DNA of 64,000 nt from assembly GCA_017483305.1 (NCBI GenBank), contig JAFULC010000044.1, positions 127,866 to 191,865 of the forward strand, in the 5' to 3' direction. The position numbers were made by a program, and so were the translations under genes. The notes under the pieces are model-generated. The model did no database searches. It saw nothing but the letters and a program-made list of their open reading frames with translations, and was not told the origin of the DNA. Position 1 is the stretch's first letter; the number at the start of each line of letters is the position of its first letter. Positions 1 through 64,000 of this stretch are shown here, piece after piece. This stretch comes from Clostridia bacterium. GTDB taxonomy: Bacteria > Bacillota > Clostridia > Oscillospirales > CAG-272.

Positions 1-84
1 AGCGAGCTTAACATCATCGTTGGCGTTGAGGAGCACGATTTCAACGTCGCTCTCAATGCGATCTATAACGAGTTCGTTAAATAA
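1..84 (+). CDS. 3' end of a CDS cut by the window edge (...SELNIIVGVEEHDFNVALNAIYNEFVK*); ACT-domain-like tail, possibly aspartate kinase
   Basis: Frame open from nt 1 to TAA 82-84, followed by a strong terminator. The C-terminal pattern resembles ACT-domain ends of aspartokinases. Weak call. Confidence 0.3.
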   Translation, partial: SELNIIVGVEEHDFNVALNAIYNEFVK

Positions 85-92
85 TCAAATAT

Positions 93-127
93 AAAAAGGA
101 GAAGGCTTTTGAAGCCTTCTCCTTTTT
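93..127. terminator. Bidirectional rho-independent terminator between convergent genes
   Basis: AAAAAGGAGAAGGCTT-ttga-AGCCTTCTCCTTTTT, a perfect stem flanked by A-run and T-run. Confidence 0.85.
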
Positions 128-130
128 GCG

Positions 131-1054
131 TTACAACTCAAAGATCTTGACCGATCTTATAGCGCTTCCCTCCTCGCGCTCGACCACCTCGCCCAATGCG
201 AAAAAGTGACCGTTCTCGGAGCAGACGCGCACTCTCTGACCGACCTTGAAATCGGTCTTTATTTTTTTCTGATATATGGGGCAACCGTCACGGAAAAGCT
301 TTTCAAAAAACGCGGGAAGCTTTGTCGAGTCAAGCTCGGCAAAGAGTCTTTCTGTCGGCAAAAGCAGATCCTTGCGGTCGTTTTCAGGCATATTTTCGAT
401 ATCTTCAAGCGTATGACAGTCGTCGATCGATATGCCGCAAGCTTCGGTGCGCTCAAGCGCCGCCATCACGCCGCCGCAGCCAAGCTTTGAACCAATATCG
501 GCACACAGTGTTCGGATATACGTGCCTCCGCTACAGGTGACAGTCAAAATATAGTCGGTCTTGCTCTCGGTCGCCTCGCAGTCAAGGGAAAATACCGTAA
601 TATCCCTCGCCTCGCGCTCAACGGTCACTCCCTGCCTTGCTAAGTCGTAAAGCTTCTGACCGTTAACCTTCAATGCCGAATACATGGGAGGGGTCTGCTT
701 CAACTCTCCCACAAATTCACGGCACACAGCCTCTACCTGCTCGGAAGACGGAATATCGTCGCTTTTCGTCAAGACCTCACCCGTAATATCCTCGGTATCT
801 GTAGTGATTCCCAAGCGCAAGGTCGCCTTGTAGGTCTTTCTGTCCGACGAAATATACTCGCAAGCCTTCGCCGCCCTGCCAACAAGCACGACAAGCACGC
901 CCGTTGCCATCGGGTCAAGCGTGCCCGCGTGACCAACTCTCTTTGTGTTGTAAAGTCTTCTGATCTTGTTTACAACGTCGTGGGAGGTCATCCCTGCCGC
1001 CTTTTTTATCGCAAGAACACCGCCCGGGAGATTGTCGATTTCGGAATGTTTCAT
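131..1054 (-). CDS. truB: tRNA pseudouridine-55 synthase TruB
   Basis: 307 aa. GVLAIKKAAGMTSHDVV...VGHAGTLDPMATGVLVVLVGRAAK is the TruB catalytic-Asp motif region, with a C-terminal PUA-like tail. Confidence 0.93.
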   Translation of the reverse strand: MKHSEIDNLPGGVLAIKKAAGMTSHDVVNKIRRLYNTKRVGHAGTLDPMATGVLVVLVGRAAKACEYISSDRKTYKATLRLGITTDTEDITGEVLTKSDDIPSSEQVEAVCREFVGELKQTPPMYSALKVNGQKLYDLARQGVTVEREARDITVFSLDCEATESKTDYILTVTCSGGTYIRTLCADIGSKLGCGGVMAALERTEACGISIDDCHTLEDIENMPENDRKDLLLPTERLFAELDSTKLPAFFEKLFRDGCPIYQKKIKTDFKVGQRVRVCSENGHFFALGEVVEREEGSAIRSVKIFEL

Positions 1055-1068
1055 ATTGCCTCGTTTCC

Positions 1069-1094
1069 CCTACTTTTCTTGCAAGAAAAGTAGG
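1069..1094. repeat. Perfect 26-nt palindrome CCTACTTTTCTTGCAAGAAAAGTAGG followed by CAAAAGAACT; same hairpin+tag family as 31992-32025 and 32171-32197
   Basis: Read directly. Related hairpin plus GCAAAAGAACT tag recurs in the serC-serA spacer. Confidence 0.8.
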
Positions 1095-1213
1095 CAAAAG
1101 AACTCCAATAAGGATAGTGATTGAGTCTACGGTTTAGGTTTTAAAATGATGAGGGCACAAATATGCAAAAGAACTCCAATTAGGATAGTGATTTTGGATA
1201 CGGTTATTAAAAT
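1095..1213. repeat. Tandem direct repeat (~71-nt period): CAAAAGAACTCCAAT(A/T)AGGATAGTGATT at 1095-1122 and 1166-1193, each followed by a TACGGTT...TTAAAAT tail
   Basis: Two 28-nt copies with 1 mismatch read in the truB-trmB spacer. The second tail runs into the trmB stop codon. Confidence 0.8.
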
Positions 1214-1857
1214 CTAACTATAGCCGAATTTATGGTAAAGCCCTTTTCGGAAAAGTTCTTTTCGTACTCGGTCATTACGTTCCCCTCTGCGCGATCGCTA
1301 TTGTGCAGGTCGCGGGTCATCCATTCGACAGCCAGACCGAATTCGGCAAACTCCTCCAGCGAAAAGTCGAAAAGACCTACGTTATCGGTCTTGAAGATCA
1401 GAAGCCCGCCGTCCTTAAGGAGCTTTTTGTACTTCGAGAGGTAATTTCTGTGGGTCAAACGGCGCTTCGCGTGCCCCGCCTTGGGCCACGGATCGCTGAA
1501 ATTGAGGTATATCCTATCGAGGCATTTTTCAGGAAACCAATCTTCAAGGTTGTCGGCGTTACCGATAATAAAGCGTAGGTTGTCGGGTCTTGAATCCTTG
1601 CAAGCCATCGCCTTTTCAAGCGCAAGGCAGCAGACGTCTCTGACTCTTTCCATCGCTATAAGGTTAATATCGTGCTCTTTGGCTGTAGTGCCGACTGCAA
1701 AGTTGCCCTTGCCGCATCCGATCTCAAGGCAAAGAGGCTTTTCCTTATCGGAAAAGGGCTTTTTGGGATCATCCTTCAGCGTTTCAGGGGCTTCTATAAG
1801 TAATTCCGCACAGGCGAGTATTCTCTCGTCGCCGTGCTTCTTTTTTCTCATTCTCAT
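1207..1857 (-). CDS. trmB: tRNA (guanine46-N7)-methyltransferase TrmB
   Basis: 216 aa. LEIGCGKGNF SAM-binding motif and YLNFSDPWPK signature. Confidence 0.9.
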   Translation of the reverse strand: MRMRKKKHGDERILACAELLIEAPETLKDDPKKPFSDKEKPLCLEIGCGKGNFAVGTTAKEHDINLIAMERVRDVCCLALEKAMACKDSRPDNLRFIIGNADNLEDWFPEKCLDRIYLNFSDPWPKAGHAKRRLTHRNYLSKYKKLLKDGGLLIFKTDNVGLFDFSLEEFAEFGLAVEWMTRDLHNSDRAEGNVMTEYEKNFSEKGFTINSAIVRF

Positions 1858-1935
1858 ATCTTTATTCCTGAATTTTTATTATGAATAACATTTTCCAAAA
1901 AATGATTTGGAAGGTTTTTGAAGATGAGGGGAGAG

Positions 1936-1990
1936 TGCAGAGAGGGGAGAAGAACGCTTTTTACAAAAAGGTTCTTCTCCCCTCTCTGCA
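1936..1990 (-). terminator. Terminator hairpin downstream of ychF (20-bp perfect stem)
   Basis: TGCAGAGAGGGGAGAAGAAC-15 nt loop-GTTCTTCTCCCCTCTCTGCA, immediately 3' of the ychF stop on the minus strand. Confidence 0.7.
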
Positions 1991-2004
1991 TCTATCGCCT
2001 ATCA

Positions 2005-3099
2005 TTACACATTAAATCTGAACAGAACGATGTCGCCGTCCTTCATCACGTACTCTTTACCTTCGCTGCGAACGAGACCCTGCTCCTTTGCCGCGACCAT
2101 ATTGCCGCAGGCTACGAGGTCGTCGAACGCTATGACCTCAGCTCTGATGAATCCGCGCTCGAAGTCACTGTGTATCTTGCCCGCCGCCTGAGGAGCTTTA
2201 GTTCCTCTTGTGATGGTCCAGGCGCGGACCTCTTCGGGTCCTGCGGTAAGGTAGCTGATAAGACCAAGCAGCGAGTAGCTTGCCTTAATGAGCTTATCAA
2301 GTCCGCTCTCCTCGATTCCCATATCCTCGAGGAACATCTGCTTTTCTTCGCCCTCAAGCTCTGCAATCTCGGACTCGATGCCTGCGCAGACTGCGATAAC
2401 GCCGCTCTTTTCGGTCTCGGCGAACGCCTTGAGCTTCATGTAAGCCTCGTTGTCAACGGGTTCGGCGGTCGCGTCGTCCTCACTGACGTTTGCTACGTAA
2501 ATGACCGGCTTCATAGTAAGCAGAGGGGTGTCGTAAAGACAAGCCAGCTCGTCGTCGCTCAGCTCCATGGTGCGCGCGCACTTACCCTCCTCCAAGGTTG
2601 CGTAGATGCGTTCGAAGAGTGCGAGCTCGCCTGCGAGGGTCTTGTCGCCCTTCATAGCCTTTTTTGTTCTGTCTATTCTTCTTTCGACCATTTCCATGTC
2701 CGAGAAGATGAGCTCCATGTTTATTGTCTCGAGGTCGCGCATAGGGTCGACCGAGCCGTCGACGTGAATGATATTATCGTCCTCAAAGCAACGGACAACG
2801 TGAATTATCGCGTCACACTCGCGGATATTAGACAAAAACTTGTTGCCTAGACCCTCTCCCTGCGATGCGCCCTTAACAAGTCCCGCGATGTCAACAAACT
2901 GAATGATTGCGGGGGTGTATTTCTTGGGATCGTACATCTTCGCCAGCACGTCAAGGCGGCTGTCGGGAACGGTGACAACGCCCACGTTGGGCTCGATGGT
3001 GCAGAAGGGATAGTTTGCCGATTCTGCTCCCGCGTTGGTCAGCGCGTTAAAAAGAGTTGATTTTCCTACGTTTGGAAGTCCCACTATACCGAGCTTCAT
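2005..3099 (-). CDS. ychF: Ribosome-binding ATPase YchF (Obg-family GTPase)
   Basis: 364 aa. [22 protein letters not shown]-loop, with a TGS/YchF C-terminal domain ending ...[11 protein letters not shown]. Confidence 0.95.
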
Positions 3100-3152
3100 A
3101 TAAAAATTACCTGCTTTCCGTAAAAATACGCATAATTACCTATTATAAATAC

Positions 3153-3181
3153 ATTATAATACATTTTTGCGGATTTTTCAA
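3153..3181 (-). promoter_or_regulatory. Sigma-A promoter of ychF (TTGAAA-17-TATAAT on minus strand), copy 1 of a duplicated ~40-nt promoter segment
   Basis: Minus strand reads TTGAAAaatccgcaaaaatgtatTATAAT. -35 is complement of 3176-3181 and -10 is complement of 3153-3158. Confidence 0.75.
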
Positions 3182-3388
3182 GGGGGTCGGGGAAATTAAG
3201 GCAAGAAATAGTATAAAGCCGCTATCGCGGCGTGTAAAAACGCTTTGATGGCGACCAATAGTTTGTCTTTTAGACAATTGCTCTAATTTGTTTACGAACA
3301 TTTACGGATCAATGGATATTTGCGAATTTGATAAAATATTTCGGCAACAAACAAAGGCGAGCTATAAAAATCTCGCCTTTGTTGAGAT

Positions 3389-4156
3389 TTAGTTTTCGGT
3401 CTTTGCAAAATTGAAAATTTCATCTCCTATTACAGACAAGTGATATTCGAGATTGTCAGAAAAAGAATAGTCTTTTGATGTGAAAACTGTTCCATCCTGA
3501 TATTCAATTTTCACACCTATAATTTTCACACAGTATGCTTGAGAATTATACCAAACTGAATCCCAATATATTCCTTCCCAACCGTTTCTGTTATCATTTT
3601 TATATTCAGAATAGGGCACATCTGGACGAAACGGTCTTCTTGCGAAATCGCTATTATAAGCGAGTACGTTATACATTCCCTTTCCTTGTGGAATAGGTCC
3701 TGTTTGACATATCCATATATCCTGTTTACCTGTAATATCGCAAGTTAAGGCATCGCCTACCCTATTATATAATTCAAGGTTGAAATGCATATATTTGATT
3801 TCTTTTTCGCTTAAATTTTCCCAATCCACATACACATTGACACCATCTGCAGAGGTTATTGTCATTTGTAATCCATACACTTTTATCAATTCTTTTATCA
3901 AATTGGGATCATCCATTTTTTCCGATCCGTCATTTTCGTTACTAGTTTCATCCGAATCGGATGTATTGAATTGAGAATTGCCTTGATTTTCTATTGAATC
4001 ACCGCAAAATTGACAAAAATTACTAAAAGAAGATATTTGTTCTCCGCAAGCAACACACACAATGGTATTATCAATTGACGAATCACAAGAAGCAAGCACA
4101 AATAGCAATATAACAATAATAACGACCGAAATCTTTTTCATTTTTGTTTCCCCCAA
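3389..4156 (-). CDS. Lipoprotein with an N-proximal CxxC...CxxC zinc-ribbon-like motif, function unknown
   Basis: 255 aa. Signal peptide plus lipobox (VLASC), then CVACGEQISSFSNFCQFCG. The gene is clearly more AT-rich than its neighbours. Confidence 0.7.
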   Translation of the reverse strand: MGETKMKKISVVIIVILLFVLASCDSSIDNTIVCVACGEQISSFSNFCQFCGDSIENQGNSQFNTSDSDETSNENDGSEKMDDPNLIKELIKVYGLQMTITSADGVNVYVDWENLSEKEIKYMHFNLELYNRVGDALTCDITGKQDIWICQTGPIPQGKGMYNVLAYNSDFARRPFRPDVPYSEYKNDNRNGWEGIYWDSVWYNSQAYCVKIIGVKIEYQDGTVFTSKDYSFSDNLEYHLSVIGDEIFNFAKTEN

Positions 4157-4258
4157 TAGCGTGTTGACTTAAAAATGCGTCGACCAGATCCGATGCACAA
4201 AACCGCCCCGATTTATCGATTAATAGTTTTTCTGCAAAAAACAACTATTTATAAAAAC

Positions 4259-4287
4259 ATTATAATACATTTTTGCGGATTTTTCAA
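4259..4287 (-). promoter_or_regulatory. Sigma-A promoter of the lipoprotein gene, copy 2 of the duplicated promoter segment
   Basis: Same TTGAAAaatccgcaaaaatgtatTATAAT as at 3153-3181. The shared stretch is about 3141-3186 versus 4249-4291. Confidence 0.75.
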
Positions 4288-4722
4288 GGGGTGTTTGAAC
4301 AATTTGGTGTCAAAGATCGGTTTTTTTCGGATTTAACGGGAAACGGAGCAAAAAAGCTTGAAAACGAATCTTTTTTTGCTTCAAAGCTATGCCCGCGAGC
4401 AAATTGTGAATATTTAGGGGGCGAATTTTGAATTATTTTTTAAGTCTGTCTGAATTTTATTAAAAAATTGCTCGAAAATTTTTAAAAAAGACTGTACAAA
4501 TCGAATTTTTTGTGGTATAATTATTAACAAGAATTGAAATTTAATCTGCTTTCGTGTGTCGGCAAATTTAACGGCATTGAAAATTCGTTCAAAATTCAGC
4601 CATTTTTCACACAAATTACCCAAGCTTGTGTTATAATGTCTTTATTAAGAGCGGCGAAGCCTATCGCACAAAATCAGATCAATAGAAAAATTTAACTTTT
4701 ACATATCCGGAGGACACAAAAA

Positions 4723-5415
4723 ATGATGGATACAAAAATTCTCGTCATCGAGGACGAGGCGGCGCTTTCCGAATCTATCAAAACTTACTTTGAAAACGAG
4801 GGCTATGAGGTCAAGATTGCGACCGACGGCTCCGAGGGCATCAACTTCTTCAAGATGTACGATCCCGACATAGTCATTCTCGACATCACGCTTCCCAAGA
4901 AGGACGGCTGGCAGGTCTGCCGCGAGATCCGCGAGAACTCCTCCAAGCCGATCATTATGGTCAGCACCAAGGGCGGTGTTTTCGACAAGGTTCTCGGTCT
5001 CGAGCTCGGTGCGGACGACTATATGGTCAAGCCCGTTGACAACAAGGAGCTTTCGTCGAGAATCAAGGCGGTGCTTCGCCGCTGCCAGTCTCACGTTCCG
5101 CAGGCGGACGATGAGGTCATCAGATTTGAAAATATTGAGATCAGCCTTCAGAAGTACGAGCTTAAGCTCCGCGGAAGAAGCATCGATATTCCCCCCAAGG
5201 AGCTCGAGCTTCTTTACTTCCTCGCGTCCAACTACAACCGCGTATTCACCCGCGATCAGCTGCTTGACAAGGTCTGGGGCTTCGATTACCTCGGCGACTC
5301 GCGTACCGTAGACGTTCACATCAAGCGTTTGCGCGAAAAGCTTGAAAAGGCTTCGGAAAAGTGGGTCATCAAAACCGTTTGGGGCGTTGGATACAAATTC
5401 GAGCTTGTAGACTGA
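4723..5415 (+). CDS. OmpR/PhoB-family response regulator (receiver + winged-helix)
   Basis: 230 aa. KILVIEDE...DIVILDITLPKKDG receiver, with C-terminal ...TVDVHIKRLREKL...VWGVGYKF winged helix. Confidence 0.9.
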   Translation: MMDTKILVIEDEAALSESIKTYFENEGYEVKIATDGSEGINFFKMYDPDIVILDITLPKKDGWQVCREIRENSSKPIIMVSTKGGVFDKVLGLELGADDYMVKPVDNKELSSRIKAVLRRCQSHVPQADDEVIRFENIEISLQKYELKLRGRSIDIPPKELELLYFLASNYNRVFTRDQLLDKVWGFDYLGDSRTVDVHIKRLREKLEKASEKWVIKTVWGVGYKFELVD

Positions 5416-5482
5416 TATTAAATCAACATTCTTACGCCAACCTTGAATATGAGGTTGGCGTATTATTACAAAGGAACCTGAA

Positions 5483-6907
5483 ATGAGCAATACAAATACG
5501 GAATCCACCACACATAACGTCGAGCCTCGCTCGGCGAATACTCTGCAAAGATCCGAGAGGATCAGAAAAAAGAGCCTACGCATCGCCGAAAAGAGCAAGA
5601 AGATCTCCGAGCGCAACGCGCTTCTTTATCCGAGCTTTGCGCAATCGACAGTCGAGGATGCTCCCGATGAATCAGTGGCACCGGGGTCAACTGAGCAAGA
5701 GAACAAGCCAACAGCCAAAAAGACTCGTAGAGAGCGTTTGAGCAACAGCAAAAAGCACGACAGTATAGGCTTCAGCGTCTCCGCGATCCTGTCCGCCGTG
5801 GCAATAATTCTGCTTGTCTCGCTTGCTGTCGGTCTGATCTTCGATCTCATCCCATCGGGCAGAAGAGATCTGGCATTTATCAACATATCGGGCAGCAACG
5901 ACACCCTCGAGGGCGAATATGCCGATTCAAGCACTCTGACCAAGGCTATGAGCTCGGTAGTGGTCGTCAGCGCCACCTCCTCGACAGGTGCAAGCACGGG
6001 CGCGGGATTTATCGTCGCGGTCTCCGAGGACGGCAACTGCGATTACATAGCGACCAACTATCACGTTGTCGCAAATATGGAAAATATTCACGTCAGACTT
6101 TATGAGTCGGGCGATTACGTCGAGGCAACGCTCGTCGGCTTCTCCGAGGAGGACGACATTGCCGTCCTGAAGGCCGCTCGCTCTGGGCTCCCTGCTCTGA
6201 CCATGGCAAACTACAAGACCTGCCGCATCGGTGACGCGGTCTACGCGATCGGAACGCCCGAGGGCGAAAACTTCTCCTGGTCGGTCACTCAGGGTATCAT
6301 ATCGGCAATCGACAGAATTCTTTGGGACTTCGATGACAACGGGACTCTTGAAAAGACGATGAGGGTCCTCCAGACCGACACTCCCGTCAATCCCGGTAAC
6401 TCGGGCGGCCCGCTCATCAATGCCGCGGGAGAGGTCGTAGGAATAGTCACCCTGAAGCTTGGTGAGAGCGAGGGCATGGGCTTTGCCCTTCCCATTGACG
6501 GTGCGATAGAGATCATCTCCGCGATCATTGAGGTGGGCAGTGCGGATAGCATTCAGTCCACGATCTCGAACAAACGAGGTCTGCTTGGAATAACCTGTGT
6601 CGGCGTTACTGAGGGGCATTGGTACAAGCTTTTCTCGGATAAGATCACCGAGTCCGATGCGATCAACGGCTCGTTCCGCGCCGACGCAAGCGGAGTTTAC
6701 GTCATGTCGGTCCAGGCAAACACCGCCGCACACGGCAAGCTGAAGGCGGGCGACATAATAACCGAGATCAACGGCATGCGGATTCACAATCTTGCGCAGC
6801 TTTCAAATATAATTTACAATATGAAGGTCGGAGACGAGGTCACACTTACTTACTGCAGGGGCGGCAAATATTATTCCGCAGCCTTCACTCTCGGCGGTCA
6901 GTCCTGA
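5483..6907 (+). CDS. htrA: Membrane-anchored HtrA/DegP-family serine protease with C-terminal PDZ domain
   Basis: 474 aa. One TM segment. Triad context is TNYHVV / DIAVLK / GNSGGPLIN, followed by a PDZ-like tail. Confidence 0.85.
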   Translation: MSNTNTESTTHNVEPRSANTLQRSERIRKKSLRIAEKSKKISERNALLYPSFAQSTVEDAPDESVAPGSTEQENKPTAKKTRRERLSNSKKHDSIGFSVSAILSAVAIILLVSLAVGLIFDLIPSGRRDLAFINISGSNDTLEGEYADSSTLTKAMSSVVVVSATSSTGASTGAGFIVAVSEDGNCDYIATNYHVVANMENIHVRLYESGDYVEATLVGFSEEDDIAVLKAARSGLPALTMANYKTCRIGDAVYAIGTPEGENFSWSVTQGIISAIDRILWDFDDNGTLEKTMRVLQTDTPVNPGNSGGPLINAAGEVVGIVTLKLGESEGMGFALPIDGAIEIISAIIEVGSADSIQSTISNKRGLLGITCVGVTEGHWYKLFSDKITESDAINGSFRADASGVYVMSVQANTAAHGKLKAGDIITEINGMRIHNLAQLSNIIYNMKVGDEVTLTYCRGGKYYSAAFTLGGQS

Positions 6908-6920
6908 TCTGCCCGGCATA

Positions 6921-6957
6921 AAAAAACAGAGCGTGTATACACACGCTCTGTTTTTTT
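6921..6957. terminator. Bidirectional terminator between htrA-like gene and MFS gene
   Basis: AAAAAA-CAGAGCGTGT-atac-ACACGCTCTG-TTTTTTT. Confidence 0.85.
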
Positions 6958-8254
6958 ATTGTATCATTACCTTTTGCTTGCCGACCACGAAGTGCGCGAA
7001 TATGATCGCGCAGAGGATCAGGACGAACGAGATCGCAAACAATATCTGCTGACCGTAGACGGTATATCCGAACACCGTGTTGTTATTCGCCTGAACCGCT
7101 GCTAATATCCTTCCGCCAACAAGCGACGCCCCGAAGCCAAAAACTCCCGAAATACAGTTTTTGATCGCCGACGCCTCGGCAAAATAGCGACTGTCGACGT
7201 AGCTATACGTGACGTTTACGAAATTACCCTCCACGCCTGCCATACATACGTGGAACAGAACCGTATGCACGATGATGAAGAATCTTGTGGACGGGGTTGC
7301 GAAAATTCCCGAAAGAAATGCCGCTGCCGCGATGACAAGTCCGAGCTCTATTCCCTTGGCAAACGAACGCTTATCACTATATTTTCCGAACGGCTTTGAG
7401 ATCAGCGCGCGAGCGAGACAAGCCGATATATTTATGATCTGAATTACCGTCATAGTATACGCGAGATCCTCGGTCTTATACGTTCCGAGAAAGCCTACCG
7501 TGATAAATCTCGCGCAATTCCAAAGGATCGCTAGAATGATGACGTTGCGAAAGCTTTTGTTGCCAAGCGTATTTTTTAAGATCACCCGCATCGGCACCGT
7601 GTCCTTCTTCTCCTGCTTTTCTCTGATCTCGTTTTTCATAATAAGAAGCATCGCGAGATCAAATGCAAAGAATATCAGAACGGCGGTCGCAATAAACAGA
7701 AAGCTTCCCTTTGTGTTACCAGATTTATCAAACTTATCAACGGCAATTCCGACGGTGATAGACACCACCACGCCCGTTAAAAGCGACAGCATTTCCTTGC
7801 CCGAATTGAAACGGCCCCTCTTGGTCGGCTCGACGAAGGAATTTCCCCATCTGTAAATAAGAGTAGAGACCATATAGTTTCCGAAATAGGCTATAAGCAC
7901 ACATACTATCGTGAACGCCTTGCCAAACGCCCTTGTAAACGGCATAAACGGAACGAGAAAGATCACGACGCAGACCATCTGACCCAGCGAGTGAAAAAGC
8001 ACAGCAAAGCGTTTAGTGTTGGTGATCTTCCTGATAACGAATATTGAAATTATCTGAAACAGAAACGCCAACGTGATAAACGACGACAAAATTCCCGTTT
8101 CGGCATCGGAAAAACCTATCGAGGTCAAAAGCTTTGCAAGGAGGCTGTCAGCCACCATAAGCGAAGCAAAATATTCGAAGGCGCATTCCAATTTATACGC
8201 GGTACGAGAGCGCTTAAATTCGCGCGACTCGTATAAATTTATATTTTCTTCCAT
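6956..8254 (-). CDS. Major-facilitator-type (GPH/MFS-like) transporter, about 12 TM segments
   Basis: 432 aa, hydrophobic throughout with a central charged loop (KNEIREKQEKKD). Substrate unknown. Confidence 0.6.
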   Translation of the reverse strand: MEENINLYESREFKRSRTAYKLECAFEYFASLMVADSLLAKLLTSIGFSDAETGILSSFITLAFLFQIISIFVIRKITNTKRFAVLFHSLGQMVCVVIFLVPFMPFTRAFGKAFTIVCVLIAYFGNYMVSTLIYRWGNSFVEPTKRGRFNSGKEMLSLLTGVVVSITVGIAVDKFDKSGNTKGSFLFIATAVLIFFAFDLAMLLIMKNEIREKQEKKDTVPMRVILKNTLGNKSFRNVIILAILWNCARFITVGFLGTYKTEDLAYTMTVIQIINISACLARALISKPFGKYSDKRSFAKGIELGLVIAAAAFLSGIFATPSTRFFIIVHTVLFHVCMAGVEGNFVNVTYSYVDSRYFAEASAIKNCISGVFGFGASLVGGRILAAVQANNNTVFGYTVYGQQILFAISFVLILCAIIFAHFVVGKQKVMIQ

Positions 8255-8279
8255 GAGATCCTGCTACTTTTCTTAAATT

Positions 8280-8305
8280 ACCCTCCCCGAGAGCTCGGGG
8301 AGGGT
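8280..8305 (-). terminator. Hairpin downstream of the nucleoside-hydrolase-like gene
   Basis: ACCCTCCCCGA-gagc-TCGGGGAGGGT. The T-tract on the minus strand is weak. Confidence 0.5.
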
Positions 8306-8312
8306 TCTCTGA

Positions 8313-9278
8313 TTATAATACGTATTCATCCATTCTCGCCTGAATGCTCTTGGCGATATCCTCGTCGGAGGCGGTCTTGATCATAAAGTAGATCTTGCCG
8401 TTTTCGTCCTCAACATATCTGGTTGCGTCCGCCTCGAATTGCTCGGGGTCGGCGTTGTAGAATTCAAGTCTGCCGGGGGCGGTCAGCGAATACAGCTCCC
8501 CCTCTCCCTCAAACGCAAACTGAACCGCGGTAAGATCGAACGTGCAATTAAAGCCCTCTCTCACAAAGCCCTTTGTATAAAGCTGATAGGACTCAACGAT
8601 AGGATTATGCGGGTGCTTTGCTGCTTCCTCGGGAGAATATCCCGTAAGCACGGGCGCTCCGATATGGAAATCCGAAAGATACATAGGTACGGGGCAGTTT
8701 TCAAAGCAGAATTTTGCCGAAGGATAATCGGTCACAACGTTAAACTCTCTTCCCTCGGGCAGAATTGCCGCCATAGACACCACCGCGTGTATCTTTTTTG
8801 CCGCAAGCTCAAGTCCGCTAAGCTCACTGTACTTGTCGGGTCCGCTTCTCAAGAAGTCCGCAAAGGTGTTGAACATTCCGATGGTTACGACCACGACGCC
8901 GTCATCCTCCGCATCCGCAAGCAAGCTGCGATAGAAGGAAACGTGAGGCAGTATTTCAAGCGTACCGTCATTGTATTTTTTCGAATAGGCTTCGGCAACG
9001 TACTGACTGTATTTTACACGCGGAGCCTCATAGCTGACGAATCCGGGCTTGGAATACATTCCTATCTTGAAATCGGGCGCGTTGCAAAATTCCTTTAACG
9101 CATCGACGGTAGCACTTCCGTAAACGTTTGACGTGCAGTTGCAGACTCCCAGTATATCGGTATTATATTCTTTGGCGTAGGAAAACAACACCGCCAGAGC
9201 GCCAACGTCATCACAATCGGGGCCGATATCGGTGTCGAGAATTATGCTTCTTTTTTTCATTTTCAAGGACTCAAACAT
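8313..9278 (-). CDS. Inosine-uridine-preferring nucleoside hydrolase-like protein
   Basis: 321 aa. N-terminal IILDTDIGPDCDDVGALAVL matches the DxDxxxDD aspartate cluster of the IUNH family. Confidence 0.55.
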   Translation of the reverse strand: MFESLKMKKRSIILDTDIGPDCDDVGALAVLFSYAKEYNTDILGVCNCTSNVYGSATVDALKEFCNAPDFKIGMYSKPGFVSYEAPRVKYSQYVAEAYSKKYNDGTLEILPHVSFYRSLLADAEDDGVVVVTIGMFNTFADFLRSGPDKYSELSGLELAAKKIHAVVSMAAILPEGREFNVVTDYPSAKFCFENCPVPMYLSDFHIGAPVLTGYSPEEAAKHPHNPIVESYQLYTKGFVREGFNCTFDLTAVQFAFEGEGELYSLTAPGRLEFYNADPEQFEADATRYVEDENGKIYFMIKTASDEDIAKSIQARMDEYVL

Positions 9279-9471
9279 TTGATCTCACCTCGTGATAAAG
9301 TATTTTTTGCTTTTCGCTGACATAGGCTATTGTCAGATATATCAACTGCTCTCATTATAATACAAAAATCCCCGTCTGTCAACCAAAATGGGAAAAATCA
9401 GGAATAAAACAGAATTACAGTGTTCAAATTTTCAAAAAATGTCACTTTTTATGTTTTTTCAGCAATTTCCA

Positions 9472-9500
9472 TTGACTTTTGATTAAAAATGTGTTAAAAT
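9472..9500 (+). promoter_or_regulatory. Sigma-A promoter of the ACP gene (TTGACT-17-TAAAAT)
   Basis: -35 at 9472-9477 and -10 at 9495-9500. Confidence 0.65.
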
Positions 9501-9555
9501 AATTTAAACACAGTTAATCGTAGCAAAAAAACAAACTTATCAGAGGAGAACTCGT

Positions 9556-9762
9556 ATGGAACAGAAAATAATTGAAATTATCGCGGAATATCAGGGTCGC
9601 CCTGTTGAGAACTACAGACCCGACCAGAAATTCACCGAAATGGGTCTCGACTCGCTTGACCTTGCAGAGCTCGTGATCCAGCTGGAAAACGAGGGCATGA
9701 CCGTGGAGCTTTCCCCCGAGATCAACACCCCCGCAAAGCTTGCTGAGGCAATTCAGAAATAA
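9556..9762 (+). CDS. Acyl/peptidyl carrier protein (phosphopantetheine attachment site)
   Basis: 68 aa. MGLDSLDLAELV contains the DSL serine motif. Monocistronic, with its own promoter and terminator. Confidence 0.8.
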   Translation: MEQKIIEIIAEYQGRPVENYRPDQKFTEMGLDSLDLAELVIQLENEGMTVELSPEINTPAKLAEAIQK

Positions 9763-9771
9763 TATTGAAGC

Positions 9772-9807
9772 AAAATGGCTTGCTATCGTTTGATAGCAAG
9801 CCATTTT
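9772..9807. terminator. Bidirectional terminator (ACP gene / convergent surface protein gene)
   Basis: AAAATGGCTTGCTATC-gttt-GATAGCAAGCCATTTT. Confidence 0.85.
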
Positions 9808-9816
9808 TATTTGAAA

Positions 9817-11457
9817 TTACTGTTTACTTTTCTTCTTGTCCTTTGCTCTTATGGTAACTACAGATGCAATCGACGCCACGCTTAGCGCCGCAAGCGAGCC
9901 GCAGGCTATATGGAACGGAAGCTCCGAGCCCTTGTCGGTCGGTGTGTTCGTGTCGCCGCCGATGCCTCCGGGCAGAGTGATCTCTGTCCTCGATTCGTCC
10001 TCATCTGAGGTCTCGCTGTTCGTGGTCTCTTCTGTTATTTCCTCGGTGGTCTCCTCCGAGCTATCATGGGTAGTCTCCTCGTCGTTATCGTATTCGGGAA
10101 CCGTTTCCTCGGTCGTCTCTTCGGTGGTCTCCTCCTCGGTCTCCCACGGAAACTCGCCGCCGGTCTCCTCCTCAGTCTCGGTCTCATCGGTGTCGATGCC
10201 CCAATACAAATCTTCACCAAGCGTCAAGGAGGTTAACGCCATTGATACATTTCTTGCAGCAGTCTCATCTGCGTAAAACATAAAGTCGGAGATCTCCATA
10301 TAGTCGCCGAGCGAGCCTCTTGCGCACCAGTCTATGCGAACACCCTCAAAGGTCCTGTCTCCGTCCTCTCGCATCCAACCGTATTTCAATCCCGTGTTTT
10401 CGGGAAGGCCGTCGTCCTCCGCCATATCGAGCACCATTGCGCTCCAGGCGTTAGAGGCGTCATACCCGGTCGATGCCGAGTGGCACACGTATGTGTCCTC
10501 GATCCTTATCATGTCAAACAAGCTTTGCGCATCGCCCGTCAGGGTAAACAGCTCCATAACCGAGCTCGGTATCGATGGAGCTCTGTATCTTATTACGGTA
10601 TAACGGAAATCGTCGGTCGTAAGCGCCGTGATCCCCTTATGCTGCGCATATCCGAGGTAATCAAAGGTGACTCGGGGGTCGTTAAGCTCGGGATGGCTTA
10701 CGTAAGAATAGATCAGCGAGCCATTCGACACGGTGACCCTTGTGTTGACCGGCTCTGCGCCGTATTTCGGCGAATTGAAGAACTGAACGTCGGTCTCGTC
10801 AAAATCGCCGATAGTCTGAACAGGAGGATATATCTCGAGCATCAGCTGATATGCCGCCTCGTGCACCGCCTTCGCATCAGACGAAAGTATTACCGCGGCA
10901 ATATCGCATCGCGTGCCCGCGGGGAACGTGCCGCGCTCCATATAATCAAACCTGAGCTTATACATCTCGCCGCCCCAGTTTTGCTCACGGCTCATATCGA
11001 ACTCCAAAAACTGCCATCCGGTCATTATTTCGTAAAGCGAGTTTCCCTTGGCATCCTCGCCGTAATGCATATCCGCAGGACCTCTGGTTCCCGTATGGTG
11101 GTAAATGCCGAAGTTGACGGGATCGGTAATATCTGCGTATGTCAGAATTGCCACGTATTTATACTTGCTTGCGCTATATCCCGTCATATTCACGGAAACA
11201 AAGCCGTCGTTATGGTCGGTCGTAAAGGTCAGGTTAACAACAGGAAAGCCGTCGCGGGAGTCAAGCGTGAAGGATGTAGCCTGTGGATTGCTCATTCTTC
11301 CCAAGAGCTCATCCGCGCGCAGAATAACGTAAGGGCTCTCGCTTTCTCCGCCGTCCGCAAGCGCGGGAAAGCAGGACAGTACTCCTATAAGCAACAAAAC
11401 CGACAGTATTACCGCCGTTATTTCGCGCATTCTCTTTTTTGCTACGTCCTTGTTCAT
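9817..11457 (-). CDS. Secreted, C-terminally membrane-anchored protein: two copies of the KY..I.YR...W....D... module, an acidic Thr/Glu-rich stalk and a TM anchor
   Basis: 546 aa. N-terminal signal peptide. Modules lie around ASKYKYVAILTYADI... and FRYTVIRYRAPS.... The ETTEETTEET stalk is followed by the C-terminal hydrophobic helix PFHIACGSLAALSVASIASVV plus KDKKKSKQ. Confidence 0.7.
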   Translation of the reverse strand: MNKDVAKKRMREITAVILSVLLLIGVLSCFPALADGGESESPYVILRADELLGRMSNPQATSFTLDSRDGFPVVNLTFTTDHNDGFVSVNMTGYSASKYKYVAILTYADITDPVNFGIYHHTGTRGPADMHYGEDAKGNSLYEIMTGWQFLEFDMSREQNWGGEMYKLRFDYMERGTFPAGTRCDIAAVILSSDAKAVHEAAYQLMLEIYPPVQTIGDFDETDVQFFNSPKYGAEPVNTRVTVSNGSLIYSYVSHPELNDPRVTFDYLGYAQHKGITALTTDDFRYTVIRYRAPSIPSSVMELFTLTGDAQSLFDMIRIEDTYVCHSASTGYDASNAWSAMVLDMAEDDGLPENTGLKYGWMREDGDRTFEGVRIDWCARGSLGDYMEISDFMFYADETAARNVSMALTSLTLGEDLYWGIDTDETETEEETGGEFPWETEEETTEETTEETVPEYDNDEETTHDSSEETTEEITEETTNSETSDEDESRTEITLPGGIGGDTNTPTDKGSELPFHIACGSLAALSVASIASVVTIRAKDKKKSKQ

Positions 11458-11475
11458 ATTCCTACCTCTTAAAAT

Positions 11476-12390
11476 TTATTCGTATGAGCCGATCGGCTCG
11501 ATCTCCGATCCGCTTACCAAAAAGCAATACTTTTCTTCGGATACGGTCACTTCTCTTGCAGAATAAGCAACCTGCCGTATTCCAACGCAGAATTGCTCAC
11601 GCATCGGCAGGAAAATAATGACCGAATATTTTTGCTTTTCGTCCGCCTTGGCAGGCAGAATGCAAGTGACCGTATAAAATTCGGTTATATTTTCACAACT
11701 GACCGAAATCTCAGCGCCCGCCGCAAAACTGTCTTTTTCGGCAAAGCCCGAAAGACTCAGAGCACAATACCCGTCAAAAATCGTGCCAAAATCTATCCAA
11801 TCCGCCACAATTGCGGCAGTATTTGTTTCCTCATTTTTGTCCTGATTCGGTTTTTCGTCAAGCTCAAGCAAAACACTCTCATCCTCAAAGCCAATCTCGC
11901 TGTATCCGTTATCCGACAGGAAATACGACGACTCGACCGATACGGCAAACTCAAGAAAGCAAGCCTCCGTTAAGGTGTCGGGGATGTAATCTTCGTTTAT
12001 CGCAAAGAAAAATCTGCACCAGCCATCGCTCTCAAAATTCTCTTCCCCGTCAACAAGAAATCTCAACCTGCCGCCCATATCGGTGCAGGAGACGTTAGCC
12101 GATTCTTTCATGCCGTCACCCTTGGCAAAGGTCAGAAACGTGAGCTTTTCCGAGTCGTAAAAAAGCGTTGCCAGCACGCCGCAAATTACTTGCGCCGAGC
12201 CCACCGAAATCTCGACGTATCTGCCGTCATCGGATAGCGACACGGTCACAATCAACCGTGAACTTTCACTGTTTTTCTCTGCCTCGCCGTCGGCGGAAAG
12301 ACATCCAACCGTCAGCTTTCCGAACAAAATCATACCTGCGAGGACAAGCATCGCGAGCTTAAAACAATACCTATTAAAATTATATCTCAT
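11476..12390 (-). CDS. Secreted/lipoprotein-like protein with a cohesin-like N-terminal beta domain (weak)
   Basis: Start set at ATG 12390 (MRYNFNRYCFKLAMLVLAG..LTVGC signal). The ORF track extends to a TTG at 12450. The VICGVLATLFYDSEKLTFLTF pattern is cohesin-like. Confidence 0.55.
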   Translation of the reverse strand: MRYNFNRYCFKLAMLVLAGMILFGKLTVGCLSADGEAEKNSESSRLIVTVSLSDDGRYVEISVGSAQVICGVLATLFYDSEKLTFLTFAKGDGMKESANVSCTDMGGRLRFLVDGEENFESDGWCRFFFAINEDYIPDTLTEACFLEFAVSVESSYFLSDNGYSEIGFEDESVLLELDEKPNQDKNEETNTAAIVADWIDFGTIFDGYCALSLSGFAEKDSFAAGAEISVSCENITEFYTVTCILPAKADEKQKYSVIIFLPMREQFCVGIRQVAYSAREVTVSEEKYCFLVSGSEIEPIGSYE

Positions 12391-12607
12391 ATTATTGCGA
12401 TTGTCAATACGGTAGTCCAAATTATTCTTTTGTGCAAGGGTTTCCTCCAAAATCTGTTCTTTATGAAAATTTATTGCCGCAAATTTCGTTATATTCCAGA
12501 CTTTGCCTCAAAAAAGCGGGATTGAAAAGCAAAAAATCGGATAAACTAATTTTGCGCCGAACCAAACGGTCAAATTGGCGCAAAGAGACGAATACGGAGC
12601 ACATGCT

Positions 12608-12940
12608 ATGTTAAACAAGAAGATCATCATTTCCGTTATTTCCGCACTGGCGCTGACTATGTGCACAAGCGTTATGTTGGCATCCTGCGGAGGAAACGGA
12701 GACAACATGGGCGGCAACGGATCGGAGTCGACCGTTGAAACCACGAAAAAGGAAACGAACAGCGGTGTTATTGACGAGGTCGGCAGCGGCATCGGCAGCA
12801 TCGTTGACGACGTGACCGACAAGGATAATCTTGAGGACGCCACACACGGCACAACGGAATCTGAATCCGAAACGGAAACCGAAACCGAGACCGAAAGCGA
12901 CAGCGCGCGTCATCACAGAACCTATCCTAGCGGCAAATAA
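12608..12940 (+). CDS. Small acidic lipoprotein (ESESETETETETESDS tail)
   Basis: MLNKKIIISVISALALTMCTSVMLASCGG signal/lipobox. The start was moved to 12608 from the track's 12575. Confidence 0.65.
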   Translation: MLNKKIIISVISALALTMCTSVMLASCGGNGDNMGGNGSESTVETTKKETNSGVIDEVGSGIGSIVDDVTDKDNLEDATHGTTESESETETETETESDSARHHRTYPSGK

Positions 12941-12959
12941 GTCGGTTTTTTCAATTATC

Positions 12960-12989
12960 AGCCGTCTGTCTGAGGACAGGCGGCTTTTT
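12960..12989 (+). terminator. Terminator of the small lipoprotein gene
   Basis: GCCGTCTGTC-tgag-GACAGGCGGC followed by TTTTT. Confidence 0.75.
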
Positions 12990-13100
12990 GCGCTTGTCGG
13001 GTCATACCAAAATAAAGGGCAAGGAGTTGACAAAATTGCCCTATGTTGTTATAATAAAAGTGTAATCTTTATGTCGGAAGCAAAAAGGAGAATTCCCTTT

Positions 13101-14417
13101 ATGATAAAAGTTCACGCGAATTTTAATAAGAGCATCGGCAAGATCAAGCCGATGCACGCGATAAACAATATGCCCACCGTGCCTAACGATTGGAACGGCA
13201 CTCTTTTCGGCAAGCTTCGCGAGGCGAACGTGCCCTACAGCCGTCTGCACGACACGGGCGGTTACTTCGGCGGCGCGCATTACGTTGATATTCCTAATAT
13301 TTTTCCCTGCTTTGACGCGGACGAAAACGATCCCGAGTCCTACGATTTCGCCTTCACCGACGCGCTTCTCTCCGAAATATGCGCCAACGGCATCAAGCCA
13401 TATTACCGACTCGGCGTTTCGATCGAAAATCACCAATACATAAAGCCTTACCATATCTTTCCACCCCGTGACTACGAAAAATGGGCGCGCATCTGCGAGC
13501 ACGTGATCCTGCACTATAACGAGGGCTGGGCAAACGGCTTCCATATGGGAATAGAATATTGGGAGATCTGGAACGAGCCCGACAATCAGCCCGACGTCAA
13601 GGACAACGTGATGTGGAAGGGCTCGATGGAGGACTATTTCAGGCTCTATGAGGTCACGGCAAGGTATCTGAAGCAAAAATTTCCGCAGCTGAAGTTTGGC
13701 GGATACGGCTCGTGCGGATTTTACGCGATAAACTCGGTCGACGTTTCTCAAATTGCAAATTCGTCGTCAAGAACCGAGTATTTTATCGAGTTTTTCGTCA
13801 AATTCGTTGAATATATACGCTCGCGCAAGCTACCGCTCGACTTTTTCAGCTGGCACAGCTACGCGGGAATAAAGGATATGGTCGATTTTGCAAAATTCCC
13901 GAGAAAAGCGCTCGACGAGGCGGGATATACGGACTGCGAGATACACCTGAACGAGTGGAACCCAAGCTTTCATCTGCGCGGCAAGGCAGAGGACGCGGCA
14001 AACGTAATGGCAAATATGATCGCTATGCAGAATTCGCCCGTCGATATGCTGATGTACTACGATTCAAACGTAATGTCTCCCTATTGCGGCATTTTCGATC
14101 CCGTAGGCGGTGGGGTGTTCAAGACCTACTATTCGTTCTATATATTCGGTCAGCTTTACTCGCTTGGAGAGCAGGTCAGATGTGTCGCGGATAGTGGGGA
14201 CGTTTATGCTCTTGCGGCAAAGGGAGAGCAAGGCGCGGCGATAGTGCTGGCAAATCTGAGCGATGCCGAGCAGGAGATTTCACTCTCGATCGATGGGACT
14301 TCGATCGAAAATGCTCGCATATTTGCGGTCGATGAAAGCTGCGAATTTTGCGAGGTTGCAGGAGATGTTGGTAGCATGAGAATTTGTGCCAAGGGCATAA
14401 AATTCATTAAATTGTAA
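13101..14417 (+). CDS. Clan GH-A glycoside hydrolase, GH39-like (beta-xylosidase/iduronidase type), cytoplasmic
   Basis: AAGGAG RBS lies 10 nt before ATG 13101. YWEIWNEPD (acid/base NEP) and HLNEWNP (nucleophile Glu context). No signal peptide. The track's N-terminal extension from 12831 overlaps the upstream gene and terminator. Confidence 0.65.
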   Translation: MIKVHANFNKSIGKIKPMHAINNMPTVPNDWNGTLFGKLREANVPYSRLHDTGGYFGGAHYVDIPNIFPCFDADENDPESYDFAFTDALLSEICANGIKPYYRLGVSIENHQYIKPYHIFPPRDYEKWARICEHVILHYNEGWANGFHMGIEYWEIWNEPDNQPDVKDNVMWKGSMEDYFRLYEVTARYLKQKFPQLKFGGYGSCGFYAINSVDVSQIANSSSRTEYFIEFFVKFVEYIRSRKLPLDFFSWHSYAGIKDMVDFAKFPRKALDEAGYTDCEIHLNEWNPSFHLRGKAEDAANVMANMIAMQNSPVDMLMYYDSNVMSPYCGIFDPVGGGVFKTYYSFYIFGQLYSLGEQVRCVADSGDVYALAAKGEQGAAIVLANLSDAEQEISLSIDGTSIENARIFAVDESCEFCEVAGDVGSMRICAKGIKFIKL

Positions 14418-14499
14418 GATTTTTAAACTTTTGGTTTATTTTTCTACAAATTGTTGCGCGGATGTTTTTGAAAAACACAAATTTTTTCCCAAAAAGGTA

Positions 14500-14528
14500 T
14501 TGACAACGACGGGAGAGCATGGTATAAT
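14500..14528 (+). promoter_or_regulatory. Consensus sigma-A promoter (TTGACA-17-TATAAT) of the 41-aa peptide gene
   Basis: -35 at 14500-14505 and -10 at 14523-14528, both perfect consensus hexamers. Confidence 0.8.
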
Positions 14529-14604
14529 GATACTGAATTATTGGCAGGTGTTACGACTATGCCCTGCACAACAGAGATCGAAACAGATTGGAGATGTACC
14601 CGAT

Positions 14605-14730
14605 ATGAAAAACGAAAAGCTCGTATATTCTGCGCCTTCTATCAAGGTGTCGCTTGTAGAGGAAGACATCCTCACCTGGAGCGAGACAGAGTTCGAAACC
14701 GGTATAGAAGTTCCCGGCGAAGATCAGTAG
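14605..14730 (+). CDS. 41-aa highly acidic peptide MKNEKLVYSAPSIKVSLVEEDILTWSETEFETGIEVPGEDQ, no signal peptide, no Cys
   Basis: GGAGA RBS lies 10 nt upstream. It sits between a consensus promoter and a strong terminator. Upstream in-frame Met codons fall inside the promoter. Confidence 0.6.
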   Translation: MKNEKLVYSAPSIKVSLVEEDILTWSETEFETGIEVPGEDQ

Positions 14731-14745
14731 TAATAAGCATTTAAC

Positions 14746-14781
14746 AAAAAGCCCTGCCTATGTGAGCAGGGCTTTTTGTTT
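14746..14781 (+). terminator. Terminator of the peptide gene
   Basis: AAAAAGCCCTGC-ctatgtga-GCAGGGCTTTTT. Confidence 0.85.
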
Positions 14782-14895
14782 TTCAAGATCGTTTCTCGAT
14801 AAAAAATTCGTCAAATCACACATCTTGCCGAAAACCGCATTGTTTTTCTCGCCTTTTTTGTGAAATGTGGCAACAAAAAAAACCACGCCCAAGGA

Positions 14896-14924
14896 TTGAC
14901 TTAGAGAGCGTTTAGTGATATAAT
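14896..14924 (+). promoter_or_regulatory. Sigma-A promoter of giant protein 1 (TTGACT-17-TATAAT)
   Basis: -35 at 14896-14901 and -10 at 14919-14924, leaving a ~90-nt leader. Confidence 0.75.
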
Positions 14925-15016
14925 TAATAATGTAGCATCGCACAGACAAATATTCCTTTAATATACGGGGATGTGTAGTCTCGCGATAAATTCATTTCAA
15001 CGACAGGAGACAGACT

Positions 15017-18000
15017 ATGAAGAAATTTTTTGCAAAAGCGCTCGCCATTTTGCTAGTATGTCTGTTTGCATTATCGGCGGTTAATTTTTCGATAATCGCA
15101 GACGACAGCTCCCCTCTCGGCGAAAAGCTTGCGGCAATGAACGTAAAAATCAGGGGAAGCAACCGCCTGATGTTCTATTTCACAAACATCGACAACGTTG
15201 AGTTCTTTGAGGTCAAGATCCCTCAGGCAAACGGCTCTGTGGAGGCGTTCAAGATCTACAAGAACAGGCTTACATACGAAAAGGAAAAGGATAGATATCT
15301 GCTCGAAGTGCCCGTTGCAGCGGCTCAGCTCTCTGATCAGGTAACGATTCAGGCATTTGACGCGGCAGGAAAAGCAGGAAAGCTCCGCAGCTATTCCATA
15401 AAGGATTATGCAGACCAGCTTTTTGAGCTCGCCGGCACTAATCCCGACAACGCAAACTATGTCAATGCCGCAAAGGCGGTTGAAGCCATGCTCAACTACG
15501 GCGCCATGGCGCAGATCTTCTTTGACTACGAGACTGATAACTTGGCAAACGCTGGACTTAATACCGACAGCATTACATCCGGCGGCATATACGGAGTTGA
15601 TAGCTCCTACCACGATCCTATCGACAATATCAAATTTACCGAGGTCAGCGCTTATCTCGAGGACACTGTTTCGCTTCGATTCTATTTCGAGTACACCGGA
15701 ACAAGAAAGGATTCTCCCAAGGAGCTTTCCGTTAAGATTGAAGGCACAGAGTATAAGAACGAAGTCATCCGCGATTCAAACGGCAAGTACTACATTCTTA
15801 TAAGCAACATCCCCGCATCGCTTTTCAACAAGCAGTACGAGGTGTGTCTGAGTGAGGATGGAACGAACTATGCGAGCATCAGATACAGCGTGTTCAACTA
15901 TCTTCAGGCAAAGCTGGAGATCGATGACAGCCAGAAATTTGAGGATCTCGCTCATTCCGCGTTCGACTTCTACGTATGGACCAACCAATACCGCGGCAGC
16001 GGCAGCGCAGAGACCGAGTCCGTTACCGTCAATGCGGCAAACGGCTTTGGCTACACAGTAAGCGGTGGCAGAGTTAACGGAACCAACAACAACGGAGCGC
16101 TCGCCGATGACAAAACCGGATTTACCGCAAATAAGGGTGAGACTATCACCATCAAGGTAAACTCGTTGCCCTCCTCCGAGACCTACAGCTTCAAGCTCTA
16201 TGCGTCCGACGAGGTCAAGGTAACGGTAGCAGGCAGCTCTTACGATCTCAGTGCAGGAGAAAACACTATTGATTTGACCAATCCCACAGCTACCGAGATC
16301 AAGGTTGAGGCCGTTAACGGCTCCACTTTCGTGCTCTTCTCCTGCGACACCAGCTCAAACGACACCGGTTATTCCGATATGTCCTCGATAGACTTCTCAA
16401 ACAGAAACAACCTCGACTTTATCGAGTCCGTAAACAATGCAGACCTTTCTTATGACTTCACCAAGGAAGCTGCAAAGCTCAACGTAAGCGCAACCGGCCT
16501 GCAGTTCGCAATCAAGGCGCCCGAGGGTGCTTCCGTTACCGCAGGAAATTATGCATACATCGAGTTCACGTACATGATCCCCGCAAGCTCCAAATTCGTA
16601 GCAACGCAGAATATCTCCTGCCGGGTAGGTGCGAACACGATCGATCTCGGTACCGCGGCTCTGACAGCAGACGGCAGATGGCATACCGCTAAAATTGACA
16701 TTTCGAGCTTCGCTCCCTCCTTGGCAGGAAGCATCGATTCTCTCTGCCTCATCTTCGTCAACGACGATTTGAGCGCAGGACACGAATTTTATCTTAAGTC
16801 TCTTAACCTCAAGGAAGCAACCGATACAAGCATAAGCATCGTTGACGATCTCCTCGGAAAGCTTACCGACGGAGAGTTGGATATTGCAACGAGAGACAAT
16901 AATGGCAATGTTACTGACACATTGGCTGTCAACAAAAATAGCTCCATCGAAAACTGCGATGGATACTTTACCAGAATTGTTGTTGGCAACGGCGCCGAGG
17001 TGACCAAAGACGACGACTCCGTCACATATGACAGATACGTTGGATTTACACTTGGCGGAGAAACCGTAACTGGCAAGTACATGGTAATCAAGTACAGAAC
17101 CGACGCAATTCCCCAGAGGGTGAGATTTGAGGTATTCGCAACCGTAGGAGAAAATACCATTTCAGGCTTTGATAATCCCGAAAAGGAATGCGGCGGTCAC
17201 GCATACGGCGTGGTTTCTGACGGAAAGTGGCACACTCTCGTTATCGACCTTGCAGAGATCTCCGCTGACGTTAAGGCGGCAGGAGACGAGGTAAAGCTTA
17301 ACGACGTACGAATAGACCTCTTTGACTGCTTCAACACCGGCGACATTATCGACATCGCATATATTGGCTTCTGCGAAGACATAAACGCCTTCAGAGCAAC
17401 ACTTGATGAAGGTGAGTACCTCGAATTCAGCGACTGTGAATGGCACGCGTCCGTAGACTCGATCAAGACGGACGAAATCAAAAAAACATCAACCGGATTG
17501 GGCTATGACTTCGGAGCAAACCATCTTGAGAGCGCATCCAACAGAGTTGCTGTCACCCTTAACGGATCAGTTTGGACCTTCGCCGGCTGGTTTATAGTAG
17601 GAAATCAGAAGGTAAGCAATCTTCAGTATTGCGTAACAGAGGAGGACGGCACCGAGCACTGGTTCACCGTCCACGAGTCTACCTCCGGCGCAAACAGATA
17701 CTGTAAGGCAGAGCAAGAGGTAATAAATTACGTAGCGAACACCTACGGGTTCGAGAACTCCGGCGACGCAAAGCGTTTGTATATGCAGACAGACCTTCTC
17801 AAGTACGCCGGGCAGACAGTCCGCATCTCGGTAAGAGCAACCACCGAGGATGGCAACGCGGTCATGCTTTACACCGCCGAGGTCAAGGTTACCGCTCCCA
17901 AGTACAACTCCCTTAACTACGTTCTCACGGGCGATGAGCTTTACAGAGAGATGTTCGGCGGCGACCACGACGCGATCGGACAAATAAACCAAGTTCCTCA

Positions 18001-20293
18001 CGCGGTTGTTAAAAACGAGGACGGAACCGTTTCCGTAAGGGTTACAACCCTGAGATCGGGCGGAACCGCAAGAAAGTGGTTAGGTGTTCAGCCCAACGCC
18101 TCTACGCCGACCGGAAAATACATGGTCATCAAGTACAGAACGAACGGACTTCCCACAAAAGGACATTTCTACGTCTATGCTACATCCGTCGGAAAGATCA
18201 AAAACGAAGACAACCGAATGTCCTCCGCCGGATTCGTGGGAGACGGAAACTGGCACACCCTTGTAATCGACCTTTCCTCCGCACCCGCGGCAGGAGCTAA
18301 CGCAAACTTCGATTATTGCATAACCGACGTACGTCTCCAGATGCTCGATCACCTTGCCGACGGAGAGGTCGTTGACTTCGAGTACATTGGCTTCTGCGAT
18401 AGCATCAACGACATCCCCCTCAGCGATGGCGAGCACCTCGAGTACAGCTGGCAGAAGTGGTCCGCCTCTGTCGACACCGTAACCATGGACGGACAGACTG
18501 CTGCCAAGAACAGCACTGGAGAAGTTCTCGGAGCATCTCAGCACGGTCTGTTGTCAGGCGGACAATGGGCTTGGAGCGGCGGTTGGTTTGCCATTGACGG
18601 ACAGTCCGCAAAAGAGGTCTCGGTCTGCATAACAGAAGAAGACGGCACAGCACATCGCACGACCGTCACCAAGGGTGCAACCAACACAAACGCCCCCAAC
18701 ACCTGGTGGGAGGCGACCGATATAACCAGCTATGTTAAAACAACCGACGGATATTCCGAGAGCACCGTCGGATACAGAGTTAACCTCTCCGCAAATCTTC
18801 TCGAATTCCTCGGACAGACAGTTTCGGTTTCTGTAAGAGCTCTCACAAGCGACGATCGCACCGTTACCGTTTACTCCGCATCCGTTTACGTTCCCATGTC
18901 TGCAACTCCCCAGTGGATCACGGGCATCGAGCTGCAGAAATACATCAACAACGCGTTCCACAGCAAGACACCCAATAGCGACGGATCCCTGACGCTTTCT
19001 GCTCAACCCGGCGCGGGAACCGACAACTATACCAACGAGCTTCAGAGCGAGCTCGCCGGTGTCAAGGCTCCCAGATACGCAATCATCAGATACAAGACCA
19101 CCAACAAGACCACGCTTGGTATGTATGCGCGCACAACGTCCAGCACGGGCTACGTGAAGCTGCATAGTTCCATAATCAACGACGGAAAGTGGCACACCGT
19201 AGTATTTGACCTTACAGCCAGCGGTCAGTACACCTTGGGAGAGGATATAACCTTCCTCCGCGTCGATCCTTGTCTGCTGCAGGGCGAATCGATCACCATT
19301 GATTACGTATACCTTTGCGACACGATAGGCGACTCTGGACTCGACTATAGCGTTGATCTTATAGAAAAGAACAACTCCTCCCTGAGCTCCAGCATGGGAA
19401 CAATAGACAGAACTCCCGACGGCCTCAGGATCACAAGTGCCGGATTTACCGCGGACGCTACGAGAATGAGCATCAATCTCAACGGTGCAACGACAGGCAA
19501 GTATCTCGTCCTGAGATACAGATACGCTGCCACCAACCAGAAGAACGCCGGTCTGCCCTACATCAACGTATGGACCTCCACGATAAACGGCGGAGCGACC
19601 GCCGGTGACAACCAGCAGGCAAACGTCCTTGCAGACGGAAGATGGCACACCGTAGTTGTAGATATCTCGAAGAATAAGACTGTAACCGCAAACGATGATG
19701 GAACTTATTCTCTTAAGTACCTCTCGCTTGACGTATTCTCCCCTGCTTCAGCTTGCGCAGGCGATTATCTTGATATCTCCTATATCGGATTCTCCGATGA
19801 TTTCAACGAAATAGCAGATGAGTTCGGCGAGACCAAGTATAGCGTTGCTTATCAGCTTAACAACAACGGAACACTCGGATCCGGTCAGGTTCACTCCTGG
19901 ATGTCCAGCTCTACGACCGTTACCAGATCTAAGACAGCGACAAGCAACATCACCGGTTTCGCAACCGTGAACGGCAAGATCACAGACGTCTATTACCAGA
20001 TCGTCGCTGCTGACGGAAGCACTGCGGGATGGACCAACGCTACAAGCGGAATCTTCAACCCCGGAGACGACGGCTACGAAACGTACAACAGCCAATCCGG
20101 AACAGCGCAGACAATCTGGCTGGGTGCGGGCGGCAGCATCGAGAATGCGGCAACCTTTGAGATCCCCGCATCCGCGCTCGAGGGATATTCTGCAGGAGAC
20201 GTTATCACCGTCCTTGTCGCGGTCAAAACCACCGACATGGTCGAAGGATCCTTCGCAGTTCTCGTATCCTGCACGATGATCTTCACCGAATAA
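15017..20293 (+). CDS. Giant secreted multi-module protein, paralogue 1 (1758 aa)
   Basis: Signal peptide MKKFFAKALAILLVCLFALSAVNFS. A ~330-aa N-domain is shared with paralogues 2 and 3. Then come alternating modules (TGKYMVIKYRT...DGKWHTLVIDL...DIAYIGFCED, and W.ASVDS...GW..V.....YC.TEEDGTEHW...GQTV..SVRA). No recognisable wall or membrane anchor. Confidence 0.85.
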   Translation: MKKFFAKALAILLVCLFALSAVNFSIIADDSSPLGEKLAAMNVKIRGSNRLMFYFTNIDNVEFFEVKIPQANGSVEAFKIYKNRLTYEKEKDRYLLEVPVAAAQLSDQVTIQAFDAAGKAGKLRSYSIKDYADQLFELAGTNPDNANYVNAAKAVEAMLNYGAMAQIFFDYETDNLANAGLNTDSITSGGIYGVDSSYHDPIDNIKFTEVSAYLEDTVSLRFYFEYTGTRKDSPKELSVKIEGTEYKNEVIRDSNGKYYILISNIPASLFNKQYEVCLSEDGTNYASIRYSVFNYLQAKLEIDDSQKFEDLAHSAFDFYVWTNQYRGSGSAETESVTVNAANGFGYTVSGGRVNGTNNNGALADDKTGFTANKGETITIKVNSLPSSETYSFKLYASDEVKVTVAGSSYDLSAGENTIDLTNPTATEIKVEAVNGSTFVLFSCDTSSNDTGYSDMSSIDFSNRNNLDFIESVNNADLSYDFTKEAAKLNVSATGLQFAIKAPEGASVTAGNYAYIEFTYMIPASSKFVATQNISCRVGANTIDLGTAALTADGRWHTAKIDISSFAPSLAGSIDSLCLIFVNDDLSAGHEFYLKSLNLKEATDTSISIVDDLLGKLTDGELDIATRDNNGNVTDTLAVNKNSSIENCDGYFTRIVVGNGAEVTKDDDSVTYDRYVGFTLGGETVTGKYMVIKYRTDAIPQRVRFEVFATVGENTISGFDNPEKECGGHAYGVVSDGKWHTLVIDLAEISADVKAAGDEVKLNDVRIDLFDCFNTGDIIDIAYIGFCEDINAFRATLDEGEYLEFSDCEWHASVDSIKTDEIKKTSTGLGYDFGANHLESASNRVAVTLNGSVWTFAGWFIVGNQKVSNLQYCVTEEDGTEHWFTVHESTSGANRYCKAEQEVINYVANTYGFENSGDAKRLYMQTDLLKYAGQTVRISVRATTEDGNAVMLYTAEVKVTAPKYNSLNYVLTGDELYREMFGGDHDAIGQINQVPHAVVKNEDGTVSVRVTTLRSGGTARKWLGVQPNASTPTGKYMVIKYRTNGLPTKGHFYVYATSVGKIKNEDNRMSSAGFVGDGNWHTLVIDLSSAPAAGANANFDYCITDVRLQMLDHLADGEVVDFEYIGFCDSINDIPLSDGEHLEYSWQKWSASVDTVTMDGQTAAKNSTGEVLGASQHGLLSGGQWAWSGGWFAIDGQSAKEVSVCITEEDGTAHRTTVTKGATNTNAPNTWWEATDITSYVKTTDGYSESTVGYRVNLSANLLEFLGQTVSVSVRALTSDDRTVTVYSASVYVPMSATPQWITGIELQKYINNAFHSKTPNSDGSLTLSAQPGAGTDNYTNELQSELAGVKAPRYAIIRYKTTNKTTLGMYARTTSSTGYVKLHSSIINDGKWHTVVFDLTASGQYTLGEDITFLRVDPCLLQGESITIDYVYLCDTIGDSGLDYSVDLIEKNNSSLSSSMGTIDRTPDGLRITSAGFTADATRMSINLNGATTGKYLVLRYRYAATNQKNAGLPYINVWTSTINGGATAGDNQQANVLADGRWHTVVVDISKNKTVTANDDGTYSLKYLSLDVFSPASACAGDYLDISYIGFSDDFNEIADEFGETKYSVAYQLNNNGTLGSGQVHSWMSSSTTVTRSKTATSNITGFATVNGKITDVYYQIVAADGSTAGWTNATSGIFNPGDDGYETYNSQSGTAQTIWLGAGGSIENAATFEIPASALEGYSAGDVITVLVAVKTTDMVEGSFAVLVSCTMIFTE

Positions 20294-20320
20294 CAAAAAA
20301 CGATCAAATCGTTAAAAATA

Positions 20321-20352
20321 AAGCATCCGCCCACACGTGGGTGGATGCTTTT
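20321..20352 (+). terminator. First terminator hairpin after giant gene 1
   Basis: AGCATCCGCCCAC-acgt-GTGGGTGGATGCT followed by TTT. Confidence 0.65.
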
Positions 20353-20369
20353 ACTATATATGCATACGA

Positions 20370-20397
20370 GAGCCCTGACAAAGCAGGGCTCTTTTTT
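20370..20397 (+). terminator. Second terminator after giant gene 1
   Basis: GAGCCCTG-acaaag-CAGGGCTC followed by TTTTTT. Confidence 0.8.
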
Positions 20398-20531
20398 ATA
20401 AGCCGCACCTTGTTTCAAAAGCAACAAAAGGCTTTTTGCACAAAAAAGGAAGTTTTTTAGGGCTAAAAGGGTCGATTTTATGAAAATTGTTATACAAAAT
20501 ATACAAATCGTGCTAAATTTAGCCAAATCGC

Positions 20532-20560
20532 TTGACTTTTTTGAGATGCCATTGTATAAT
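20532..20560 (+). promoter_or_regulatory. Sigma-A promoter of giant protein 2 (TTGACT-17-TATAAT)
   Basis: -35 at 20532-20537 and -10 at 20555-20560. Confidence 0.75.
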
Positions 20561-20644
20561 ATTTAATGTAGCGTCGCACGCTTACGGATGAACCTGCGTT
20601 CTCACACATCGTGCGATGCAAACTATTTTAACGAGAGGTGGATT

Positions 20645-23600
20645 ATGAAAAAAATTTTCGCAAAATCCCTTGCCGTTTTGCTTGTTTGTCTGTTCGTAAT
20701 ATCGGGCATTAATTTCTCGATATCTGCGGCAACAACCACCGACCACGGTGAAACGCTTTCGGCAATGAACATCAGTATATCGGGAAATATATCCTTGATG
20801 TTCTACTTCAAAAACCTGGATAATGTTTCTTATTTCCAGGTAACCGTTCCTCAGAAGGACGGCTCTGACAAGGTTACTACGGTCGACAAGAACGACCTTA
20901 AGTACGATTCCTCTACGGGCAGATATCTGCTTACCGTCAAGCTTCCTGCCGCGCAGCAAGCAGACCTCGTTACCGTGCAGGCATTCAACTCTGCCGGACA
21001 GGGCGGCAAGATCCGCCAGCATTCTGTCAAGGGCTACGCTGAGAAGCTTTTTGCACTCGGACGCTCGGATGCTACGTATCTCGCAGCGGTCGAGGCGGTT
21101 AAGTTCATGCTTAACTACGGTGCAATGGCGCAGAGGTATTTTAACCACAATACGTCCTCGCTTGCAAACGACGGATTGTACTACAGAAGCACCAACCCCC
21201 TTGACGCCATGAATTACGAGGACCTTTACGGTATTACGGATTCTTCGTATGTGACCGCAGGCTCAGGTGTAGCCATCTCAAACGTAAACGCTTATCTTGA
21301 AGACACCGTATCCATTCGTTGCTATATCGATTTGACCGGTTACTCGGGTACTGTTAATGATCTTTCGGTAGCGATAAACGGAACTCTCTATGACAACCAA
21401 ATCTTGCAAGACGAAACGGGATATTACGTTCTTATAAACAACATCCCCGCAACTAAGTTCAACACACGGTACAAGGTTGCCGTCGGCGACGGAACAAACA
21501 TAGCAGAGGTCGAGTACAGCGTTCTCAACTACCTGCAAGCAAGACTTGCCAAGACCGATGACGAGAACCTCAAGAACGTCGCTTACTCAATGTTCCAGTT
21601 CTACGTTGCGACATCCAAATATGTCGGCAACACCGTTACCGGTGCAGATGCACACACGACCGCGTGCAGACACGACCGCACATATATCGATATACATCTT
21701 GGCAACAAGATCCTCTGCTCAGACTGCAGCGGCGACCGCGGCACCTCCGGCACGTATAATCTGAACGGTTCCACTGTAACCACCAACAGCGGTATGTCCT
21801 ACACCGTTGGCGGCGGCAACTTCGAGGCTGATGCAGAAGATGGTATGTTTATCCCCTACGGAAGCACGATGAATCTTACGGGAAGTGCGATTACAAGCTC
21901 CTATACAACCAACTATTTCACGTTGAATTATTATGCATCGGCTCCCGTCAAGGTTACGTTGAATTACACTTATGGATCAAACGGACAGAATTCCGCTTCA
22001 GAATATTATTATCTTGAAGCGGGAGAAAATATGTTCTCTGCATTCGAATACAGCGCTTTTGCATACGCCACGGCTTACAGCACCGCTACAAGCGCAAACC
22101 CGCAGAGAGATAAACAGCAAAATTACGGCAGCTACACAAACTTCACTCTTAAATCGATCGACGTTACGCCTTTGACAGAGGACGGTGCAAGCTTTGTTCT
22201 GTTTAACTATTCCAACGAAGGCAAAACTACTACTGTTACGAAAAAGACCATAAGTGGCGCCAACACTGTTTATCATAGCTTTGTCTACGCCGAAAACAGC
22301 CGTTACAAGCTCGGTATATCTCTTACCTACGGTGGAGCTGTAACAGAGCTCTACGATCTTGCCGCAGGCACCAGCACCTCGGACAGCACTAACGGCAAGA
22401 TCACCAAGAACACAAACCTCATCAACAACTACGATACAGGTCGTCTTATCCAGCAGTCCTATTACGGAACACTTGGAGAAAACGACGACTACGTTCCGAG
22501 ATATTACTCTCCTGACGGCATATGTAAGTGGCACTACAACCCCGTACAGGCGGGCGATGAGTACCAAAACAGAGCTCGTCTTATAGATCTCGAAACCGGC
22601 ACAGATGCAAGCGGAAATCCCTATGTATACGTAAAGGTACAGCCTTACGACTGGGCGGGCGAAGAAGTGTCCGAGTGGAATTCCGACGGAACACCGAAAA
22701 CAACTCAAAAAGCCTCCAGCGGTCGCTTCACCGAGTGTTATATGGAAAACCGTTATACCCTCGCAGGCGATTACATCCAGGTTGACAATAGGATGGTAGA
22801 CTTCTCTGGATACGATCATCCCTTCACCGGCCAGGAGCTTCCTGCGTTCTATACTCTTGCATACTTTAACGATTACTACTGGTACAGCGGAAGCAACCCT
22901 TGGACAAACGACACTCTCACTCTCGAGGAAGATCTTCCCTTCTGGGGTTATTTAGCCAATGCTAGCAGGACCACGTTTAACTATCAAGCAAGTAACACGG
23001 AAACATGGGGCGCATTTGTAGACGATTCGACGGGATACGGACTTGGTATGTACGTCCCCAACACCGACATCTTCAAGGGCGGTATTACCACATCCAGCAA
23101 CAACGGATCAAGTGACTCCGATTGGAAGTCGACCAGCTCAACGGTTGTTGCGTCCAGTTACTTTACCGCACAAAAGATACTGAAGATGGTTTGCTATGAG
23201 CCTATAGAATACAGTTATTTGATTTGTGCGGGCAACATTTCGGCTATTCGTAGCACCTTCACTGCAAATAAGGATTTCGCAAGCAATATTTCTCTTAACA
23301 AAAACGACATTCCCCAGAAGCTTCCCGACGAGCAGGATATGACCTCCATAGATTTCTCGGTTGAGGATAATCTTCTGTTCCTCCAAAGCGTGAACAATGC
23401 TGTTCCCACTTACGACGACATCCAGAAAGCCGCAAAGCTTACCGTTGAGGGTGACGACTCGTATTTCCACATAACTTATAATCTGTACGACACCGTATAT
23501 ACAACCACAAATTACAGTTGTATCGAATTCGAGTACATGATTCCCGCTGACTCCAATCTGTATCCTTACGGAATGGTAAGCGGTCAGGAGCTGTACTATC

Positions 23601-25291
23601 AGGTCGGAACAAACGAGCTTCCCAGCGCAAGTGCTTGGGCAGGCAACCCTGTAACGCTCATTGCCGACGGACAGTACCATACCGCGAAGATCTATACTGC
23701 AAATCTCTCCGGTTGGTCAGGCCAGCTCAATTCGCTGAGAATAGACTTCCTCAACGACGGAATCACGTCGGGTCAGGTAATGTATCTCAAGTCCTTCAGC
23801 ATCACAAACTCGGTTGAAACCAACGCTAATAGCCAGTACGTTACTAATCTCGAGCATAGCTACGTCGGTGCGGAGCTCGCTACGCAGATCTCCGACGGAG
23901 GTTGGGAGCCCGTAGACAGCGTTCCAATGTCCAGCGTTCTTGACGATGACTTTGTAAGAGTAATCAGCGGAAACGGCAGCGACAGATACTTCGGTCTTAT
24001 TCCCGGCGGCTCTGTCGTAACAGGTCAGTACATGGTTGTTAGATATAGAACCTCCGCCACCCCGACTTCCGGTGGTATGAACGTATTTGTAACCGCTAAC
24101 ACTACCGAGATCTCCGGAAGCGGTGACGTTTTCACGGCATACGGCCTTGTAGGAGACGGAAGATGGCACACTCTTGTAATAGACCTCACCAACTCCAGCA
24201 AGGTTGTTCAAAAGAACGGAAAGTACTACATCAATCAGGCAAGATTGGATATGTTCAATGCTTTGCCCGCGGGAGCCGTGGTTGACTTCGCATACATAGG
24301 ATTCTGCGACAGTCTCAGCGACGTTAAGGTTCCTGACGGCGAATACGTTTCCTATTCTTCAGATATCTGGACCAGCGCAATAGACAGTATGGTCATTGAC
24401 AATTCTTCTGTACTTAGCGCAAGCGGCAAGGATTATGCGACAGGCGCAACCCATGCGGCTACAATAGGCGGAAACGTTCTCAAATACGGCGGATGGTTTG
24501 CCGTTGCAAATCAGGATATTACAGACGTCAGCTATTGTGTAGTTGATGAGGGCGGCGTCGAGCACTGGACGGCTCTTCCCTTCGATAACCAGAGCGGATT
24601 TGTGCTGAACGTTCACGGTTGGTATACCGGAGAAGAAGGCGTTCAAAACGCTGTTGCACCATACAATGCAACCGGATACAGACTTTACGCCAACATCGAC
24701 CTCGGGGAATATGCCGGTCAAACGGTACAGGTTTCTATAAGAGCAATTACCAGCGACGGCAGAGAGGTTGTTCTCCTCGCCACAGACGTATTGGTTAAGG
24801 AATACGTTCAGGTCGATGCGCATTGGAATATGAATGTTGATTCTCTTCTTTACGCTCTTGGAGACGCGTCTACGGGATGGAACGGTCTTACTGTTGCCTC
24901 CGGTGTCGCGAATTCCGATGTGGCTGACAGCTGGGCACCCACCGTAACTGCTAATTACATAGCACTCATGGCGACTGATGGAACAAACGGCGGTTGGGTT
25001 GCGGTTCACGAATATGATCTGTCAGGAATGTCTTATGTCGCATACAAATCCAACGGAACGACGCTTGTATCCGGCGGCTGCGACTTAGCCGTCGCAGAGC
25101 AAGAGGTACAGGACAATGCAGCATCATTGGGATATACCAATTTCACTGCATACAGAGTTCTTTCGCCTGTCATCGACCTTACCGGTGCTGCGGGAGACAC
25201 TGTAACCGTGAAGTTCTTTGTTACACTTACGGACGTTAACACTGATCCTGTAAATGTTCTTACTGTAACTGTTAACGTTCCCGCAGCTTAA
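20645..25291 (+). CDS. Giant secreted multi-module protein, paralogue 2 (1548 aa) with a central ~330-aa globular core
   Basis: Start at MKKIFAKSLAVLLVCLFVISGINFS (GAGAGGTGG RBS), not the track's 20588. It has the shared N-domain, a C.H...C..C motif, the core KLGISLTYGGAVTELYDL...DTGRLIQQSYYG...WHYNPVQAGD, then KY..V.YRT modules. Confidence 0.85.
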   Translation: MKKIFAKSLAVLLVCLFVISGINFSISAATTTDHGETLSAMNISISGNISLMFYFKNLDNVSYFQVTVPQKDGSDKVTTVDKNDLKYDSSTGRYLLTVKLPAAQQADLVTVQAFNSAGQGGKIRQHSVKGYAEKLFALGRSDATYLAAVEAVKFMLNYGAMAQRYFNHNTSSLANDGLYYRSTNPLDAMNYEDLYGITDSSYVTAGSGVAISNVNAYLEDTVSIRCYIDLTGYSGTVNDLSVAINGTLYDNQILQDETGYYVLINNIPATKFNTRYKVAVGDGTNIAEVEYSVLNYLQARLAKTDDENLKNVAYSMFQFYVATSKYVGNTVTGADAHTTACRHDRTYIDIHLGNKILCSDCSGDRGTSGTYNLNGSTVTTNSGMSYTVGGGNFEADAEDGMFIPYGSTMNLTGSAITSSYTTNYFTLNYYASAPVKVTLNYTYGSNGQNSASEYYYLEAGENMFSAFEYSAFAYATAYSTATSANPQRDKQQNYGSYTNFTLKSIDVTPLTEDGASFVLFNYSNEGKTTTVTKKTISGANTVYHSFVYAENSRYKLGISLTYGGAVTELYDLAAGTSTSDSTNGKITKNTNLINNYDTGRLIQQSYYGTLGENDDYVPRYYSPDGICKWHYNPVQAGDEYQNRARLIDLETGTDASGNPYVYVKVQPYDWAGEEVSEWNSDGTPKTTQKASSGRFTECYMENRYTLAGDYIQVDNRMVDFSGYDHPFTGQELPAFYTLAYFNDYYWYSGSNPWTNDTLTLEEDLPFWGYLANASRTTFNYQASNTETWGAFVDDSTGYGLGMYVPNTDIFKGGITTSSNNGSSDSDWKSTSSTVVASSYFTAQKILKMVCYEPIEYSYLICAGNISAIRSTFTANKDFASNISLNKNDIPQKLPDEQDMTSIDFSVEDNLLFLQSVNNAVPTYDDIQKAAKLTVEGDDSYFHITYNLYDTVYTTTNYSCIEFEYMIPADSNLYPYGMVSGQELYYQVGTNELPSASAWAGNPVTLIADGQYHTAKIYTANLSGWSGQLNSLRIDFLNDGITSGQVMYLKSFSITNSVETNANSQYVTNLEHSYVGAELATQISDGGWEPVDSVPMSSVLDDDFVRVISGNGSDRYFGLIPGGSVVTGQYMVVRYRTSATPTSGGMNVFVTANTTEISGSGDVFTAYGLVGDGRWHTLVIDLTNSSKVVQKNGKYYINQARLDMFNALPAGAVVDFAYIGFCDSLSDVKVPDGEYVSYSSDIWTSAIDSMVIDNSSVLSASGKDYATGATHAATIGGNVLKYGGWFAVANQDITDVSYCVVDEGGVEHWTALPFDNQSGFVLNVHGWYTGEEGVQNAVAPYNATGYRLYANIDLGEYAGQTVQVSIRAITSDGREVVLLATDVLVKEYVQVDAHWNMNVDSLLYALGDASTGWNGLTVASGVANSDVADSWAPTVTANYIALMATDGTNGGWVAVHEYDLSGMSYVAYKSNGTTLVSGGCDLAVAEQEVQDNAASLGYTNFTAYRVLSPVIDLTGAAGDTVTVKFFVTLTDVNTDPVNVLTVTVNVPAA

Positions 25292-25315
25292 TGCTATTTT
25301 CAAGCATTAACAAAT

Positions 25316-25355
25316 AAAAAACAGGAGCCCCGCTTCGGCGGGGCTCCTGTTTTTG
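25316..25355 (+). terminator. Terminator after giant gene 2
   Basis: AAAAA-ACAGGAGCCCCGC-ttcg-GCGGGGCTCCTGT-TTTTT. Confidence 0.9.
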
Positions 25356-25482
25356 ATCCTGTATGGTGCGATGGCTTTTTGTAATTCAAAAAACAAGAAG
25401 GCAGGTCGCCATAGTCTTGTTGACAAATACCAACAAGCTCCATCAAATTGACCGATTTAAATGTTAATATTTTACAAAGCGC

Positions 25483-25511
25483 TTGATTTTTCCTTCAAAT
25501 TAGTATATAAT
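25483..25511 (+). promoter_or_regulatory. Sigma-A promoter of giant protein 3 (TTGATT-17-TATAAT)
   Basis: -35 at 25483-25488 and -10 at 25506-25511. Confidence 0.7.
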
Positions 25512-25595
25512 ATATAGGCAAGCGGCGCGCATCGTTCTATTTTTCTTTTGGAAGCGTAGCCGTATAATCAAATTAATTAAAAGAAGAGGTAGCAC

Positions 25596-28500
25596 ATGAA
25601 GAAACTTATCACAAAAGCGCTTGCCGTACTGCTGATATGTTTATTTGTGATATCGGGCTTCAATTTCTCGATATTGGCAGACAACACAGTACAGACGGAC
25701 GAAAAGCTTGCTGCAATAAACCTCGGTATATCGGGCAAGATATCGCTGATGTTCTATTTTACCAACATAGACGAGATTTCCGGCTTCAGAGTCACGGTCG
25801 GCTCGGGGGAGGTATCCTTTGTTGACAAGAGCGAGCTGAAATACGACTCTGCCAAAGGCAGATATCTGCTCACCGTCAAGCTTGCCGCGGCGCAACAGAC
25901 CGACTTAGTCACCCTTCAGGCGATCGACAAAAACGGCAATGCAAGCTCGACAGTCCGCCAGTATTCTATAAGAGATTATGCCAATAAGCTTTTGAACTTG
26001 GCAAGCTCCAATTCCGCATACGCTGTAGCGGCTGAGACGGTCAAGTTTATGCTCAATTACGGAGCTATGGCTCAAAAGCACTTTAACTATAACGCAGGTA
26101 ATCTCGCCAACGAGGGCTTGTATTACCGCGGCACCAATCCCGTTGATGACATGTCGTATGAGGATATGTACGGTATTGCAGCCCCCTCATCCTACCCATT
26201 AAAGGAAAACGCGTCGCAAAAGCCTATTTGGGACGTTATCCACTTTACTCACGTAAACGCGTATCTTGAGGACACGGTGTCTCTGCGTTTCTATTTCGAG
26301 TACAATGGCACAAAGGAGCTTGAGGTTTGGATCGGATATATAGACAGCAACGGTAATACCGCCGACTCTACCAAGTATGAAAATGAGATTCTTCAGGACG
26401 AAAACGGAGATTATTACGTTCTCATAAACAATATCCCCTCTACATGCTTCAACAAGCAATATTCTGTTCTGATAAGCGAAGGCACGGACAACTATGCAGT
26501 AATGAATTACAGCGTGCTCAACTACGTTCAGGCGGCTCTTGCAAGCACGGATAGCGAAACCTTGAGAAACGTTGCGTATTCGATGTTCCAATTCTACGTC
26601 TGCTCCTCCGCGTATGCAGGCACCCCCGCCCCTGGATTTACTGCTATGTCGAGCGCGTGCTCGCACGAGCGCACGTATACCGATGCGCATCTCGGCAACG
26701 CGGTTCTCTGCTCCGACTGTGCGTATAACAAGGGAGCTTCGGGATATTTCAATCTGGAAGGCAATACTATTACCGCAAACAGGGGTACTGCAAACGAGTT
26801 CGCATATCAGGCAACGGGTTATACAGAAGCCTACGGAGAAACCGGTCTGTACGTTCCCGCAGGCCAAAAGCTGGTTATTACAGGCGACAAAATTTACAGC
26901 TCAACCTTAACAAACCGTTTTCACCTGCAATACTATGCTTCAGTTCCCGTTAAGCTTACCATGACATATTCTCACGGAGGCACCACAACAGACGAGATCT
27001 ACTATATGGAAGCCGGCGAAAACACTTTTTCTGCTGTTGATTACAGCTTCCTTGCTTCCAACGGCGGAGGTGCAGAGAATGATAAGGTCACTTACTATAA
27101 AGACTCCTCAAACTTCACGCTGAGTAAAATTACCGTTGAGCCCGTAGAAAGCGGCAAGGATATGAACTTTGTTCTGTTCCATTACTATGCCGAAACAGTA
27201 AATCCCTCTTTGACTCAGGTTAAATACAACGAAAAAACCTGCTATTTGTCGTACGTGCAGGATGCACACTACAAGCTTGGCATCAATCTCACCTGGGGAG
27301 GCGCTATATCCGAGCTTTACGATCTGACCGCAAGCAGCGGAAGCATCAACTCGGGCACAAACCTTATCAATGCGAGCGATACGGGTCGTCTTATCCAGCA
27401 GTCCTATTACGGAACTAACGGAGACAGCGATCCCAATTATACTCCGCACTATTGGAAATCGAGAGACGATCTGCCCTATGCAAAGTGGTCCTACAACCCC
27501 GTTCAGGGCGGAGATGCCAATAACAACCAAAGCCGAATCATTGACTTTGAGACGGGATCCGATTACATTTACATAAAGGCTCAGCCTCTAGACTGGGCAA
27601 ACCATGTGCTCAACGCAAACGGAACATATACACAGACAGATTCCCGTTTCACTTTCTGCTATATTGAAAACCGCTACACGCTCAAGGGTGACTACATTCA
27701 GGTCGACAACAGAATGGTCGATTTTTCGGGATACACTCACCCCTATACAACGCAGGAGCTTCCTGCATTCTACACTCTCGCGTACTTTGACGACTATTAT
27801 TGGTACAACGGATCGGATCCTTGGAATCTGACGAGCGGAACCGCCAACCTGACACGCGAGGATAATCTTCCCTTCTGGGGCGACACTGCGAAGTTCGCTG
27901 AAACCACATTCAATTATCAAGTGAGCAACACGGAGACCTGGGGCGCATTCGTAAACGAAAGCACTCTGTACGGTCTCGGTATGTACGTGCCCAATATAGA
28001 TGTAATAAAGGGCGGAAGACTTGACGGATCGGAAGAAAACAAGGTCGCGGACGCAACCTCCGGTTACACCAGCTACTTTGCTCCCCTGAAAACCTTAAAG
28101 ATAGTCTGCTATGAGCCTATCGAATACAGCTATCTGCTCTGCGCGGGTAATATTAATACGATCCGTAGCGTTTTCACTGCAAATCAGAATTTTGCAAGCA
28201 ACTATTCGCTCAACGAGAACTCTATTTCTCAGAAGATCCCTGACGAGATCAATCTTGAGTATATTGATTTCTCGGACAAAACCAACGCGTTATTCGTCCG
28301 TGATATGACCAACACGATCTCCTCATTTGATGCGTCCGTTGGAGCCGTCAGACTCGACGTGACCGCGGGAGACCCGTATTTCCATCTCAACTACTCATTG
28401 TATGACACGGTATATACCGCAGACAACTATGATTACATAGAATTCGAGTATATGATCCCCGCAGGCGTTGCGGGCAGAAATTATCAGGCACAGCTTTTCT

Positions 28501-30671
28501 ACTGCGTCGGCAACGTTCTTGCCGTTGACGGTGCTTACAATTATTTCCCCATAAACCTCACCGCAGACGGTCAATTCCATACCGCAAGGATCAACACAAG
28601 CGACCTCGGTGCCGCTTGGACGGGCAAGCTCAATCAGCTGAGAGTCGACTTCTTGCACGAGGCAGCTGCAGGCGACGTATTCTACATCAGATCCGTAAAG
28701 CTCGGAAAGGCAAATTCTTATATTCTCAACTCGGGCTTTGCTGATGATGCTCTCAGATCACAGATAGTCGACGGATACGGCGAGCACGATAACTCCTCGA
28801 TCTCCGCAACCGTTAACACAAATTACGTTACTGTTACTAAATCCCACGCAAACGGCGCATACTTTACCGTTCGCACCAATACCGAATCGACAAACAACGA
28901 AACGGGTCAATATCTCGTTATGAAGTACAGAACGGACAGTGCAAGCCTCAAGAATTTCAATATTTTTGCAAGCACCTCCGAATATTCCGCCAAGGACGGA
29001 GCTGTCAGATTTGACAACTCACACCTGATCTCCGACGGAGAGTGGCATATAACCTATATCGATCTGTCGCAGATGAGCTCCGTAGTTCCTTCCGCTGACG
29101 GAAAGTATTACCTCAAGTATTTCAGACTCGACATGACCGAAGCGATGGCTGTTGGAGAATCAATCGATATCGCCTACGTAGGTCTTTGTAACGCAGATGC
29201 GCTCAAGATGCTTTCGGCGGATAGCGATTTTGGCTATCTCGAGGGCAACCACAGGTATCATTTCCAGATAGATGGGCTTACCAACGGTACGACTGACTAC
29301 ATTACCAATGGTTTCGTGAATTCGACAACGATGCTTTCAACCCCCGTTATGTCTACTAACGACAAGTGGCAGCTGGCAATAAGTAGCGGTTGGATCGCAC
29401 TCGACAATCCGGATGAGCTTGCGGGGCTGTACTATCAGGTAATTGACGCAAAGGGCAATCACAGCGCATGGATGGCTGCAGACGGGGCGTTGAGAGAGCC
29501 GGAGGATACGCTCGTACCGTACGTCAACAGCACTGCTCCGATGAACACTTATACCGACCCCACTGTAAAGAGAGTATCCTATAACCTTGATCTCAGCAAC
29601 TTCGGCGGACAGGTAACCGTGGTCGTTGCCGCTGCTTTCTGGGATAACGCGGTCAGCGGAGGAGTATCTATTCAGAATCTGTGGGAATTTGACGTAGATC
29701 TCCCCACGTTTGCTCCTCAAAGCATCGTTACAAATGCGACCACCGCGGGACAGGGACATCTCATAGGAGCAGAAAACCTAGAGGCAGCAAAGCTAACCGA
29801 TGGATATTTGACTCTGACAAAGAAATCCAATACTGCCGGAGAGACCTACTTCTCGCTCCTGATCAATTCGGCTTCGGACACCGTAAAGATAGCGACCGGC
29901 AAATATCTTGCGATCAAGTACAGAGGCAACACGTCGGGTGCCGCATACTCGCAGACGTATAATATCTACGCAAGCACCAACATTTACGCCGCAGAGAACG
30001 GCAATCAGTGCCTCTCCAATAACAAGCTTACAGTCGATAACGAATGGCACGTAGCTTACTTCGATCTCTCGCAGATCAGCGATGTAGCGGCAGTAAACGG
30101 CGAGTATTACATTAACTTTGTAAGATTTGATTTCCTGACAAGTCTTCGCGTGGGCGACAGCGTTGATATTGCGTATATCGATTTGTTTGATGCGACATGG
30201 CATGCTTCTATTGACCAATTCTTATATGACGTAGACGGCAATTTTGAAGTTGTAGAGGGCACGATCAACGGAGCAAGCACCAATAATGTAAACGGAAACA
30301 CTATATCCGTCGGTGAAACTAAGTATTCAAATATAACGGCTAACTACGTTTGTATCTCGGCTGGCTGGCTTGCTGTTGACGGATACGATATTTCGGCTTT
30401 GAACTGTAAGATCTATAACGCTGACGGAACACTTCTTAGCACCGTCGCATGTAATCTTGATCCCGCCGAGTCCGGTGTGGTAACTCACGTTTCCGGAATG
30501 GGCTACGGAGAAGGCACAGTTCCTTATAGAATCGTGAGTGCAAATGCCCCGTTCGTAGTCGTTGATCTCAACGCATACAAGGGTCAGACCGTAACGGTCG
30601 TTTACGAGGCTACCCTCGTCGGAGCAAGAGAAGCCATCGAAATAATCCGCATTAATGCAACAGTTTCGTAA
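25596..30671 (+). CDS. Giant secreted multi-module protein, paralogue 3 (1691 aa), same architecture as paralogue 2
   Basis: Signal peptide MKKLITKALAVLLICLFVISGFNFS. Core is KLGINLTWGGAISELYDL...DTGRLIQQSYYG...WSYNPVQGGD. C-terminal modules include TGQYLVMKYRT...DGEWHITYIDLS. Confidence 0.85.
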   Translation: MKKLITKALAVLLICLFVISGFNFSILADNTVQTDEKLAAINLGISGKISLMFYFTNIDEISGFRVTVGSGEVSFVDKSELKYDSAKGRYLLTVKLAAAQQTDLVTLQAIDKNGNASSTVRQYSIRDYANKLLNLASSNSAYAVAAETVKFMLNYGAMAQKHFNYNAGNLANEGLYYRGTNPVDDMSYEDMYGIAAPSSYPLKENASQKPIWDVIHFTHVNAYLEDTVSLRFYFEYNGTKELEVWIGYIDSNGNTADSTKYENEILQDENGDYYVLINNIPSTCFNKQYSVLISEGTDNYAVMNYSVLNYVQAALASTDSETLRNVAYSMFQFYVCSSAYAGTPAPGFTAMSSACSHERTYTDAHLGNAVLCSDCAYNKGASGYFNLEGNTITANRGTANEFAYQATGYTEAYGETGLYVPAGQKLVITGDKIYSSTLTNRFHLQYYASVPVKLTMTYSHGGTTTDEIYYMEAGENTFSAVDYSFLASNGGGAENDKVTYYKDSSNFTLSKITVEPVESGKDMNFVLFHYYAETVNPSLTQVKYNEKTCYLSYVQDAHYKLGINLTWGGAISELYDLTASSGSINSGTNLINASDTGRLIQQSYYGTNGDSDPNYTPHYWKSRDDLPYAKWSYNPVQGGDANNNQSRIIDFETGSDYIYIKAQPLDWANHVLNANGTYTQTDSRFTFCYIENRYTLKGDYIQVDNRMVDFSGYTHPYTTQELPAFYTLAYFDDYYWYNGSDPWNLTSGTANLTREDNLPFWGDTAKFAETTFNYQVSNTETWGAFVNESTLYGLGMYVPNIDVIKGGRLDGSEENKVADATSGYTSYFAPLKTLKIVCYEPIEYSYLLCAGNINTIRSVFTANQNFASNYSLNENSISQKIPDEINLEYIDFSDKTNALFVRDMTNTISSFDASVGAVRLDVTAGDPYFHLNYSLYDTVYTADNYDYIEFEYMIPAGVAGRNYQAQLFYCVGNVLAVDGAYNYFPINLTADGQFHTARINTSDLGAAWTGKLNQLRVDFLHEAAAGDVFYIRSVKLGKANSYILNSGFADDALRSQIVDGYGEHDNSSISATVNTNYVTVTKSHANGAYFTVRTNTESTNNETGQYLVMKYRTDSASLKNFNIFASTSEYSAKDGAVRFDNSHLISDGEWHITYIDLSQMSSVVPSADGKYYLKYFRLDMTEAMAVGESIDIAYVGLCNADALKMLSADSDFGYLEGNHRYHFQIDGLTNGTTDYITNGFVNSTTMLSTPVMSTNDKWQLAISSGWIALDNPDELAGLYYQVIDAKGNHSAWMAADGALREPEDTLVPYVNSTAPMNTYTDPTVKRVSYNLDLSNFGGQVTVVVAAAFWDNAVSGGVSIQNLWEFDVDLPTFAPQSIVTNATTAGQGHLIGAENLEAAKLTDGYLTLTKKSNTAGETYFSLLINSASDTVKIATGKYLAIKYRGNTSGAAYSQTYNIYASTNIYAAENGNQCLSNNKLTVDNEWHVAYFDLSQISDVAAVNGEYYINFVRFDFLTSLRVGDSVDIAYIDLFDATWHASIDQFLYDVDGNFEVVEGTINGASTNNVNGNTISVGETKYSNITANYVCISAGWLAVDGYDISALNCKIYNADGTLLSTVACNLDPAESGVVTHVSGMGYGEGTVPYRIVSANAPFVVVDLNAYKGQTVTVVYEATLVGAREAIEIIRINATVS

Positions 30672-30748
30672 TCTCCTTACGCGTTGACGAACTTTAAACA
30701 AATGCAAAACCCCGAGTCCCGCTTCGGCGGGGCTCGGGGGGAAAATTT

Positions 30749-30781
30749 AAAAGGAGCTTTGCTTCAGCAAAGCTCCTTTTT
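30749..30781. terminator. Bidirectional terminator (giant gene 3 / serA); preceded by a second GC hairpin at 30710-30740
   Basis: AAAAGGAGCTTTGC-ttca-GCAAAGCTCCTTTTT. Confidence 0.85.
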
Positions 30782-30789
30782 CTGTTTAT

Positions 30790-31950
30790 TCACTTCAAAA
30801 TTCTGACTCTGATGACGCCTTCGATGGCTTTGAGCTTATCAAGAGAATCGGCGCTTGCCTCGCCCGTGATATCAAGAATGGTATACGCAACCTCTCCGCG
30901 AGATTTGTTGGTCATATTCTCGATATTGATTCCCTGCTCCGAGAAGCAGGTGGTAATGCTCGAGAGCACTGCGGGAACGTTCTTATGAAGCATACATATT
31001 CTCGCGTCTCCGCTGCGAGCCATTGAGATCGCGGGGAAATTGACGCTGTTGCGGACGTTTCCGTTGGTAAGATAATCGGCGAGCTCCTGCGCCGCCATGA
31101 CTGCGCAGTTGTCCTCGCTCTCCTCGGTGGATGCGCCGAGGTGGGGGATAGCAACCACGCCCTTGACGTTTATTACCTCTTCGGTGGGGAAATCGGTCAC
31201 GTATGCGGCTACCTTTCCGCTTCCAAGCGCTTCCTTGAGGTCTGCCGCGTTTACGAGGTCTGCGCGCGAGAAATTGAGAATTCTCACACCGTCCTTCATC
31301 TTCGCGATGGTCTCTTTGTTTATCATTCCCTTGGTCTGCGGTGTGGAGGGCACATGGAGGGTAATATAATCCGCGCAAGCATAAATATCGTCATACGATA
31401 CCGCCTTGGTCACGTGGTGATTGAGGTTCCAAGCCGCCTCTACCGACAGATAGGGATCACATCCAACGACGTTCATACGAAGATGGACTGCCGTATTCGC
31501 TACCATACCGCCGATAGCGCCAAGTCCGATAACGCCAAGAGTCTTGCCTGCGACCTCAACGCCCGCAAACTTACTCTTGCCCTTCTCTACCTGCTTGGCT
31601 ACGTCTTCGGTAAGCGTGCCTGCCCACTTCACGCCGCCGACCACATCTCTCGACGCGAGCATAAGTCCGCAAACGACCAGCTCCTTGACCGCGTTCGCAT
31701 TAGCTCCCGGGGTGTTGAATACGACAACGCCGTGCTCGGTACACCTGTCTATCGGTATGTTATTTACTCCCGCACCCGCTCTTGCGATAGCGCGAAGCTC
31801 GGGATTGAATTCCATATCAAGCATATTTGCCGAACGCACCATTATGCCGTAGGGCGCATCTACGTCCTCGCCTACGTTGAAAAGCTCTCGGTCAAGCTTG
31901 TCTGTGCCGACCTTGGCTATTTTGTTGAGTAATTTTATGTTTTTGATCAT
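30790..31950 (-). CDS. serA: D-3-phosphoglycerate dehydrogenase with C-terminal ACT domain
   Basis: 386 aa. GKTLGVIGLGAIGGMVA NAD-binding motif, 2-hydroxyacid dehydrogenase core and an ACT tail. Confidence 0.9.
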   Translation of the reverse strand: MIKNIKLLNKIAKVGTDKLDRELFNVGEDVDAPYGIMVRSANMLDMEFNPELRAIARAGAGVNNIPIDRCTEHGVVVFNTPGANANAVKELVVCGLMLASRDVVGGVKWAGTLTEDVAKQVEKGKSKFAGVEVAGKTLGVIGLGAIGGMVANTAVHLRMNVVGCDPYLSVEAAWNLNHHVTKAVSYDDIYACADYITLHVPSTPQTKGMINKETIAKMKDGVRILNFSRADLVNAADLKEALGSGKVAAYVTDFPTEEVINVKGVVAIPHLGASTEESEDNCAVMAAQELADYLTNGNVRNSVNFPAISMARSGDARICMLHKNVPAVLSSITTCFSEQGINIENMTNKSRGEVAYTILDITGEASADSLDKLKAIEGVIRVRILK

Positions 31951-31991
31951 AACAACGAGCTCCTTAATAGTTAGTTTGTGCGATGGATTAT

Positions 31992-32197
31992 CTTCTTTTC
32001 TTGAAAGAAAAGAAGCAAAAGAACTTTCCCGATATTTGGGTTCTACATAGTATCAATGCAACATCGGAGAGCAGGCTAAAATTCGGCTTGCTGAATTTTA
32101 GCGTTTTCAGCTTGCTGAAAACAGGTCACATTCACCTTTGTTAGAACCCAAAATGCCGGAAGTTTCTTTGCCTACTTTCTTTTCCAAAGAAAGTAGG
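31992..32197. repeat. ~206-bp MITE-like palindromic element in the serC-serA spacer: terminal hairpins plus ~30-nt imperfect inverted repeats and two internal hairpins
   Basis: Left end is CTTCTTTTCTTgaAAGAAAAGAAG + CAAAAGAACTTTCCCGATATTTGGGTTCTA. Right end is TAGAACCCAAAATGCCGGAAGTTTCTTTG + CCTACTTTCTTTtccAAAGAAAGTAGG. Internal hairpins are GCTAAAATTC-N8-GAATTTTAGC and GTTTTCAG-cttg-CTGAAAAC. Confidence 0.7.
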
Positions 32198-32227
32198 TCG
32201 CCGAAGGCACGCAGCCCCCGCTTCCCT

Positions 32228-33325
32228 TTACGCCTTAGGATTCTCCTCGGCAAATTTCTTCATAAACGCGACGAGCGCTTCTACGCCCTCATAGGGCATA
32301 GCATTGTAAATAGAGGCTCTCATACCGCCAACGCTTCTGTGTCCCTTGAGGTTTTTAAGTCCTGCCTTGGATGCTTCACTTGCAAATTTCTTATCGAGGT
32401 CGGCGTCGCCCGTAACAAACGTGACGTTCATCAAGGAACGCGACTCGGGCTTAACGGGAGCGAGGTAATAGCTCTGGCTGTCGAGGTAATCGTAAAGGAG
32501 CTTTGCCTTTTTTTCGTTAATTTCCTTCATCGCTTCAAGACCGCCGAGATTTTCGATCCACTTATATACAAGTCCTGCAACGTATATAGCGTAGCAGGGG
32601 GGAGTATTGTACATCGAGTCGTTGTCCGCCATGGTCTTCCAATCGAGCATTGTGGGGATGCTTTCGTCGGCATAGCCGAGAAGGTCCTCGCGGACGATTA
32701 CGAGAGTAACTCCTGCGGGTGCCATGTTCTTCTGCGCGCCTGCGTAGATCACTCCGAATTTAGTCACGTCGATCGGCTCGGAGATAATGCAGGACGAAAG
32801 GTCTGCAACCAGCGGAACGTCTCCGGTCTCGGGGATATAGGGATATTTTGTTCCGTATATAGTGTTATTGAAGCAGATGTGGAGATAGGACGCGTCCTGA
32901 TCGACCATATCCTTGGTGATCATAGGGACGTGATCGAAATTATCGTCCTTTGTGGTGGCGATGCATTTCGCGTTATATCCCATCTTCTGCGCTTCCTTAT
33001 ACGCCTTGCCCGAGAACTGTCCCGAAACGGCGTAAAGCGCCTTTTTTGCGGGCTTGAGGTTGATCAGATTCATGGGAACCGATGCAAACTGTGTGGATGC
33101 GCCGCCCTGAAGGAAAAGAACCTTGTAGTTATCGGGTATGTTCATAAGCGTGCGAAGGTCTGCCTCCGCCTTTTTGATTATCGCGTCGTAGTCCGGAGAT
33201 CGATGGCTCATTTCCATTACCGACATTCCCGACTCTCCATAGCAGACCATTTCGCTTGCTGCTTGTTCGAGCACGGGCAGGGGGAGCATAGAAGGGCCTG
33301 CAGAAAAATTATAAACTCTGTTCAT
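32228..33325 (-). CDS. serC: Phosphoserine aminotransferase
   Basis: Start at MNRVYNFSAGPSMLP (GGAGG RBS). The track's extension to 33418 is rejected. Class-V aminotransferase pattern throughout. Confidence 0.92.
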   Translation of the reverse strand: MNRVYNFSAGPSMLPLPVLEQAASEMVCYGESGMSVMEMSHRSPDYDAIIKKAEADLRTLMNIPDNYKVLFLQGGASTQFASVPMNLINLKPAKKALYAVSGQFSGKAYKEAQKMGYNAKCIATTKDDNFDHVPMITKDMVDQDASYLHICFNNTIYGTKYPYIPETGDVPLVADLSSCIISEPIDVTKFGVIYAGAQKNMAPAGVTLVIVREDLLGYADESIPTMLDWKTMADNDSMYNTPPCYAIYVAGLVYKWIENLGGLEAMKEINEKKAKLLYDYLDSQSYYLAPVKPESRSLMNVTFVTGDADLDKKFASEASKAGLKNLKGHRSVGGMRASIYNAMPYEGVEALVAFMKKFAEENPKA

Positions 33326-33443
33326 AACAACCTCCGTTCGCCGCTTGCAGCGGCTTAAATGAAATTTGCGATAATTGACCAAATAAGCGTTACGGCCATT
33401 GAAAATCGCCGTTCGCAAGACGTCAAAAATCTAATTACTAATT

Positions 33444-33472
33444 ATTATATAGCAAAAAATTCTTCCCGTCAA
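33444..33472 (-). promoter_or_regulatory. Sigma-A promoter of serC-serA (TTGACG-17-TATAAT, minus strand)
   Basis: Minus strand reads TTGACGggaagaattttttgctaTATAAT. Confidence 0.7.
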
Positions 33473-33825
33473 GACGTTTTAGTAAATTAAAGCGGAAAGT
33501 CGCGATTTTTTGTTACAATTCACAGAAAACTTTTCCGTGTGAAATCTATTTTGTAAGTCTTGCCGTCCCAAAATATCTATCGGTCAAAAATCCTTGTACT
33601 CAAAGCTTGTTTGTCGGGCACGGTTCAAGCCCTTTGCATATAATGATAACGAAGAGCTCTCTCCTCGCAGCTCTTCACAATCGCCCGGGCTCACGGCGCG
33701 ATTTCTTGGAAAAGAGAAAGGATATTTTATCTTTTCGTGTTTAAAAGCCCCTTAATTGCGGCAAAAATATTTCCGAAGGATAAAGCGCGTCGCAGACGGC
33801 ATTAAAGCGAAAGGAATTTTTGAAA

Positions 33826-34284
33826 ATGATATCGAATATAAAACGGGGAGATATATTTTACGCCGATCTGAGTCCTGTGGTCGGCAGCGAGCAAGGCGGC
33901 CTGCGCCCTGTTCTGATAATTCAGAATGATGTCGGAAACAGGTACAGTCCTACGGTCATCGCCGCTGCGATCACCTCGCGCATGGGAAAGACCAAGCTGC
34001 CCACTCATATAGATATTCACGCCGACAGAGTGGGGCTCGCAAAGGATTCGGTCATTCTCCTCGAACAGATAAGAACGCTCGACAAGCGCAGACTCAAGGA
34101 AAAAATGGGGCATCTTGACGGCGCGGTGATGACTCAGGTGAACAGTGCCATCGCTGTCAGCTTCGGGCTTGGCAGCTCTTACGAGGGCGCCCCCGATGTG
34201 ACCACCACGGGCACTCACTCCGCCGTAGCATCGGTGGCAAACGCTTATTCCGACGGCGAGGGCAATCCAAGCGTTCTCGGATGA
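33826..34284 (+). CDS. mazF: MazF/PemK (EndoA-type) endoribonuclease toxin with a ~38-aa C-terminal extension
   Basis: [47 protein letters not shown]...[11 protein letters not shown] is the MazF signature. AAGGA RBS lies 10 nt before ATG 33826. 152 aa versus the usual ~115. Confidence 0.85.
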
Positions 34285-34294
34285 TCTTTTTTCG

Positions 34295-34333
34295 GGCGAC
34301 TCGCGCCAAAGGGCGTCGGGTCGCCTTTTGAGA
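34295..34333 (+). terminator. Terminator after mazF (GGCGAC...GTCGCC-TTTTGAGA)
   Basis: GGCGAC-19 nt-GTCGCC followed by TTTTGAGA. The same GTCGCCTTTTGAGA tail recurs at 34579-34592. Confidence 0.6.
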
Positions 34334-34458
34334 CCGCCGAAAAAGCTGTTCTACCGCAAGCAGAGAAAAAGCAGAAATGGGAAGGCAGCATAAAAAACAG
34401 CTCAGAAAAGAGATAAGCACAAGAATTTCATCGAGAAATCCTTGTGCTTGCTTGCTTT

Positions 34459-34510
34459 TTCCGTTCTTACACTCTGGCGTACCCTCGTACGCCAGAGTGT
34501 AAGAACGGAA
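34459..34510. repeat. Perfect 24-bp-stem palindrome (TTCCGTTCTTACACTCTGGCGTAC-cctc-GTACGCCAGAGTGTAAGAACGGAA)
   Basis: Read directly. It lies in a 435-bp ORF-poor spacer with at least 4 further hairpins. Confidence 0.85.
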
Positions 34511-34570
34511 AATATACCTACCTTTTTCGAGGTCTCCCAGCGTGTCGAGACTTTCTCGACACGTAAAAAG

Positions 34571-34592
34571 GGCGACCAGTCGCCTTTTGAGA
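34571..34592 (+). terminator. Second terminator-like hairpin GGCGAC-ca-GTCGCC-TTTTGAGA
   Basis: Near-duplicate of the mazF terminator tail. May end a short transcript from the spacer. Confidence 0.45.
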
Positions 34593-34653
34593 CTTTTACA
34601 GTCGATCACTGTGCGTTTTTTTCAAAAAACTTGGAAAAAGTTTGATCTTACTA

Positions 34654-34682
34654 TTGATTTTAACGCTTTTATGTGATAAAAT
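34654..34682 (+). promoter_or_regulatory. Sigma-A promoter of fba (TTGATT-17-TAAAAT with TGn extension)
   Basis: -35 at 34654-34659 and -10 at 34677-34682, preceded by TGA. Confidence 0.7.
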
Positions 34683-34750
34683 ACTAATGTATATAAAAAA
34701 TTCAATGCTTCGGTCTTTTTCCGTTAAAGCCGAAGAGGAAAGGTGATAAA

Positions 34751-35710
34751 ATGGCACTTGTAAACACAAAGGAAATGTTTAAAAAGGCATACGAGGGCGG
34801 CTACGCTATCGGTGCATTCAACATCAACAATATGGAGATCGTTCAGGCGATCACCGAGGCTGCAGGTGAGCTTCGCTCCCCCGTTATCCTTCAGGTATCG
34901 GCAGGCGCGCGCAAGTACGCAAAGCAGGAGTATCTTATGGCTCTCGCTAACGCGGCGATCAAGGATAGCGGCGTTGATCTCGCGCTCCATCTCGACCACG
35001 GCGCAGATTTTGAGATCTGCAAGGCTTGTATCGACGGTGGATTCACCTCTGTTATGATCGACGGCTCTCACCACTCCTTCGAGGACAACATCGCTCTTAC
35101 CAGAAAGGTCGTTGAGTACGCTCACGAGCGCGGAGTCGTTGTCGAGGGTGAGCTCGGAGTTCTCGCAGGTGTTGAGGACGACGTGGTTGCAGAGCACTCC
35201 TCCTACACCCGTCCCGAGGAGGTTGAGGAGTTCGTTACCCGCACCGGAGTTGACTCTCTCGCGATTTCGATCGGTACATCTCACGGAGCATACAAGTTCA
35301 CTCCCAAGCAGTGCACCAGAAACGAAAAGGGTATTCTCGTTCCTCCCCCTCTCCGCTTCGATATTCTCGAGGAGATCGAAAAGAGACTTCCCCAGTTCCC
35401 CATCGTTCTTCACGGCGCTTCCAGTGTGCCTCAGGAGTACGTTCAGGAGATCAATGCTATCGGCGGCAAGCTTCCCGACGCGGTAGGCATCCCCGAGGAG
35501 CAGCTCAGAAAGGCAGCTTCGATGGCAGTTTGCAAGATCAACATCGACTCCGATATCCGTCTTGCTATGACCGCAGGAATCCGCCGTGTGCTGACCGAAA
35601 AGCCCGACGTATTTGACCCCAGAGCATACCTCACCGTTGCAAGAGCAGAGGTCAAGAAGATGGTCGCTCACAAGATCCAGAACGTTCTCGGTTCTGCAAA
35701 TACTCTTTAA
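34751..35710 (+). CDS. fba: Class II fructose-1,6-bisphosphate aldolase
   Basis: 319 aa. YAIGAFNINNME...PVILQVS...LHLDHG...SVMIDGSH signature. Confidence 0.93.
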   Translation: MALVNTKEMFKKAYEGGYAIGAFNINNMEIVQAITEAAGELRSPVILQVSAGARKYAKQEYLMALANAAIKDSGVDLALHLDHGADFEICKACIDGGFTSVMIDGSHHSFEDNIALTRKVVEYAHERGVVVEGELGVLAGVEDDVVAEHSSYTRPEEVEEFVTRTGVDSLAISIGTSHGAYKFTPKQCTRNEKGILVPPPLRFDILEEIEKRLPQFPIVLHGASSVPQEYVQEINAIGGKLPDAVGIPEEQLRKAASMAVCKINIDSDIRLAMTAGIRRVLTEKPDVFDPRAYLTVARAEVKKMVAHKIQNVLGSANTL

Positions 35711-35722
35711 TCTTAGAAACTC

Positions 35723-35756
35723 AAAAAAGGCTAAGTATACATACTCAGCCTTTTTT
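35723..35756 (+). terminator. fba terminator
   Basis: AAAAAAGGCTAAGTAT-ac-ATACTCAGCCTTTTTT (one mismatch). Confidence 0.8.
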
Positions 35757-35813
35757 GGCTTATAGAAAAGACTCCCGCGCTGTCGCGGAAACACCACATA
35801 ATCGGAGAATTAA

Positions 35814-37202
35814 ATGTTAAGAATCACACAAGAGGCGCTTCTTGCCGCAAAGCAAAAGCTTATTGACGAGAAGGTCTCCACACTCAAAACACCACAGAAC
35901 AGTGAATATTATTATCTTTCCGAGCTTGGAGAGAGCGATATTTATCTGAAGCCCGAGTTCGTGCACTACGGCAGACCCCTGATCGAGTACAAGGCCGAGG
36001 GGCTCTATAACTCAACGCTTGAGAATAAGCAGGGCAGCACCACCTACAAATCCTCCGCAAGCATTGGAGAAATGGCAGGATATCTGGTCAAGGAAAGCGA
36101 AAATTGGCAATCGATCCCCGAGCGACACCTTTCCACTGTTCCCACTTGGGTATCCAACAACGAGCACAATTCGCACGACGCGGATCACTTTATAATTCAG
36201 GATGCAACGCCCAAGCTTCGCGGCAAGATCCGTCGAAGCGGCGACCCGATCAAGCCCGAGGACCTTTACAGCGTTAAGGTCCTGTCCAAGCAGATCCCCG
36301 AGCGCGCGGTCGCATACGGTGTAGAATGGGCGCAAATAATCCGCCGCGATACCGGCGAGATGATCGGCGAGGCATATTGCTACAACAACGATGCTCCCGT
36401 GTTTGATTTTCTTTGCGACGAATCGAAAACAGGTCTCGACCATTCTCTGAGCAAGGCAACTCTTGCGGCTCAAAAGGAAGCGGCTCGCGAGGCGGAAAAG
36501 GTGCAGAAGCAAAAGGAAGCCGATATCCAAAAGGCAAAGAAGGATGCCGCGGCGGCAAAAAAGAAGACAGCCAAAAAGAAGAAAAGGTCCAAGATCTCCT
36601 TTATGGATGCTTTGGCGCAGGTCATCGCGGGAATTCTCATCGCCGCGGTTATTCTTGCGGCTGAATTTGTCGTGATACTTATGGTAAACAAGGGTGTTAT
36701 CGACAAGAGGGACCCCGGAATCTACGCGATAGACGTCGAAAACTGGGACGATTATTTCTTCTTCACAGCAAGCAATAGCACGGGGCAGTACAGAGAAAAG
36801 GCGAAGGAGGGAGAGAAACGCACCGCTTCAGGTCACTTCAAGGGCTACGAGCCCGGAGAGGTTCCCCTGCTTGCCATTGCTCCGCGAGCATCAAAATTCT
36901 ACATTTTCGATATTTCGGAAACCCGAAACAAAATGCCCAAATATCAGATAACCGATCTGTACGTAAGAGTCAAGGTGACCTATTCCTTCAACGGCGTTGA
37001 AAATTATACGGTCGAGGAAAAGCGCATAGATCTGCTCTCTTCAAGCTCTGACTTTCTGGTCTTCTCCCTTCCGGTCGAGTCTATACAGCAGAGTACGTTT
37101 ATGGGAGAGCCGACGGGCAGCTATCTTGCGGCTCTTGATTATTGGTATTTTGAGGTCCTCGAGATATCGGGCACAGTCGAAGTAAAGGAGGAAGCGAAAT
37201 AA
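35814..37202 (+). CDS. Hypothetical bitopic membrane protein (N-terminal ~260-aa cytoplasmic region, Lys/Ala-rich coil, one TM, ~190-aa outside domain)
   Basis: 462 aa. KKDAAAAKKKTAKKKKRSK is followed by the TM segment ALAQVIAGILIAAVILAAEFVVILMV. No family recognised. Confidence 0.6.
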   Translation: MLRITQEALLAAKQKLIDEKVSTLKTPQNSEYYYLSELGESDIYLKPEFVHYGRPLIEYKAEGLYNSTLENKQGSTTYKSSASIGEMAGYLVKESENWQSIPERHLSTVPTWVSNNEHNSHDADHFIIQDATPKLRGKIRRSGDPIKPEDLYSVKVLSKQIPERAVAYGVEWAQIIRRDTGEMIGEAYCYNNDAPVFDFLCDESKTGLDHSLSKATLAAQKEAAREAEKVQKQKEADIQKAKKDAAAAKKKTAKKKKRSKISFMDALAQVIAGILIAAVILAAEFVVILMVNKGVIDKRDPGIYAIDVENWDDYFFFTASNSTGQYREKAKEGEKRTASGHFKGYEPGEVPLLAIAPRASKFYIFDISETRNKMPKYQITDLYVRVKVTYSFNGVENYTVEEKRIDLLSSSSDFLVFSLPVESIQQSTFMGEPTGSYLAALDYWYFEVLEISGTVEVKEEAK

Positions 37203-38401
37203 TGAGCAAATCTTCTTCAAACGAAGTAAAGCTTTCTGACGTCGGCATAACGTTCCTGACAATGTTCCTTGTCATTGCTCTGGTAAACTGCGCTTTCTTC
37301 TTCAGAAACGTCGGTCAGAAGACCGCAATCAAGGTAGACAGTGTTGGAAACACGGTTTATCTGCAATATGCCGCTCAGAACGAAAGCTACTCGATCGACG
37401 GCATAGACAATTCCAACTTCAACAATTCAAACGGCATCTTCTCATTCTTTGATATCAATTACGAGGTCTCCGACAACGGTCAGCCCTATTGCATCGTCAA
37501 CTCCAAGGGCAAAACGGTCGGCACGGTCAAGCTTGCAAGACGCGACCCGATGGAAGCAAGTGTATACCGCATAGACGTTGCAAATCTTGAAAGTCCGCTC
37601 GTGTCGGTTTCCGGCGACTATGACACAGTTTACGTATATTCCTCCGTTACGGACATGAGCTTCCCCGTATCGATCCAGATCGAGCAAAGAAACCGCCCGA
37701 TCGACGTGATCTTTGAGGACGTCCGCATCTGCGCGCCCGATCTCGCCCCCGTTCTCTATTGCGTTCACGACGTGGACGTCAACCTTGAGGCAAAGGGCAC
37801 AGTCTGGCTCGAGGCGGGAGCAAACCCCTACACAAAACAGCACGTCTCCGAGATCGAAAACCTCTTCTCCACCGTCAACGTTGCCGCAAACGCGTACTAC
37901 GTCTGCATGCTTTCTGCGGTCGGAACGGCGGCCTCGATAATGTACGGCGTGGACTATTACGCGGATATGTTCATGGGCGTGACCGCTCTGCAGCTCAACG
38001 TCATGGAAAACGCGTGGGGCAAGGTTGAAAATCTTTTTAACGGTCAGGACGGAGCGGACGGACTTGACGGCGTTCCCGCACTTCAGATCGCAGGCGGTCT
38101 CAATTTCGTGATAGCTGAAAACGCCAGCGTTACGGTCATTGGCGGCTCGGGATCGGACGGCGGCGACGGAACGAACGCGCTGACGATGAAAAACAACGGC
38201 GGCGACGGCGGCGACGGAGCCTCCGCGATCGTTTGCGGAAGCCTCGCAACTCACTCCTACGGAACGCTGACGCTTTATGCAGGCGCAGGCGGACAGGGCG
38301 GTGAGCCCGGATACACTCCGCTCGGAGACCACGGAAATCAAGGCAACCGTGGCGGTCAGCACGAACCCAAAGTCGTTCTTGACGTAGAAATTACCGAATA
38401 A
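37202..38401 (+). CDS. Hypothetical N-terminally anchored protein with C-terminal Gly/Asp-rich repeats
   Basis: 399 aa. Its ATG overlaps the upstream TAA (ATAATG). TM segment is VGITFLTMFLVIALVNCAFFF. The tail is GGSGSDGGDGTNA...NNGGDGGDGAS...GAGGQGGEPG...GNQGNRGGQ. Confidence 0.6.
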   Translation: MSKSSSNEVKLSDVGITFLTMFLVIALVNCAFFFRNVGQKTAIKVDSVGNTVYLQYAAQNESYSIDGIDNSNFNNSNGIFSFFDINYEVSDNGQPYCIVNSKGKTVGTVKLARRDPMEASVYRIDVANLESPLVSVSGDYDTVYVYSSVTDMSFPVSIQIEQRNRPIDVIFEDVRICAPDLAPVLYCVHDVDVNLEAKGTVWLEAGANPYTKQHVSEIENLFSTVNVAANAYYVCMLSAVGTAASIMYGVDYYADMFMGVTALQLNVMENAWGKVENLFNGQDGADGLDGVPALQIAGGLNFVIAENASVTVIGGSGSDGGDGTNALTMKNNGGDGGDGASAIVCGSLATHSYGTLTLYAGAGGQGGEPGYTPLGDHGNQGNRGGQHEPKVVLDVEITE

Positions 38402-38413
38402 CTAAAAATAAAA

Positions 38414-38443
38414 ATATATGCCGTGACTTCACGGCATATATTT
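38414..38443 (+). terminator. Terminator of the 35814-38401 operon
   Basis: ATATATGCCGTG-actt-CACGGCATATAT followed by TT. Confidence 0.7.
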
Positions 38444-38461
38444 ACGGTCAACAGGAATAGT

Positions 38462-39211
38462 ATGAAATTCATAAACAAAATCAAAACCAACTGGCACGAT
38501 ACGGATGCTCACCGAAACGTGCGCGCCAGCAAAATAATCGAATATATGCAGGAAACCGCCAACGCGCAGTGCGAGTCCTCGGGGCTTCCGCTCGAAAAGC
38601 TTCGCGACGAGAAAAAGCTTGCCTTCATTCTTGGTGCGCTTTCGGTCAACATTTACTCTCCCCTGCACGCGTATGAGGACATCGAGGTAAGGACCTGGTG
38701 CAAGGAGGCAAAAAGCTATATCTTCAACCGTTATTTCGAGATATACCGCGGAGACGAGAGGATAGCCGAGGCGGCTACGACCTGGGTTCTCATCGACCTG
38801 AACACAAAGAGTATGGTTCGTGCGAGCAATTACGAGTTCATGTCAGGCTGCTTCTACTACGACGAGCCCGTCGACCTCTCCTCCCTGCCTCCCAAGGCTC
38901 GAATCGATAAGGATGCGCAGCTATACGAGGTCGGCAAAAGAAGGATCGTTTATTCGGACATAGACTACAATATGCACATGAATAACACTCACTATCCCGA
39001 TATGATCTGCGATTTTCTCTCGGAAATGACCGATGAGAGCTCCTCGTACAGAGTCTGCTCGATGTCTCTTTCTTACGTAAAGGAATCGCATCTCGGAGCT
39101 CTGCTCACGGTCGAAAGAAGCGAGCTTTCCGACGGAAAAATTCTCGTCAGAACGCTTAACGAGAACGGTGAGACCTGCCTTGACGCTATCATCGGCTTGT
39201 GTAAGGAATAA
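38462..39211 (+). CDS. Acyl-ACP thioesterase (FatA/B-like double hotdog)
   Basis: Start at MKFINKIKTNWHDTD (the track's GTG at 38423 lies inside the terminator). The ...HVNN-like motif is DYNMHMNNTHY. Confidence 0.75.
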   Translation: MKFINKIKTNWHDTDAHRNVRASKIIEYMQETANAQCESSGLPLEKLRDEKKLAFILGALSVNIYSPLHAYEDIEVRTWCKEAKSYIFNRYFEIYRGDERIAEAATTWVLIDLNTKSMVRASNYEFMSGCFYYDEPVDLSSLPPKARIDKDAQLYEVGKRRIVYSDIDYNMHMNNTHYPDMICDFLSEMTDESSSYRVCSMSLSYVKESHLGALLTVERSELSDGKILVRTLNENGETCLDAIIGLCKE

Positions 39212-39257
39212 GCAAAAAAATGGGGCATTCATCACCATCGGGGAAAGTCTCATGAAA

Positions 39258-39300
39258 TAACGCAAAAGCACTTATGACAAACGATTTGTTCGTTGTCATA
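39258..39300. terminator. Bidirectional terminator
   Basis: GCACTTATGACAACG-atttgtt-CGTTGTCATAAGTGC, flanked by AAAA and TTTTT. Confidence 0.85.
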
Positions 39301-39350
39301 AGTGCTTTTTCAAAGCTTAGTGGTGGCGCATCAACCAAGGCGATGCTTCC

Positions 39351-39860
39351 TTATTTAAGCTTTATCCAGCCGATACTCTCATAAAACTTTTCAAATTCTT
39401 CTATCAGTCCATCGCCAAAAACCCACGCCTCTTCTCGCCACGGATGCGTTAAATATCCAAATCGAAAGTCCTCGGAAATGAAGAAATAGTAATCTCCGTC
39501 CGGGTAGAAACCGGGAAAATAAGCGTCATATCCGCCTCCCATATATTTCTCGTCAGACACAAAAACAGATTGTTGTTCGTCTGCCTTCCTCGGATCGTAT
39601 AGAAATGCGGAATGCTGCCAATCAAGGGCAAATATGCGCTCGCCGGGATTTGTGCATTTTATGAAGGCATTTGTTATTAGCGAGTTCATTTGCGAAATTT
39701 CGTCATCTGTGTTTTCTATACCGTAAATAACGTGATTTTTATTGATTACAAAAGGCGGAAAAAGAGCGCCCGAATTTCTGTCGGAACAATTTGGAAAAAA
39801 TCTCAATTCCTTTTTAACTCTGTCCCAAACCGAATCGTATTGTTCGTCGTTTAATATCAT
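39351..39860 (-). CDS. Hypothetical cytoplasmic protein (169 aa), AT-rich gene appended to the mannosidase operon
   Basis: AAGGA RBS lies before ATG 39860. Motifs are FALDWQHSAFLYDP and YPDGDYYFFISEDFRFGYLTHPW. No confident family. Confidence 0.55.
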   Translation of the reverse strand: MILNDEQYDSVWDRVKKELRFFPNCSDRNSGALFPPFVINKNHVIYGIENTDDEISQMNSLITNAFIKCTNPGERIFALDWQHSAFLYDPRKADEQQSVFVSDEKYMGGGYDAYFPGFYPDGDYYFFISEDFRFGYLTHPWREEAWVFGDGLIEEFEKFYESIGWIKLK

Positions 39861-39873
39861 AGTTAGTCCTTTT

Positions 39874-42258
39874 TTATCCAAGCATCGACTCAGATTGTGT
39901 CAATTCTCCGTTCTTATAGATCAGAGTCTTGACCTCATAGCGACCAAACGACAGCGACAGAGTCTTGTCAAATACTCTGCACTCGCATTCAGCGCTTTCC
40001 TTATAGTTGTTGATAAGACGCGCCATATAGCTGCCGTCCGCCATCATTCTGAATGCTGTGAGCGCAATATTATTGTTCGAAAGCTCAATGGGGCTATGCT
40101 CTCTCTTTTTTCCCTTGCCGTGAGGATAAGCATTGAGGGTGTACGGCTTCTGGATAAACTCTGCCGCCTTGCTCTCAAGCTCCCTCTCCTTGCAGACCGC
40201 GAGTCTGAACGAAAACTCGTGTCTGCCAGTGTCGAGATAATAATTGAATCTTTCCTCGTCGATTATCGGCAGGTTGCCTACGGGGTGAGCGCAGTATACC
40301 GAGCCGTTGAGCAACGTCAGATAGAGCTTGCCGTTCTCAACCGAGCAGCCGTACGTGCCGTCCTTGAATACCGCAAGAACCTCTCCGTCAGACTCAAGTC
40401 CGCAGAATCTGTGTGAGCACTGCTCAAGGTCGTGCTCGTATTCCTGCGTTCCAAAGGAGGTCTGACCGATAAAGCGGCGAGCATCGGTTGCGGGGATCTC
40501 AAGCTTGAGTCCCTTACCGGGATCGTTCCAGCAAACGTTGACGGTCACGTCGACGTAATCGTAGTCCTTGTACAGCTTATAAGCCACGCGGATCTCGCTC
40601 TTGCCCGTGTCATAAATGCTTTCAACCGTCGTCAGAAGATCTCCGCGCTCGATCACGCGCAAGGAGGTCTTGACATCGGCGTACTTGTAGTTCTTTCCAA
40701 CGGTTCTCATGTTCCAGCCCCACGGGTCAGCATTGTCCTCGAACATCACGGGAGCAAACGCGCCGCCTGCGAGATATTCCTTACCGTCTACCACGAAGGA
40801 GCTAAGGCATCCCGTCTCCTTGTCGAATTTGGCAACAACTCCGCGCCCGAGGTCGAACTCGGTCTGGGGGGTTCTGTCAAGGAAGGTCTTTTCCTTCTTA
40901 CTGATTACAACGTCAAATCTCGTAAGCGACATAGGATTGAGCTCTGCCTTGATTGCAAAGCGCTTTCTTCTGTCCATATTTATGGTCGAGCCCTCCTTCA
41001 CGGTCTGATAGGGGACTTCCTTGCCGTCCTTTATGATTCTGAAATCGTAAGCCTCGGTGTCCGAAACTATGCCAACAAGGAGGAATATCTCGCACTCGAA
41101 TATGCCGTCGACCTTGTAGGGCATCGGGTTGTAGACGAAGACGGGATAGTCGCCGTCCGCCGCCTTTTCGTATCCTGAGCAAAGATCAAGAAACGCCTTG
41201 GTAAACTGCTTGTCAAGGATCTCCATAGCGTAATCCGCCTTGCGAAGGCTGCTCTGCTCGCCGTCAAGAATACTTGTTCCCGACAAAACGTCATGGAACT
41301 GTATCGCGCTCATATTCTTCTGTGCCTCGGCAAATGCCCTGTGATCATATTTCGTTCCGCATTCGCTTGCCGCGTAAGCGCAGATCTTCTCGGTTACTAC
41401 AAGCTTGTTTTCAAGCTCTGCATACTTGAATTTGAGTCTGCTGTCAGAGGAATAGCACTTAACGAAGCAAGGCTCAAGTGCACGGTTGAATTCTGCCGTC
41501 GGATTAACCTTGGAGAAGAACGCCTCGGGTGTGCTGTGGATGACCGTAACGCCGTTTTGCTTGCTTTCCTCGATATACTCCTTGATGTCAGCAAGGTCCT
41601 TTCTCGAAGCTCCGCCGCCGTGGTTTCCAACGCCCCAGAGAGCGAACGCGATGTCGCTTTCTTGCCAAGGGAGGAGCTTGCGCTTGATATCCTCAACCGC
41701 ACTTCCAAGCTCTGAGCAATATATAGTCATATCCTCGAAGCGTGACGCCTTGACCGCGCTTCCGTCAAATCCTACCCAGTTGAAGACTCTGTCGGGCAGC
41801 TCCATCAGTCCTGTCATCGGTCTGCAGAAAATATATCCCTCGTATCCGCACTTCTTGAGGATCTGCACAAGTCCCTGCGTGTGCCCGAAGGAGTCGAAGT
41901 TTACGGCAACGGTCGGTCTTACGCCGAACTTTTCCTTGAAATAGGAAAGTCCCGTCTCGATCTGACGGACAAAGCCCTCGCCCGAGGGCACGGTGCAGTC
42001 GGGCTGGACGTACCAACCGCCCATAATGTGCCATTTACCCGCCTTTACAAGCTCGCGGATACGCTCAAAGAGCGCAGGGTCGTATTCCTCGATCCACTCG
42101 TAAAGCAAAGCCTCGTTGTGACAGAAAATATAGTCGTATTCGTCTGCAAGCTGAACTGCGGAATAAAACGTGGCAAGCGCCGCGGTCGCGCCCTCGTTCC
42201 AATCCCACTGCCATACGGGGTCAAGATGGGCGTTACAAATCAAATGAAGCTCTTTCAT
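39874..42258 (-). CDS. GH38 alpha-mannosidase
   Basis: 794 aa. MKELHLICNAHLDPVWQWDW...GKWHIMGGWYVQPDC is the GH38 N-terminal catalytic signature. Confidence 0.88.
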   Translation of the reverse strand: MKELHLICNAHLDPVWQWDWNEGATAALATFYSAVQLADEYDYIFCHNEALLYEWIEEYDPALFERIRELVKAGKWHIMGGWYVQPDCTVPSGEGFVRQIETGLSYFKEKFGVRPTVAVNFDSFGHTQGLVQILKKCGYEGYIFCRPMTGLMELPDRVFNWVGFDGSAVKASRFEDMTIYCSELGSAVEDIKRKLLPWQESDIAFALWGVGNHGGGASRKDLADIKEYIEESKQNGVTVIHSTPEAFFSKVNPTAEFNRALEPCFVKCYSSDSRLKFKYAELENKLVVTEKICAYAASECGTKYDHRAFAEAQKNMSAIQFHDVLSGTSILDGEQSSLRKADYAMEILDKQFTKAFLDLCSGYEKAADGDYPVFVYNPMPYKVDGIFECEIFLLVGIVSDTEAYDFRIIKDGKEVPYQTVKEGSTINMDRRKRFAIKAELNPMSLTRFDVVISKKEKTFLDRTPQTEFDLGRGVVAKFDKETGCLSSFVVDGKEYLAGGAFAPVMFEDNADPWGWNMRTVGKNYKYADVKTSLRVIERGDLLTTVESIYDTGKSEIRVAYKLYKDYDYVDVTVNVCWNDPGKGLKLEIPATDARRFIGQTSFGTQEYEHDLEQCSHRFCGLESDGEVLAVFKDGTYGCSVENGKLYLTLLNGSVYCAHPVGNLPIIDEERFNYYLDTGRHEFSFRLAVCKERELESKAAEFIQKPYTLNAYPHGKGKKREHSPIELSNNNIALTAFRMMADGSYMARLINNYKESAECECRVFDKTLSLSFGRYEVKTLIYKNGELTQSESMLG

Positions 42259-42287
42259 ATCGGGTCTCCTTTATGGTATATATCGTT

Positions 42288-43154
42288 TTATAAGATGTTT
42301 TTAGCCAGCCTGTGACCGATAAGCGCAAGCTCGCGCTCCTGTCGGTCTCGCGCCTCTCCGTGCGGCATATCCCAAGAAACCATAGTCTCGAAGCTCAGCA
42401 CACCGTTAAATTTGATCTCGGCAAGCGCGTCTGAGAAATCGGTCCAATTTATGTTTCCGCGTCCGGGAATTTGATGAGAGTCCGCAGTTCCGTCGTTATC
42501 GTGTACGTGCAACGCGCCGAGATATGTGCCAAGCATTCTTACCGCATCGGCAGGCTTTTCGCCGCAGAAGTTGCAATGCCCCGTGTCGAGACATACGCGA
42601 AAAATATCGCTATTTGTTTCCCTGTTCATCAGACTTGCAAAATCAAGGCATTGGCGGGGACTGTTTATCGGGAGCTTAGGGAAAGGAAGAGTTTCAATAT
42701 TTATGTGCTTGACACCGTATTCCCTTGCAACCTCGGCAAGTGCACCCATAAACTCTATGTTCATCTGCACCACCCCCTCGGGATTCTCGGAGCTATCCTC
42801 GCCATACGGCATAAGCATGTGAATGACAAGATCGGTCGCGCCGATATACGCCGCCCCTCTCAACGCCTTTGATGCCTTCTCGAGCTTTATAGCTCGCTCC
42901 TCGGCACTGACACACTTCACGGGCGCTTCCCAAGGCGCGTGCGCTTGATTTACGCGTATTCCCTCTGCCTCTATAAGCCTTCTTTGCCTTGACAGCTCTT
43001 TTTCAAATTCGGATTCGGGGAGATTGAAAAATTCGGTATCGGTATGCATAAAGCTTGAATAATCGAAGCAATCAAACCCGTGCTCCCTCGCGCGTCTCGC
43101 GCCCTCTTCGACTCCGTATCTCAGATATGCGGGAGATTCAATTCCTATTCTCAT
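42288..43154 (-). CDS. Sugar phosphate isomerase/epimerase (xylose-isomerase-like TIM barrel)
   Basis: 288 aa. LDTGHCNF...LHVHDNDGTADSHQIPGRGNINW pattern. Confidence 0.75.
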   Translation of the reverse strand: MRIGIESPAYLRYGVEEGARRAREHGFDCFDYSSFMHTDTEFFNLPESEFEKELSRQRRLIEAEGIRVNQAHAPWEAPVKCVSAEERAIKLEKASKALRGAAYIGATDLVIHMLMPYGEDSSENPEGVVQMNIEFMGALAEVAREYGVKHINIETLPFPKLPINSPRQCLDFASLMNRETNSDIFRVCLDTGHCNFCGEKPADAVRMLGTYLGALHVHDNDGTADSHQIPGRGNINWTDFSDALAEIKFNGVLSFETMVSWDMPHGEARDRQERELALIGHRLAKNIL

Positions 43155-43178
43155 AACAAGTCTCCTTTTGCAAAGATC

Positions 43179-43709
43179 TTATAATATTTTTTCGTAGGCA
43201 ACCCTTTTGTCACCGTCGTTCAGATAAATAGTTCCGCAATGGACGAAATGATTTTTCTCCAGCATCCGTCTCATAACAACGTTTCCCTCGTGGGTGTCTA
43301 TTCTCAAGGACTTTTTCCCGAGAAAACGTGCAATATCTGCGGCAAAATCGATTATTTTGCCCGAAATTCCGCTCCCTCGGCTCGAGATCGCGATCGCAAC
43401 GCGATGGATCGCTATATATTGCCCCTTTTCGTCACCCGTAAGCCAATTTCCGTCGAAAATCTCGTCATACGTCGGCTCGCCGTGCAAAATCAGGGCAAAG
43501 GTGGCTATGATCTTGCCGTCGGACAGGACGCAATAGGACTGTTCCCTTTTTACGTCCTCCTCGATAATCGACCTTGACGGATAGCCGTTCTGCCATTGGT
43601 CGATTCCAAGCAAAGCGATCGTTTTTCTTGCCTCGGAGAATATCGGCATAATGCTATCAAGGTCTTTTGTCTCTGTTTTTCTGATGACTGTCACACCGTT
43701 ATCCTCCAC
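43179..43709 (-). CDS. GNAT-family N-acetyltransferase
   Basis: 176 aa. IAIHRVAIAISSRGSGISGKII is acetyl-CoA binding motif A. Confidence 0.8.
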   Translation of the reverse strand: MEDNGVTVIRKTETKDLDSIMPIFSEARKTIALLGIDQWQNGYPSRSIIEEDVKREQSYCVLSDGKIIATFALILHGEPTYDEIFDGNWLTGDEKGQYIAIHRVAIAISSRGSGISGKIIDFAADIARFLGKKSLRIDTHEGNVVMRRMLEKNHFVHCGTIYLNDGDKRVAYEKIL

Positions 43710-43812
43710 ACATAAAAGCTGTTTTACTTTGCTGAATTAATTGTACTATAAAGATAAATTTATGTCAATAAATATTGAAAATAAAAAATTTTAATTATTT
43801 TTCGAAAACCTA

Positions 43813-43841
43813 TTGAATTTTGAATTGGTTTATGGTATAAT
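43813..43841 (+). promoter_or_regulatory. Sigma-A promoter of the tRNA gene (TTGAAT-17-TATAAT)
   Basis: -35 at 43813-43818 and -10 at 43836-43841, about 30 nt before the tRNA 5' end. Confidence 0.75.
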
Positions 43842-43871
43842 GTTATGGTCGTAATAAAAACGGCATAATAC

Positions 43872-43947
43872 AGGGGTATAGCTCAGTTGGTAGAGTACTG
43901 GTCTCCAAAACCAAGGGTCGTGGGTTCAAGTCCTTCTGCCCCTGCCA
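43872..43947 (+). tRNA. trnW: tRNA-Trp (anticodon CCA), CCA-3' encoded; solitary gene with own promoter and terminator
   Basis: Hand fold: acceptor AGGGGTA/TGCCCCT, D arm GCTC-AGTTGGTA-GAGT, anticodon loop CTCCAAA, T loop TTCAAGT. Two non-Watson-Crick stem positions were noted (27-43 C/A, 50-64 T/T). Confidence 0.85.
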
Positions 43948-43950
43948 AGA

Positions 43951-43983
43951 AAAAAGCCATTCGCGTAAGCGGATGGCTTTTTT
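43951..43983 (+). terminator. tRNA-Trp terminator
   Basis: AAAAAGCCATTCGC-gtaa-GCGGATGGCTTTTTT. Confidence 0.85.
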
Positions 43984-43988
43984 CAACT

Positions 43989-44160
43989 AAATCCGTCCTT
44001 ACGGACGGGATAAATCCCACTAACGTGGGATGAAATCACATCGTGATGAAATCCCGCTTCGCGGGGAGAGAGGACGGATTTAATTTCATCTGAAGCCACA
44101 GGCTGAAGATTTCATCCGAACGGAGTGAGGATTTCATCGTGCGCAGCGCGATTTCATTTT
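43989..44160. repeat. Mirror-symmetric motif/hairpin array A: GAT(G/A)AAATC x3 forward, then GATTTCAT(C/T) x4 reverse, interleaved with unrelated short GC-rich hairpins
   Basis: Forward copies at 44009-16, 44029-37 and 44045-53. Reverse copies at 44083-90, 44108-16, 44130-38 and 44150-58. Intervening hairpins include CCGTCC-ttac-GGACGG, CCCAC-taac-GTGGG, CCCGC-ttc-GCGGG and ATCGTGC-gca-GCGCGAT. Confidence 0.8.
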
Positions 44161-44196
44161 CGTTACACGCCTTCGGCGCAATTTACCGCGAAACGG

Positions 44197-44225
44197 TTGA
44201 AATGTCCACGGATTTGTGCTATAAT
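44197..44225 (+). promoter_or_regulatory. Sigma-A promoter (TTGAAA-17-TATAAT), left copy of the island-bracketing promoter/leader module
   Basis: TTGAAAtgtccacggatttgtgcTATAAT. About 85 percent identical to 63474-63502. Confidence 0.75.
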
Positions 44226-44248
44226 GGGGAAAAGAAAGGGGCGAGAAT

Positions 44249-44689
44249 ATGCAAATACTTGAAGGAACAGAATATTTAGCAATTAAGGAATTGTTCGTTG
44301 AGCAATTTGTTGATCAGAGCTCAAGCTTCTATGTAGAACGCATCAAGAATAAACACCGTTTTTCGGACGGACTATTTCAAACGGGATATTTTTGGGATTG
44401 CTTGAAAAAATACAATCGAAAGACCGAAAAATATTGTATCGACGTATTATCAAGCAAGCATGAATTTTATGTCATATGGGACATTTTGAGTTCGGAGCAT
44501 ATACGCATACCGAATTATTATAAATATCCGACGGAGTCCTGTTTGAAACTTTCGTTCCAAGAGTATTTAGAAAAGTCGGATACTTTTCCCGAAGATATTT
44601 ATTTCTTTGACGATACTTTGTCTTGGTGCGTTATTCTAACACACGAAGATAATGGAAAAAGAAGATATTGCCTATCGATTGGATGTTAA
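44249..44689 (+). CDS. Hypothetical cytoplasmic protein (146 aa)
   Basis: RBS AAAGGGG. Motifs are FYVIWDILSSEHI and PEDIYFFDDTLSWCVILTHED. It resembles small immunity-type DUF proteins, but no confident family was recognised. Confidence 0.6.
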   Translation: MQILEGTEYLAIKELFVEQFVDQSSSFYVERIKNKHRFSDGLFQTGYFWDCLKKYNRKTEKYCIDVLSSKHEFYVIWDILSSEHIRIPNYYKYPTESCLKLSFQEYLEKSDTFPEDIYFFDDTLSWCVILTHEDNGKRRYCLSIGC

Positions 44690-45018
44690 GCGAAATACTT
44701 ACATAGCTTCGTTTCCAAGCATGGCGTTGCACCCCGGAAGATAGCGGTCAAGTGCAACTCCCATCATCGCCAAGGGATAAATCTGCCCTCACGGCAAAAA
44801 TCATGGACTGTTTTTGTACGATAGACTTATATGGATCTGTTTTGTAGTGGTATCACAAACCAAAAGGGATGGCAATCGTCTCTGCATTCTTAGCGGAGAA
44901 ATAGACGGCGGAAGTACCGAGTGTAATAAACGCCGTGTGGCTCAAAACGTTCAGAATCACCGCAAAAAGAAGAAAATCGCCGCATTACAGACGAAGGGCG
45001 TGGCGGCCGAATAAAGAA

Positions 45019-45067
45019 AATAGGCACCGAGCGAGAAATCCCTCTCGCACGGTGCCTATTCTTTTTT
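45019..45067 (+). terminator. Strong nested-hairpin terminator ending an apparently non-coding 330-nt stretch
   Basis: AATAGGCACCG-[GCGAG..CTCGC]-CGGTGCCTATT followed by CTTTTTT. Confidence 0.7.
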
Positions 45068-45178
45068 AGCAAACTCAGAAAGTATTAGAATCTTCTTGAA
45101 CAAGATAAAATTATCGTCAAGTACATCAACTTCTTGCGAAAGTTGGCTAAATTTTATTCAAATTATCTATAAAATCTA

Positions 45179-45233
45179 TTGTAATTTATATAATTATGTG
45201 CTATAATGATAATTGCAAGAACTTATTCTTGCA
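45179..45233 (+). promoter_or_regulatory. Promoter (TTGTAA-17-TATAAT) of the XRE gene plus inverted repeat TGCAAGAA-ctta-TTCTTGCA at the predicted transcription start
   Basis: -35 at 45179-84 and -10 at 45202-07, with the IR at 45214-45233. Confidence 0.65.
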
Positions 45234-45297
45234 CGATAAACAGAAAAATTATGACTATGAATGTTTAAGTCTTTCAAAAAGAGGGAGAGCATCAGCA

Positions 45298-45513
45298 ATG
45301 AAAATCAGTTACAATAAGCTTTGGAAAGTACTCGTGGATAAGAAAATGAGCAAAGCGGATCTTAGACGAGCAACAGAGATGGCTTCCAACACGATGACAA
45401 GCCTAAGACGTGACAAAAAAGTTTCACTCGACGTCTTGCTTCGTATCTGTGAGGCTCTCGATTGTGACATTGGTGATATAATGAGCGTTTATAAAGAGGA
45501 ACAGAACGCATAA
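45298..45513 (+). CDS. XRE-family helix-turn-helix transcriptional regulator (71 aa)
   Basis: MKISYNKLWKVLVDKKMSKADLRRATEMASNTMTSLRRDKKVSLDVLLRICEALDCDIGDIM is a typical short Cro/C1 HTH. GAGGGAGAG RBS. The track's start at 45196 is rejected. Confidence 0.85.
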   Translation: MKISYNKLWKVLVDKKMSKADLRRATEMASNTMTSLRRDKKVSLDVLLRICEALDCDIGDIMSVYKEEQNA

Positions 45514-45573
45514 CACAAGGACGAAAAAAGCCGTCCTTTGAAGCAATAATCTACTTCAGCAGACGGCGTGAAA

Positions 45574-45765
45574 TTATGAATTGGTATCGGTAGGATCGGA
45601 GTCGCTATCGGATATGTTCTCAAGTGCGTATTCCAAGCACTGAACAACGATCTTATTCATAGACGTGTTGTATTTTCCTGCAAGCATCTCGAGCTGTTCA
45701 ACGATGTGTACGGGAATACGGAACGTTTTGTTTACTGATTCAAAGCCTTTTTCAAATTCTAACAT
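45574..45765 (-). CDS. Ribbon-helix-helix (CopG/Arc-like) DNA-binding protein with acidic tail (63 aa)
   Basis: The beta strand FRIPVHIV is followed by helices EQLEMLAGKYNTSMNKIVVQCLEYAL. Confidence 0.6.
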   Translation of the reverse strand: MLEFEKGFESVNKTFRIPVHIVEQLEMLAGKYNTSMNKIVVQCLEYALENISDSDSDPTDTNS

Positions 45766-45840
45766 AATTGCACCTCACTATATACACTATTATGCACTAA
45801 AAATCGCCAAAAATAAATAAGCAAAATATATTCACTTATT

Positions 45841-45859
45841 CTTGCAAAGCGATTGCAAG
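45841..45859. promoter_or_regulatory. Perfect palindrome CTTGCAA-agcga-TTGCAAG in the divergent RHH / operon-1 control region
   Basis: Each arm is a -35-like TTGCAA facing outward. Plus strand reads TTGCAA(45853-58)-17-TATATT(45876-81). It shares the 13-mer ACTTATTCTTGCA with 45221-45233. Confidence 0.6.
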
Positions 45860-45886
45860 CGCATAGATATTATTATATATTAAAAT

Positions 45887-45930
45887 GTCGCTGTAAAAGC
45901 GACCACAATAGGCGAAAAATGTTAGATAAT
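45887..45930 (+). promoter_or_regulatory. GTCGC-N7-GCGAC palindrome exactly 21 nt upstream of a GATAAT hexamer (copy 1)
   Basis: GTCGCtgtaaaaGCGAC at 45887-45903 and GATAAT at 45925-45930. Same architecture at 56274-56317. Confidence 0.55.
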
Positions 45931-45972
45931 TAGAATGAAAATAATACAACCTGATAAAAAGCGGAGGGACGA

Positions 45973-48048
45973 ATGATGGCTGATAAGAAATATAGCGTTA
46001 TTTTAGAAAAGGTTGGCAATCAGCCCCTGATGACTACCAAGATATTATGTGGAGAGTTAGAGCTTGGACTCGCTAAGGCGAAAGGTCTGGTGGACAAGGT
46101 TCCGTCTACCATTGCGACCGATCTTGAAAGCGCAAAGGCTCTTGAACTGAAGAAAAAGCTTGAAGATGCTGGAAATACTGTGTCTATCCCCGGCTTGAAG
46201 ATTGAAGCCGAGCCCACTGCTAAAAAGAATGTGAAGTCGTCAGCGGTATCATCGGACGACGCCTTTGCTGCTATCTTTGGCGGTAGCACAACACCGAAGA
46301 CTACTACTGTCAAAAAGCAAAGCACATCAGGTACGACACCTAAAACAACCGCGGCAAAGGCAGAGCCGAAGAAAACTACGAGCAAAGCCCCGGCTTCCTC
46401 GAGTGATTCCTTTGATTCACTTTTCGGCGGTGCTGCTCCCCAAAAAGAGACAAAAACGCAGCCTAAAGCATCTGTGGCGAAGACTATGCGCAAGGAATAC
46501 AGCAATGGTAGCTACGAAGGTGAGATGAAGGACGGCGAGCCCCACGGATTCGGCACGTACCGTTGGAATGACGGCGACATTTACACAGGTGAGTACGTAA
46601 ACGGCACTCGTCATGGAAAGGGCAAGTTTGTTTTCGCAAGCGGTAACTATTACGATGGCGAATGGGCCAATGGAAAATATCACGGTCATGGCATTTTCCG
46701 TTGGAGCGACGGAGACGAATTTGACGGCGAATGGCAAAATGGCCAGCGCCACGGCAAAGGCAAATGGACATATTCCGACGGCAGATATTATACGGGCGTT
46801 TGGGAAAACGGTGAGAGTATTAGTTCTTCTTCAATCGTATATCCCTCAACCTCAAATGCCACGACTGCAACAAAAACTGCCCCGAAAGCTACAACCACCA
46901 AGGGTCGAATTCAATACGAACACAGCTATTACGAAGGTGACCTCGTGGATGGAATTCAGCACGGCAAAGGCGTGTACGTTTGGGATAACGGAACAAGATA
47001 CGAGGGAGATTTCTTTGAAGGAAATATAACGGGTCGCGGTATTTGTTATTACACAAACGGCAATCGCTTCGAGGGCTGTTGGAAGAATGGCATAAGGAAC
47101 GGTGATGGCACATTTTACGAATATGACGCAGGCATCAAACAGTTTCGTTACAAACACGTAGGCGTATGGTCGAATGGCAAGCGCGAGGGCGTTTTTGAAT
47201 GTTATCTTTATGACGAGGACGATGCGTCTAAGCTGCGCTCTTACGATTTCTATAAAAACGACGAAATGAAGATAGCTTATATGGTGCGTGCATTGTACGA
47301 AAAAGGGATCACCACCAAGGAGGGCGTGCTGCGTTATCACGAGGAGCAGACCTCGCACAGATCGAAAAGAGCCACGCCATCTGTCTCTACCCGATCATCA
47401 AGTTCTAAAGACTATGCACTGGATTGCGCCGACAAAGCAATGCAAGCGTATACCAACAGAGACTATTTCCGAGCGGCTTATTACTTGTATCAATGCGGTA
47501 GTAGTGGAAGCACGTTTTATCGTGACGTAGCAGAAAGATGCTATCATCCCTCGGGTGCTACGGGATATTCGTACGTAGAAAACATCTTAACCGGAGATAG
47601 CTTGGGTAACGTTTCCGACGATGAAATCAATATTTGCGCATTCGTTCTTGACAAATTTGTTCCGAAAGGCACTAAGAACAGCAAAACGTATCGCGCTTGG
47701 TGCTATTATAGATCGGGAGATGTTAAGAAGGCTGCCGGGATGATACCGAATAGGGGCTTGATGTTCTACGACGGAAGGATACAAGACATAAACGAAATCA
47801 TGGGCGGAAAACCGCTTTCCAAAATCACCCCGTATAGCGATGAGATTATGGCAAACCTGCTTATATGTAAATTATGGGCGAAGTTAGATATGGAGCACGA
47901 TTGGGTAAGCCAGCTTCGCAGAAACGAGCATCTCAAGGAGAAGCTTTTGCTTGCGGAAGCATATATAAAATTTGCCAAAAAGGAAAGATGGCAATATGAA
48001 GTTGCCGAGATTGAAAAGGATATGCTCACATTTAAGGCGGCGCTGTGA
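45973..48048 (+). CDS. Ribosomal L7/L12 C-terminal-domain homologue fused to two MORN-repeat blocks and a ~270-aa helical C-terminal domain
   Basis: 691 aa. KYSVILEKVGNQPLMTTKILCGELELGLAKAKGLVDKVPSTIATDLESAKALELKKKLEDAGNTVSI aligns with the L12 CTD consensus (FDVIL..aG.kKI.vIK.VR.iTGLGLKEAKdLVd.aP..v...vsKeeAe.iKkkLEeaGA.V). Thr/Lys-rich linkers. MORN repeats such as YEGEMKDGEPHGFGTYRWNDGDIYTGEYVNGTRHGKGKF. The ATG at 45976 is an alternative start. Confidence 0.8.
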   Translation: MMADKKYSVILEKVGNQPLMTTKILCGELELGLAKAKGLVDKVPSTIATDLESAKALELKKKLEDAGNTVSIPGLKIEAEPTAKKNVKSSAVSSDDAFAAIFGGSTTPKTTTVKKQSTSGTTPKTTAAKAEPKKTTSKAPASSSDSFDSLFGGAAPQKETKTQPKASVAKTMRKEYSNGSYEGEMKDGEPHGFGTYRWNDGDIYTGEYVNGTRHGKGKFVFASGNYYDGEWANGKYHGHGIFRWSDGDEFDGEWQNGQRHGKGKWTYSDGRYYTGVWENGESISSSSIVYPSTSNATTATKTAPKATTTKGRIQYEHSYYEGDLVDGIQHGKGVYVWDNGTRYEGDFFEGNITGRGICYYTNGNRFEGCWKNGIRNGDGTFYEYDAGIKQFRYKHVGVWSNGKREGVFECYLYDEDDASKLRSYDFYKNDEMKIAYMVRALYEKGITTKEGVLRYHEEQTSHRSKRATPSVSTRSSSSKDYALDCADKAMQAYTNRDYFRAAYYLYQCGSSGSTFYRDVAERCYHPSGATGYSYVENILTGDSLGNVSDDEINICAFVLDKFVPKGTKNSKTYRAWCYYRSGDVKKAAGMIPNRGLMFYDGRIQDINEIMGGKPLSKITPYSDEIMANLLICKLWAKLDMEHDWVSQLRRNEHLKEKLLLAEAYIKFAKKERWQYEVAEIEKDMLTFKAAL

Positions 48049-48076
48049 TAGCTTTGATACGGCAGAAGGAGAAATT

Positions 48077-49981
48077 ATGAACGGTGAAGTAATATTATCA
48101 ATATGCGCGATACTGACACTGCTGATTTTCGCAGTGGGTGTGGCGCTCGTCATACTGAATAGAAAGGATCTCAAGCGCGTGGTGCGCGTTCTCGGTGTGT
48201 GCGTCTTTCTGATGCTGATGTCGGGAATCTATCCGTATTATCACGAGGAAACCTATGCCATTGGTCTGACACTGGTTGAGAGTATGTGCGCGATGCTGTT
48301 AAACTCCAATCCCGGAGAGATCCTTGCGGGATTTAACGGCTTTGATGTGGCGTATCTCGGTATTTATAAAACAGCACTCCTCGTGCTCTTAATTATCGCA
48401 CCGCTTTTCACCGTTGGTATTACCTTGTCCTTCTTCTCGGAAAAGTTCACAAGAATAATTTACCGTATCCGCTCGGAGTTCAGCGATTCTTATTTGTTTT
48501 CGGCAATCAACGAGCGTACCCTGTGTATCGCCGAGGACGTTGCCGAAACCGACAGAAAGGCAGTTATCGTTTTTGCCCTGCGCATTTCCGAGGATGATAT
48601 CGATGCAGAATCACTTGCTCGCATTAAGGACATAGGCGCATATATAATAAGCGATGACGTATCGCAGCTGAAGCATAGTCTGCGTCGCACGCGCAATTAT
48701 TACCTTCTTGATACCAACAATAGCGAAAATCTTGAAGCAGGACTGCGAATATACCAAAAGTACAACAAAGAGCATACCGATAAGGTAAATATGTGGATCT
48801 ACACAAAAAATGAGATCACGGAGGTTATCTTCGACTACCTATACGAGACCTTCAACGTCAGACTTATCAATGAGGAAGGACTGATTGCAAGAACTCTTGC
48901 TACCGATTACCCCGTCTTTGACGCGGTTAAGGACGGAAGACTTTCAATATTGATTGTGGGTGGTGGTCATATCGGGCTTGAAATCCTTCGCACTATGACT
49001 ATGTGCTCCTGTCTTGGAGATGACGTTGACGTTGACATCAACGTAATAGACTTGAACGGAGAAAAATCGAGAGATATATTTGAAAAAGACTCCCCCGGTC
49101 TTGCAGATAAATGGAAGGTTAAATTCCATAGCGCAGACGTAAAATCTGTTGCTCTTGCAAAAGTACTTGAAGGCTTAGACCCCTCGTATATCGTGATCTG
49201 CCTTGGCAATGAAACACTTAATATGGAAACCGCAATTTATATTCGCCGTAAATACGGCATCGAGAACGGTCTGCCCCTCATTCACACCCTCGTGGATCAT
49301 AAGAGCATTGACGAGCAGATCATTCCGAATCTTTGCGTTTCGGATTGGAAGTACAATACAGAACACCGAAGATTTGAAAGTACGCCTATTTGCTCATTTG
49401 AAATCAAGACCTTCGGCAGCTACGAGGATACCTACAAGGGACTTCGCATCGGTGCATCCTATCGGGACTGTCTCGCTGTTGCGGTGAACGCCGCTAACCG
49501 CGGTATTACGGCGGTGGATAGTCAAAACAACGCCGAGTGGCTTACCGATCTGTACAACCAGGTTGATTTTTACAAGGATTATTCCGACGCCTTTGCAGTA
49601 TCCATTCCCTATAAGCTGTGGCTTCTCGGTCTTGAGCTTGTTGATGACGGAGACGGAGAGGTTTCGGATCTGGAAAACCTTCTCGAAGCTAATATAGACA
49701 GACTTCGCAGGAACGAAAACAAACGCTATGAAGCTTTTATGCGCAGTAAAGGGTGGACACAGATGATGCCGAGCGAGGTCAGAGACGGAAGAATGGGCAA
49801 TAAGCTTCAAAAGAAGCACGCAAGAATTGATCCGCAGTATACCAAGGAGCTTGAAGAGATGACAGGACGGGATTTTTCTAAGGAGGACGTTCGTTCCATT
49901 ATGAACCTTCCCACCGTGATCCGCATTGCAAATGCTCTTTACGGCAGAAATTATTCTGTCAGAAAAAACAAGATTAAATAA
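48077..49981 (+). CDS. Membrane protein: 4-5 N-terminal TM helices, Rossmann/TrkA-N-like region(s) and a C-terminal RyR-like domain
   Basis: GAAGGAG RBS lies before ATG 48077. LSILIVGGGHIGLEILR is a GxGxxG motif. The C-terminal NENKRYEAFMRSKGWTQ...KKHARIDPQYTKELEEMTGRDFSKEDV resembles bacterial RyR domains (weak). Confidence 0.6.
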   Translation: MNGEVILSICAILTLLIFAVGVALVILNRKDLKRVVRVLGVCVFLMLMSGIYPYYHEETYAIGLTLVESMCAMLLNSNPGEILAGFNGFDVAYLGIYKTALLVLLIIAPLFTVGITLSFFSEKFTRIIYRIRSEFSDSYLFSAINERTLCIAEDVAETDRKAVIVFALRISEDDIDAESLARIKDIGAYIISDDVSQLKHSLRRTRNYYLLDTNNSENLEAGLRIYQKYNKEHTDKVNMWIYTKNEITEVIFDYLYETFNVRLINEEGLIARTLATDYPVFDAVKDGRLSILIVGGGHIGLEILRTMTMCSCLGDDVDVDINVIDLNGEKSRDIFEKDSPGLADKWKVKFHSADVKSVALAKVLEGLDPSYIVICLGNETLNMETAIYIRRKYGIENGLPLIHTLVDHKSIDEQIIPNLCVSDWKYNTEHRRFESTPICSFEIKTFGSYEDTYKGLRIGASYRDCLAVAVNAANRGITAVDSQNNAEWLTDLYNQVDFYKDYSDAFAVSIPYKLWLLGLELVDDGDGEVSDLENLLEANIDRLRRNENKRYEAFMRSKGWTQMMPSEVRDGRMGNKLQKKHARIDPQYTKELEEMTGRDFSKEDVRSIMNLPTVIRIANALYGRNYSVRKNKIK

Positions 49982-50006
49982 AATATAAAAAAGCGAGGAA
50001 ATGATA

Positions 50007-50633
50007 ATGGATATTATTAATGGGGTTAGAGAACTTTGTAAGGGCGAAAACGGTTTCGTAAATATGTTTGACAAGGCAAAAAGCGGCGGTAAGCTTGGAC
50101 AACTCACTGACGGCGACCGAGAAGCTGACCTTTTTGAAACGCTTCTTTACGGCAGCGCAAGAGAGACTCTCGTCGAAATGATAAACGATGCCTACAATTT
50201 CAAGCAATATGCGGTAGAGGCACACGGCTTGCTTGTGGAAGACGGTCTTGATGCTATGGATGCCAAGAGAGCGCTTGAGATATTCTTTATAGCATTTGGC
50301 TTCCCCGGATACAGAACTATGGGAGCACAGGAAACCATCGTTGACGAGAGCGGAAACTCTAAAACTGTGTATGAGGGTGAGGTAAAGAACGGCAAGCCTC
50401 ACGGATGCGGTTCGCGCAACTTCTATTACGAAGGAAAATGGTCTGCTCTTGACGAATGTGTATGGATTGACGGTATAATGATTGGCTATGATTATGCCAA
50501 AGAGCTCGAATTCGACGCATTTGAAGATCAGAAAATTGGCTTCGTTATTAACGATCGCTTCGTAGGAAATATAAGAATTATTGCAAGTGACGGCGAGGAA
50601 TTCGACGACGGCGGTACAAAGTTTACCGTTTAA
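50007..50633 (+). CDS. Hypothetical protein with a short MORN-like segment
   Basis: YEGEVKNGKPHGCGSRNFYYEGKW. GAGGAA RBS favours ATG 50007 over 50001. The antisense ORF 49974-50639 is rejected. Confidence 0.6.
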   Translation: MDIINGVRELCKGENGFVNMFDKAKSGGKLGQLTDGDREADLFETLLYGSARETLVEMINDAYNFKQYAVEAHGLLVEDGLDAMDAKRALEIFFIAFGFPGYRTMGAQETIVDESGNSKTVYEGEVKNGKPHGCGSRNFYYEGKWSALDECVWIDGIMIGYDYAKELEFDAFEDQKIGFVINDRFVGNIRIIASDGEEFDDGGTKFTV

Positions 50634-50666
50634 AATCACACATTACTTATGCTTTAAGGAGTTATT

Positions 50667-51065
50667 GTGAGCAATTTAAAATGCTTGAAAAAGGCAAATG
50701 AGGGTGACACCGAGGCTATGCGCATTGGTGAGAAGCTCTATAATTTGCAGGATGCGACCGAGGATGAGGTAGAGGCAGGTACGCTTTGCCTTAACAAATG
50801 GTATGTAGAGCGCAAATATAAAACTCAGGTATGCGAGCCCGGTCGTTCAAGTCCTTATTACGATATGAGAAGCGAAATGCAGGAGCTCTCTTTTGAAGAA
50901 TTGATCTTCAATGGAGGAGAATGCATTGGAGCATACCACGACGAGCTGGTTTTCCTGTTCGACGATGAAAAAACTCATTATCATCAAAAGTATCTTGGTG
51001 AAATGAAGATCAGCTACGACCAAGGAATCGATTTCTACGACTATTACTATCTGCACATCAGATGA
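50667..51065 (+). CDS. Hypothetical protein (132 aa), GTG start
   Basis: AAGGAG lies 5 nt before GTG 50667. The N-terminal KKANEGDTEAM resembles a Sel1 half-repeat. Confidence 0.5.
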   Translation: MSNLKCLKKANEGDTEAMRIGEKLYNLQDATEDEVEAGTLCLNKWYVERKYKTQVCEPGRSSPYYDMRSEMQELSFEELIFNGGECIGAYHDELVFLFDDEKTHYHQKYLGEMKISYDQGIDFYDYYYLHIR

Positions 51066-51085
51066 TGCAGTGAAAGGAGCAGACT

Positions 51086-51214
51086 ATGTTTGATGCTATG
51101 AAGGTTAAAAATGATTGCGTAAACTGGATACGAGAGTTCTTCCGTGAGAACGGTCCCGACTGTAATGCCGTTCTCGGCATTGAAATTGTAAACCGGGAGG
51201 GATACATAAAATGA
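51086..51214 (+). pseudogene. 42-codon ORF that looks like the N-terminal stub of an NH3-dependent NAD+ synthetase (PP-loop ATPase), ending just before the SGGxDS motif
   Basis: MFDAMKVKNDCVNWIREFFRENGPDCNAVLGIEIVNREGYIK. The VNWIRE..(6-7 aa)..AVLGI pattern matches NadE N-termini (..wlr......g.k.vvlGlSGGiDS). AAAGGAG RBS. Its stop overlaps the next start (ATGA). Confidence 0.4.
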
Positions 51215-53448
51215 AAAAACTAATGAAAATAACGTCATTGCTGCTTTCCATAGTCATGCTTACGTCAACATTCACAGGCTGCGGATTTATGTTCGGCGGC
51301 ACCGAGGAGCAGGAGGATGAATTTAATCCGCCGTATCTTGAAAATTACTATGTGAATAAGCATGATCCCGTCGTTGTTTCGGGCGGAATCGAAATACATA
51401 AATACGACGAGGATGCCGAAGCCTTATGGATGGGCGGATATCCTTATCACGGCGGATTTGAGTTCAGAGGCAGCACGTTCGGTGAGAATAAAGCCATAGT
51501 AGATCTGCCCCTTGACGGACTTTATGAGAATATCAGCTTTGTCATCGGTGGCAGATGCGGACACATTACCGAGGTGATCGATGAAGACGGCAATGTTACG
51601 TATCCCTATGATGCCAGTCAGTATAACTGCTCGCCTCCCACGCTTTACGGATATGCGAAAGAGCAAAAGGTAGGTCTTCAGTTCTGGGTGGATGACAAGA
51701 TGGTACAGGAGGTTATTTTCTCCAACTATCAGGTACCTGTCCGTTATACCTTCAACGTTTCGGGTGCACAGAAATTTACCTTCAAGCAGGTAGCGGCAGA
51801 ACCCATTGTTATACCCGTTCTTGAGCTTACTGTTTGGGAGGGAGAAGCCCACGAAACGGGACACATTACCGAACCTGCCGGAAGCGAGCCGGTTCAGCTT
51901 ATCAAGGATCTGAAGCCATATCAGATTCCCGCTACGTCGAGCGCGGTGTATTATCCCAACGTTGACCCTACCTACGAGGGCAGAAACCACATCAATATGA
52001 GCACCATTCGATACGAGAACGTAATAGCAACCTACGTGTCGCAGGGACTTATGACCGATGACGAGGAAGATATTTATTTTAACCTTGAGGGCAAATACAA
52101 TTATCTGACCTTTACCGCGGGTGTAGCAGACAGAACCACGAACAACAGTGATGGCTCGGCATGGCTGACCGTCTATGCCGACGGCAAGATCATTCACGAG
52201 GAGGTCTATTCCTCCCACGAGCTTCCGAGAAGGACAACGGTCAATGTCGAGGGCTGTCATCAGCTCAAATTTGCATGGCTCACTGACGAAGGAAACCTGG
52301 AGTACGGAGACGGAACGGGTAATTTCTTCGGTATCGGCGACGCTTACGTTGCTACCACCGAGGCGGCACTCGAAACGATCAAATATTCTTCCCGTGATCT
52401 GCCCGACAGACCCGTAAAAATGGTATCCGAGCTTGGCGCGTTCGCAATTTCCAGCAGTGTTGAGCAAGCCGTATTTGACGGTTCTTCCCAGCTTAGCACC
52501 TTCTCTATGGGCGGTGTGAAGTACAACGAAGGTATTATTCTCATCGCATCCAACAGTATGCTTGAAACCAGACCTGCGTGCGTATCCTTCAATCTTGGCG
52601 GAAAATACGATACTATCTCCTTTATTGCAGGTCATATTGCCAACAGTGATGTTTACAAGAACGATCAGATCGAGATTTACGCCGACGGCGTTCTGATAAA
52701 GACAATCAATGTGGATTGTACCATGTTGCCTGAGAAATATGTGGTGGACGTAACGGGCTGTCAGCATCTTGAATTTATTTCCGGTAAGGCAACCAACGGT
52801 AGTTGGTATCGCCCTGCGCTGGGTATTGTAAACTTAATTGCTTATCCCGACGGATATGTGGAAACTGATCTCTTCCCCGAGAGAAGTCCCGCAGATTATG
52901 GTAAATCTTGTGATCTGATCGAAACTTTCGGCTTTTATGACGTACATAGCGGAGGACGTACGGAGACCGATATCGGCGGTGTTGACGTTGAGGACGGTTA
53001 TTATGACGGCTCGACTCAGAAAAACTATTTCACAATCGGCGACAGAAAGATTAATAGTGGCGTACTTCTCCGAACCAGCGTGCATTTAAGCTTGGATACA
53101 GATATGATACAAGATGCCATTTTCTTCACTGGATTGGTTGTTTTGGCAGGAGAGGAGGCGCACGAATCGGCGTTTGCTCTGGCGAATATCAAGGACAGCG
53201 GCTATACTTCCGTGACCTTCACTGTTGCAATGCAAAAAGAAACAGGCTATGAGGATGAAACGATCTTAAAGATCGGTGCTGATGACAAATGCGTGAAAGA
53301 GATTACGCTTTTCAAGGATATGAAGCCCACCACGTATACAGTAGAGCTTGGCGAAGATTGCGGAAGACTTTTGTTCTTCCTTGAATGCACCATTGAGGAC
53401 GACACCTCGCATACCTATGCGATCTACGATATTAAACTGAATAAATAA
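51211..53448 (+). CDS. Lipoprotein with four NPCBM-like (putative carbohydrate-binding) repeats
   Basis: 745 aa. Signal/lipobox is LLSIVMLTSTFTGC. Four repeats follow the pattern Y..(I/L)(S/T)F.(A/I)G.......(V/I)..(Y/W).D......(V/I)........(V/Y).V.(V/L).G...L.F, as in NPCBM/F5_F8-like modules. Confidence 0.6.
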   Translation: MKKLMKITSLLLSIVMLTSTFTGCGFMFGGTEEQEDEFNPPYLENYYVNKHDPVVVSGGIEIHKYDEDAEALWMGGYPYHGGFEFRGSTFGENKAIVDLPLDGLYENISFVIGGRCGHITEVIDEDGNVTYPYDASQYNCSPPTLYGYAKEQKVGLQFWVDDKMVQEVIFSNYQVPVRYTFNVSGAQKFTFKQVAAEPIVIPVLELTVWEGEAHETGHITEPAGSEPVQLIKDLKPYQIPATSSAVYYPNVDPTYEGRNHINMSTIRYENVIATYVSQGLMTDDEEDIYFNLEGKYNYLTFTAGVADRTTNNSDGSAWLTVYADGKIIHEEVYSSHELPRRTTVNVEGCHQLKFAWLTDEGNLEYGDGTGNFFGIGDAYVATTEAALETIKYSSRDLPDRPVKMVSELGAFAISSSVEQAVFDGSSQLSTFSMGGVKYNEGIILIASNSMLETRPACVSFNLGGKYDTISFIAGHIANSDVYKNDQIEIYADGVLIKTINVDCTMLPEKYVVDVTGCQHLEFISGKATNGSWYRPALGIVNLIAYPDGYVETDLFPERSPADYGKSCDLIETFGFYDVHSGGRTETDIGGVDVEDGYYDGSTQKNYFTIGDRKINSGVLLRTSVHLSLDTDMIQDAIFFTGLVVLAGEEAHESAFALANIKDSGYTSVTFTVAMQKETGYEDETILKIGADDKCVKEITLFKDMKPTTYTVELGEDCGRLLFFLECTIEDDTSHTYAIYDIKLNK

Positions 53449-53460
53449 GGAGGCAACACC

Positions 53461-54180
53461 ATGAGGTATTTGACTTGGGATGAAGTAAAAAGCCTTGACA
53501 AATTCTTGGTCGAGGACAATGACGATGCCGTCGGCATCGAGATCCATACCGGATTCTATGATCTATCAGCGGACAACCGCTACAGCAAGCCGGAAACAGT
53601 AAAGGCTTATTCTCTGGAGGAACTGGCCGGCGGTGATTTTATCCAGATGGGAACAGAAACCCTGCGTGCAGTGGTGAGCAATCGTCTTTATTGGACGGAT
53701 AGTCGGAATTGGGTTGAAAATTCGGGCACGGATGCTGCCTATATCGGTGCCCGCCGGGGGAACGGATACGAATATGAGCGGGCGATACTGACCTTCAAGG
53801 ATACGCTGGAACGGCTGCCGGACGAGGAAGTGATTTCCCTGAAACGCTTCCTGGTCAGGGACAACAAACGGGTCAAAGCGGTGCGCATCATGCCCGGCTA
53901 TATGGGCATCGGCGGCTCCAATACCTCCGGTTTTTCATCGGATAGTGAGCGGATTCGAGATTACCCTCTGGAATATCTGAAAAACAACGAATTTATATGG
54001 GTCCAGGGCGTTTCTGTTCGGGCGCTGGTGGATGACGTGCTGTATTTCTGCCGCAAGGGCGCTGACGGAAACAGCAAGGTGTTTACCCTGAATTATAGAG
54101 AACGGGATACCATTTTTCATGGTGAGGGTGTCGCCTATGATACGATCGCTGCAACGGAAGTTGTATTGCTGCTTAAGTAA
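53461..54180 (+). CDS. Hypothetical protein (239 aa) with an internal duplication; deviant codon usage
   Basis: LDKFLVEDNDDAVGIEIHTGFYD... is repeated as LKRFLVRDNKRVKAVRIMPGYMG.... CTG/CGG/GTG codons dominate from about 53580. Confidence 0.6.
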   Translation: MRYLTWDEVKSLDKFLVEDNDDAVGIEIHTGFYDLSADNRYSKPETVKAYSLEELAGGDFIQMGTETLRAVVSNRLYWTDSRNWVENSGTDAAYIGARRGNGYEYERAILTFKDTLERLPDEEVISLKRFLVRDNKRVKAVRIMPGYMGIGGSNTSGFSSDSERIRDYPLEYLKNNEFIWVQGVSVRALVDDVLYFCRKGADGNSKVFTLNYRERDTIFHGEGVAYDTIAATEVVLLLK

Positions 54181-54201
54181 GAGAAAGTGAGGAATAACAA
54201 T

Positions 54202-54723
54202 ATGGCTTGGAGAAGTTACTATATTAACTGTGAAAAAATATATGGCATAGACGAAGAAGAAAAAGACGTTTGCATTATGTACGACTTAAATATCCCACCC
54301 CACGGCGGCATCCGAGAGGAATGGACAACAAGGGGAATGAAGAACGGCTCGTCCAAGGTTTTATTTGTGGAGTATTGCAAGGAGGATGACGATCCCGACG
54401 GTGTATGGGAAGCTTTTGGTATGAAGGCAGAATCGGTATATACCTTTACGGTAAATGCGAAAGAGGCAGATCCCGAGAAGCTGTTTGTTTACACCCTTTA
54501 TAAGGACGGCAAGCTTGGTGTCGGATTTGACATCGATACCAACACCGCCCGCGCTATTTTAGTATTTCCCTTCCCTCAGAATATAACCGCAGAGCAATTG
54601 CTTGCCGTTGCGAAAAAAGCAGAGGATGCTCCGCGAGACTTGGAAGCAGTTGAGCAGTTCGTCGTTGAAAATCTGTTGTGTGGTGCGAAAGACGTGACGT
54701 GCCTTGCATTTTTCAACTTGTAA
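54202..54723 (+). CDS. Hypothetical protein (173 aa)
   Basis: GAGGA RBS lies 8 nt before ATG 54202. No family recognised. Confidence 0.55.
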   Translation: MAWRSYYINCEKIYGIDEEEKDVCIMYDLNIPPHGGIREEWTTRGMKNGSSKVLFVEYCKEDDDPDGVWEAFGMKAESVYTFTVNAKEADPEKLFVYTLYKDGKLGVGFDIDTNTARAILVFPFPQNITAEQLLAVAKKAEDAPRDLEAVEQFVVENLLCGAKDVTCLAFFNL

Positions 54724-54768
54724 TCATACAGAATAAAGGCAACTAACCGAAAAAAGGGAGTGATGCTT

Positions 54769-55767
54769 ATGGCAAAGAAGCTTTATTTACATATTAAATG
54801 GGATGAAACAAGAGAAAAAAACGGTTCAAGAGCAGGCGATGACGGCATTTATGACGTAGAGATAAACGAGGGTGATGAGTTTAAGCTCATCTGCCACCTG
54901 AAAAAAGCAACCGTTACGAAGCTCACCGATGACGAGGTAACTCTTGATATTCCCGATAAGGGCGAGTATTTACTTAGGTTGAACGAGACCGCAACGATCC
55001 GTTATAGCGACGGACATCAGTCTTGCGGTGACTGGGTCGACGAGAGATTGACCTACGAGATCAAGCTGTCGAATATGAGCCTTGACGAGTACGAGGCATC
55101 CTTGCCCGAGTTCGATATTAAAGACGGAGTGCTCATAAATGCTCGTCCTAAAGGAGAGGTGGCGGTTGTACCCGAGGGAGTTGTTGAAATCGGGCACAAG
55201 GCCTTCTGTGAGACAAAGATCAAAGAGGTAGTTTTGCCGTCAACTCTTAAAAAAATCAGTTCGTTCGCCTTTTCGAAGTGCCGTTATTTGAAACGTGTAA
55301 CGCTCCCCGAAGGACTGGAAGAATTAGGATTCTACGCCCTTTCTGATACAGCCATCGAGGAGATCAATTTCCCGAGGAGCCTTCGATATATCGACGATAG
55401 CGTCTTTCGCGGAACTCCCTTCCTTAAAAGGATAAAGGACGATAGATTTGTCATACTGGGAGAGCGTTTCCTCTACGGCTACAATGGCTATGACGACACG
55501 GTGGAGATTCCCGACGGTGTTGAGGTTATATGCTCCTGCGCCTTTGACTCAAGAGAGAAAGACAAGGACTATTATTACGTTACACCGAAAAAAATCATTC
55601 TGCCAGATAGCGTAAAACAAATTGATGGATGCGCATTCAGATATCAGTATGGTCTTAGGGAAATTAATTTGCGTGCAGATATGGACATCTCTGCCACAGC
55701 CTTTGACAAATCGGGATATGAGGAAAGCTTTAAGGCGTTCCTCGCCGCTAAAGGTGAGAAAAAATGA
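54769..55767 (+). CDS. BspA-type leucine-rich-repeat (LRR_5) protein with N-terminal small beta module
   Basis: VVPEGVVEIGHKAFCETKIKEVVLPSTLKKISSFAFSKCRYLKRVTLPEGLEELGFYALSDTAIEEINFP are typical ~23-aa BspA LRRs. No signal peptide. Confidence 0.75.
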   Translation: MAKKLYLHIKWDETREKNGSRAGDDGIYDVEINEGDEFKLICHLKKATVTKLTDDEVTLDIPDKGEYLLRLNETATIRYSDGHQSCGDWVDERLTYEIKLSNMSLDEYEASLPEFDIKDGVLINARPKGEVAVVPEGVVEIGHKAFCETKIKEVVLPSTLKKISSFAFSKCRYLKRVTLPEGLEELGFYALSDTAIEEINFPRSLRYIDDSVFRGTPFLKRIKDDRFVILGERFLYGYNGYDDTVEIPDGVEVICSCAFDSREKDKDYYYVTPKKIILPDSVKQIDGCAFRYQYGLREINLRADMDISATAFDKSGYEESFKAFLAAKGEKK

Positions 55768-56234
55768 AGGATTTAGTTATACAATGTAAAGAATACATTG
55801 CAAAAGGCGGCGAATCCATCATAAAAAGAGCGTTCGGAAGAATGCCCCGTATGGCAGAAATCAATATGAGTGAAGTGGAACTCTATATGTTGGAGAATAA
55901 GGACGCTTCATTCAACGAGCTGCTTTTTATGATGATAGACCGAACGGGACAGAAAGACAGCGACGTGTATAAGAGGGCACGAATAGACCGCAGGCTCTTT
56001 TCAAAAATCCGTTCAAGTAAAAAATACGTTCCGTCAAAGAAAACTGTCATTGCGTTGTGCCTCGCTCTTGAGCTTTCGAGAGATGATGCAAATATACTAC
56101 TTGCCTCGGCAGGATACAGCCTGTCAAGGTCGGATGATTACGATCTCGCTATTGCCTTTTGCATATCAAGGGGAATATTTGATTTTAACGATATAAACGA
56201 GCTTTTATATGAATTAGGCTTTGAGGTTTTTTAA
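55764..56234 (+). CDS. HTH-domain protein (XRE-like fold), probable DNA-binding regulator
   Basis: 156 aa. Its ATG overlaps the upstream TGA. DSDVYKRARIDRRLFSKIRSSKKYVPSKKTVIALCLALELSRDDANILLASAGYSL is a recurrent Firmicutes HTH module. Confidence 0.55.
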   Translation: MKDLVIQCKEYIAKGGESIIKRAFGRMPRMAEINMSEVELYMLENKDASFNELLFMMIDRTGQKDSDVYKRARIDRRLFSKIRSSKKYVPSKKTVIALCLALELSRDDANILLASAGYSLSRSDDYDLAIAFCISRGIFDFNDINELLYELGFEVF

Positions 56235-56273
56235 ATAATGCCGACGCATTAAAAAACAGGACAGATCGTAAAT

Positions 56274-56317
56274 GTCGCCGTAAAAGCGACCAAGTAAAAG
56301 CCAAGGTGTGAGATAAT
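56274..56317 (+). promoter_or_regulatory. GTCGC-N7-GCGAC palindrome exactly 21 nt upstream of a GATAAT hexamer (copy 2)
   Basis: GTCGCcgtaaaaGCGAC at 56274-56290 and TGaGATAAT with GATAAT at 56312-56317. About 50 nt of similarity with 45883-45935. Confidence 0.55.
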
Positions 56318-56341
56318 ATAGGCGTAAAGGAGAGTACAATT

Positions 56342-56965
56342 ATGAATAGTATAAGACTTAAAACAAAATACGCAGAAAACGAATTACCAATAGGCGCATC
56401 AAAGCTTTTCGGCAATCCCGACGTCCCCCAAGGCTTCGAGTGGCCGTACATTGAGGTGGATGGTGAGGAGTACGATCTTTCCTTCATCGGGCAGATAAAT
56501 CTTTCCGAGGTTGCAAAGTACGATAAGGACGGTCTGCTTCCGGGGAAAGGTATGCTGTATTTCTTCTACGACCTTGACGAAATGCCTTTTAGCCCCGATA
56601 ATCTTAACGCTTGCAGAGTTATCTATCACGAGAGCGATGAAAACCTTGAGCCTATACGCTTTGTTGACGAGGATGGAGAGGATCTTTCCTTCAGAGAAAT
56701 GCAGGTAGAATTCGAGTGTGTAGAAGCAGGATTTTTGGGCGATGAAGGAGAAACCCACCTGCTTCTCGGTGAACCCTCTATGGATAACGGGTTCTTTTAT
56801 GAGTGCATTGACGGCTGGCAGATGCTATTCCAGCTTGACTCGCTTGAAACCGACGATATTTGCATCAACTTCACCGACGAGGGCTTCCTGTGCTTCTATA
56901 TTGACAAGGAAAAGCTTTCGGAAAAGGATTTTTCCGACGTAAGAATTATGCAGATATACTCTTAA
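56342..56965 (+). CDS. DUF1963 / YwqG-family protein
   Basis: SKLFGNPDVPQGFEWP...LSFIGQINLSEV...LPGKGMLYFFYDL...HLLLGEP...LFQLDS...GFLCFYI is the family hallmark order. Confidence 0.8.
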   Translation: MNSIRLKTKYAENELPIGASKLFGNPDVPQGFEWPYIEVDGEEYDLSFIGQINLSEVAKYDKDGLLPGKGMLYFFYDLDEMPFSPDNLNACRVIYHESDENLEPIRFVDEDGEDLSFREMQVEFECVEAGFLGDEGETHLLLGEPSMDNGFFYECIDGWQMLFQLDSLETDDICINFTDEGFLCFYIDKEKLSEKDFSDVRIMQIYS

Positions 56966-56977
56966 AGGAGGCTTATT

Positions 56978-57181
56978 ATGGCTGAAAAATTAAAATGCCC
57001 ATACTGCGGTAGCGAAAACCTAACCCGTATGGACGGCAGCGGAACTCTAAAGAAATACGGCAACGACGTTATGATCGATATCGCTCCCGACATCGTTTAC
57101 TGTAACGATTGCAAAAAGGATTTCAGAGCACCGTTCTTTGACGATCTGACGCTCGACGAGGCGATTTTAGATCAAGAGTGA
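56978..57181 (+). CDS. Zinc-ribbon mini-protein (67 aa)
   Basis: CPYCGS...CNDCKK, with RBS AAAGGAGG. Confidence 0.6.
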   Translation: MAEKLKCPYCGSENLTRMDGSGTLKKYGNDVMIDIAPDIVYCNDCKKDFRAPFFDDLTLDEAILDQE

Positions 57182-57191
57182 GGTGATTACG

Positions 57192-57473
57192 ATGAAATTA
57201 AAAATCATTGATTATTTCTGGGCAGTTGGACACAGGACGAAAAGAAAGGGCTCTCACAAAATTCCCCTTGCCGAAGGCGAGTTGCGTGAAATTAACTATG
57301 TGCAGTTCAGAATTGACAAGGTGGAAAAGGATAAGGCGCAGATTTCGGTTATCCGTCGTGACGGAACGGTTATAAAGGAAATCACCGTAGAAAAAGGCCG
57401 ACGTTCCTACTACCATCCAAGGTCTATGGATGCAGGACACGAATATACACTGAAGCTTACAAAATTTTTCTAA
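57192..57473 (+). CDS. Small beta-module protein (93 aa), member of the island's recurrent mini-domain set
   Basis: VQFRIDKVEKDKAQISVIRRDGTVIKEITVEKGRRSYY, with RBS GAGGTG. Confidence 0.55.
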   Translation: MKLKIIDYFWAVGHRTKRKGSHKIPLAEGELREINYVQFRIDKVEKDKAQISVIRRDGTVIKEITVEKGRRSYYHPRSMDAGHEYTLKLTKFF

Positions 57474-57492
57474 ACATAAAAGGAGAAAAATC

Positions 57493-57720
57493 ATGGATAA
57501 GAAGGAATTTAAGAATTTACTTGCAAAAGCTGAAGGCGGCGATGCGGAAGCAATGTATCTTGTAGGACTTGAGTATGAAGCAGGTGAGGTCGTTACAGCC
57601 GACGGCGAAAAGGCTATCGAATGGATGAATAAGGCTGCCGACCTTGGACATAAGGAGGCGCTTGATTGGCTCAAGCAGTATTACTTTGATGATGATGCCG
57701 GCACACAGGCTTATTCTTAA
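57493..57720 (+). CDS. Sel1-repeat protein (75 aa)
   Basis: AEGGDAEAMYLVGLEYEAGEVVTADGEKAIEWMNKAADLGHKEA. Confidence 0.75.
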   Translation: MDKKEFKNLLAKAEGGDAEAMYLVGLEYEAGEVVTADGEKAIEWMNKAADLGHKEALDWLKQYYFDDDAGTQAYS

Positions 57721-57735
57721 CAGGAGGTGAATGCC

Positions 57736-57999
57736 ATGGAGAGAGAAAAAGCTCGCTGTACAAAATGCGGTGCCTTTGAAGTGGTATTCGTGGATCGAAG
57801 CGCCAATCCATTCAATACCAAGCCCCCAAGATTCGTTTGTCAGAAATGCGGTTGCGAATACGAGCTTGATTCGGGCATCGGCGTAATGAATCGCAATACG
57901 ATAAATCCCTTCCCATGCCCCGAGCGTGACCTTGACATTGACGATCCGTTTACAGCAGAGATGAAAGAAAGGATCAAGTCAATGAGAAAAACCGATTAA
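57736..57999 (+). CDS. Zinc-ribbon mini-protein (87 aa)
   Basis: CTKCGA...CQKCGC. AGGAGG lies 8 nt before ATG 57736. Confidence 0.6.
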   Translation: MEREKARCTKCGAFEVVFVDRSANPFNTKPPRFVCQKCGCEYELDSGIGVMNRNTINPFPCPERDLDIDDPFTAEMKERIKSMRKTD

Positions 58000-58017
58000 G
58001 CATAGGAGGAAGAAGAT

Positions 58018-58596
58018 ATGTCAAGAGAATTTGATTATGCAATGGAGCTGAAAAAGAACAGCAACGTCGAAGAAGCAAAGGCTTATTTTGAAAAAGCTGC
58101 GCAGGGTGGCGAGCCCGAGGCATATATGGAGCTTGCAAGGCTTGCAGTTCCCGAGGCGGGTGAGCATTATTACAACTATTCAAAGCTTGACGTAACCCTG
58201 CTGCCTCTGGGCTATCACAAAACTGAATTTGAATATTATCTCAAGGCGAGTGAGCTCGGTCACACAAGAGCCATGGTTTACGTCGGAATTGCCTATAAGC
58301 AAGGATATCTCGTAAACCGTGACTACGATATGGCATTTAATTATTTTGCAAAGGCGACTGAATTAGGTGACGATTATCTCGCTCCCTACTATCTTGCCGA
58401 ATGCTATGAAAATGCGCTCGGCACCGAGATGGACGAAAACGCAGCGGTGCTTTACTACACAATGTGCGCCGAGCACGGTAACATCCCTGCAATGCTTGCT
58501 CTTGCAAGAATTTATAAAGAGGGTCTTGGTAGTATTGAAAAGGATGAACAAAAATCAACAAGATACTTCTTTATGAGTGGTATTGGAAGAAATTGA
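58018..58596 (+). CDS. Sel1-repeat protein (192 aa)
   Basis: AAQGGEPEAYMELARL, ASELGHTRAMVYVGIAYKQG, ATELGDDYLAPYYLAECYENALG and CAEHGNIPAMLALARIYKEGLG. Confidence 0.8.
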   Translation: MSREFDYAMELKKNSNVEEAKAYFEKAAQGGEPEAYMELARLAVPEAGEHYYNYSKLDVTLLPLGYHKTEFEYYLKASELGHTRAMVYVGIAYKQGYLVNRDYDMAFNYFAKATELGDDYLAPYYLAECYENALGTEMDENAAVLYYTMCAEHGNIPAMLALARIYKEGLGSIEKDEQKSTRYFFMSGIGRN

Positions 58597-58661
58597 TATC
58601 AGCTATCAGTATAAAAACATAATTATTACAAGGTTTTGAAATCTTTAGAGGAGAATGTGTG

Positions 58662-59786
58662 ATGAAAGAGGAAATCAAAAATCAAATCCTCGGTTTGTCG
58701 ATATATAACGCGCGTACCGAAAAAGAGGACATCGTATGGATTGCAAAAGAGCTTTGCGAAAAGTACGGTTGGAGAACCGATGATATGATATATACACGCA
58801 CTGGTTTCGATCCGGTCGAGCACCGTCAGTACAGCGAGGTCGTTCGTGATGAACGCAAGGCTTGGAATTACACTGTTGATGCGGCGCTTGAGGAAAAGGA
58901 CGTTTATGCCATCGCAACTCTGCTGTTTTTCAAGAAATACGGCACGATTGACGAGACTGCTTTCTATGTAACCAAGGAGTCGCTTTTGAGGGATATAGTA
59001 GAAATACTTGAAAGCATCGAGGAAAAGGACGCATTTGTTTATTTCCTTATCGGCAAAGCGAATTTCATAGCGCGCGGAGTAGAATATGACTTTGATAAAG
59101 CGCACGAGTGCTTCCTTTTGGCGGCTGACGGCGGTATTGAGATTGCAAAACTGTTTGCCCTCGAGATCGAAGACGATTTTGAGGGAATCTTCAAGGAAGC
59201 GAGTAAGTTGATTGAGAAGTATCCCGATAGTCACATTATTAAGTTCTACCTCGCATTCTGCTGTTATTACGGTTACGGAACCGAGAAGAATTATGAAAGG
59301 GTAGTAGAGCTCGTCAAATATACCGAAACAATAGAAAACTATAACGACGATCCCATAGATTACTATTTTCTTTCAAGCAGATATTTGCTTGGACTTTGCT
59401 ACTTCCACGGCTATGGTGTGGAGAAAAATCTCAGCCGAGCGGAGCTGCTGTTCAGATATTCTGCCAGCGCAGGCACTCCCGAAGCGTATTACTGCCAGGC
59501 AATAACCAAACTTTTATCGGATGACAGTAAACATACGGGGTATATATACGATCTTTTGAAGAAAAGCGCGTACGGTTATTATCTCCCGGCGATCAGAAAG
59601 TTTATGCTTTGTCTCCGAAAGGGCTACGGCACCACACCCGACAAGGAGCAGTATGTTGCATTCTCGGACTATTATGATCACTACAAAGAAACTCAAAAAA
59701 ACACCTCTGATCTTGGAGTTGAAGCGGATCATTGCAATCTTATCGATCACGAAAACAACATCATCGAGGACGATGAAATAGACTAA
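58662..59786 (+). CDS. Sel1/TPR-like repeat protein (374 aa)
   Basis: AADGGIEIAKLF, YYGYGTEKNYERVVEL, LGLCYFHGYGVEKNLSRAELLFRYSASAGTPEAYY. The antisense ORF 58626-59234 is rejected. Confidence 0.7.
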   Translation: MKEEIKNQILGLSIYNARTEKEDIVWIAKELCEKYGWRTDDMIYTRTGFDPVEHRQYSEVVRDERKAWNYTVDAALEEKDVYAIATLLFFKKYGTIDETAFYVTKESLLRDIVEILESIEEKDAFVYFLIGKANFIARGVEYDFDKAHECFLLAADGGIEIAKLFALEIEDDFEGIFKEASKLIEKYPDSHIIKFYLAFCCYYGYGTEKNYERVVELVKYTETIENYNDDPIDYYFLSSRYLLGLCYFHGYGVEKNLSRAELLFRYSASAGTPEAYYCQAITKLLSDDSKHTGYIYDLLKKSAYGYYLPAIRKFMLCLRKGYGTTPDKEQYVAFSDYYDHYKETQKNTSDLGVEADHCNLIDHENNIIEDDEID

Positions 59787-59803
59787 ATTCAGGAGGAAAC
59801 GCT

Positions 59804-60028
59804 ATGGAGAACAAAAGAAATTACAAATACGATCCTGTCGAGGATACTTCCGAATATCTTGCAATAAAGGACGAGCTTGAGGCAAAAATCATTGAAAGAA
59901 TGGGCGGCGAAATGACAAGAGGTAACGCACATCTGTACACCACTCTCAAAAAGGAAATTTTGAAGAAGGATTACGGCATTGATTGGAAGTCGCCTCAGGA
60001 GTTAAATCCGAGGATAAAATTTAACTGA
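59804..60028 (+). CDS. Hypothetical protein (74 aa)
   Basis: AGGAGG RBS, helical and charged. No family. Confidence 0.5.
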   Translation: MENKRNYKYDPVEDTSEYLAIKDELEAKIIERMGGEMTRGNAHLYTTLKKEILKKDYGIDWKSPQELNPRIKFN

Positions 60029-60029
60029 T

Positions 60030-60320
60030 ATGAAATTAACGTATAAGTATACCGTGCACGGCTTCTCCGGCGGTATGATGCTCTCTAACACCGTATACGG
60101 CGAATGGGATTTTAATTCGTTTGAGGTCGGTTCACAGCTCGAGAGCGTAAACACCGAAGTGAAAATAACCGTGCTTGAAAAGAATAGCGACAGCGTAACT
60201 ATAAAGGTCGCGTATCGTAAAAATGAAAAAACGATGACCGTTTCCACCGTGAGTGAGGAATGGTTTAAGGATGATGCCAACGCTTACGGATTTGCCTTTG
60301 CGTTTACCGTGAAGGAGTAA
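60030..60320 (+). CDS. Small beta-module protein (96 aa)
   Basis: The start lies 1 nt after the upstream stop. EVKITVLEKNSDSVTIKVAYRKNEKTMTVS. Confidence 0.5.
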   Translation: MKLTYKYTVHGFSGGMMLSNTVYGEWDFNSFEVGSQLESVNTEVKITVLEKNSDSVTIKVAYRKNEKTMTVSTVSEEWFKDDANAYGFAFAFTVKE

Positions 60321-60334
60321 GGAGGTGTAGAGGA

Positions 60335-61402
60335 ATGATCAAAAAAATCAGCACGGAGTATCCTCATATTGACGCATATCGAGATGTGAAGCCCGAAATT
60401 GATGCTGCAATAAAAAAGGTTAAGTTTTTGCTTGGCTACCAAAAAACCTATTTTGCAGTTCAAAGGGATCTGAGAGTGGCTTTGCGCCGTATGACTAATG
60501 ATGCGCTTATTGAAAAAATGCAAGCGGAGAAAAACACGGCTTTTCTTGATGAAATCAGAAGATCAACACCTCATAAGGCTACCATAGAAAAGCTGATTGG
60601 GGACATAGACGTCTTTGAAGCGGAAAACAAAAAGCTCCTCTCTGCAATTATTAAAAACGGTAAGCTTGACAGCAAAGAATTTGCCGTAATCTATCCGTAT
60701 CTTTACACGCTTGCCGAGGACAACACCTCGCACGATAGAATTTCCCCCGAGCTCATACTGTTCTTTGCTGAAAACACGAAGGAAAAATGCTATCTTTCAT
60801 CCGTAGATGAATACGCAATTTTTTACTATCTGCTCATTAAGATAAAGGCTAAAGGCAGATATGGATTTGCATATCCTCACTTGGCTGATGAGCTTGTCTC
60901 GTGTATTGAGAACTCGGCGAATATGCCAATGAAGAGCCGTATGGAATTTTATCTTGAGGCAGGCGATTATTACTTAAAATCTTGTCAAAGAGATAAAGCA
61001 ATGTCTTGCTATAAAAAAGCAGCTCTCACCGCCAAGGAAAGTGGCGACGTTGAAGGCTCGGCATATGCTATGCAAAAGTATTACAGAGTGAATCAGAGCT
61101 TTCCCGAACCAATGCAGATAAAACCCAACGTGGAAGAAATTCAAGCGGAATACGGAAAATACTCTCCGATTGTATTGCAAGGTATAACCGCTCCCACGTT
61201 CAAGGTAGATCCTATTGAATTTACCGAAAACTTTGCTGAAAAATACCAAGCGGTTATGTGGAAGGTTGAAGCGGAAATCGATAAGACCAGAGATCTTAAT
61301 TCGGTTTATCAACGCTGGAACCTGATGGAAAAATATTTTGCTGAAATAAATACTCCGTGGAGATGCCCTAAGGCTATGAATCCCGGTATGATGTTTGACT
61401 GA
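60335..61402 (+). CDS. Hypothetical helical (TPR-like) protein (355 aa)
   Basis: YLEAGDYYLKSCQRDKAMSCYKKAALTAKESGDVEGSAYAMQKYY. Confidence 0.55.
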   Translation: MIKKISTEYPHIDAYRDVKPEIDAAIKKVKFLLGYQKTYFAVQRDLRVALRRMTNDALIEKMQAEKNTAFLDEIRRSTPHKATIEKLIGDIDVFEAENKKLLSAIIKNGKLDSKEFAVIYPYLYTLAEDNTSHDRISPELILFFAENTKEKCYLSSVDEYAIFYYLLIKIKAKGRYGFAYPHLADELVSCIENSANMPMKSRMEFYLEAGDYYLKSCQRDKAMSCYKKAALTAKESGDVEGSAYAMQKYYRVNQSFPEPMQIKPNVEEIQAEYGKYSPIVLQGITAPTFKVDPIEFTENFAEKYQAVMWKVEAEIDKTRDLNSVYQRWNLMEKYFAEINTPWRCPKAMNPGMMFD

Positions 61403-61409
61403 GGTGAAT

Positions 61410-61763
61410 ATGGAAAAAATCAGAGTAAGCGTATATTGGGAAGTAGGAAAAGATGAAGCCGGAAATCAGCTTATCAGCTATTTAAGAGATGACCTTGCCG
61501 AAATCAAGCTCGGTGTCCTCGATAAAGAAGAGGATATTGGGGTGGAAATCATCGAAATTTCCAATGATGAGATCACCGTTAAGGCAGACGGCAAGAAATA
61601 TCCCCTCAAGAAAGGCGAACGTGTGGAGTTTGATTGCTGGACGGGCTACTACGGCGATAGTAGCGATAACCAATATTTCTTCATCATCTCTTGGGAGGAT
61701 GAAGCGATAAGCAATTACACCGAAACTATGCTGGATCTAAAAAAAGATTACATAAAGAATTAA
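61410..61763 (+). CDS. Small beta-module protein (117 aa)
   Basis: GVEIIEISNDEITVKADGKKYPLKKGERVEFDCW...YFFIISW. RBS GAGGTG. The track's TTG at 61395 is rejected. Confidence 0.55.
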   Translation: MEKIRVSVYWEVGKDEAGNQLISYLRDDLAEIKLGVLDKEEDIGVEIIEISNDEITVKADGKKYPLKKGERVEFDCWTGYYGDSSDNQYFFIISWEDEAISNYTETMLDLKKDYIKN

Positions 61764-61776
61764 GGAGAAGCGCGAA

Positions 61777-62667
61777 ATGGAAGATAAAAAGTTTTTAAGA
61801 GTAACAGGTAAACGAGTAGAAAAGAACGGAAATATCGTAGCTGAGGCAACGGCAGTTGTGCCATATATTAAGGGTGGCGCAGCCAAGCTGCCCGACGTGG
61901 CTCCCTTTAACACAAACGTATGGCTCTGCGGCGACGATGGATTCAATATGAAGTGGATCGAATATACCAGCACCGGTAAGATTGCATATTTTTACGACAA
62001 GTATTACGACCTTGTTGACGGAAAAGCGCACGCAGAGTGCGAGATCAAGGGCGATAATATGATTTTCGACTTTGAGCTTATCGACCTTCGCAAAAACGCT
62101 GATTACGCAATCGCAATGAAGGTTAGAAAGGTAGAGCCCGGTGAAAAGATCGACGAGGGCTGTAGCAAGTTCTTCGGCAGTCCCTGTCTCCCCACGGCAG
62201 ATGATCCATATCCCGATGACGGTGTGTTCTTTGCACAAATTAGATGTGAGGATCTCAAGGATCTTGATCCCGACAACAGACTTCCTCACGAGGGATATCT
62301 TTACTTCTTCCTTGATGCCGAGATGTATCCCTCCGATGACCTTTATATGATGGTTAAGCATACCCTTGAAGAGCCTAAGTATATTCTTGACGATTACAAC
62401 GAGGAGTGTAACATCAAGGGTTTAACCGATACCTACGTTATTACCTTTGAAAAGGTTGATGCAGGATATAGCGGAACAAAGCTCCTCGGCTATCCGAGCA
62501 ACGACGTTGACGATAACGGAGACAGGGGCGGTCTGCTTCTTCAGTACGATCCGCTTGATTTTGACGTACCCTTCCTTTCAACCTGTGACGGATACGCATT
62601 CGTATTCTTTGGTGACAGCGAGGAAAACAAGTTCTCCGGCGCAGATTACGTTGTCTGGGGATCTTAA
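61777..62667 (+). CDS. DUF1963 / YwqG-family protein with ~130-aa N-terminal extension
   Basis: SKFFGSPCLP...FFAQIRCEDL...LPHEGYLYFFLDAEM...KLLGYPS...LLLQYDPLD...GYAFVFF. Confidence 0.75.
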   Translation: MEDKKFLRVTGKRVEKNGNIVAEATAVVPYIKGGAAKLPDVAPFNTNVWLCGDDGFNMKWIEYTSTGKIAYFYDKYYDLVDGKAHAECEIKGDNMIFDFELIDLRKNADYAIAMKVRKVEPGEKIDEGCSKFFGSPCLPTADDPYPDDGVFFAQIRCEDLKDLDPDNRLPHEGYLYFFLDAEMYPSDDLYMMVKHTLEEPKYILDDYNEECNIKGLTDTYVITFEKVDAGYSGTKLLGYPSNDVDDNGDRGGLLLQYDPLDFDVPFLSTCDGYAFVFFGDSEENKFSGADYVVWGS

Positions 62668-62838
62668 ATTCTCTACGCATTTATCTCAAAAATGGTGTTA
62701 TATTAATAAGCTTAGGAAAAAATTATGTCAATTTATTTTAGCAACGCTGGGGCATCTTTGTAAACGGTGAATATCAGCCCGATATGACTTGGGAAGAATT
62801 CTTTGATGCATACAGCGATGTAAAAAAGGTTTAAAGAT

Positions 62839-63195
62839 ATGAATGTAAAGCCGATTATTCACGTTCACTACATTAACGACGACTATAAATCATGGAATCC
62901 TCCACGTGAAGCTAACTTTGAAAAGTATTTATTGGCAACTCCCGGAAGAATTTTTGAAAGTTGCGGAGGATTTGATCCGTTGGACGTGCTTTCCGTTTCC
63001 TCTGACGAGATTGTTATTAGGTTGGATGAAAAAACAAAATCACTCCACCCCGGCGAAACTATTACTATGCACTATGAGTTGCCGGGACTGATCGCTGACG
63101 GCAGCGGATTTGAGTATTTCACCTTAACCGTCCACTGGCTTACAGAAGAGGAAGCGAAATCAGTCGTCGCCGAGCCGATGGGAAAACAAGGATAA
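62839..63195 (+). CDS. Small beta-module protein (118 aa)
   Basis: DVLSVSSDEIVIRLDEKTKSLHPGETITMHYE...YFTLTVHW, the same pattern as 61410-61763. Confidence 0.55.
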   Translation: MNVKPIIHVHYINDDYKSWNPPREANFEKYLLATPGRIFESCGGFDPLDVLSVSSDEIVIRLDEKTKSLHPGETITMHYELPGLIADGSGFEYFTLTVHWLTEEEAKSVVAEPMGKQG

Positions 63196-63253
63196 AATGC
63201 ACCATTTCCGATTTCGGCAGTTCATTGTATTAACGAATGGGTTATTACACAAG

Positions 63254-63288
63254 AAAAAAGCCAAGTCGAATTTCGACTTGGCTTTTTT
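63254..63288 (+). terminator. Terminator closing the island's second operon
   Basis: AAAAAAGCCAAGTCGAA-TTTCGACTTGGCTTTTTT. Confidence 0.9.
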
Positions 63289-63290
63289 CA

Positions 63291-63473
63291 GTGAAATTCG
63301 TTCCTGCGGAACGAGTGAAATACGCTGGCGCGTGTGAAATTGCCTGCGGCAGTGAAATACGCCTACGGCGTGTGAAGGAACGAATTTTATTTCACATTGC
63401 GACCAACGGGAGCAATATTTCACCATTTCCGCAAGGAAATTATTTCACATTCGGCGCAAGCCGAATATTTCAC
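63291..63473. repeat. Mirror-symmetric motif/hairpin array B: GTGAAAT x4 (+1 degenerate) forward, then ATTTCAC x4 reverse, interleaved with unrelated short hairpins
   Basis: Forward copies at 63291, 63315, 63334 and 63352, with a degenerate one at 63372. Reverse copies at 63389, 63417, 63442 and 63467. Hairpins include TCGTTCC-tgc-GGAACGA, ACGCC-tac-GGCGT, ATTTCC-gcaa-GGAAAT and ATTCGGC-gcaa-GCCGAAT. Confidence 0.8.
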
Positions 63474-63502
63474 TTGAAATGTTCACAGATTTGTGATATA
63501 AT
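63474..63502 (+). promoter_or_regulatory. Sigma-A promoter (TTGAAA-17-TATAAT), right copy of the island-bracketing promoter/leader module
   Basis: TTGAAAtgttcacagatttgtgaTATAAT. Confidence 0.75.
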
Positions 63503-63526
63503 GAAGCCAAGAAAGGCGGGAACAGA

Positions 63527-64000
63527 ATGAGAGATGATTTGAAATTATATAAGCATCATAAAAATTATTCTATCTATAAATCTGAACAAGGATGGCTAAA
63601 TTACTATTCCGACGGTGCAATTGAATCGTTGCAAATGGTTCCCGGTGAGTTTGATCCAAAAACTTATAAATTCTCTCCAAGCAAAATAACCGTTCAATAT
63701 AGAACCGGAGAAATATATCAATGGGAAACCTTGTACATAAACGGTTATAACATGGGACAGTTCGGGATTGCAGTTACGACTGACGGCAAGATGGTCTTTG
63801 CTCAAACTTGGGAAAATGGACTATTTTGTTTTGACGCTAAAACAGGTGAACGGATTTGGCGAACTAAGAGTCGTCGCGGTATAACTAACATATTTGTGGG
63901 TGATAACACCATTACAGCGCAGTTGCACGATTACGCAATGCAACTGATCGACATCAAAACGGGGGATGTTTTGATGGAAAAGCGCCCTTGTACCGCTTGG
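63527..64000 (+). CDS. 5' part of a CDS running off the window; PQQ/beta-propeller-like repeats
   Basis: MRDDLKLYKHHKNYSIYKSEQGW...GLFCFDAKTGERIWRTKS...AQLHDYAMQLIDIKTGDVL. Open to nt 64000. RBS AAAGGCGGG. Not in the ORF track because it has no stop. Confidence 0.6.
   Translation, partial: MRDDLKLYKHHKNYSIYKSEQGWLNYYSDGAIESLQMVPGEFDPKTYKFSPSKITVQYRTGEIYQWETLYINGYNMGQFGIAVTTDGKMVFAQTWENGLFCFDAKTGERIWRTKSRRGITNIFVGDNTITAQLHDYAMQLIDIKTGDVLMEKRPCTAW

Follow-up and report, generated by a model that had tools for sequence, protein, structure and literature searches.

The array and its surroundings

The window, meaning the whole 64,000-nt stretch of DNA that was analysed, carries two related arrays of 7-nt words and hairpins. 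These arrays bracket a 19-kb accessory island, as had been proposed earlier. The order is tRNA-Trp, a hairpin (hp0_A) and array A, then the island, then a second hairpin (hp0_B) and array B; the unit upstream of array B is here the last gene of the island. Array B (63291-63473) consists of four GTGAAAT words and a truncated fifth, followed by four ATTTCAC words, with unlike hairpins between them. Every segment between two words is an end-to-end palindrome, and all of these sequences differ. The array fills exactly the gap between the T-run of the terminator-like hairpin and the -35 box of the next promoter. The main features are listed below; words, hairpins and the components of hp0 were located by reading the sequence.

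43872-43947: tRNA-Trp gene
43984-44165 (43947-44165 with hp0), + strand: array A, a sister module of the ATGAAAT/ATTTCAT sub-family
63251-63288, unstranded: hp0, a bidirectional intrinsic-terminator-like hairpin, within the 228-position HMM that matches 46 arrays
63251-63259, 63260-63282 and 63283-63288: A-run, stem-loop GCCAAGTCGA-ATT-TCGACTTGGC and T-run of hp0
63289-63363, + strand: forward half, the Gut-1 motif (RF01706), made up of CA, F0 GTGAAAT, hp1, F1, hp2, F2, hp3 and F3
63291, 63315, 63334 and 63352, + strand: forward words GTGAAAT
63293-63304, unstranded: 5' arm of a long-range inverted repeat, GAAAT plus the 5' arm of hp1 (from complementarity and covariation)
63298-63314, 63322-63333 and 63341-63351: left-half hairpins hp1, hp2 and hp3
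63359-63371, unstranded: hp4, ACGCC-TAC-GGCGT
63372-63376, unstranded: truncated fifth word GTGAA, conserved at the same place in alignment A1
63377-63388, unstranded: central block GGAACGAATTTT, reverse complement of F0 plus the 5' arm of hp1, and mirror axis
63384-63475, - strand: reverse half, a diverged Gut-1 copy in inverted orientation (RF01706), made up of R1 ATTTCAC, hp5, R2, hp6, R3, hp7 and R4
63389, 63417, 63442 and 63467: reverse words ATTTCAC
63396-63416, 63424-63441 and 63449-63466: right-half hairpins hp5, hp6 and hp7
63474-63479 and 63497-63502, + strand: -35 box TTGAAA and -10 box TATAAT of a sigma-70-type promoter abutting R4 (11/12 consensus matches)
63527, + strand: ATG of a PQQ-like beta-propeller gene (PF13360), after the promoter and an extended SD, AGAAAGGCGG

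The words, the differing hairpins, the two GCAA loops (hp6 and hp7) and the complementarity between the first unit and the centre (GAAATTCGTTCC, 63293-63304, with GGAACGAATTT, 63377-63387) all lie where the original prediction had placed them. Regarding the borders, the upstream terminator and the flush contact with the -35 box hold, but the gap after the T-run is 2 nt (CA) and not 3. The hairpin hp0 has a 10-bp stem followed by T6 and preceded by an A-run, as expected of an intrinsic terminator, and it belongs to the repeated module. Two partners are possible for the segment 63293-63304, namely the 3' arm of hp1 (63308-63314) or the central block. In the reverse half, hairpin length rises to 17-21 nt and the stem bases are A/T-rich. 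The downstream promoter has a 17-nt spacer containing a TG (extended -10). With its end at 63473, R4 occupies positions -43 to -37 of a strong promoter, as it does in about a third of the arrays compared.

The non-random character that had been claimed for the array was borne out. Eight of the window's 19 exact 7-mer matches (both strands) fall within these 183 bp, where shuffles gave an expectation of about 0.03, and folding of the 229-nt element gives z = -10 to -13 against dinucleotide shuffles, whichever strand is taken and whether as RNA or DNA. Together with the presence of the same grammar in dozens of other genomes, this excludes chance.

A conserved module related to Gut-1

The forward half of array B matches the Rfam family Gut-1 with 56.4 bits (gathering score 50, E = 1.7e-08) and fits its layout of three consecutive hairpins of variable sequence parted by GUGAAAU. 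The reverse half, taken on the minus strand, scores 49.3 bits (E = 9.8e-09), just below the gathering score; in two other arrays (L093 and L076) the half corresponding to it passes the threshold. Judged by these matches, array B is a pair of back-to-back inverted Gut-1 copies and not a new kind of element, and the Gut-1 identity that the model match gives to the forward half had been missed before. Array A, which directly follows tRNA-Trp and hp0_A, has the same grammar as array B, as predicted, and is matched by Gut-1 on both strands below the gathering threshold (47 and 29.8 bits). A near-identical array of the A type is also found in L372. Gut-1 was rated as an RNA from covariation by Weinberg in 2010, in a one-sentence description that does not mention a mirrored half (PMC2864571). 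The flanks of the 2010 alignment already contain this mirrored half.

The comparison set consisted of about 45 related arrays from gut Clostridia MAGs, and the HMM matches 46 arrays. The hosts are uncultured and include Oscillospiraceae, Ruminococcaceae, Acutalibacteraceae and Christensenellaceae. A lack of conservation in related genomes had been named as an outcome that would speak against the original prediction; the grammar is kept across these arrays. In order, the module comprises a bidirectional terminator hairpin, four forward units, a central block that is the complement of the first of these, and three to four reverse units, and in every composite array the forward words come first and the reverse words second. 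The seven hairpins of one array all differ, the orientation flips once, in the centre, and the identity of each unit is position-specific across genomes. First unit and central block are complementary over 10-13 nt in 31 of 33 arrays, in at least six sequence types. This long-range helix covaries, with 94% of the cells paired, compensatory changes at 8 of 12 pairs and none of 500 shuffles as good. The hairpins are maintained across loci by compensatory changes as well.

Whole arrays switch their word together, giving the sub-families GTGAAAT, ATGAAAT and GTGATAT, and sub-families with their own word coexist within one genome. In the case of GTGATAT, a metagenome scan returned mostly unrelated tandem repeats and only five usable loci (L245, L261, L281, L306 and L314). 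Sites that are not orthologous carry arrays at least 90% identical, in species with flank GC contents anywhere from 31% to 58%. From word to word the distance is 16-20 bp in the left half and 24-25 bp in the right half, without helical phasing. Other lineages carry forward-only variants (half-arrays) that are followed by a hairpin and T-run of their own, and in L110 the halves are rearranged and duplicated. A comparison of strains for gain or loss of units, as had been proposed, gave an identical array B in five other contigs, all of the same strain.

A tRNA gene lies directly upstream of 22 of the 46 arrays (ARAGORN), always on the same strand, and about 27 of 46 arrays follow a tRNA when 3' ends read by eye are included. 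The Gut-1 match was on the strand of the upstream tRNA in 20/20 loci tested with Rfam. The module always opens with a hairpin, usually flanked by A- and T-runs, that abuts the end of a co-oriented unit, and identical hp0 sequences stand behind different tRNAs in different genomes. After some tRNA genes of the examined loci the array is absent. All arrays lie between genes, 23 in tandem and 13 in convergent settings (n=36). Some are followed by a tRNA or a terminator, and in L088 the array sits inside a tRNA operon, between tRNAs. The promoter at 63474-63502 is a neighbour and no constant part of the module, as only about a third of the arrays have one. The proposed reading as a regulator-binding array tied to the downstream promoter fails as a general one, although the array may still control the promoter at this particular locus: the constant partner is the upstream terminator hairpin, only about a third of the arrays abut a promoter, and the next gene is convergent in 13/36.

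The commonest downstream gene encodes a PF05635 (Avd-like) protein; the window contains no such gene. An identical hp0-array-PF05635-MazG module stands behind tRNA-Pro in some genomes and tRNA-Arg in others. Modules are found at cassette or island borders in the case of the window's island, of L066 and L034, where near-identical arrays form direct repeats around accessory genes, and of L372 when compared with L366. Insertions of mobile elements interrupt the tRNA/hp0 junction itself in L365 and L377. The window's tRNA-Trp and hp0_A recur in L018 and in a contig of run X32, where a B-like array follows hp0_A with nothing in between; the junctions share GGCTTTTTTCA.

The arrays are multi-copy, with two in the 64-kb window, several per MAG and array segments at 10-60x the flank depth in DNA metagenomes, whose assemblies break at the array, at island borders. 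Four metatranscriptomes showed a depth peak of 30-70x over 63415-63477 that could be taken for expression. The profile is matched in four DNA metagenomes, so this peak is the collapse of a multi-copy repeat. Runs labelled organism B and C likewise gave no evidence on expression. No promoter of their own was found for the Gut-1 arrays.

The two strands of the hairpins differ in their loops. On the GTGAAAT strand, triloops are TNC in 129 cases vs GNA in 10 and tetraloops TNNC in 70 vs GNNA in 6, mostly closed by C-G. This asymmetry places the well-capped hairpins on the ATTTCAC-reading strand, i.e. on the bottom strand in the left half and on the top strand in the right half. Isolated wobbles (46 G.T vs 34 A.C) show no RNA-type bias. 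Of the array hairpins, only hp7 with its tail resembles a terminator closely enough to pass a consensus scan. Weak A/T stem bases and TTNTTT are features of NusA/NusG-assisted Bacillus terminators (PMC8060035). As TTNTTT occurs in just 53 of 172 right-half units (31%) and 9 of 121 left-half units (7%), an assignment to NusG-type terminators is weak and was rejected. Likeness of the word to ParB/Noc half-sites, DnaA boxes, -35 or extended -10 elements and integron cores reaches 5-6 of 7 positions, a level expected by chance.

Possible roles of the module

We read the module as a cis-acting boundary that marks where a transcription unit ends and works in either direction. This is a tentative reading, possible rather than probable, and on the best reading of the data neither a promoter operator nor a free sRNA is favoured. 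Such a boundary would act through nucleic-acid structure, the bounded unit being most often a tRNA gene, and would take up the untranscribed DNA that separates this unit from the next promoter or convergent gene. Whenever a polymerase or replication fork crosses it, in either direction, the half reached second would present tandem short hairpins, which may form in vivo in the nascent or displaced strand, each capped by a C-GNA-G or C-GNNA-G loop and then followed by the T-rich ATTTCAC. Together with hp0, these hairpins could lead to back-up pausing or termination, and a neighbouring promoter or tRNA gene would be shielded from read-through on either side. A sub-family-specific factor, presumably a protein, probably recognises the 7-nt word, which is invariant. 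Being a repeat scattered over tRNA 3' flanks, the module may also be a break-point for the gain or loss of islands and cassettes, e.g. the 19-kb island.

Several observations count for this boundary. Tandem and convergent settings fit it and do not fit a promoter element, and the start of hp0 at the end of a co-oriented unit, the mirror symmetry intrinsic to the arrays and the positions at cassette or island borders point the same way. So do the opposite-sense loop asymmetry with the absent wobble bias, and the terminator-likeness of hp7 with the weak right-half stem bases and TTNTTT. Against it, the left hairpins have only 4-5 bp and 3-nt loops, ATTTCAC is a poor U-tract, hp7 is the sole hairpin that is terminator-like by classical criteria, and TTNTTT is sparse. 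An insulator would need neither an invariant GTGAAAT and the switching of words by whole arrays nor the high identity of arrays between species of differing flank GC. The tRNA genes that lack an array also speak against it, and the forward-only variants with their own terminator and the L088 array suit an RNA better.

That Gut-1 is a genuine sRNA made from the GUGAAAU-reading strand is somewhat unlikely. It could be a 3'-trailer from tRNA or operon read-through, or one of a convergent RNA pair, and work as a CsrB- or TRAP-style sponge in which single-stranded GUGAAAU between the hairpins would soak up an RNA-binding protein. The fit to the Rfam model is good, and covariation had led to the published rating (PMC2864571). 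Forward-only variants followed by a hairpin and T-run resemble an sRNA gene, the L088 array between tRNAs of one operon must be transcribed, and hairpins flush with the words would leave the latter as single-stranded linkers. In composite arrays, however, pairing between forward and reverse words would mask the sites proposed for binding. A promoter would not fit into the space from hp0 to the first word, the minus-strand copy lacks a consistent promoter, the loop asymmetry favours the opposite strand, and G.U does not stand above A.C. Tens of copies per genome would be unusual for a sponge RNA, and the metatranscriptome depth mirrors DNA copy number.

A selfish or semi-domesticated repeat of the REP/BIME or MITE kind is unlikely. 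Here an enzyme acting in trans (HUH/RAYT-like or another recombinase) would read the word and its hairpin on single-stranded DNA and be responsible for copying or maintaining the element, with any effect on the host incidental. C-G-closed GNA and GNNA loops are a signature of extra-stable DNA mini-hairpins, which counts for such a repeat, as do the multi-copy state and the breaks in assemblies, the extragenic and palindromic units, the word sub-families sharing one genome, the near-identity of arrays that occupy non-orthologous sites in species far apart in GC and the rearranged, duplicated halves in L110. True REPs are near-identical, though, whereas the units within one array differ and are position-specific, and the strict position flush after a terminator or tRNA does not fit either. 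No transposase or RAYT was enriched among 150 neighbouring proteins (8-kb loci), and the element as a whole showed neither target-site duplications nor terminal inverted repeats.

Equally unlikely is that hp0 and array form a recombination or attachment site, at which cassettes of array, promoter, genes and terminator would move at tRNA 3' flanks in an integron-like manner, a recombinase acting in trans on folded DNA with the words as arm-type binding sites. The direct tRNA-Trp/hp0_A junctions of L018 and the X32 contig with their shared sequence, the direct-repeat arrays of L066/L034, the half-arrays and the identical hp0-array-PF05635-MazG modules behind tRNA-Pro or tRNA-Arg would suit such a site. 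The module size (~230 bp) and the mirrored arm sites also resemble the lambda-type attP. Ordinary integration at tRNA 3' ends with homologous recombination between repeats would nevertheless explain the same patterns, and the boundaries would match the ends of transcription units anyway. Most arrays flank no obvious cassette, and the 19-kb island contains no integrase. A dedicated recombinase was rejected after a Pfam scan of the 150 neighbouring proteins gave no enrichment (integrase in no more than 2/150), and by sequence reading no integron R''/R' cores (RYYYAAC ... GTTRRRY) are visible at the array ends.

A duplex operator or activating array, to which an omega-like (pSM19035) or ParR-like regulator would bind cooperatively to control the abutting promoter, with PF05635 as candidate, is quite improbable. 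It would account for R4 next to the -35 box here and in about a third of the arrays, for words that are invariant within an array, for the layout of direct and then inverted repeats and for PF05635 genes being commonest downstream; the ATATCAC[A/T] sub-family matches the omega heptad, WATCACW, which is a lead only. It leaves the hairpin covariation, the loop asymmetry and the long-range helix unexplained. The spacing is variable and out of helical phase, words lie 9-21 nt apart, unlike contiguous heptads, a convergent gene faces 13/36 arrays, a tRNA or terminator follows others, and the window is without a PF05635 gene.

Very improbable, finally, is a joint claim in which the composite array is a folded single-strand (DNA or RNA) ladder with 7-bp rungs F0-R4, F1-R3, F2-R2 and F3-R1 and three perfect four-way junctions of two hairpin arms each, read by the often adjacent pentameric Avd-like PF05635 protein as a previously unrecognised platform that captures and exchanges promoter-bearing gene cassettes at tRNA 3' flanks. 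The ladder formed by pairing of F and R words is the DNA-parameter minimum-free-energy fold of both strands. This fold was set aside as it lacks covariation support, the words hardly varying; F0 is mostly CGAAAT across arrays and makes only 5 bp with R4, and L314 has variant words at non-partner positions. A link to DGRs through the Avd-like gene was likewise rejected, since ORF lengths and N-termini, rather than Pfam, gave no RT-like ORF beside the PF05635 genes of L008, L042, L058, L060 and L073.

Gut-1 has been an orphan since 2010, with one sentence in the literature searched, no organism and no function. What is new are its hosts, a fuller anatomy, a genomic address, the PF05635 neighbour and strand evidence that questions the RNA annotation. 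If the module were a portable bidirectional insulator, this would explain how highly expressed tRNA genes are walled off from horizontally acquired cassettes, and it would be a useful engineering part for gut Firmicutes. Should it prove to be a recombination platform or a structured DNA bound by protein, the mechanism would be new. On the practical side, the repeat causes metagenome assemblies to break at island borders.

Comparison with known systems

The REP/BIME elements of enterobacteria occur in many copies, always outside genes and at the ends of operons, as mosaics of short palindromes in both orientations; they have coexisting sub-families and are hot spots of rearrangement. The arrays resemble them in being multi-copy, extragenic, placed at unit ends, mosaics of palindromes, diverse in coexisting sub-families and prone to rearrangement. 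REP units, however, are near-identical copies of alternating orientation linked to RAYT transposases, whereas in the arrays all hairpins differ, a constant 7-nt word stands between them, the orientation changes once in the centre and no RAYT was seen.

In the case of omega (pSM19035) and ParR-parC, heptads are contiguous, act as duplex DNA and are bound by ribbon-helix-helix proteins. Similar features of the arrays are the 7-bp words in direct and inverted runs, the 8-10 words per array and the position upstream of a promoter; different are the conserved hairpins that space the words and the many promoterless arrays. The GNA and GNNA mini-hairpins, such as d(GCGAAGC), and the extruded promoters of phage N4 are single hairpins with a defined protein partner, either the N4 virion RNA polymerase or a primase. 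The arrays share with them C-G-closed stems of 4-7 bp with GNA or GNNA loops on one strand, but have seven putatively extruding hairpins in series with mirror symmetry.

Integron attC and lambda attP sites are also comparable, being structured, with folded strands or ~230 bp with mirrored arm sites, and the arrays likewise lie at cassette or island borders beside tRNA genes. Unlike these sites, the arrays are without R'/R'' cores and without an adjacent integrase, and each cassette has its own promoter.

The closest likeness is to Gut-1 itself, with its three variable hairpins parted by GUGAAAU and its source in gut metagenomes. Rfam describes Gut-1 as ~77 nt on one strand, of the type 'Gene; sRNA', from 'human gut only' and with no organism. 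The motif in array B is half of a ~220-bp mirror-symmetric DNA module, which further contains a terminator hairpin, a long-range inverted repeat that covaries and a second half in inverted orientation. Unlike the organism-less Gut-1 of Rfam, this module sits after tRNA genes in Clostridia MAGs, and its loop asymmetry argues for the strand opposite to the one given in Rfam.

Architecture of arrays A and B

The sequence from 62700 to 64000 was read and indexed, and the layout that had been claimed for array B, the mirrored array of words and hairpins at 63291-63473, was confirmed in full. Its elements and those of the sister array A are listed below on the forward strand.

63251-63259, 63260-63282 and 63283-63288: A-run, stem-loop and T-run of hp0_B, the terminator-like hairpin opening array B, followed by CA
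63291, 63315, 63334 and 63352: forward words GTGAAAT (F0 to F3)
63372: truncated word GTGAA
63377-63388: central block GGAACGAATTTT
63389, 63417, 63442 and 63467: reverse words ATTTCAC (R1 to R4)
63474: TTGAAA of a sigma-70-type promoter, then 17 nt with TG, and TATAAT at 63497-63502
63527: start of the downstream ORF, PQQ-like
43949-43983: hp0_A, the corresponding hairpin of array A
43984-44165: array A, words CTAAAT/ATAAAT/ATGAAAT x2 forward and ATTTCAT x4 reverse

Every segment between two words (hairpins hp1 to hp7) is an end-to-end palindrome, and the sequences are all different. The predicted GCAA loops were located in hp6 and hp7, the first unit does complement the central one (GAAATTCGTTCC, 63293-63304, against the central block), and the array stands flush against the -35 box, with R4 ending at 63473. 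Eight of the 19 word matches of the window fall inside the 183 bp of array B, and, whether treated as RNA or DNA, either strand of the element folds 10-13 SD better than its shuffles. Clustering and fold scores thus exclude chance.

In an Rfam scan of the whole window nothing was found besides tRNA-Trp and one Gut-1 RNA (RF01706), which matched the plus strand at 63289-63363 with 56.4 bits (gathering score 50). At a relaxed threshold a second Gut-1 match appeared on the minus strand (63475-63384, 49.3 bits). Because RF01706 matches the plus-strand half and the minus-strand half, array B is, at the sequence level, a pair of convergent, inverted copies of the Gut-1 motif. Array A shares this architecture, as proposed, with the same pair of matches (47 and 29.8 bits). 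It lies (within 43872-44235) directly 3' of tRNA-Trp and its terminator, and its word is ATGAAAT/ATTTCAT. The promoter that follows it, TTGAAATGTCCACGGATTTGTGCTATAAT, is nearly identical to that after array B, with about 40 extra nt between array and promoter.

Relatives, consensus module and word families

One genome per species was scanned for the pattern, which gave more than 120 loci. The same composite was found in MAGs of gut Clostridia, Eubacteriales, Oscillospiraceae, Ruminococcaceae, Acutalibacteraceae and Christensenellaceae, and the grammar is thus conserved in related genomes, always with the forward words first and the reverse words second. An HMM built from 27 arrays detected 46 arrays in these loci and the window, and more in IMG/VR and metagenome loci. 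The consensus module reads as follows.

Part 1: hp0, a long G+C hairpin, usually with A6 and T6 at its flanks
Part 2: CA(A/G)(C/T)GAAAT (F0), then hp1
Part 3: three GTGAAAT words, interleaved with the short hairpins hp2-hp4 (9-13 nt)
Part 4: GTGAg, then the central block
Part 5: four ATTTCAC words with the longer hairpins hp5-hp7 between them (17-18 nt; stems begin with A[A/T]T)

The T-run of hp0 is absent in a minority of modules that stand behind no tRNA. The span from F0 to R4 is 173-185 nt; the median pairwise identity of the arrays is 74%, reaching 92% across species with flanks of 31%-58% GC. The forward half exceeded the Gut-1 threshold in each of the 20 loci tested, the hit and the upstream tRNA always sharing a strand. 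Other arrangements were also seen: two tandem forward halves, five reverse hairpins and a third forward half in L110 (1150-1750), and, in other lineages, forward-only versions with their own hairpin and T-run at the end.

F0 together with the 5' arm of hp1 forms a new, strongly covarying inverted repeat with the central block. The complementarity extends over 10-13 nt in 31 of 33 arrays, in at least six different sequences. In the alignment of related arrays (A1), 94% of the cells are paired and 8 of the 12 pairs show changes on both sides; none of 500 shuffles reached this pairing score, and sliding the partner columns of the central block by 1-3 positions left at most 65% paired. Hairpin hp1 and the long-range repeat compete for one 5' arm. 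The minimum-free-energy fold as DNA is a 'ladder' of three four-way junctions, which was rejected, as it has no covariation support and is contradicted by locus L314.

Several word families could be distinguished. A GTGATAT family (L245, L261, L306, L314, and L281 with ATATCG[C/A]) keeps the whole grammar, down to F0 and the central block, which have changed to match; so between families about ten words switch in concert. Array A and an array in L372 belong to an 'A-type' sub-family, and two word families coexist within the window's genome and likewise in L372.

Genomic address and neighbours

ARAGORN placed a complete tRNA gene directly upstream of 22 of the 46 arrays, with many different anticodons, all on the same strand and with CCA abutting the A-run of hp0; after reading of the flanks the number rose to about 27. 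One and the same hp0 sequence can stand behind different tRNAs in different genomes, so the terminator is part of the repeat. Some tRNA genes in the examined loci carry no array. In L088 (6650-7200) the array, with only a weak hp0, sits between tRNA-Arg and tRNA-His of one operon, 10 nt upstream of tRNA-His.

Between arrays A and B (44249-63195) lie genes for MORN, NPCBM, LRR_5, Sel1 and DUF1963 proteins. Elsewhere in the window, three very large consecutive ORFs (1758, 1567 and 1691 aa) occupy 15017-30671 of the plus strand. In L018 (2040-2160), a B-like array comes straight after tRNA-Trp and the hp0 of array A, and run X32 has a contig with this join, its tRNA-Trp 3' end being exactly that of the window. 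Compared with these, the window has array A, the island and hp0_B inserted at the hp0/array junction, and the 19.3-kb region between the arrays behaves as an indel. The junctions (43945-43985 and 63250-63290) have CAAGAAAAAAGCCA in common left of hp0 and GGCTTTTTTCA on its right. In L066 and L034, near-identical arrays (98.9%) flank accessory genes as direct repeats. Given these joins and repeats, the earlier remark on an island border is apt. On two IMG/VR 'viral' contigs an array lies beside an endolysin gene at an apparent prophage-host junction (L239, 11458-13257) and beside a weak terminase-like ORF (L127, 3489-5177).

A protein of about 115 aa of the Avd-like family PF05635 is encoded within about 50 nt after the array in L008, L042, L058, L060, L073, L261 and L053, and also, frameshifted or as a fragment, in L027 and L239. 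Pfam names the family '23S rRNA intervening sequence protein', a four-helix bundle, and its relatives include the DGR accessory protein Avd (PMC10053308). The gene is absent from the window, and in the ORF listing (not a Pfam scan) no reverse-transcriptase-like ORF was seen near PF05635 genes. A Pfam scan of 150 proteins neighbouring arrays showed PF05635 and LRR_5 as the commonest families, PF05635 being the commonest right after arrays. For two close homologues the module lies directly upstream in 20 of 20 fetched contigs (L365-L384), and an identical block hp0-array-PF05635-MazG-like stands behind tRNA-Pro(cgg) or tRNA-Arg(acg), depending on the genome.

Mobile elements, with a large serine recombinase in L365 (1-1232) and PDDEXK/DUF2800 genes in L377 (1-1231), lie exactly between the expected tRNA (CCA) and hp0. 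The L377 element end GTTATTACGCAG resembles GTTATTACACAAG, just upstream of hp0_B (63241-63252), and the L365 end AGTCATTTGCCAG resembles AGTCATTAGCCAG, upstream of the second L066 array. More distant PF05635 genes (L085 4850-5850, L113 5016-5800 and L022 900-1900) likewise come after a tRNA and a terminator, but the mirrored short repeats on either side of them are of other kinds (CTCTTCAC... / ...GTGAAGAG; AGAAATGAGAAATT runs). In L085 the PF05635 gene is followed by 11 nt that duplicate the tRNA 3' end, and then by hp0 and a Gut-1 forward half. Judged by its sequence, this duplication is the signature of site-specific insertion into a tRNA 3' end.

Two further features were observed downstream of arrays. 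A motif of about 55 nt, TAAAAAnCG...GAGTTCGAAT...AAAATATCTTTTT, stands just after R4 in L043, L117, L116 and L031; it includes GAGTTCGAAT, which is like a tRNA T-arm, and may be a tRNA fragment or another repeat. Post-array genes share a long Shine-Dalgarno region, AGAAAGGCGG(T/G)G, 6-9 nt upstream of the start codon (window 63503-63529 and 44229-44251; L018, L042, L060, L066, L366), probably just the extended SD of the clade, though the 5' UTRs thereby look homologous.

Possible roles and the relation to Gut-1

Where metatranscriptome contigs contain the array, depth peaks at 63415-63477; DNA metagenomes have this peak too, so it is uninformative on expression. Loops were read on the GTGAAAT strand for 540 inter-word hairpins from all fetched loci, among which unrelated repeats could dilute an asymmetry but not create one. 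TNC exceeded GNA triloops (129 vs 10) and TNNC exceeded GNNA tetraloops (70 vs 6), so the well-capped GNA and GNNA loops belong to the strand that reads ATTTCAC, in the left half the bottom and in the right half the top strand. Most loops have a C-G closing pair, and GNRA accounts for no more than about two thirds of the tetraloops. C-GNA-G and C-GNNA-G are classic extra-stable DNA mini-hairpin loops. A true sRNA or a protein sponge is the less likely reading: the capped strand is opposite to Rfam's choice, isolated G.T pairs on it barely exceed A.C (46 vs 34), unlike in typical structured RNAs, and array B is a mirror-symmetric element between an efficient terminator and a -35 box, without its own promoter. 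Loop asymmetry, wobble counts and position, taken together, tip the balance somewhat towards a cis role, DNA-level or co-transcriptional, and away from a free-standing sRNA.

Tentatively, the module could be a direction-independent boundary element. Here hp0 would terminate in both directions, and to a polymerase or fork crossing either way the second-reached half would present, on the nascent or displaced strand, a tandem row of capped hairpins with a T-rich word after each. Counted for this reading are the terminator-like score of hp7 and, in the right half, weak A/T stem bases with TTNTTT in 31% of units, both known from NusA/NusG-assisted terminators in Bacillus (PMC8060035). Arrays also occupy tandem and convergent intergenic regions (next gene co-directional in 23 cases, convergent in 13) and borders of acquired cassettes. 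Its weak points are the tiny left hairpins with a poor U-tract, and that an insulator would work without an invariant word and without concerted word changes across a family; the latter point to a family-specific reader or to concerted evolution.

Apart from this boundary reading, a REP/BIME-like selfish repeat is rather improbable. In its favour, in DNA metagenomes the left half reaches 10x and the right half 30-60x the depth of the single-copy flank, and two contigs of the window's own strain terminate exactly at the array. Equally improbable is a recombination or attachment site for cassettes; no integrase was found among the genes at 44249-63195, and no recombinase enrichment among the 150 neighbouring proteins. 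The original model of a promoter operator is the least probable, a strong promoter following immediately after only about one third of arrays.

Altogether, array B is a further member of the known orphan family Gut-1 and no new kind of element. Weinberg et al. 2010 described Gut-1 from human-gut sequences, in no sequenced organism, as probably a non-coding RNA (PMC2864571), and it is mentioned nowhere else in the literature searched. The flanks printed in their Stockholm file already contain the mirrored half, and the GTGATAT/ATATCAC variant is visible there as well (PMC2864571). To this our analysis adds how the module is composed, a long-range helix with covariation, an address behind tRNAs and terminators, evidence on the strand, a role at island borders and the association with PF05635, which together make this 15-year-old orphan motif experimentally approachable.
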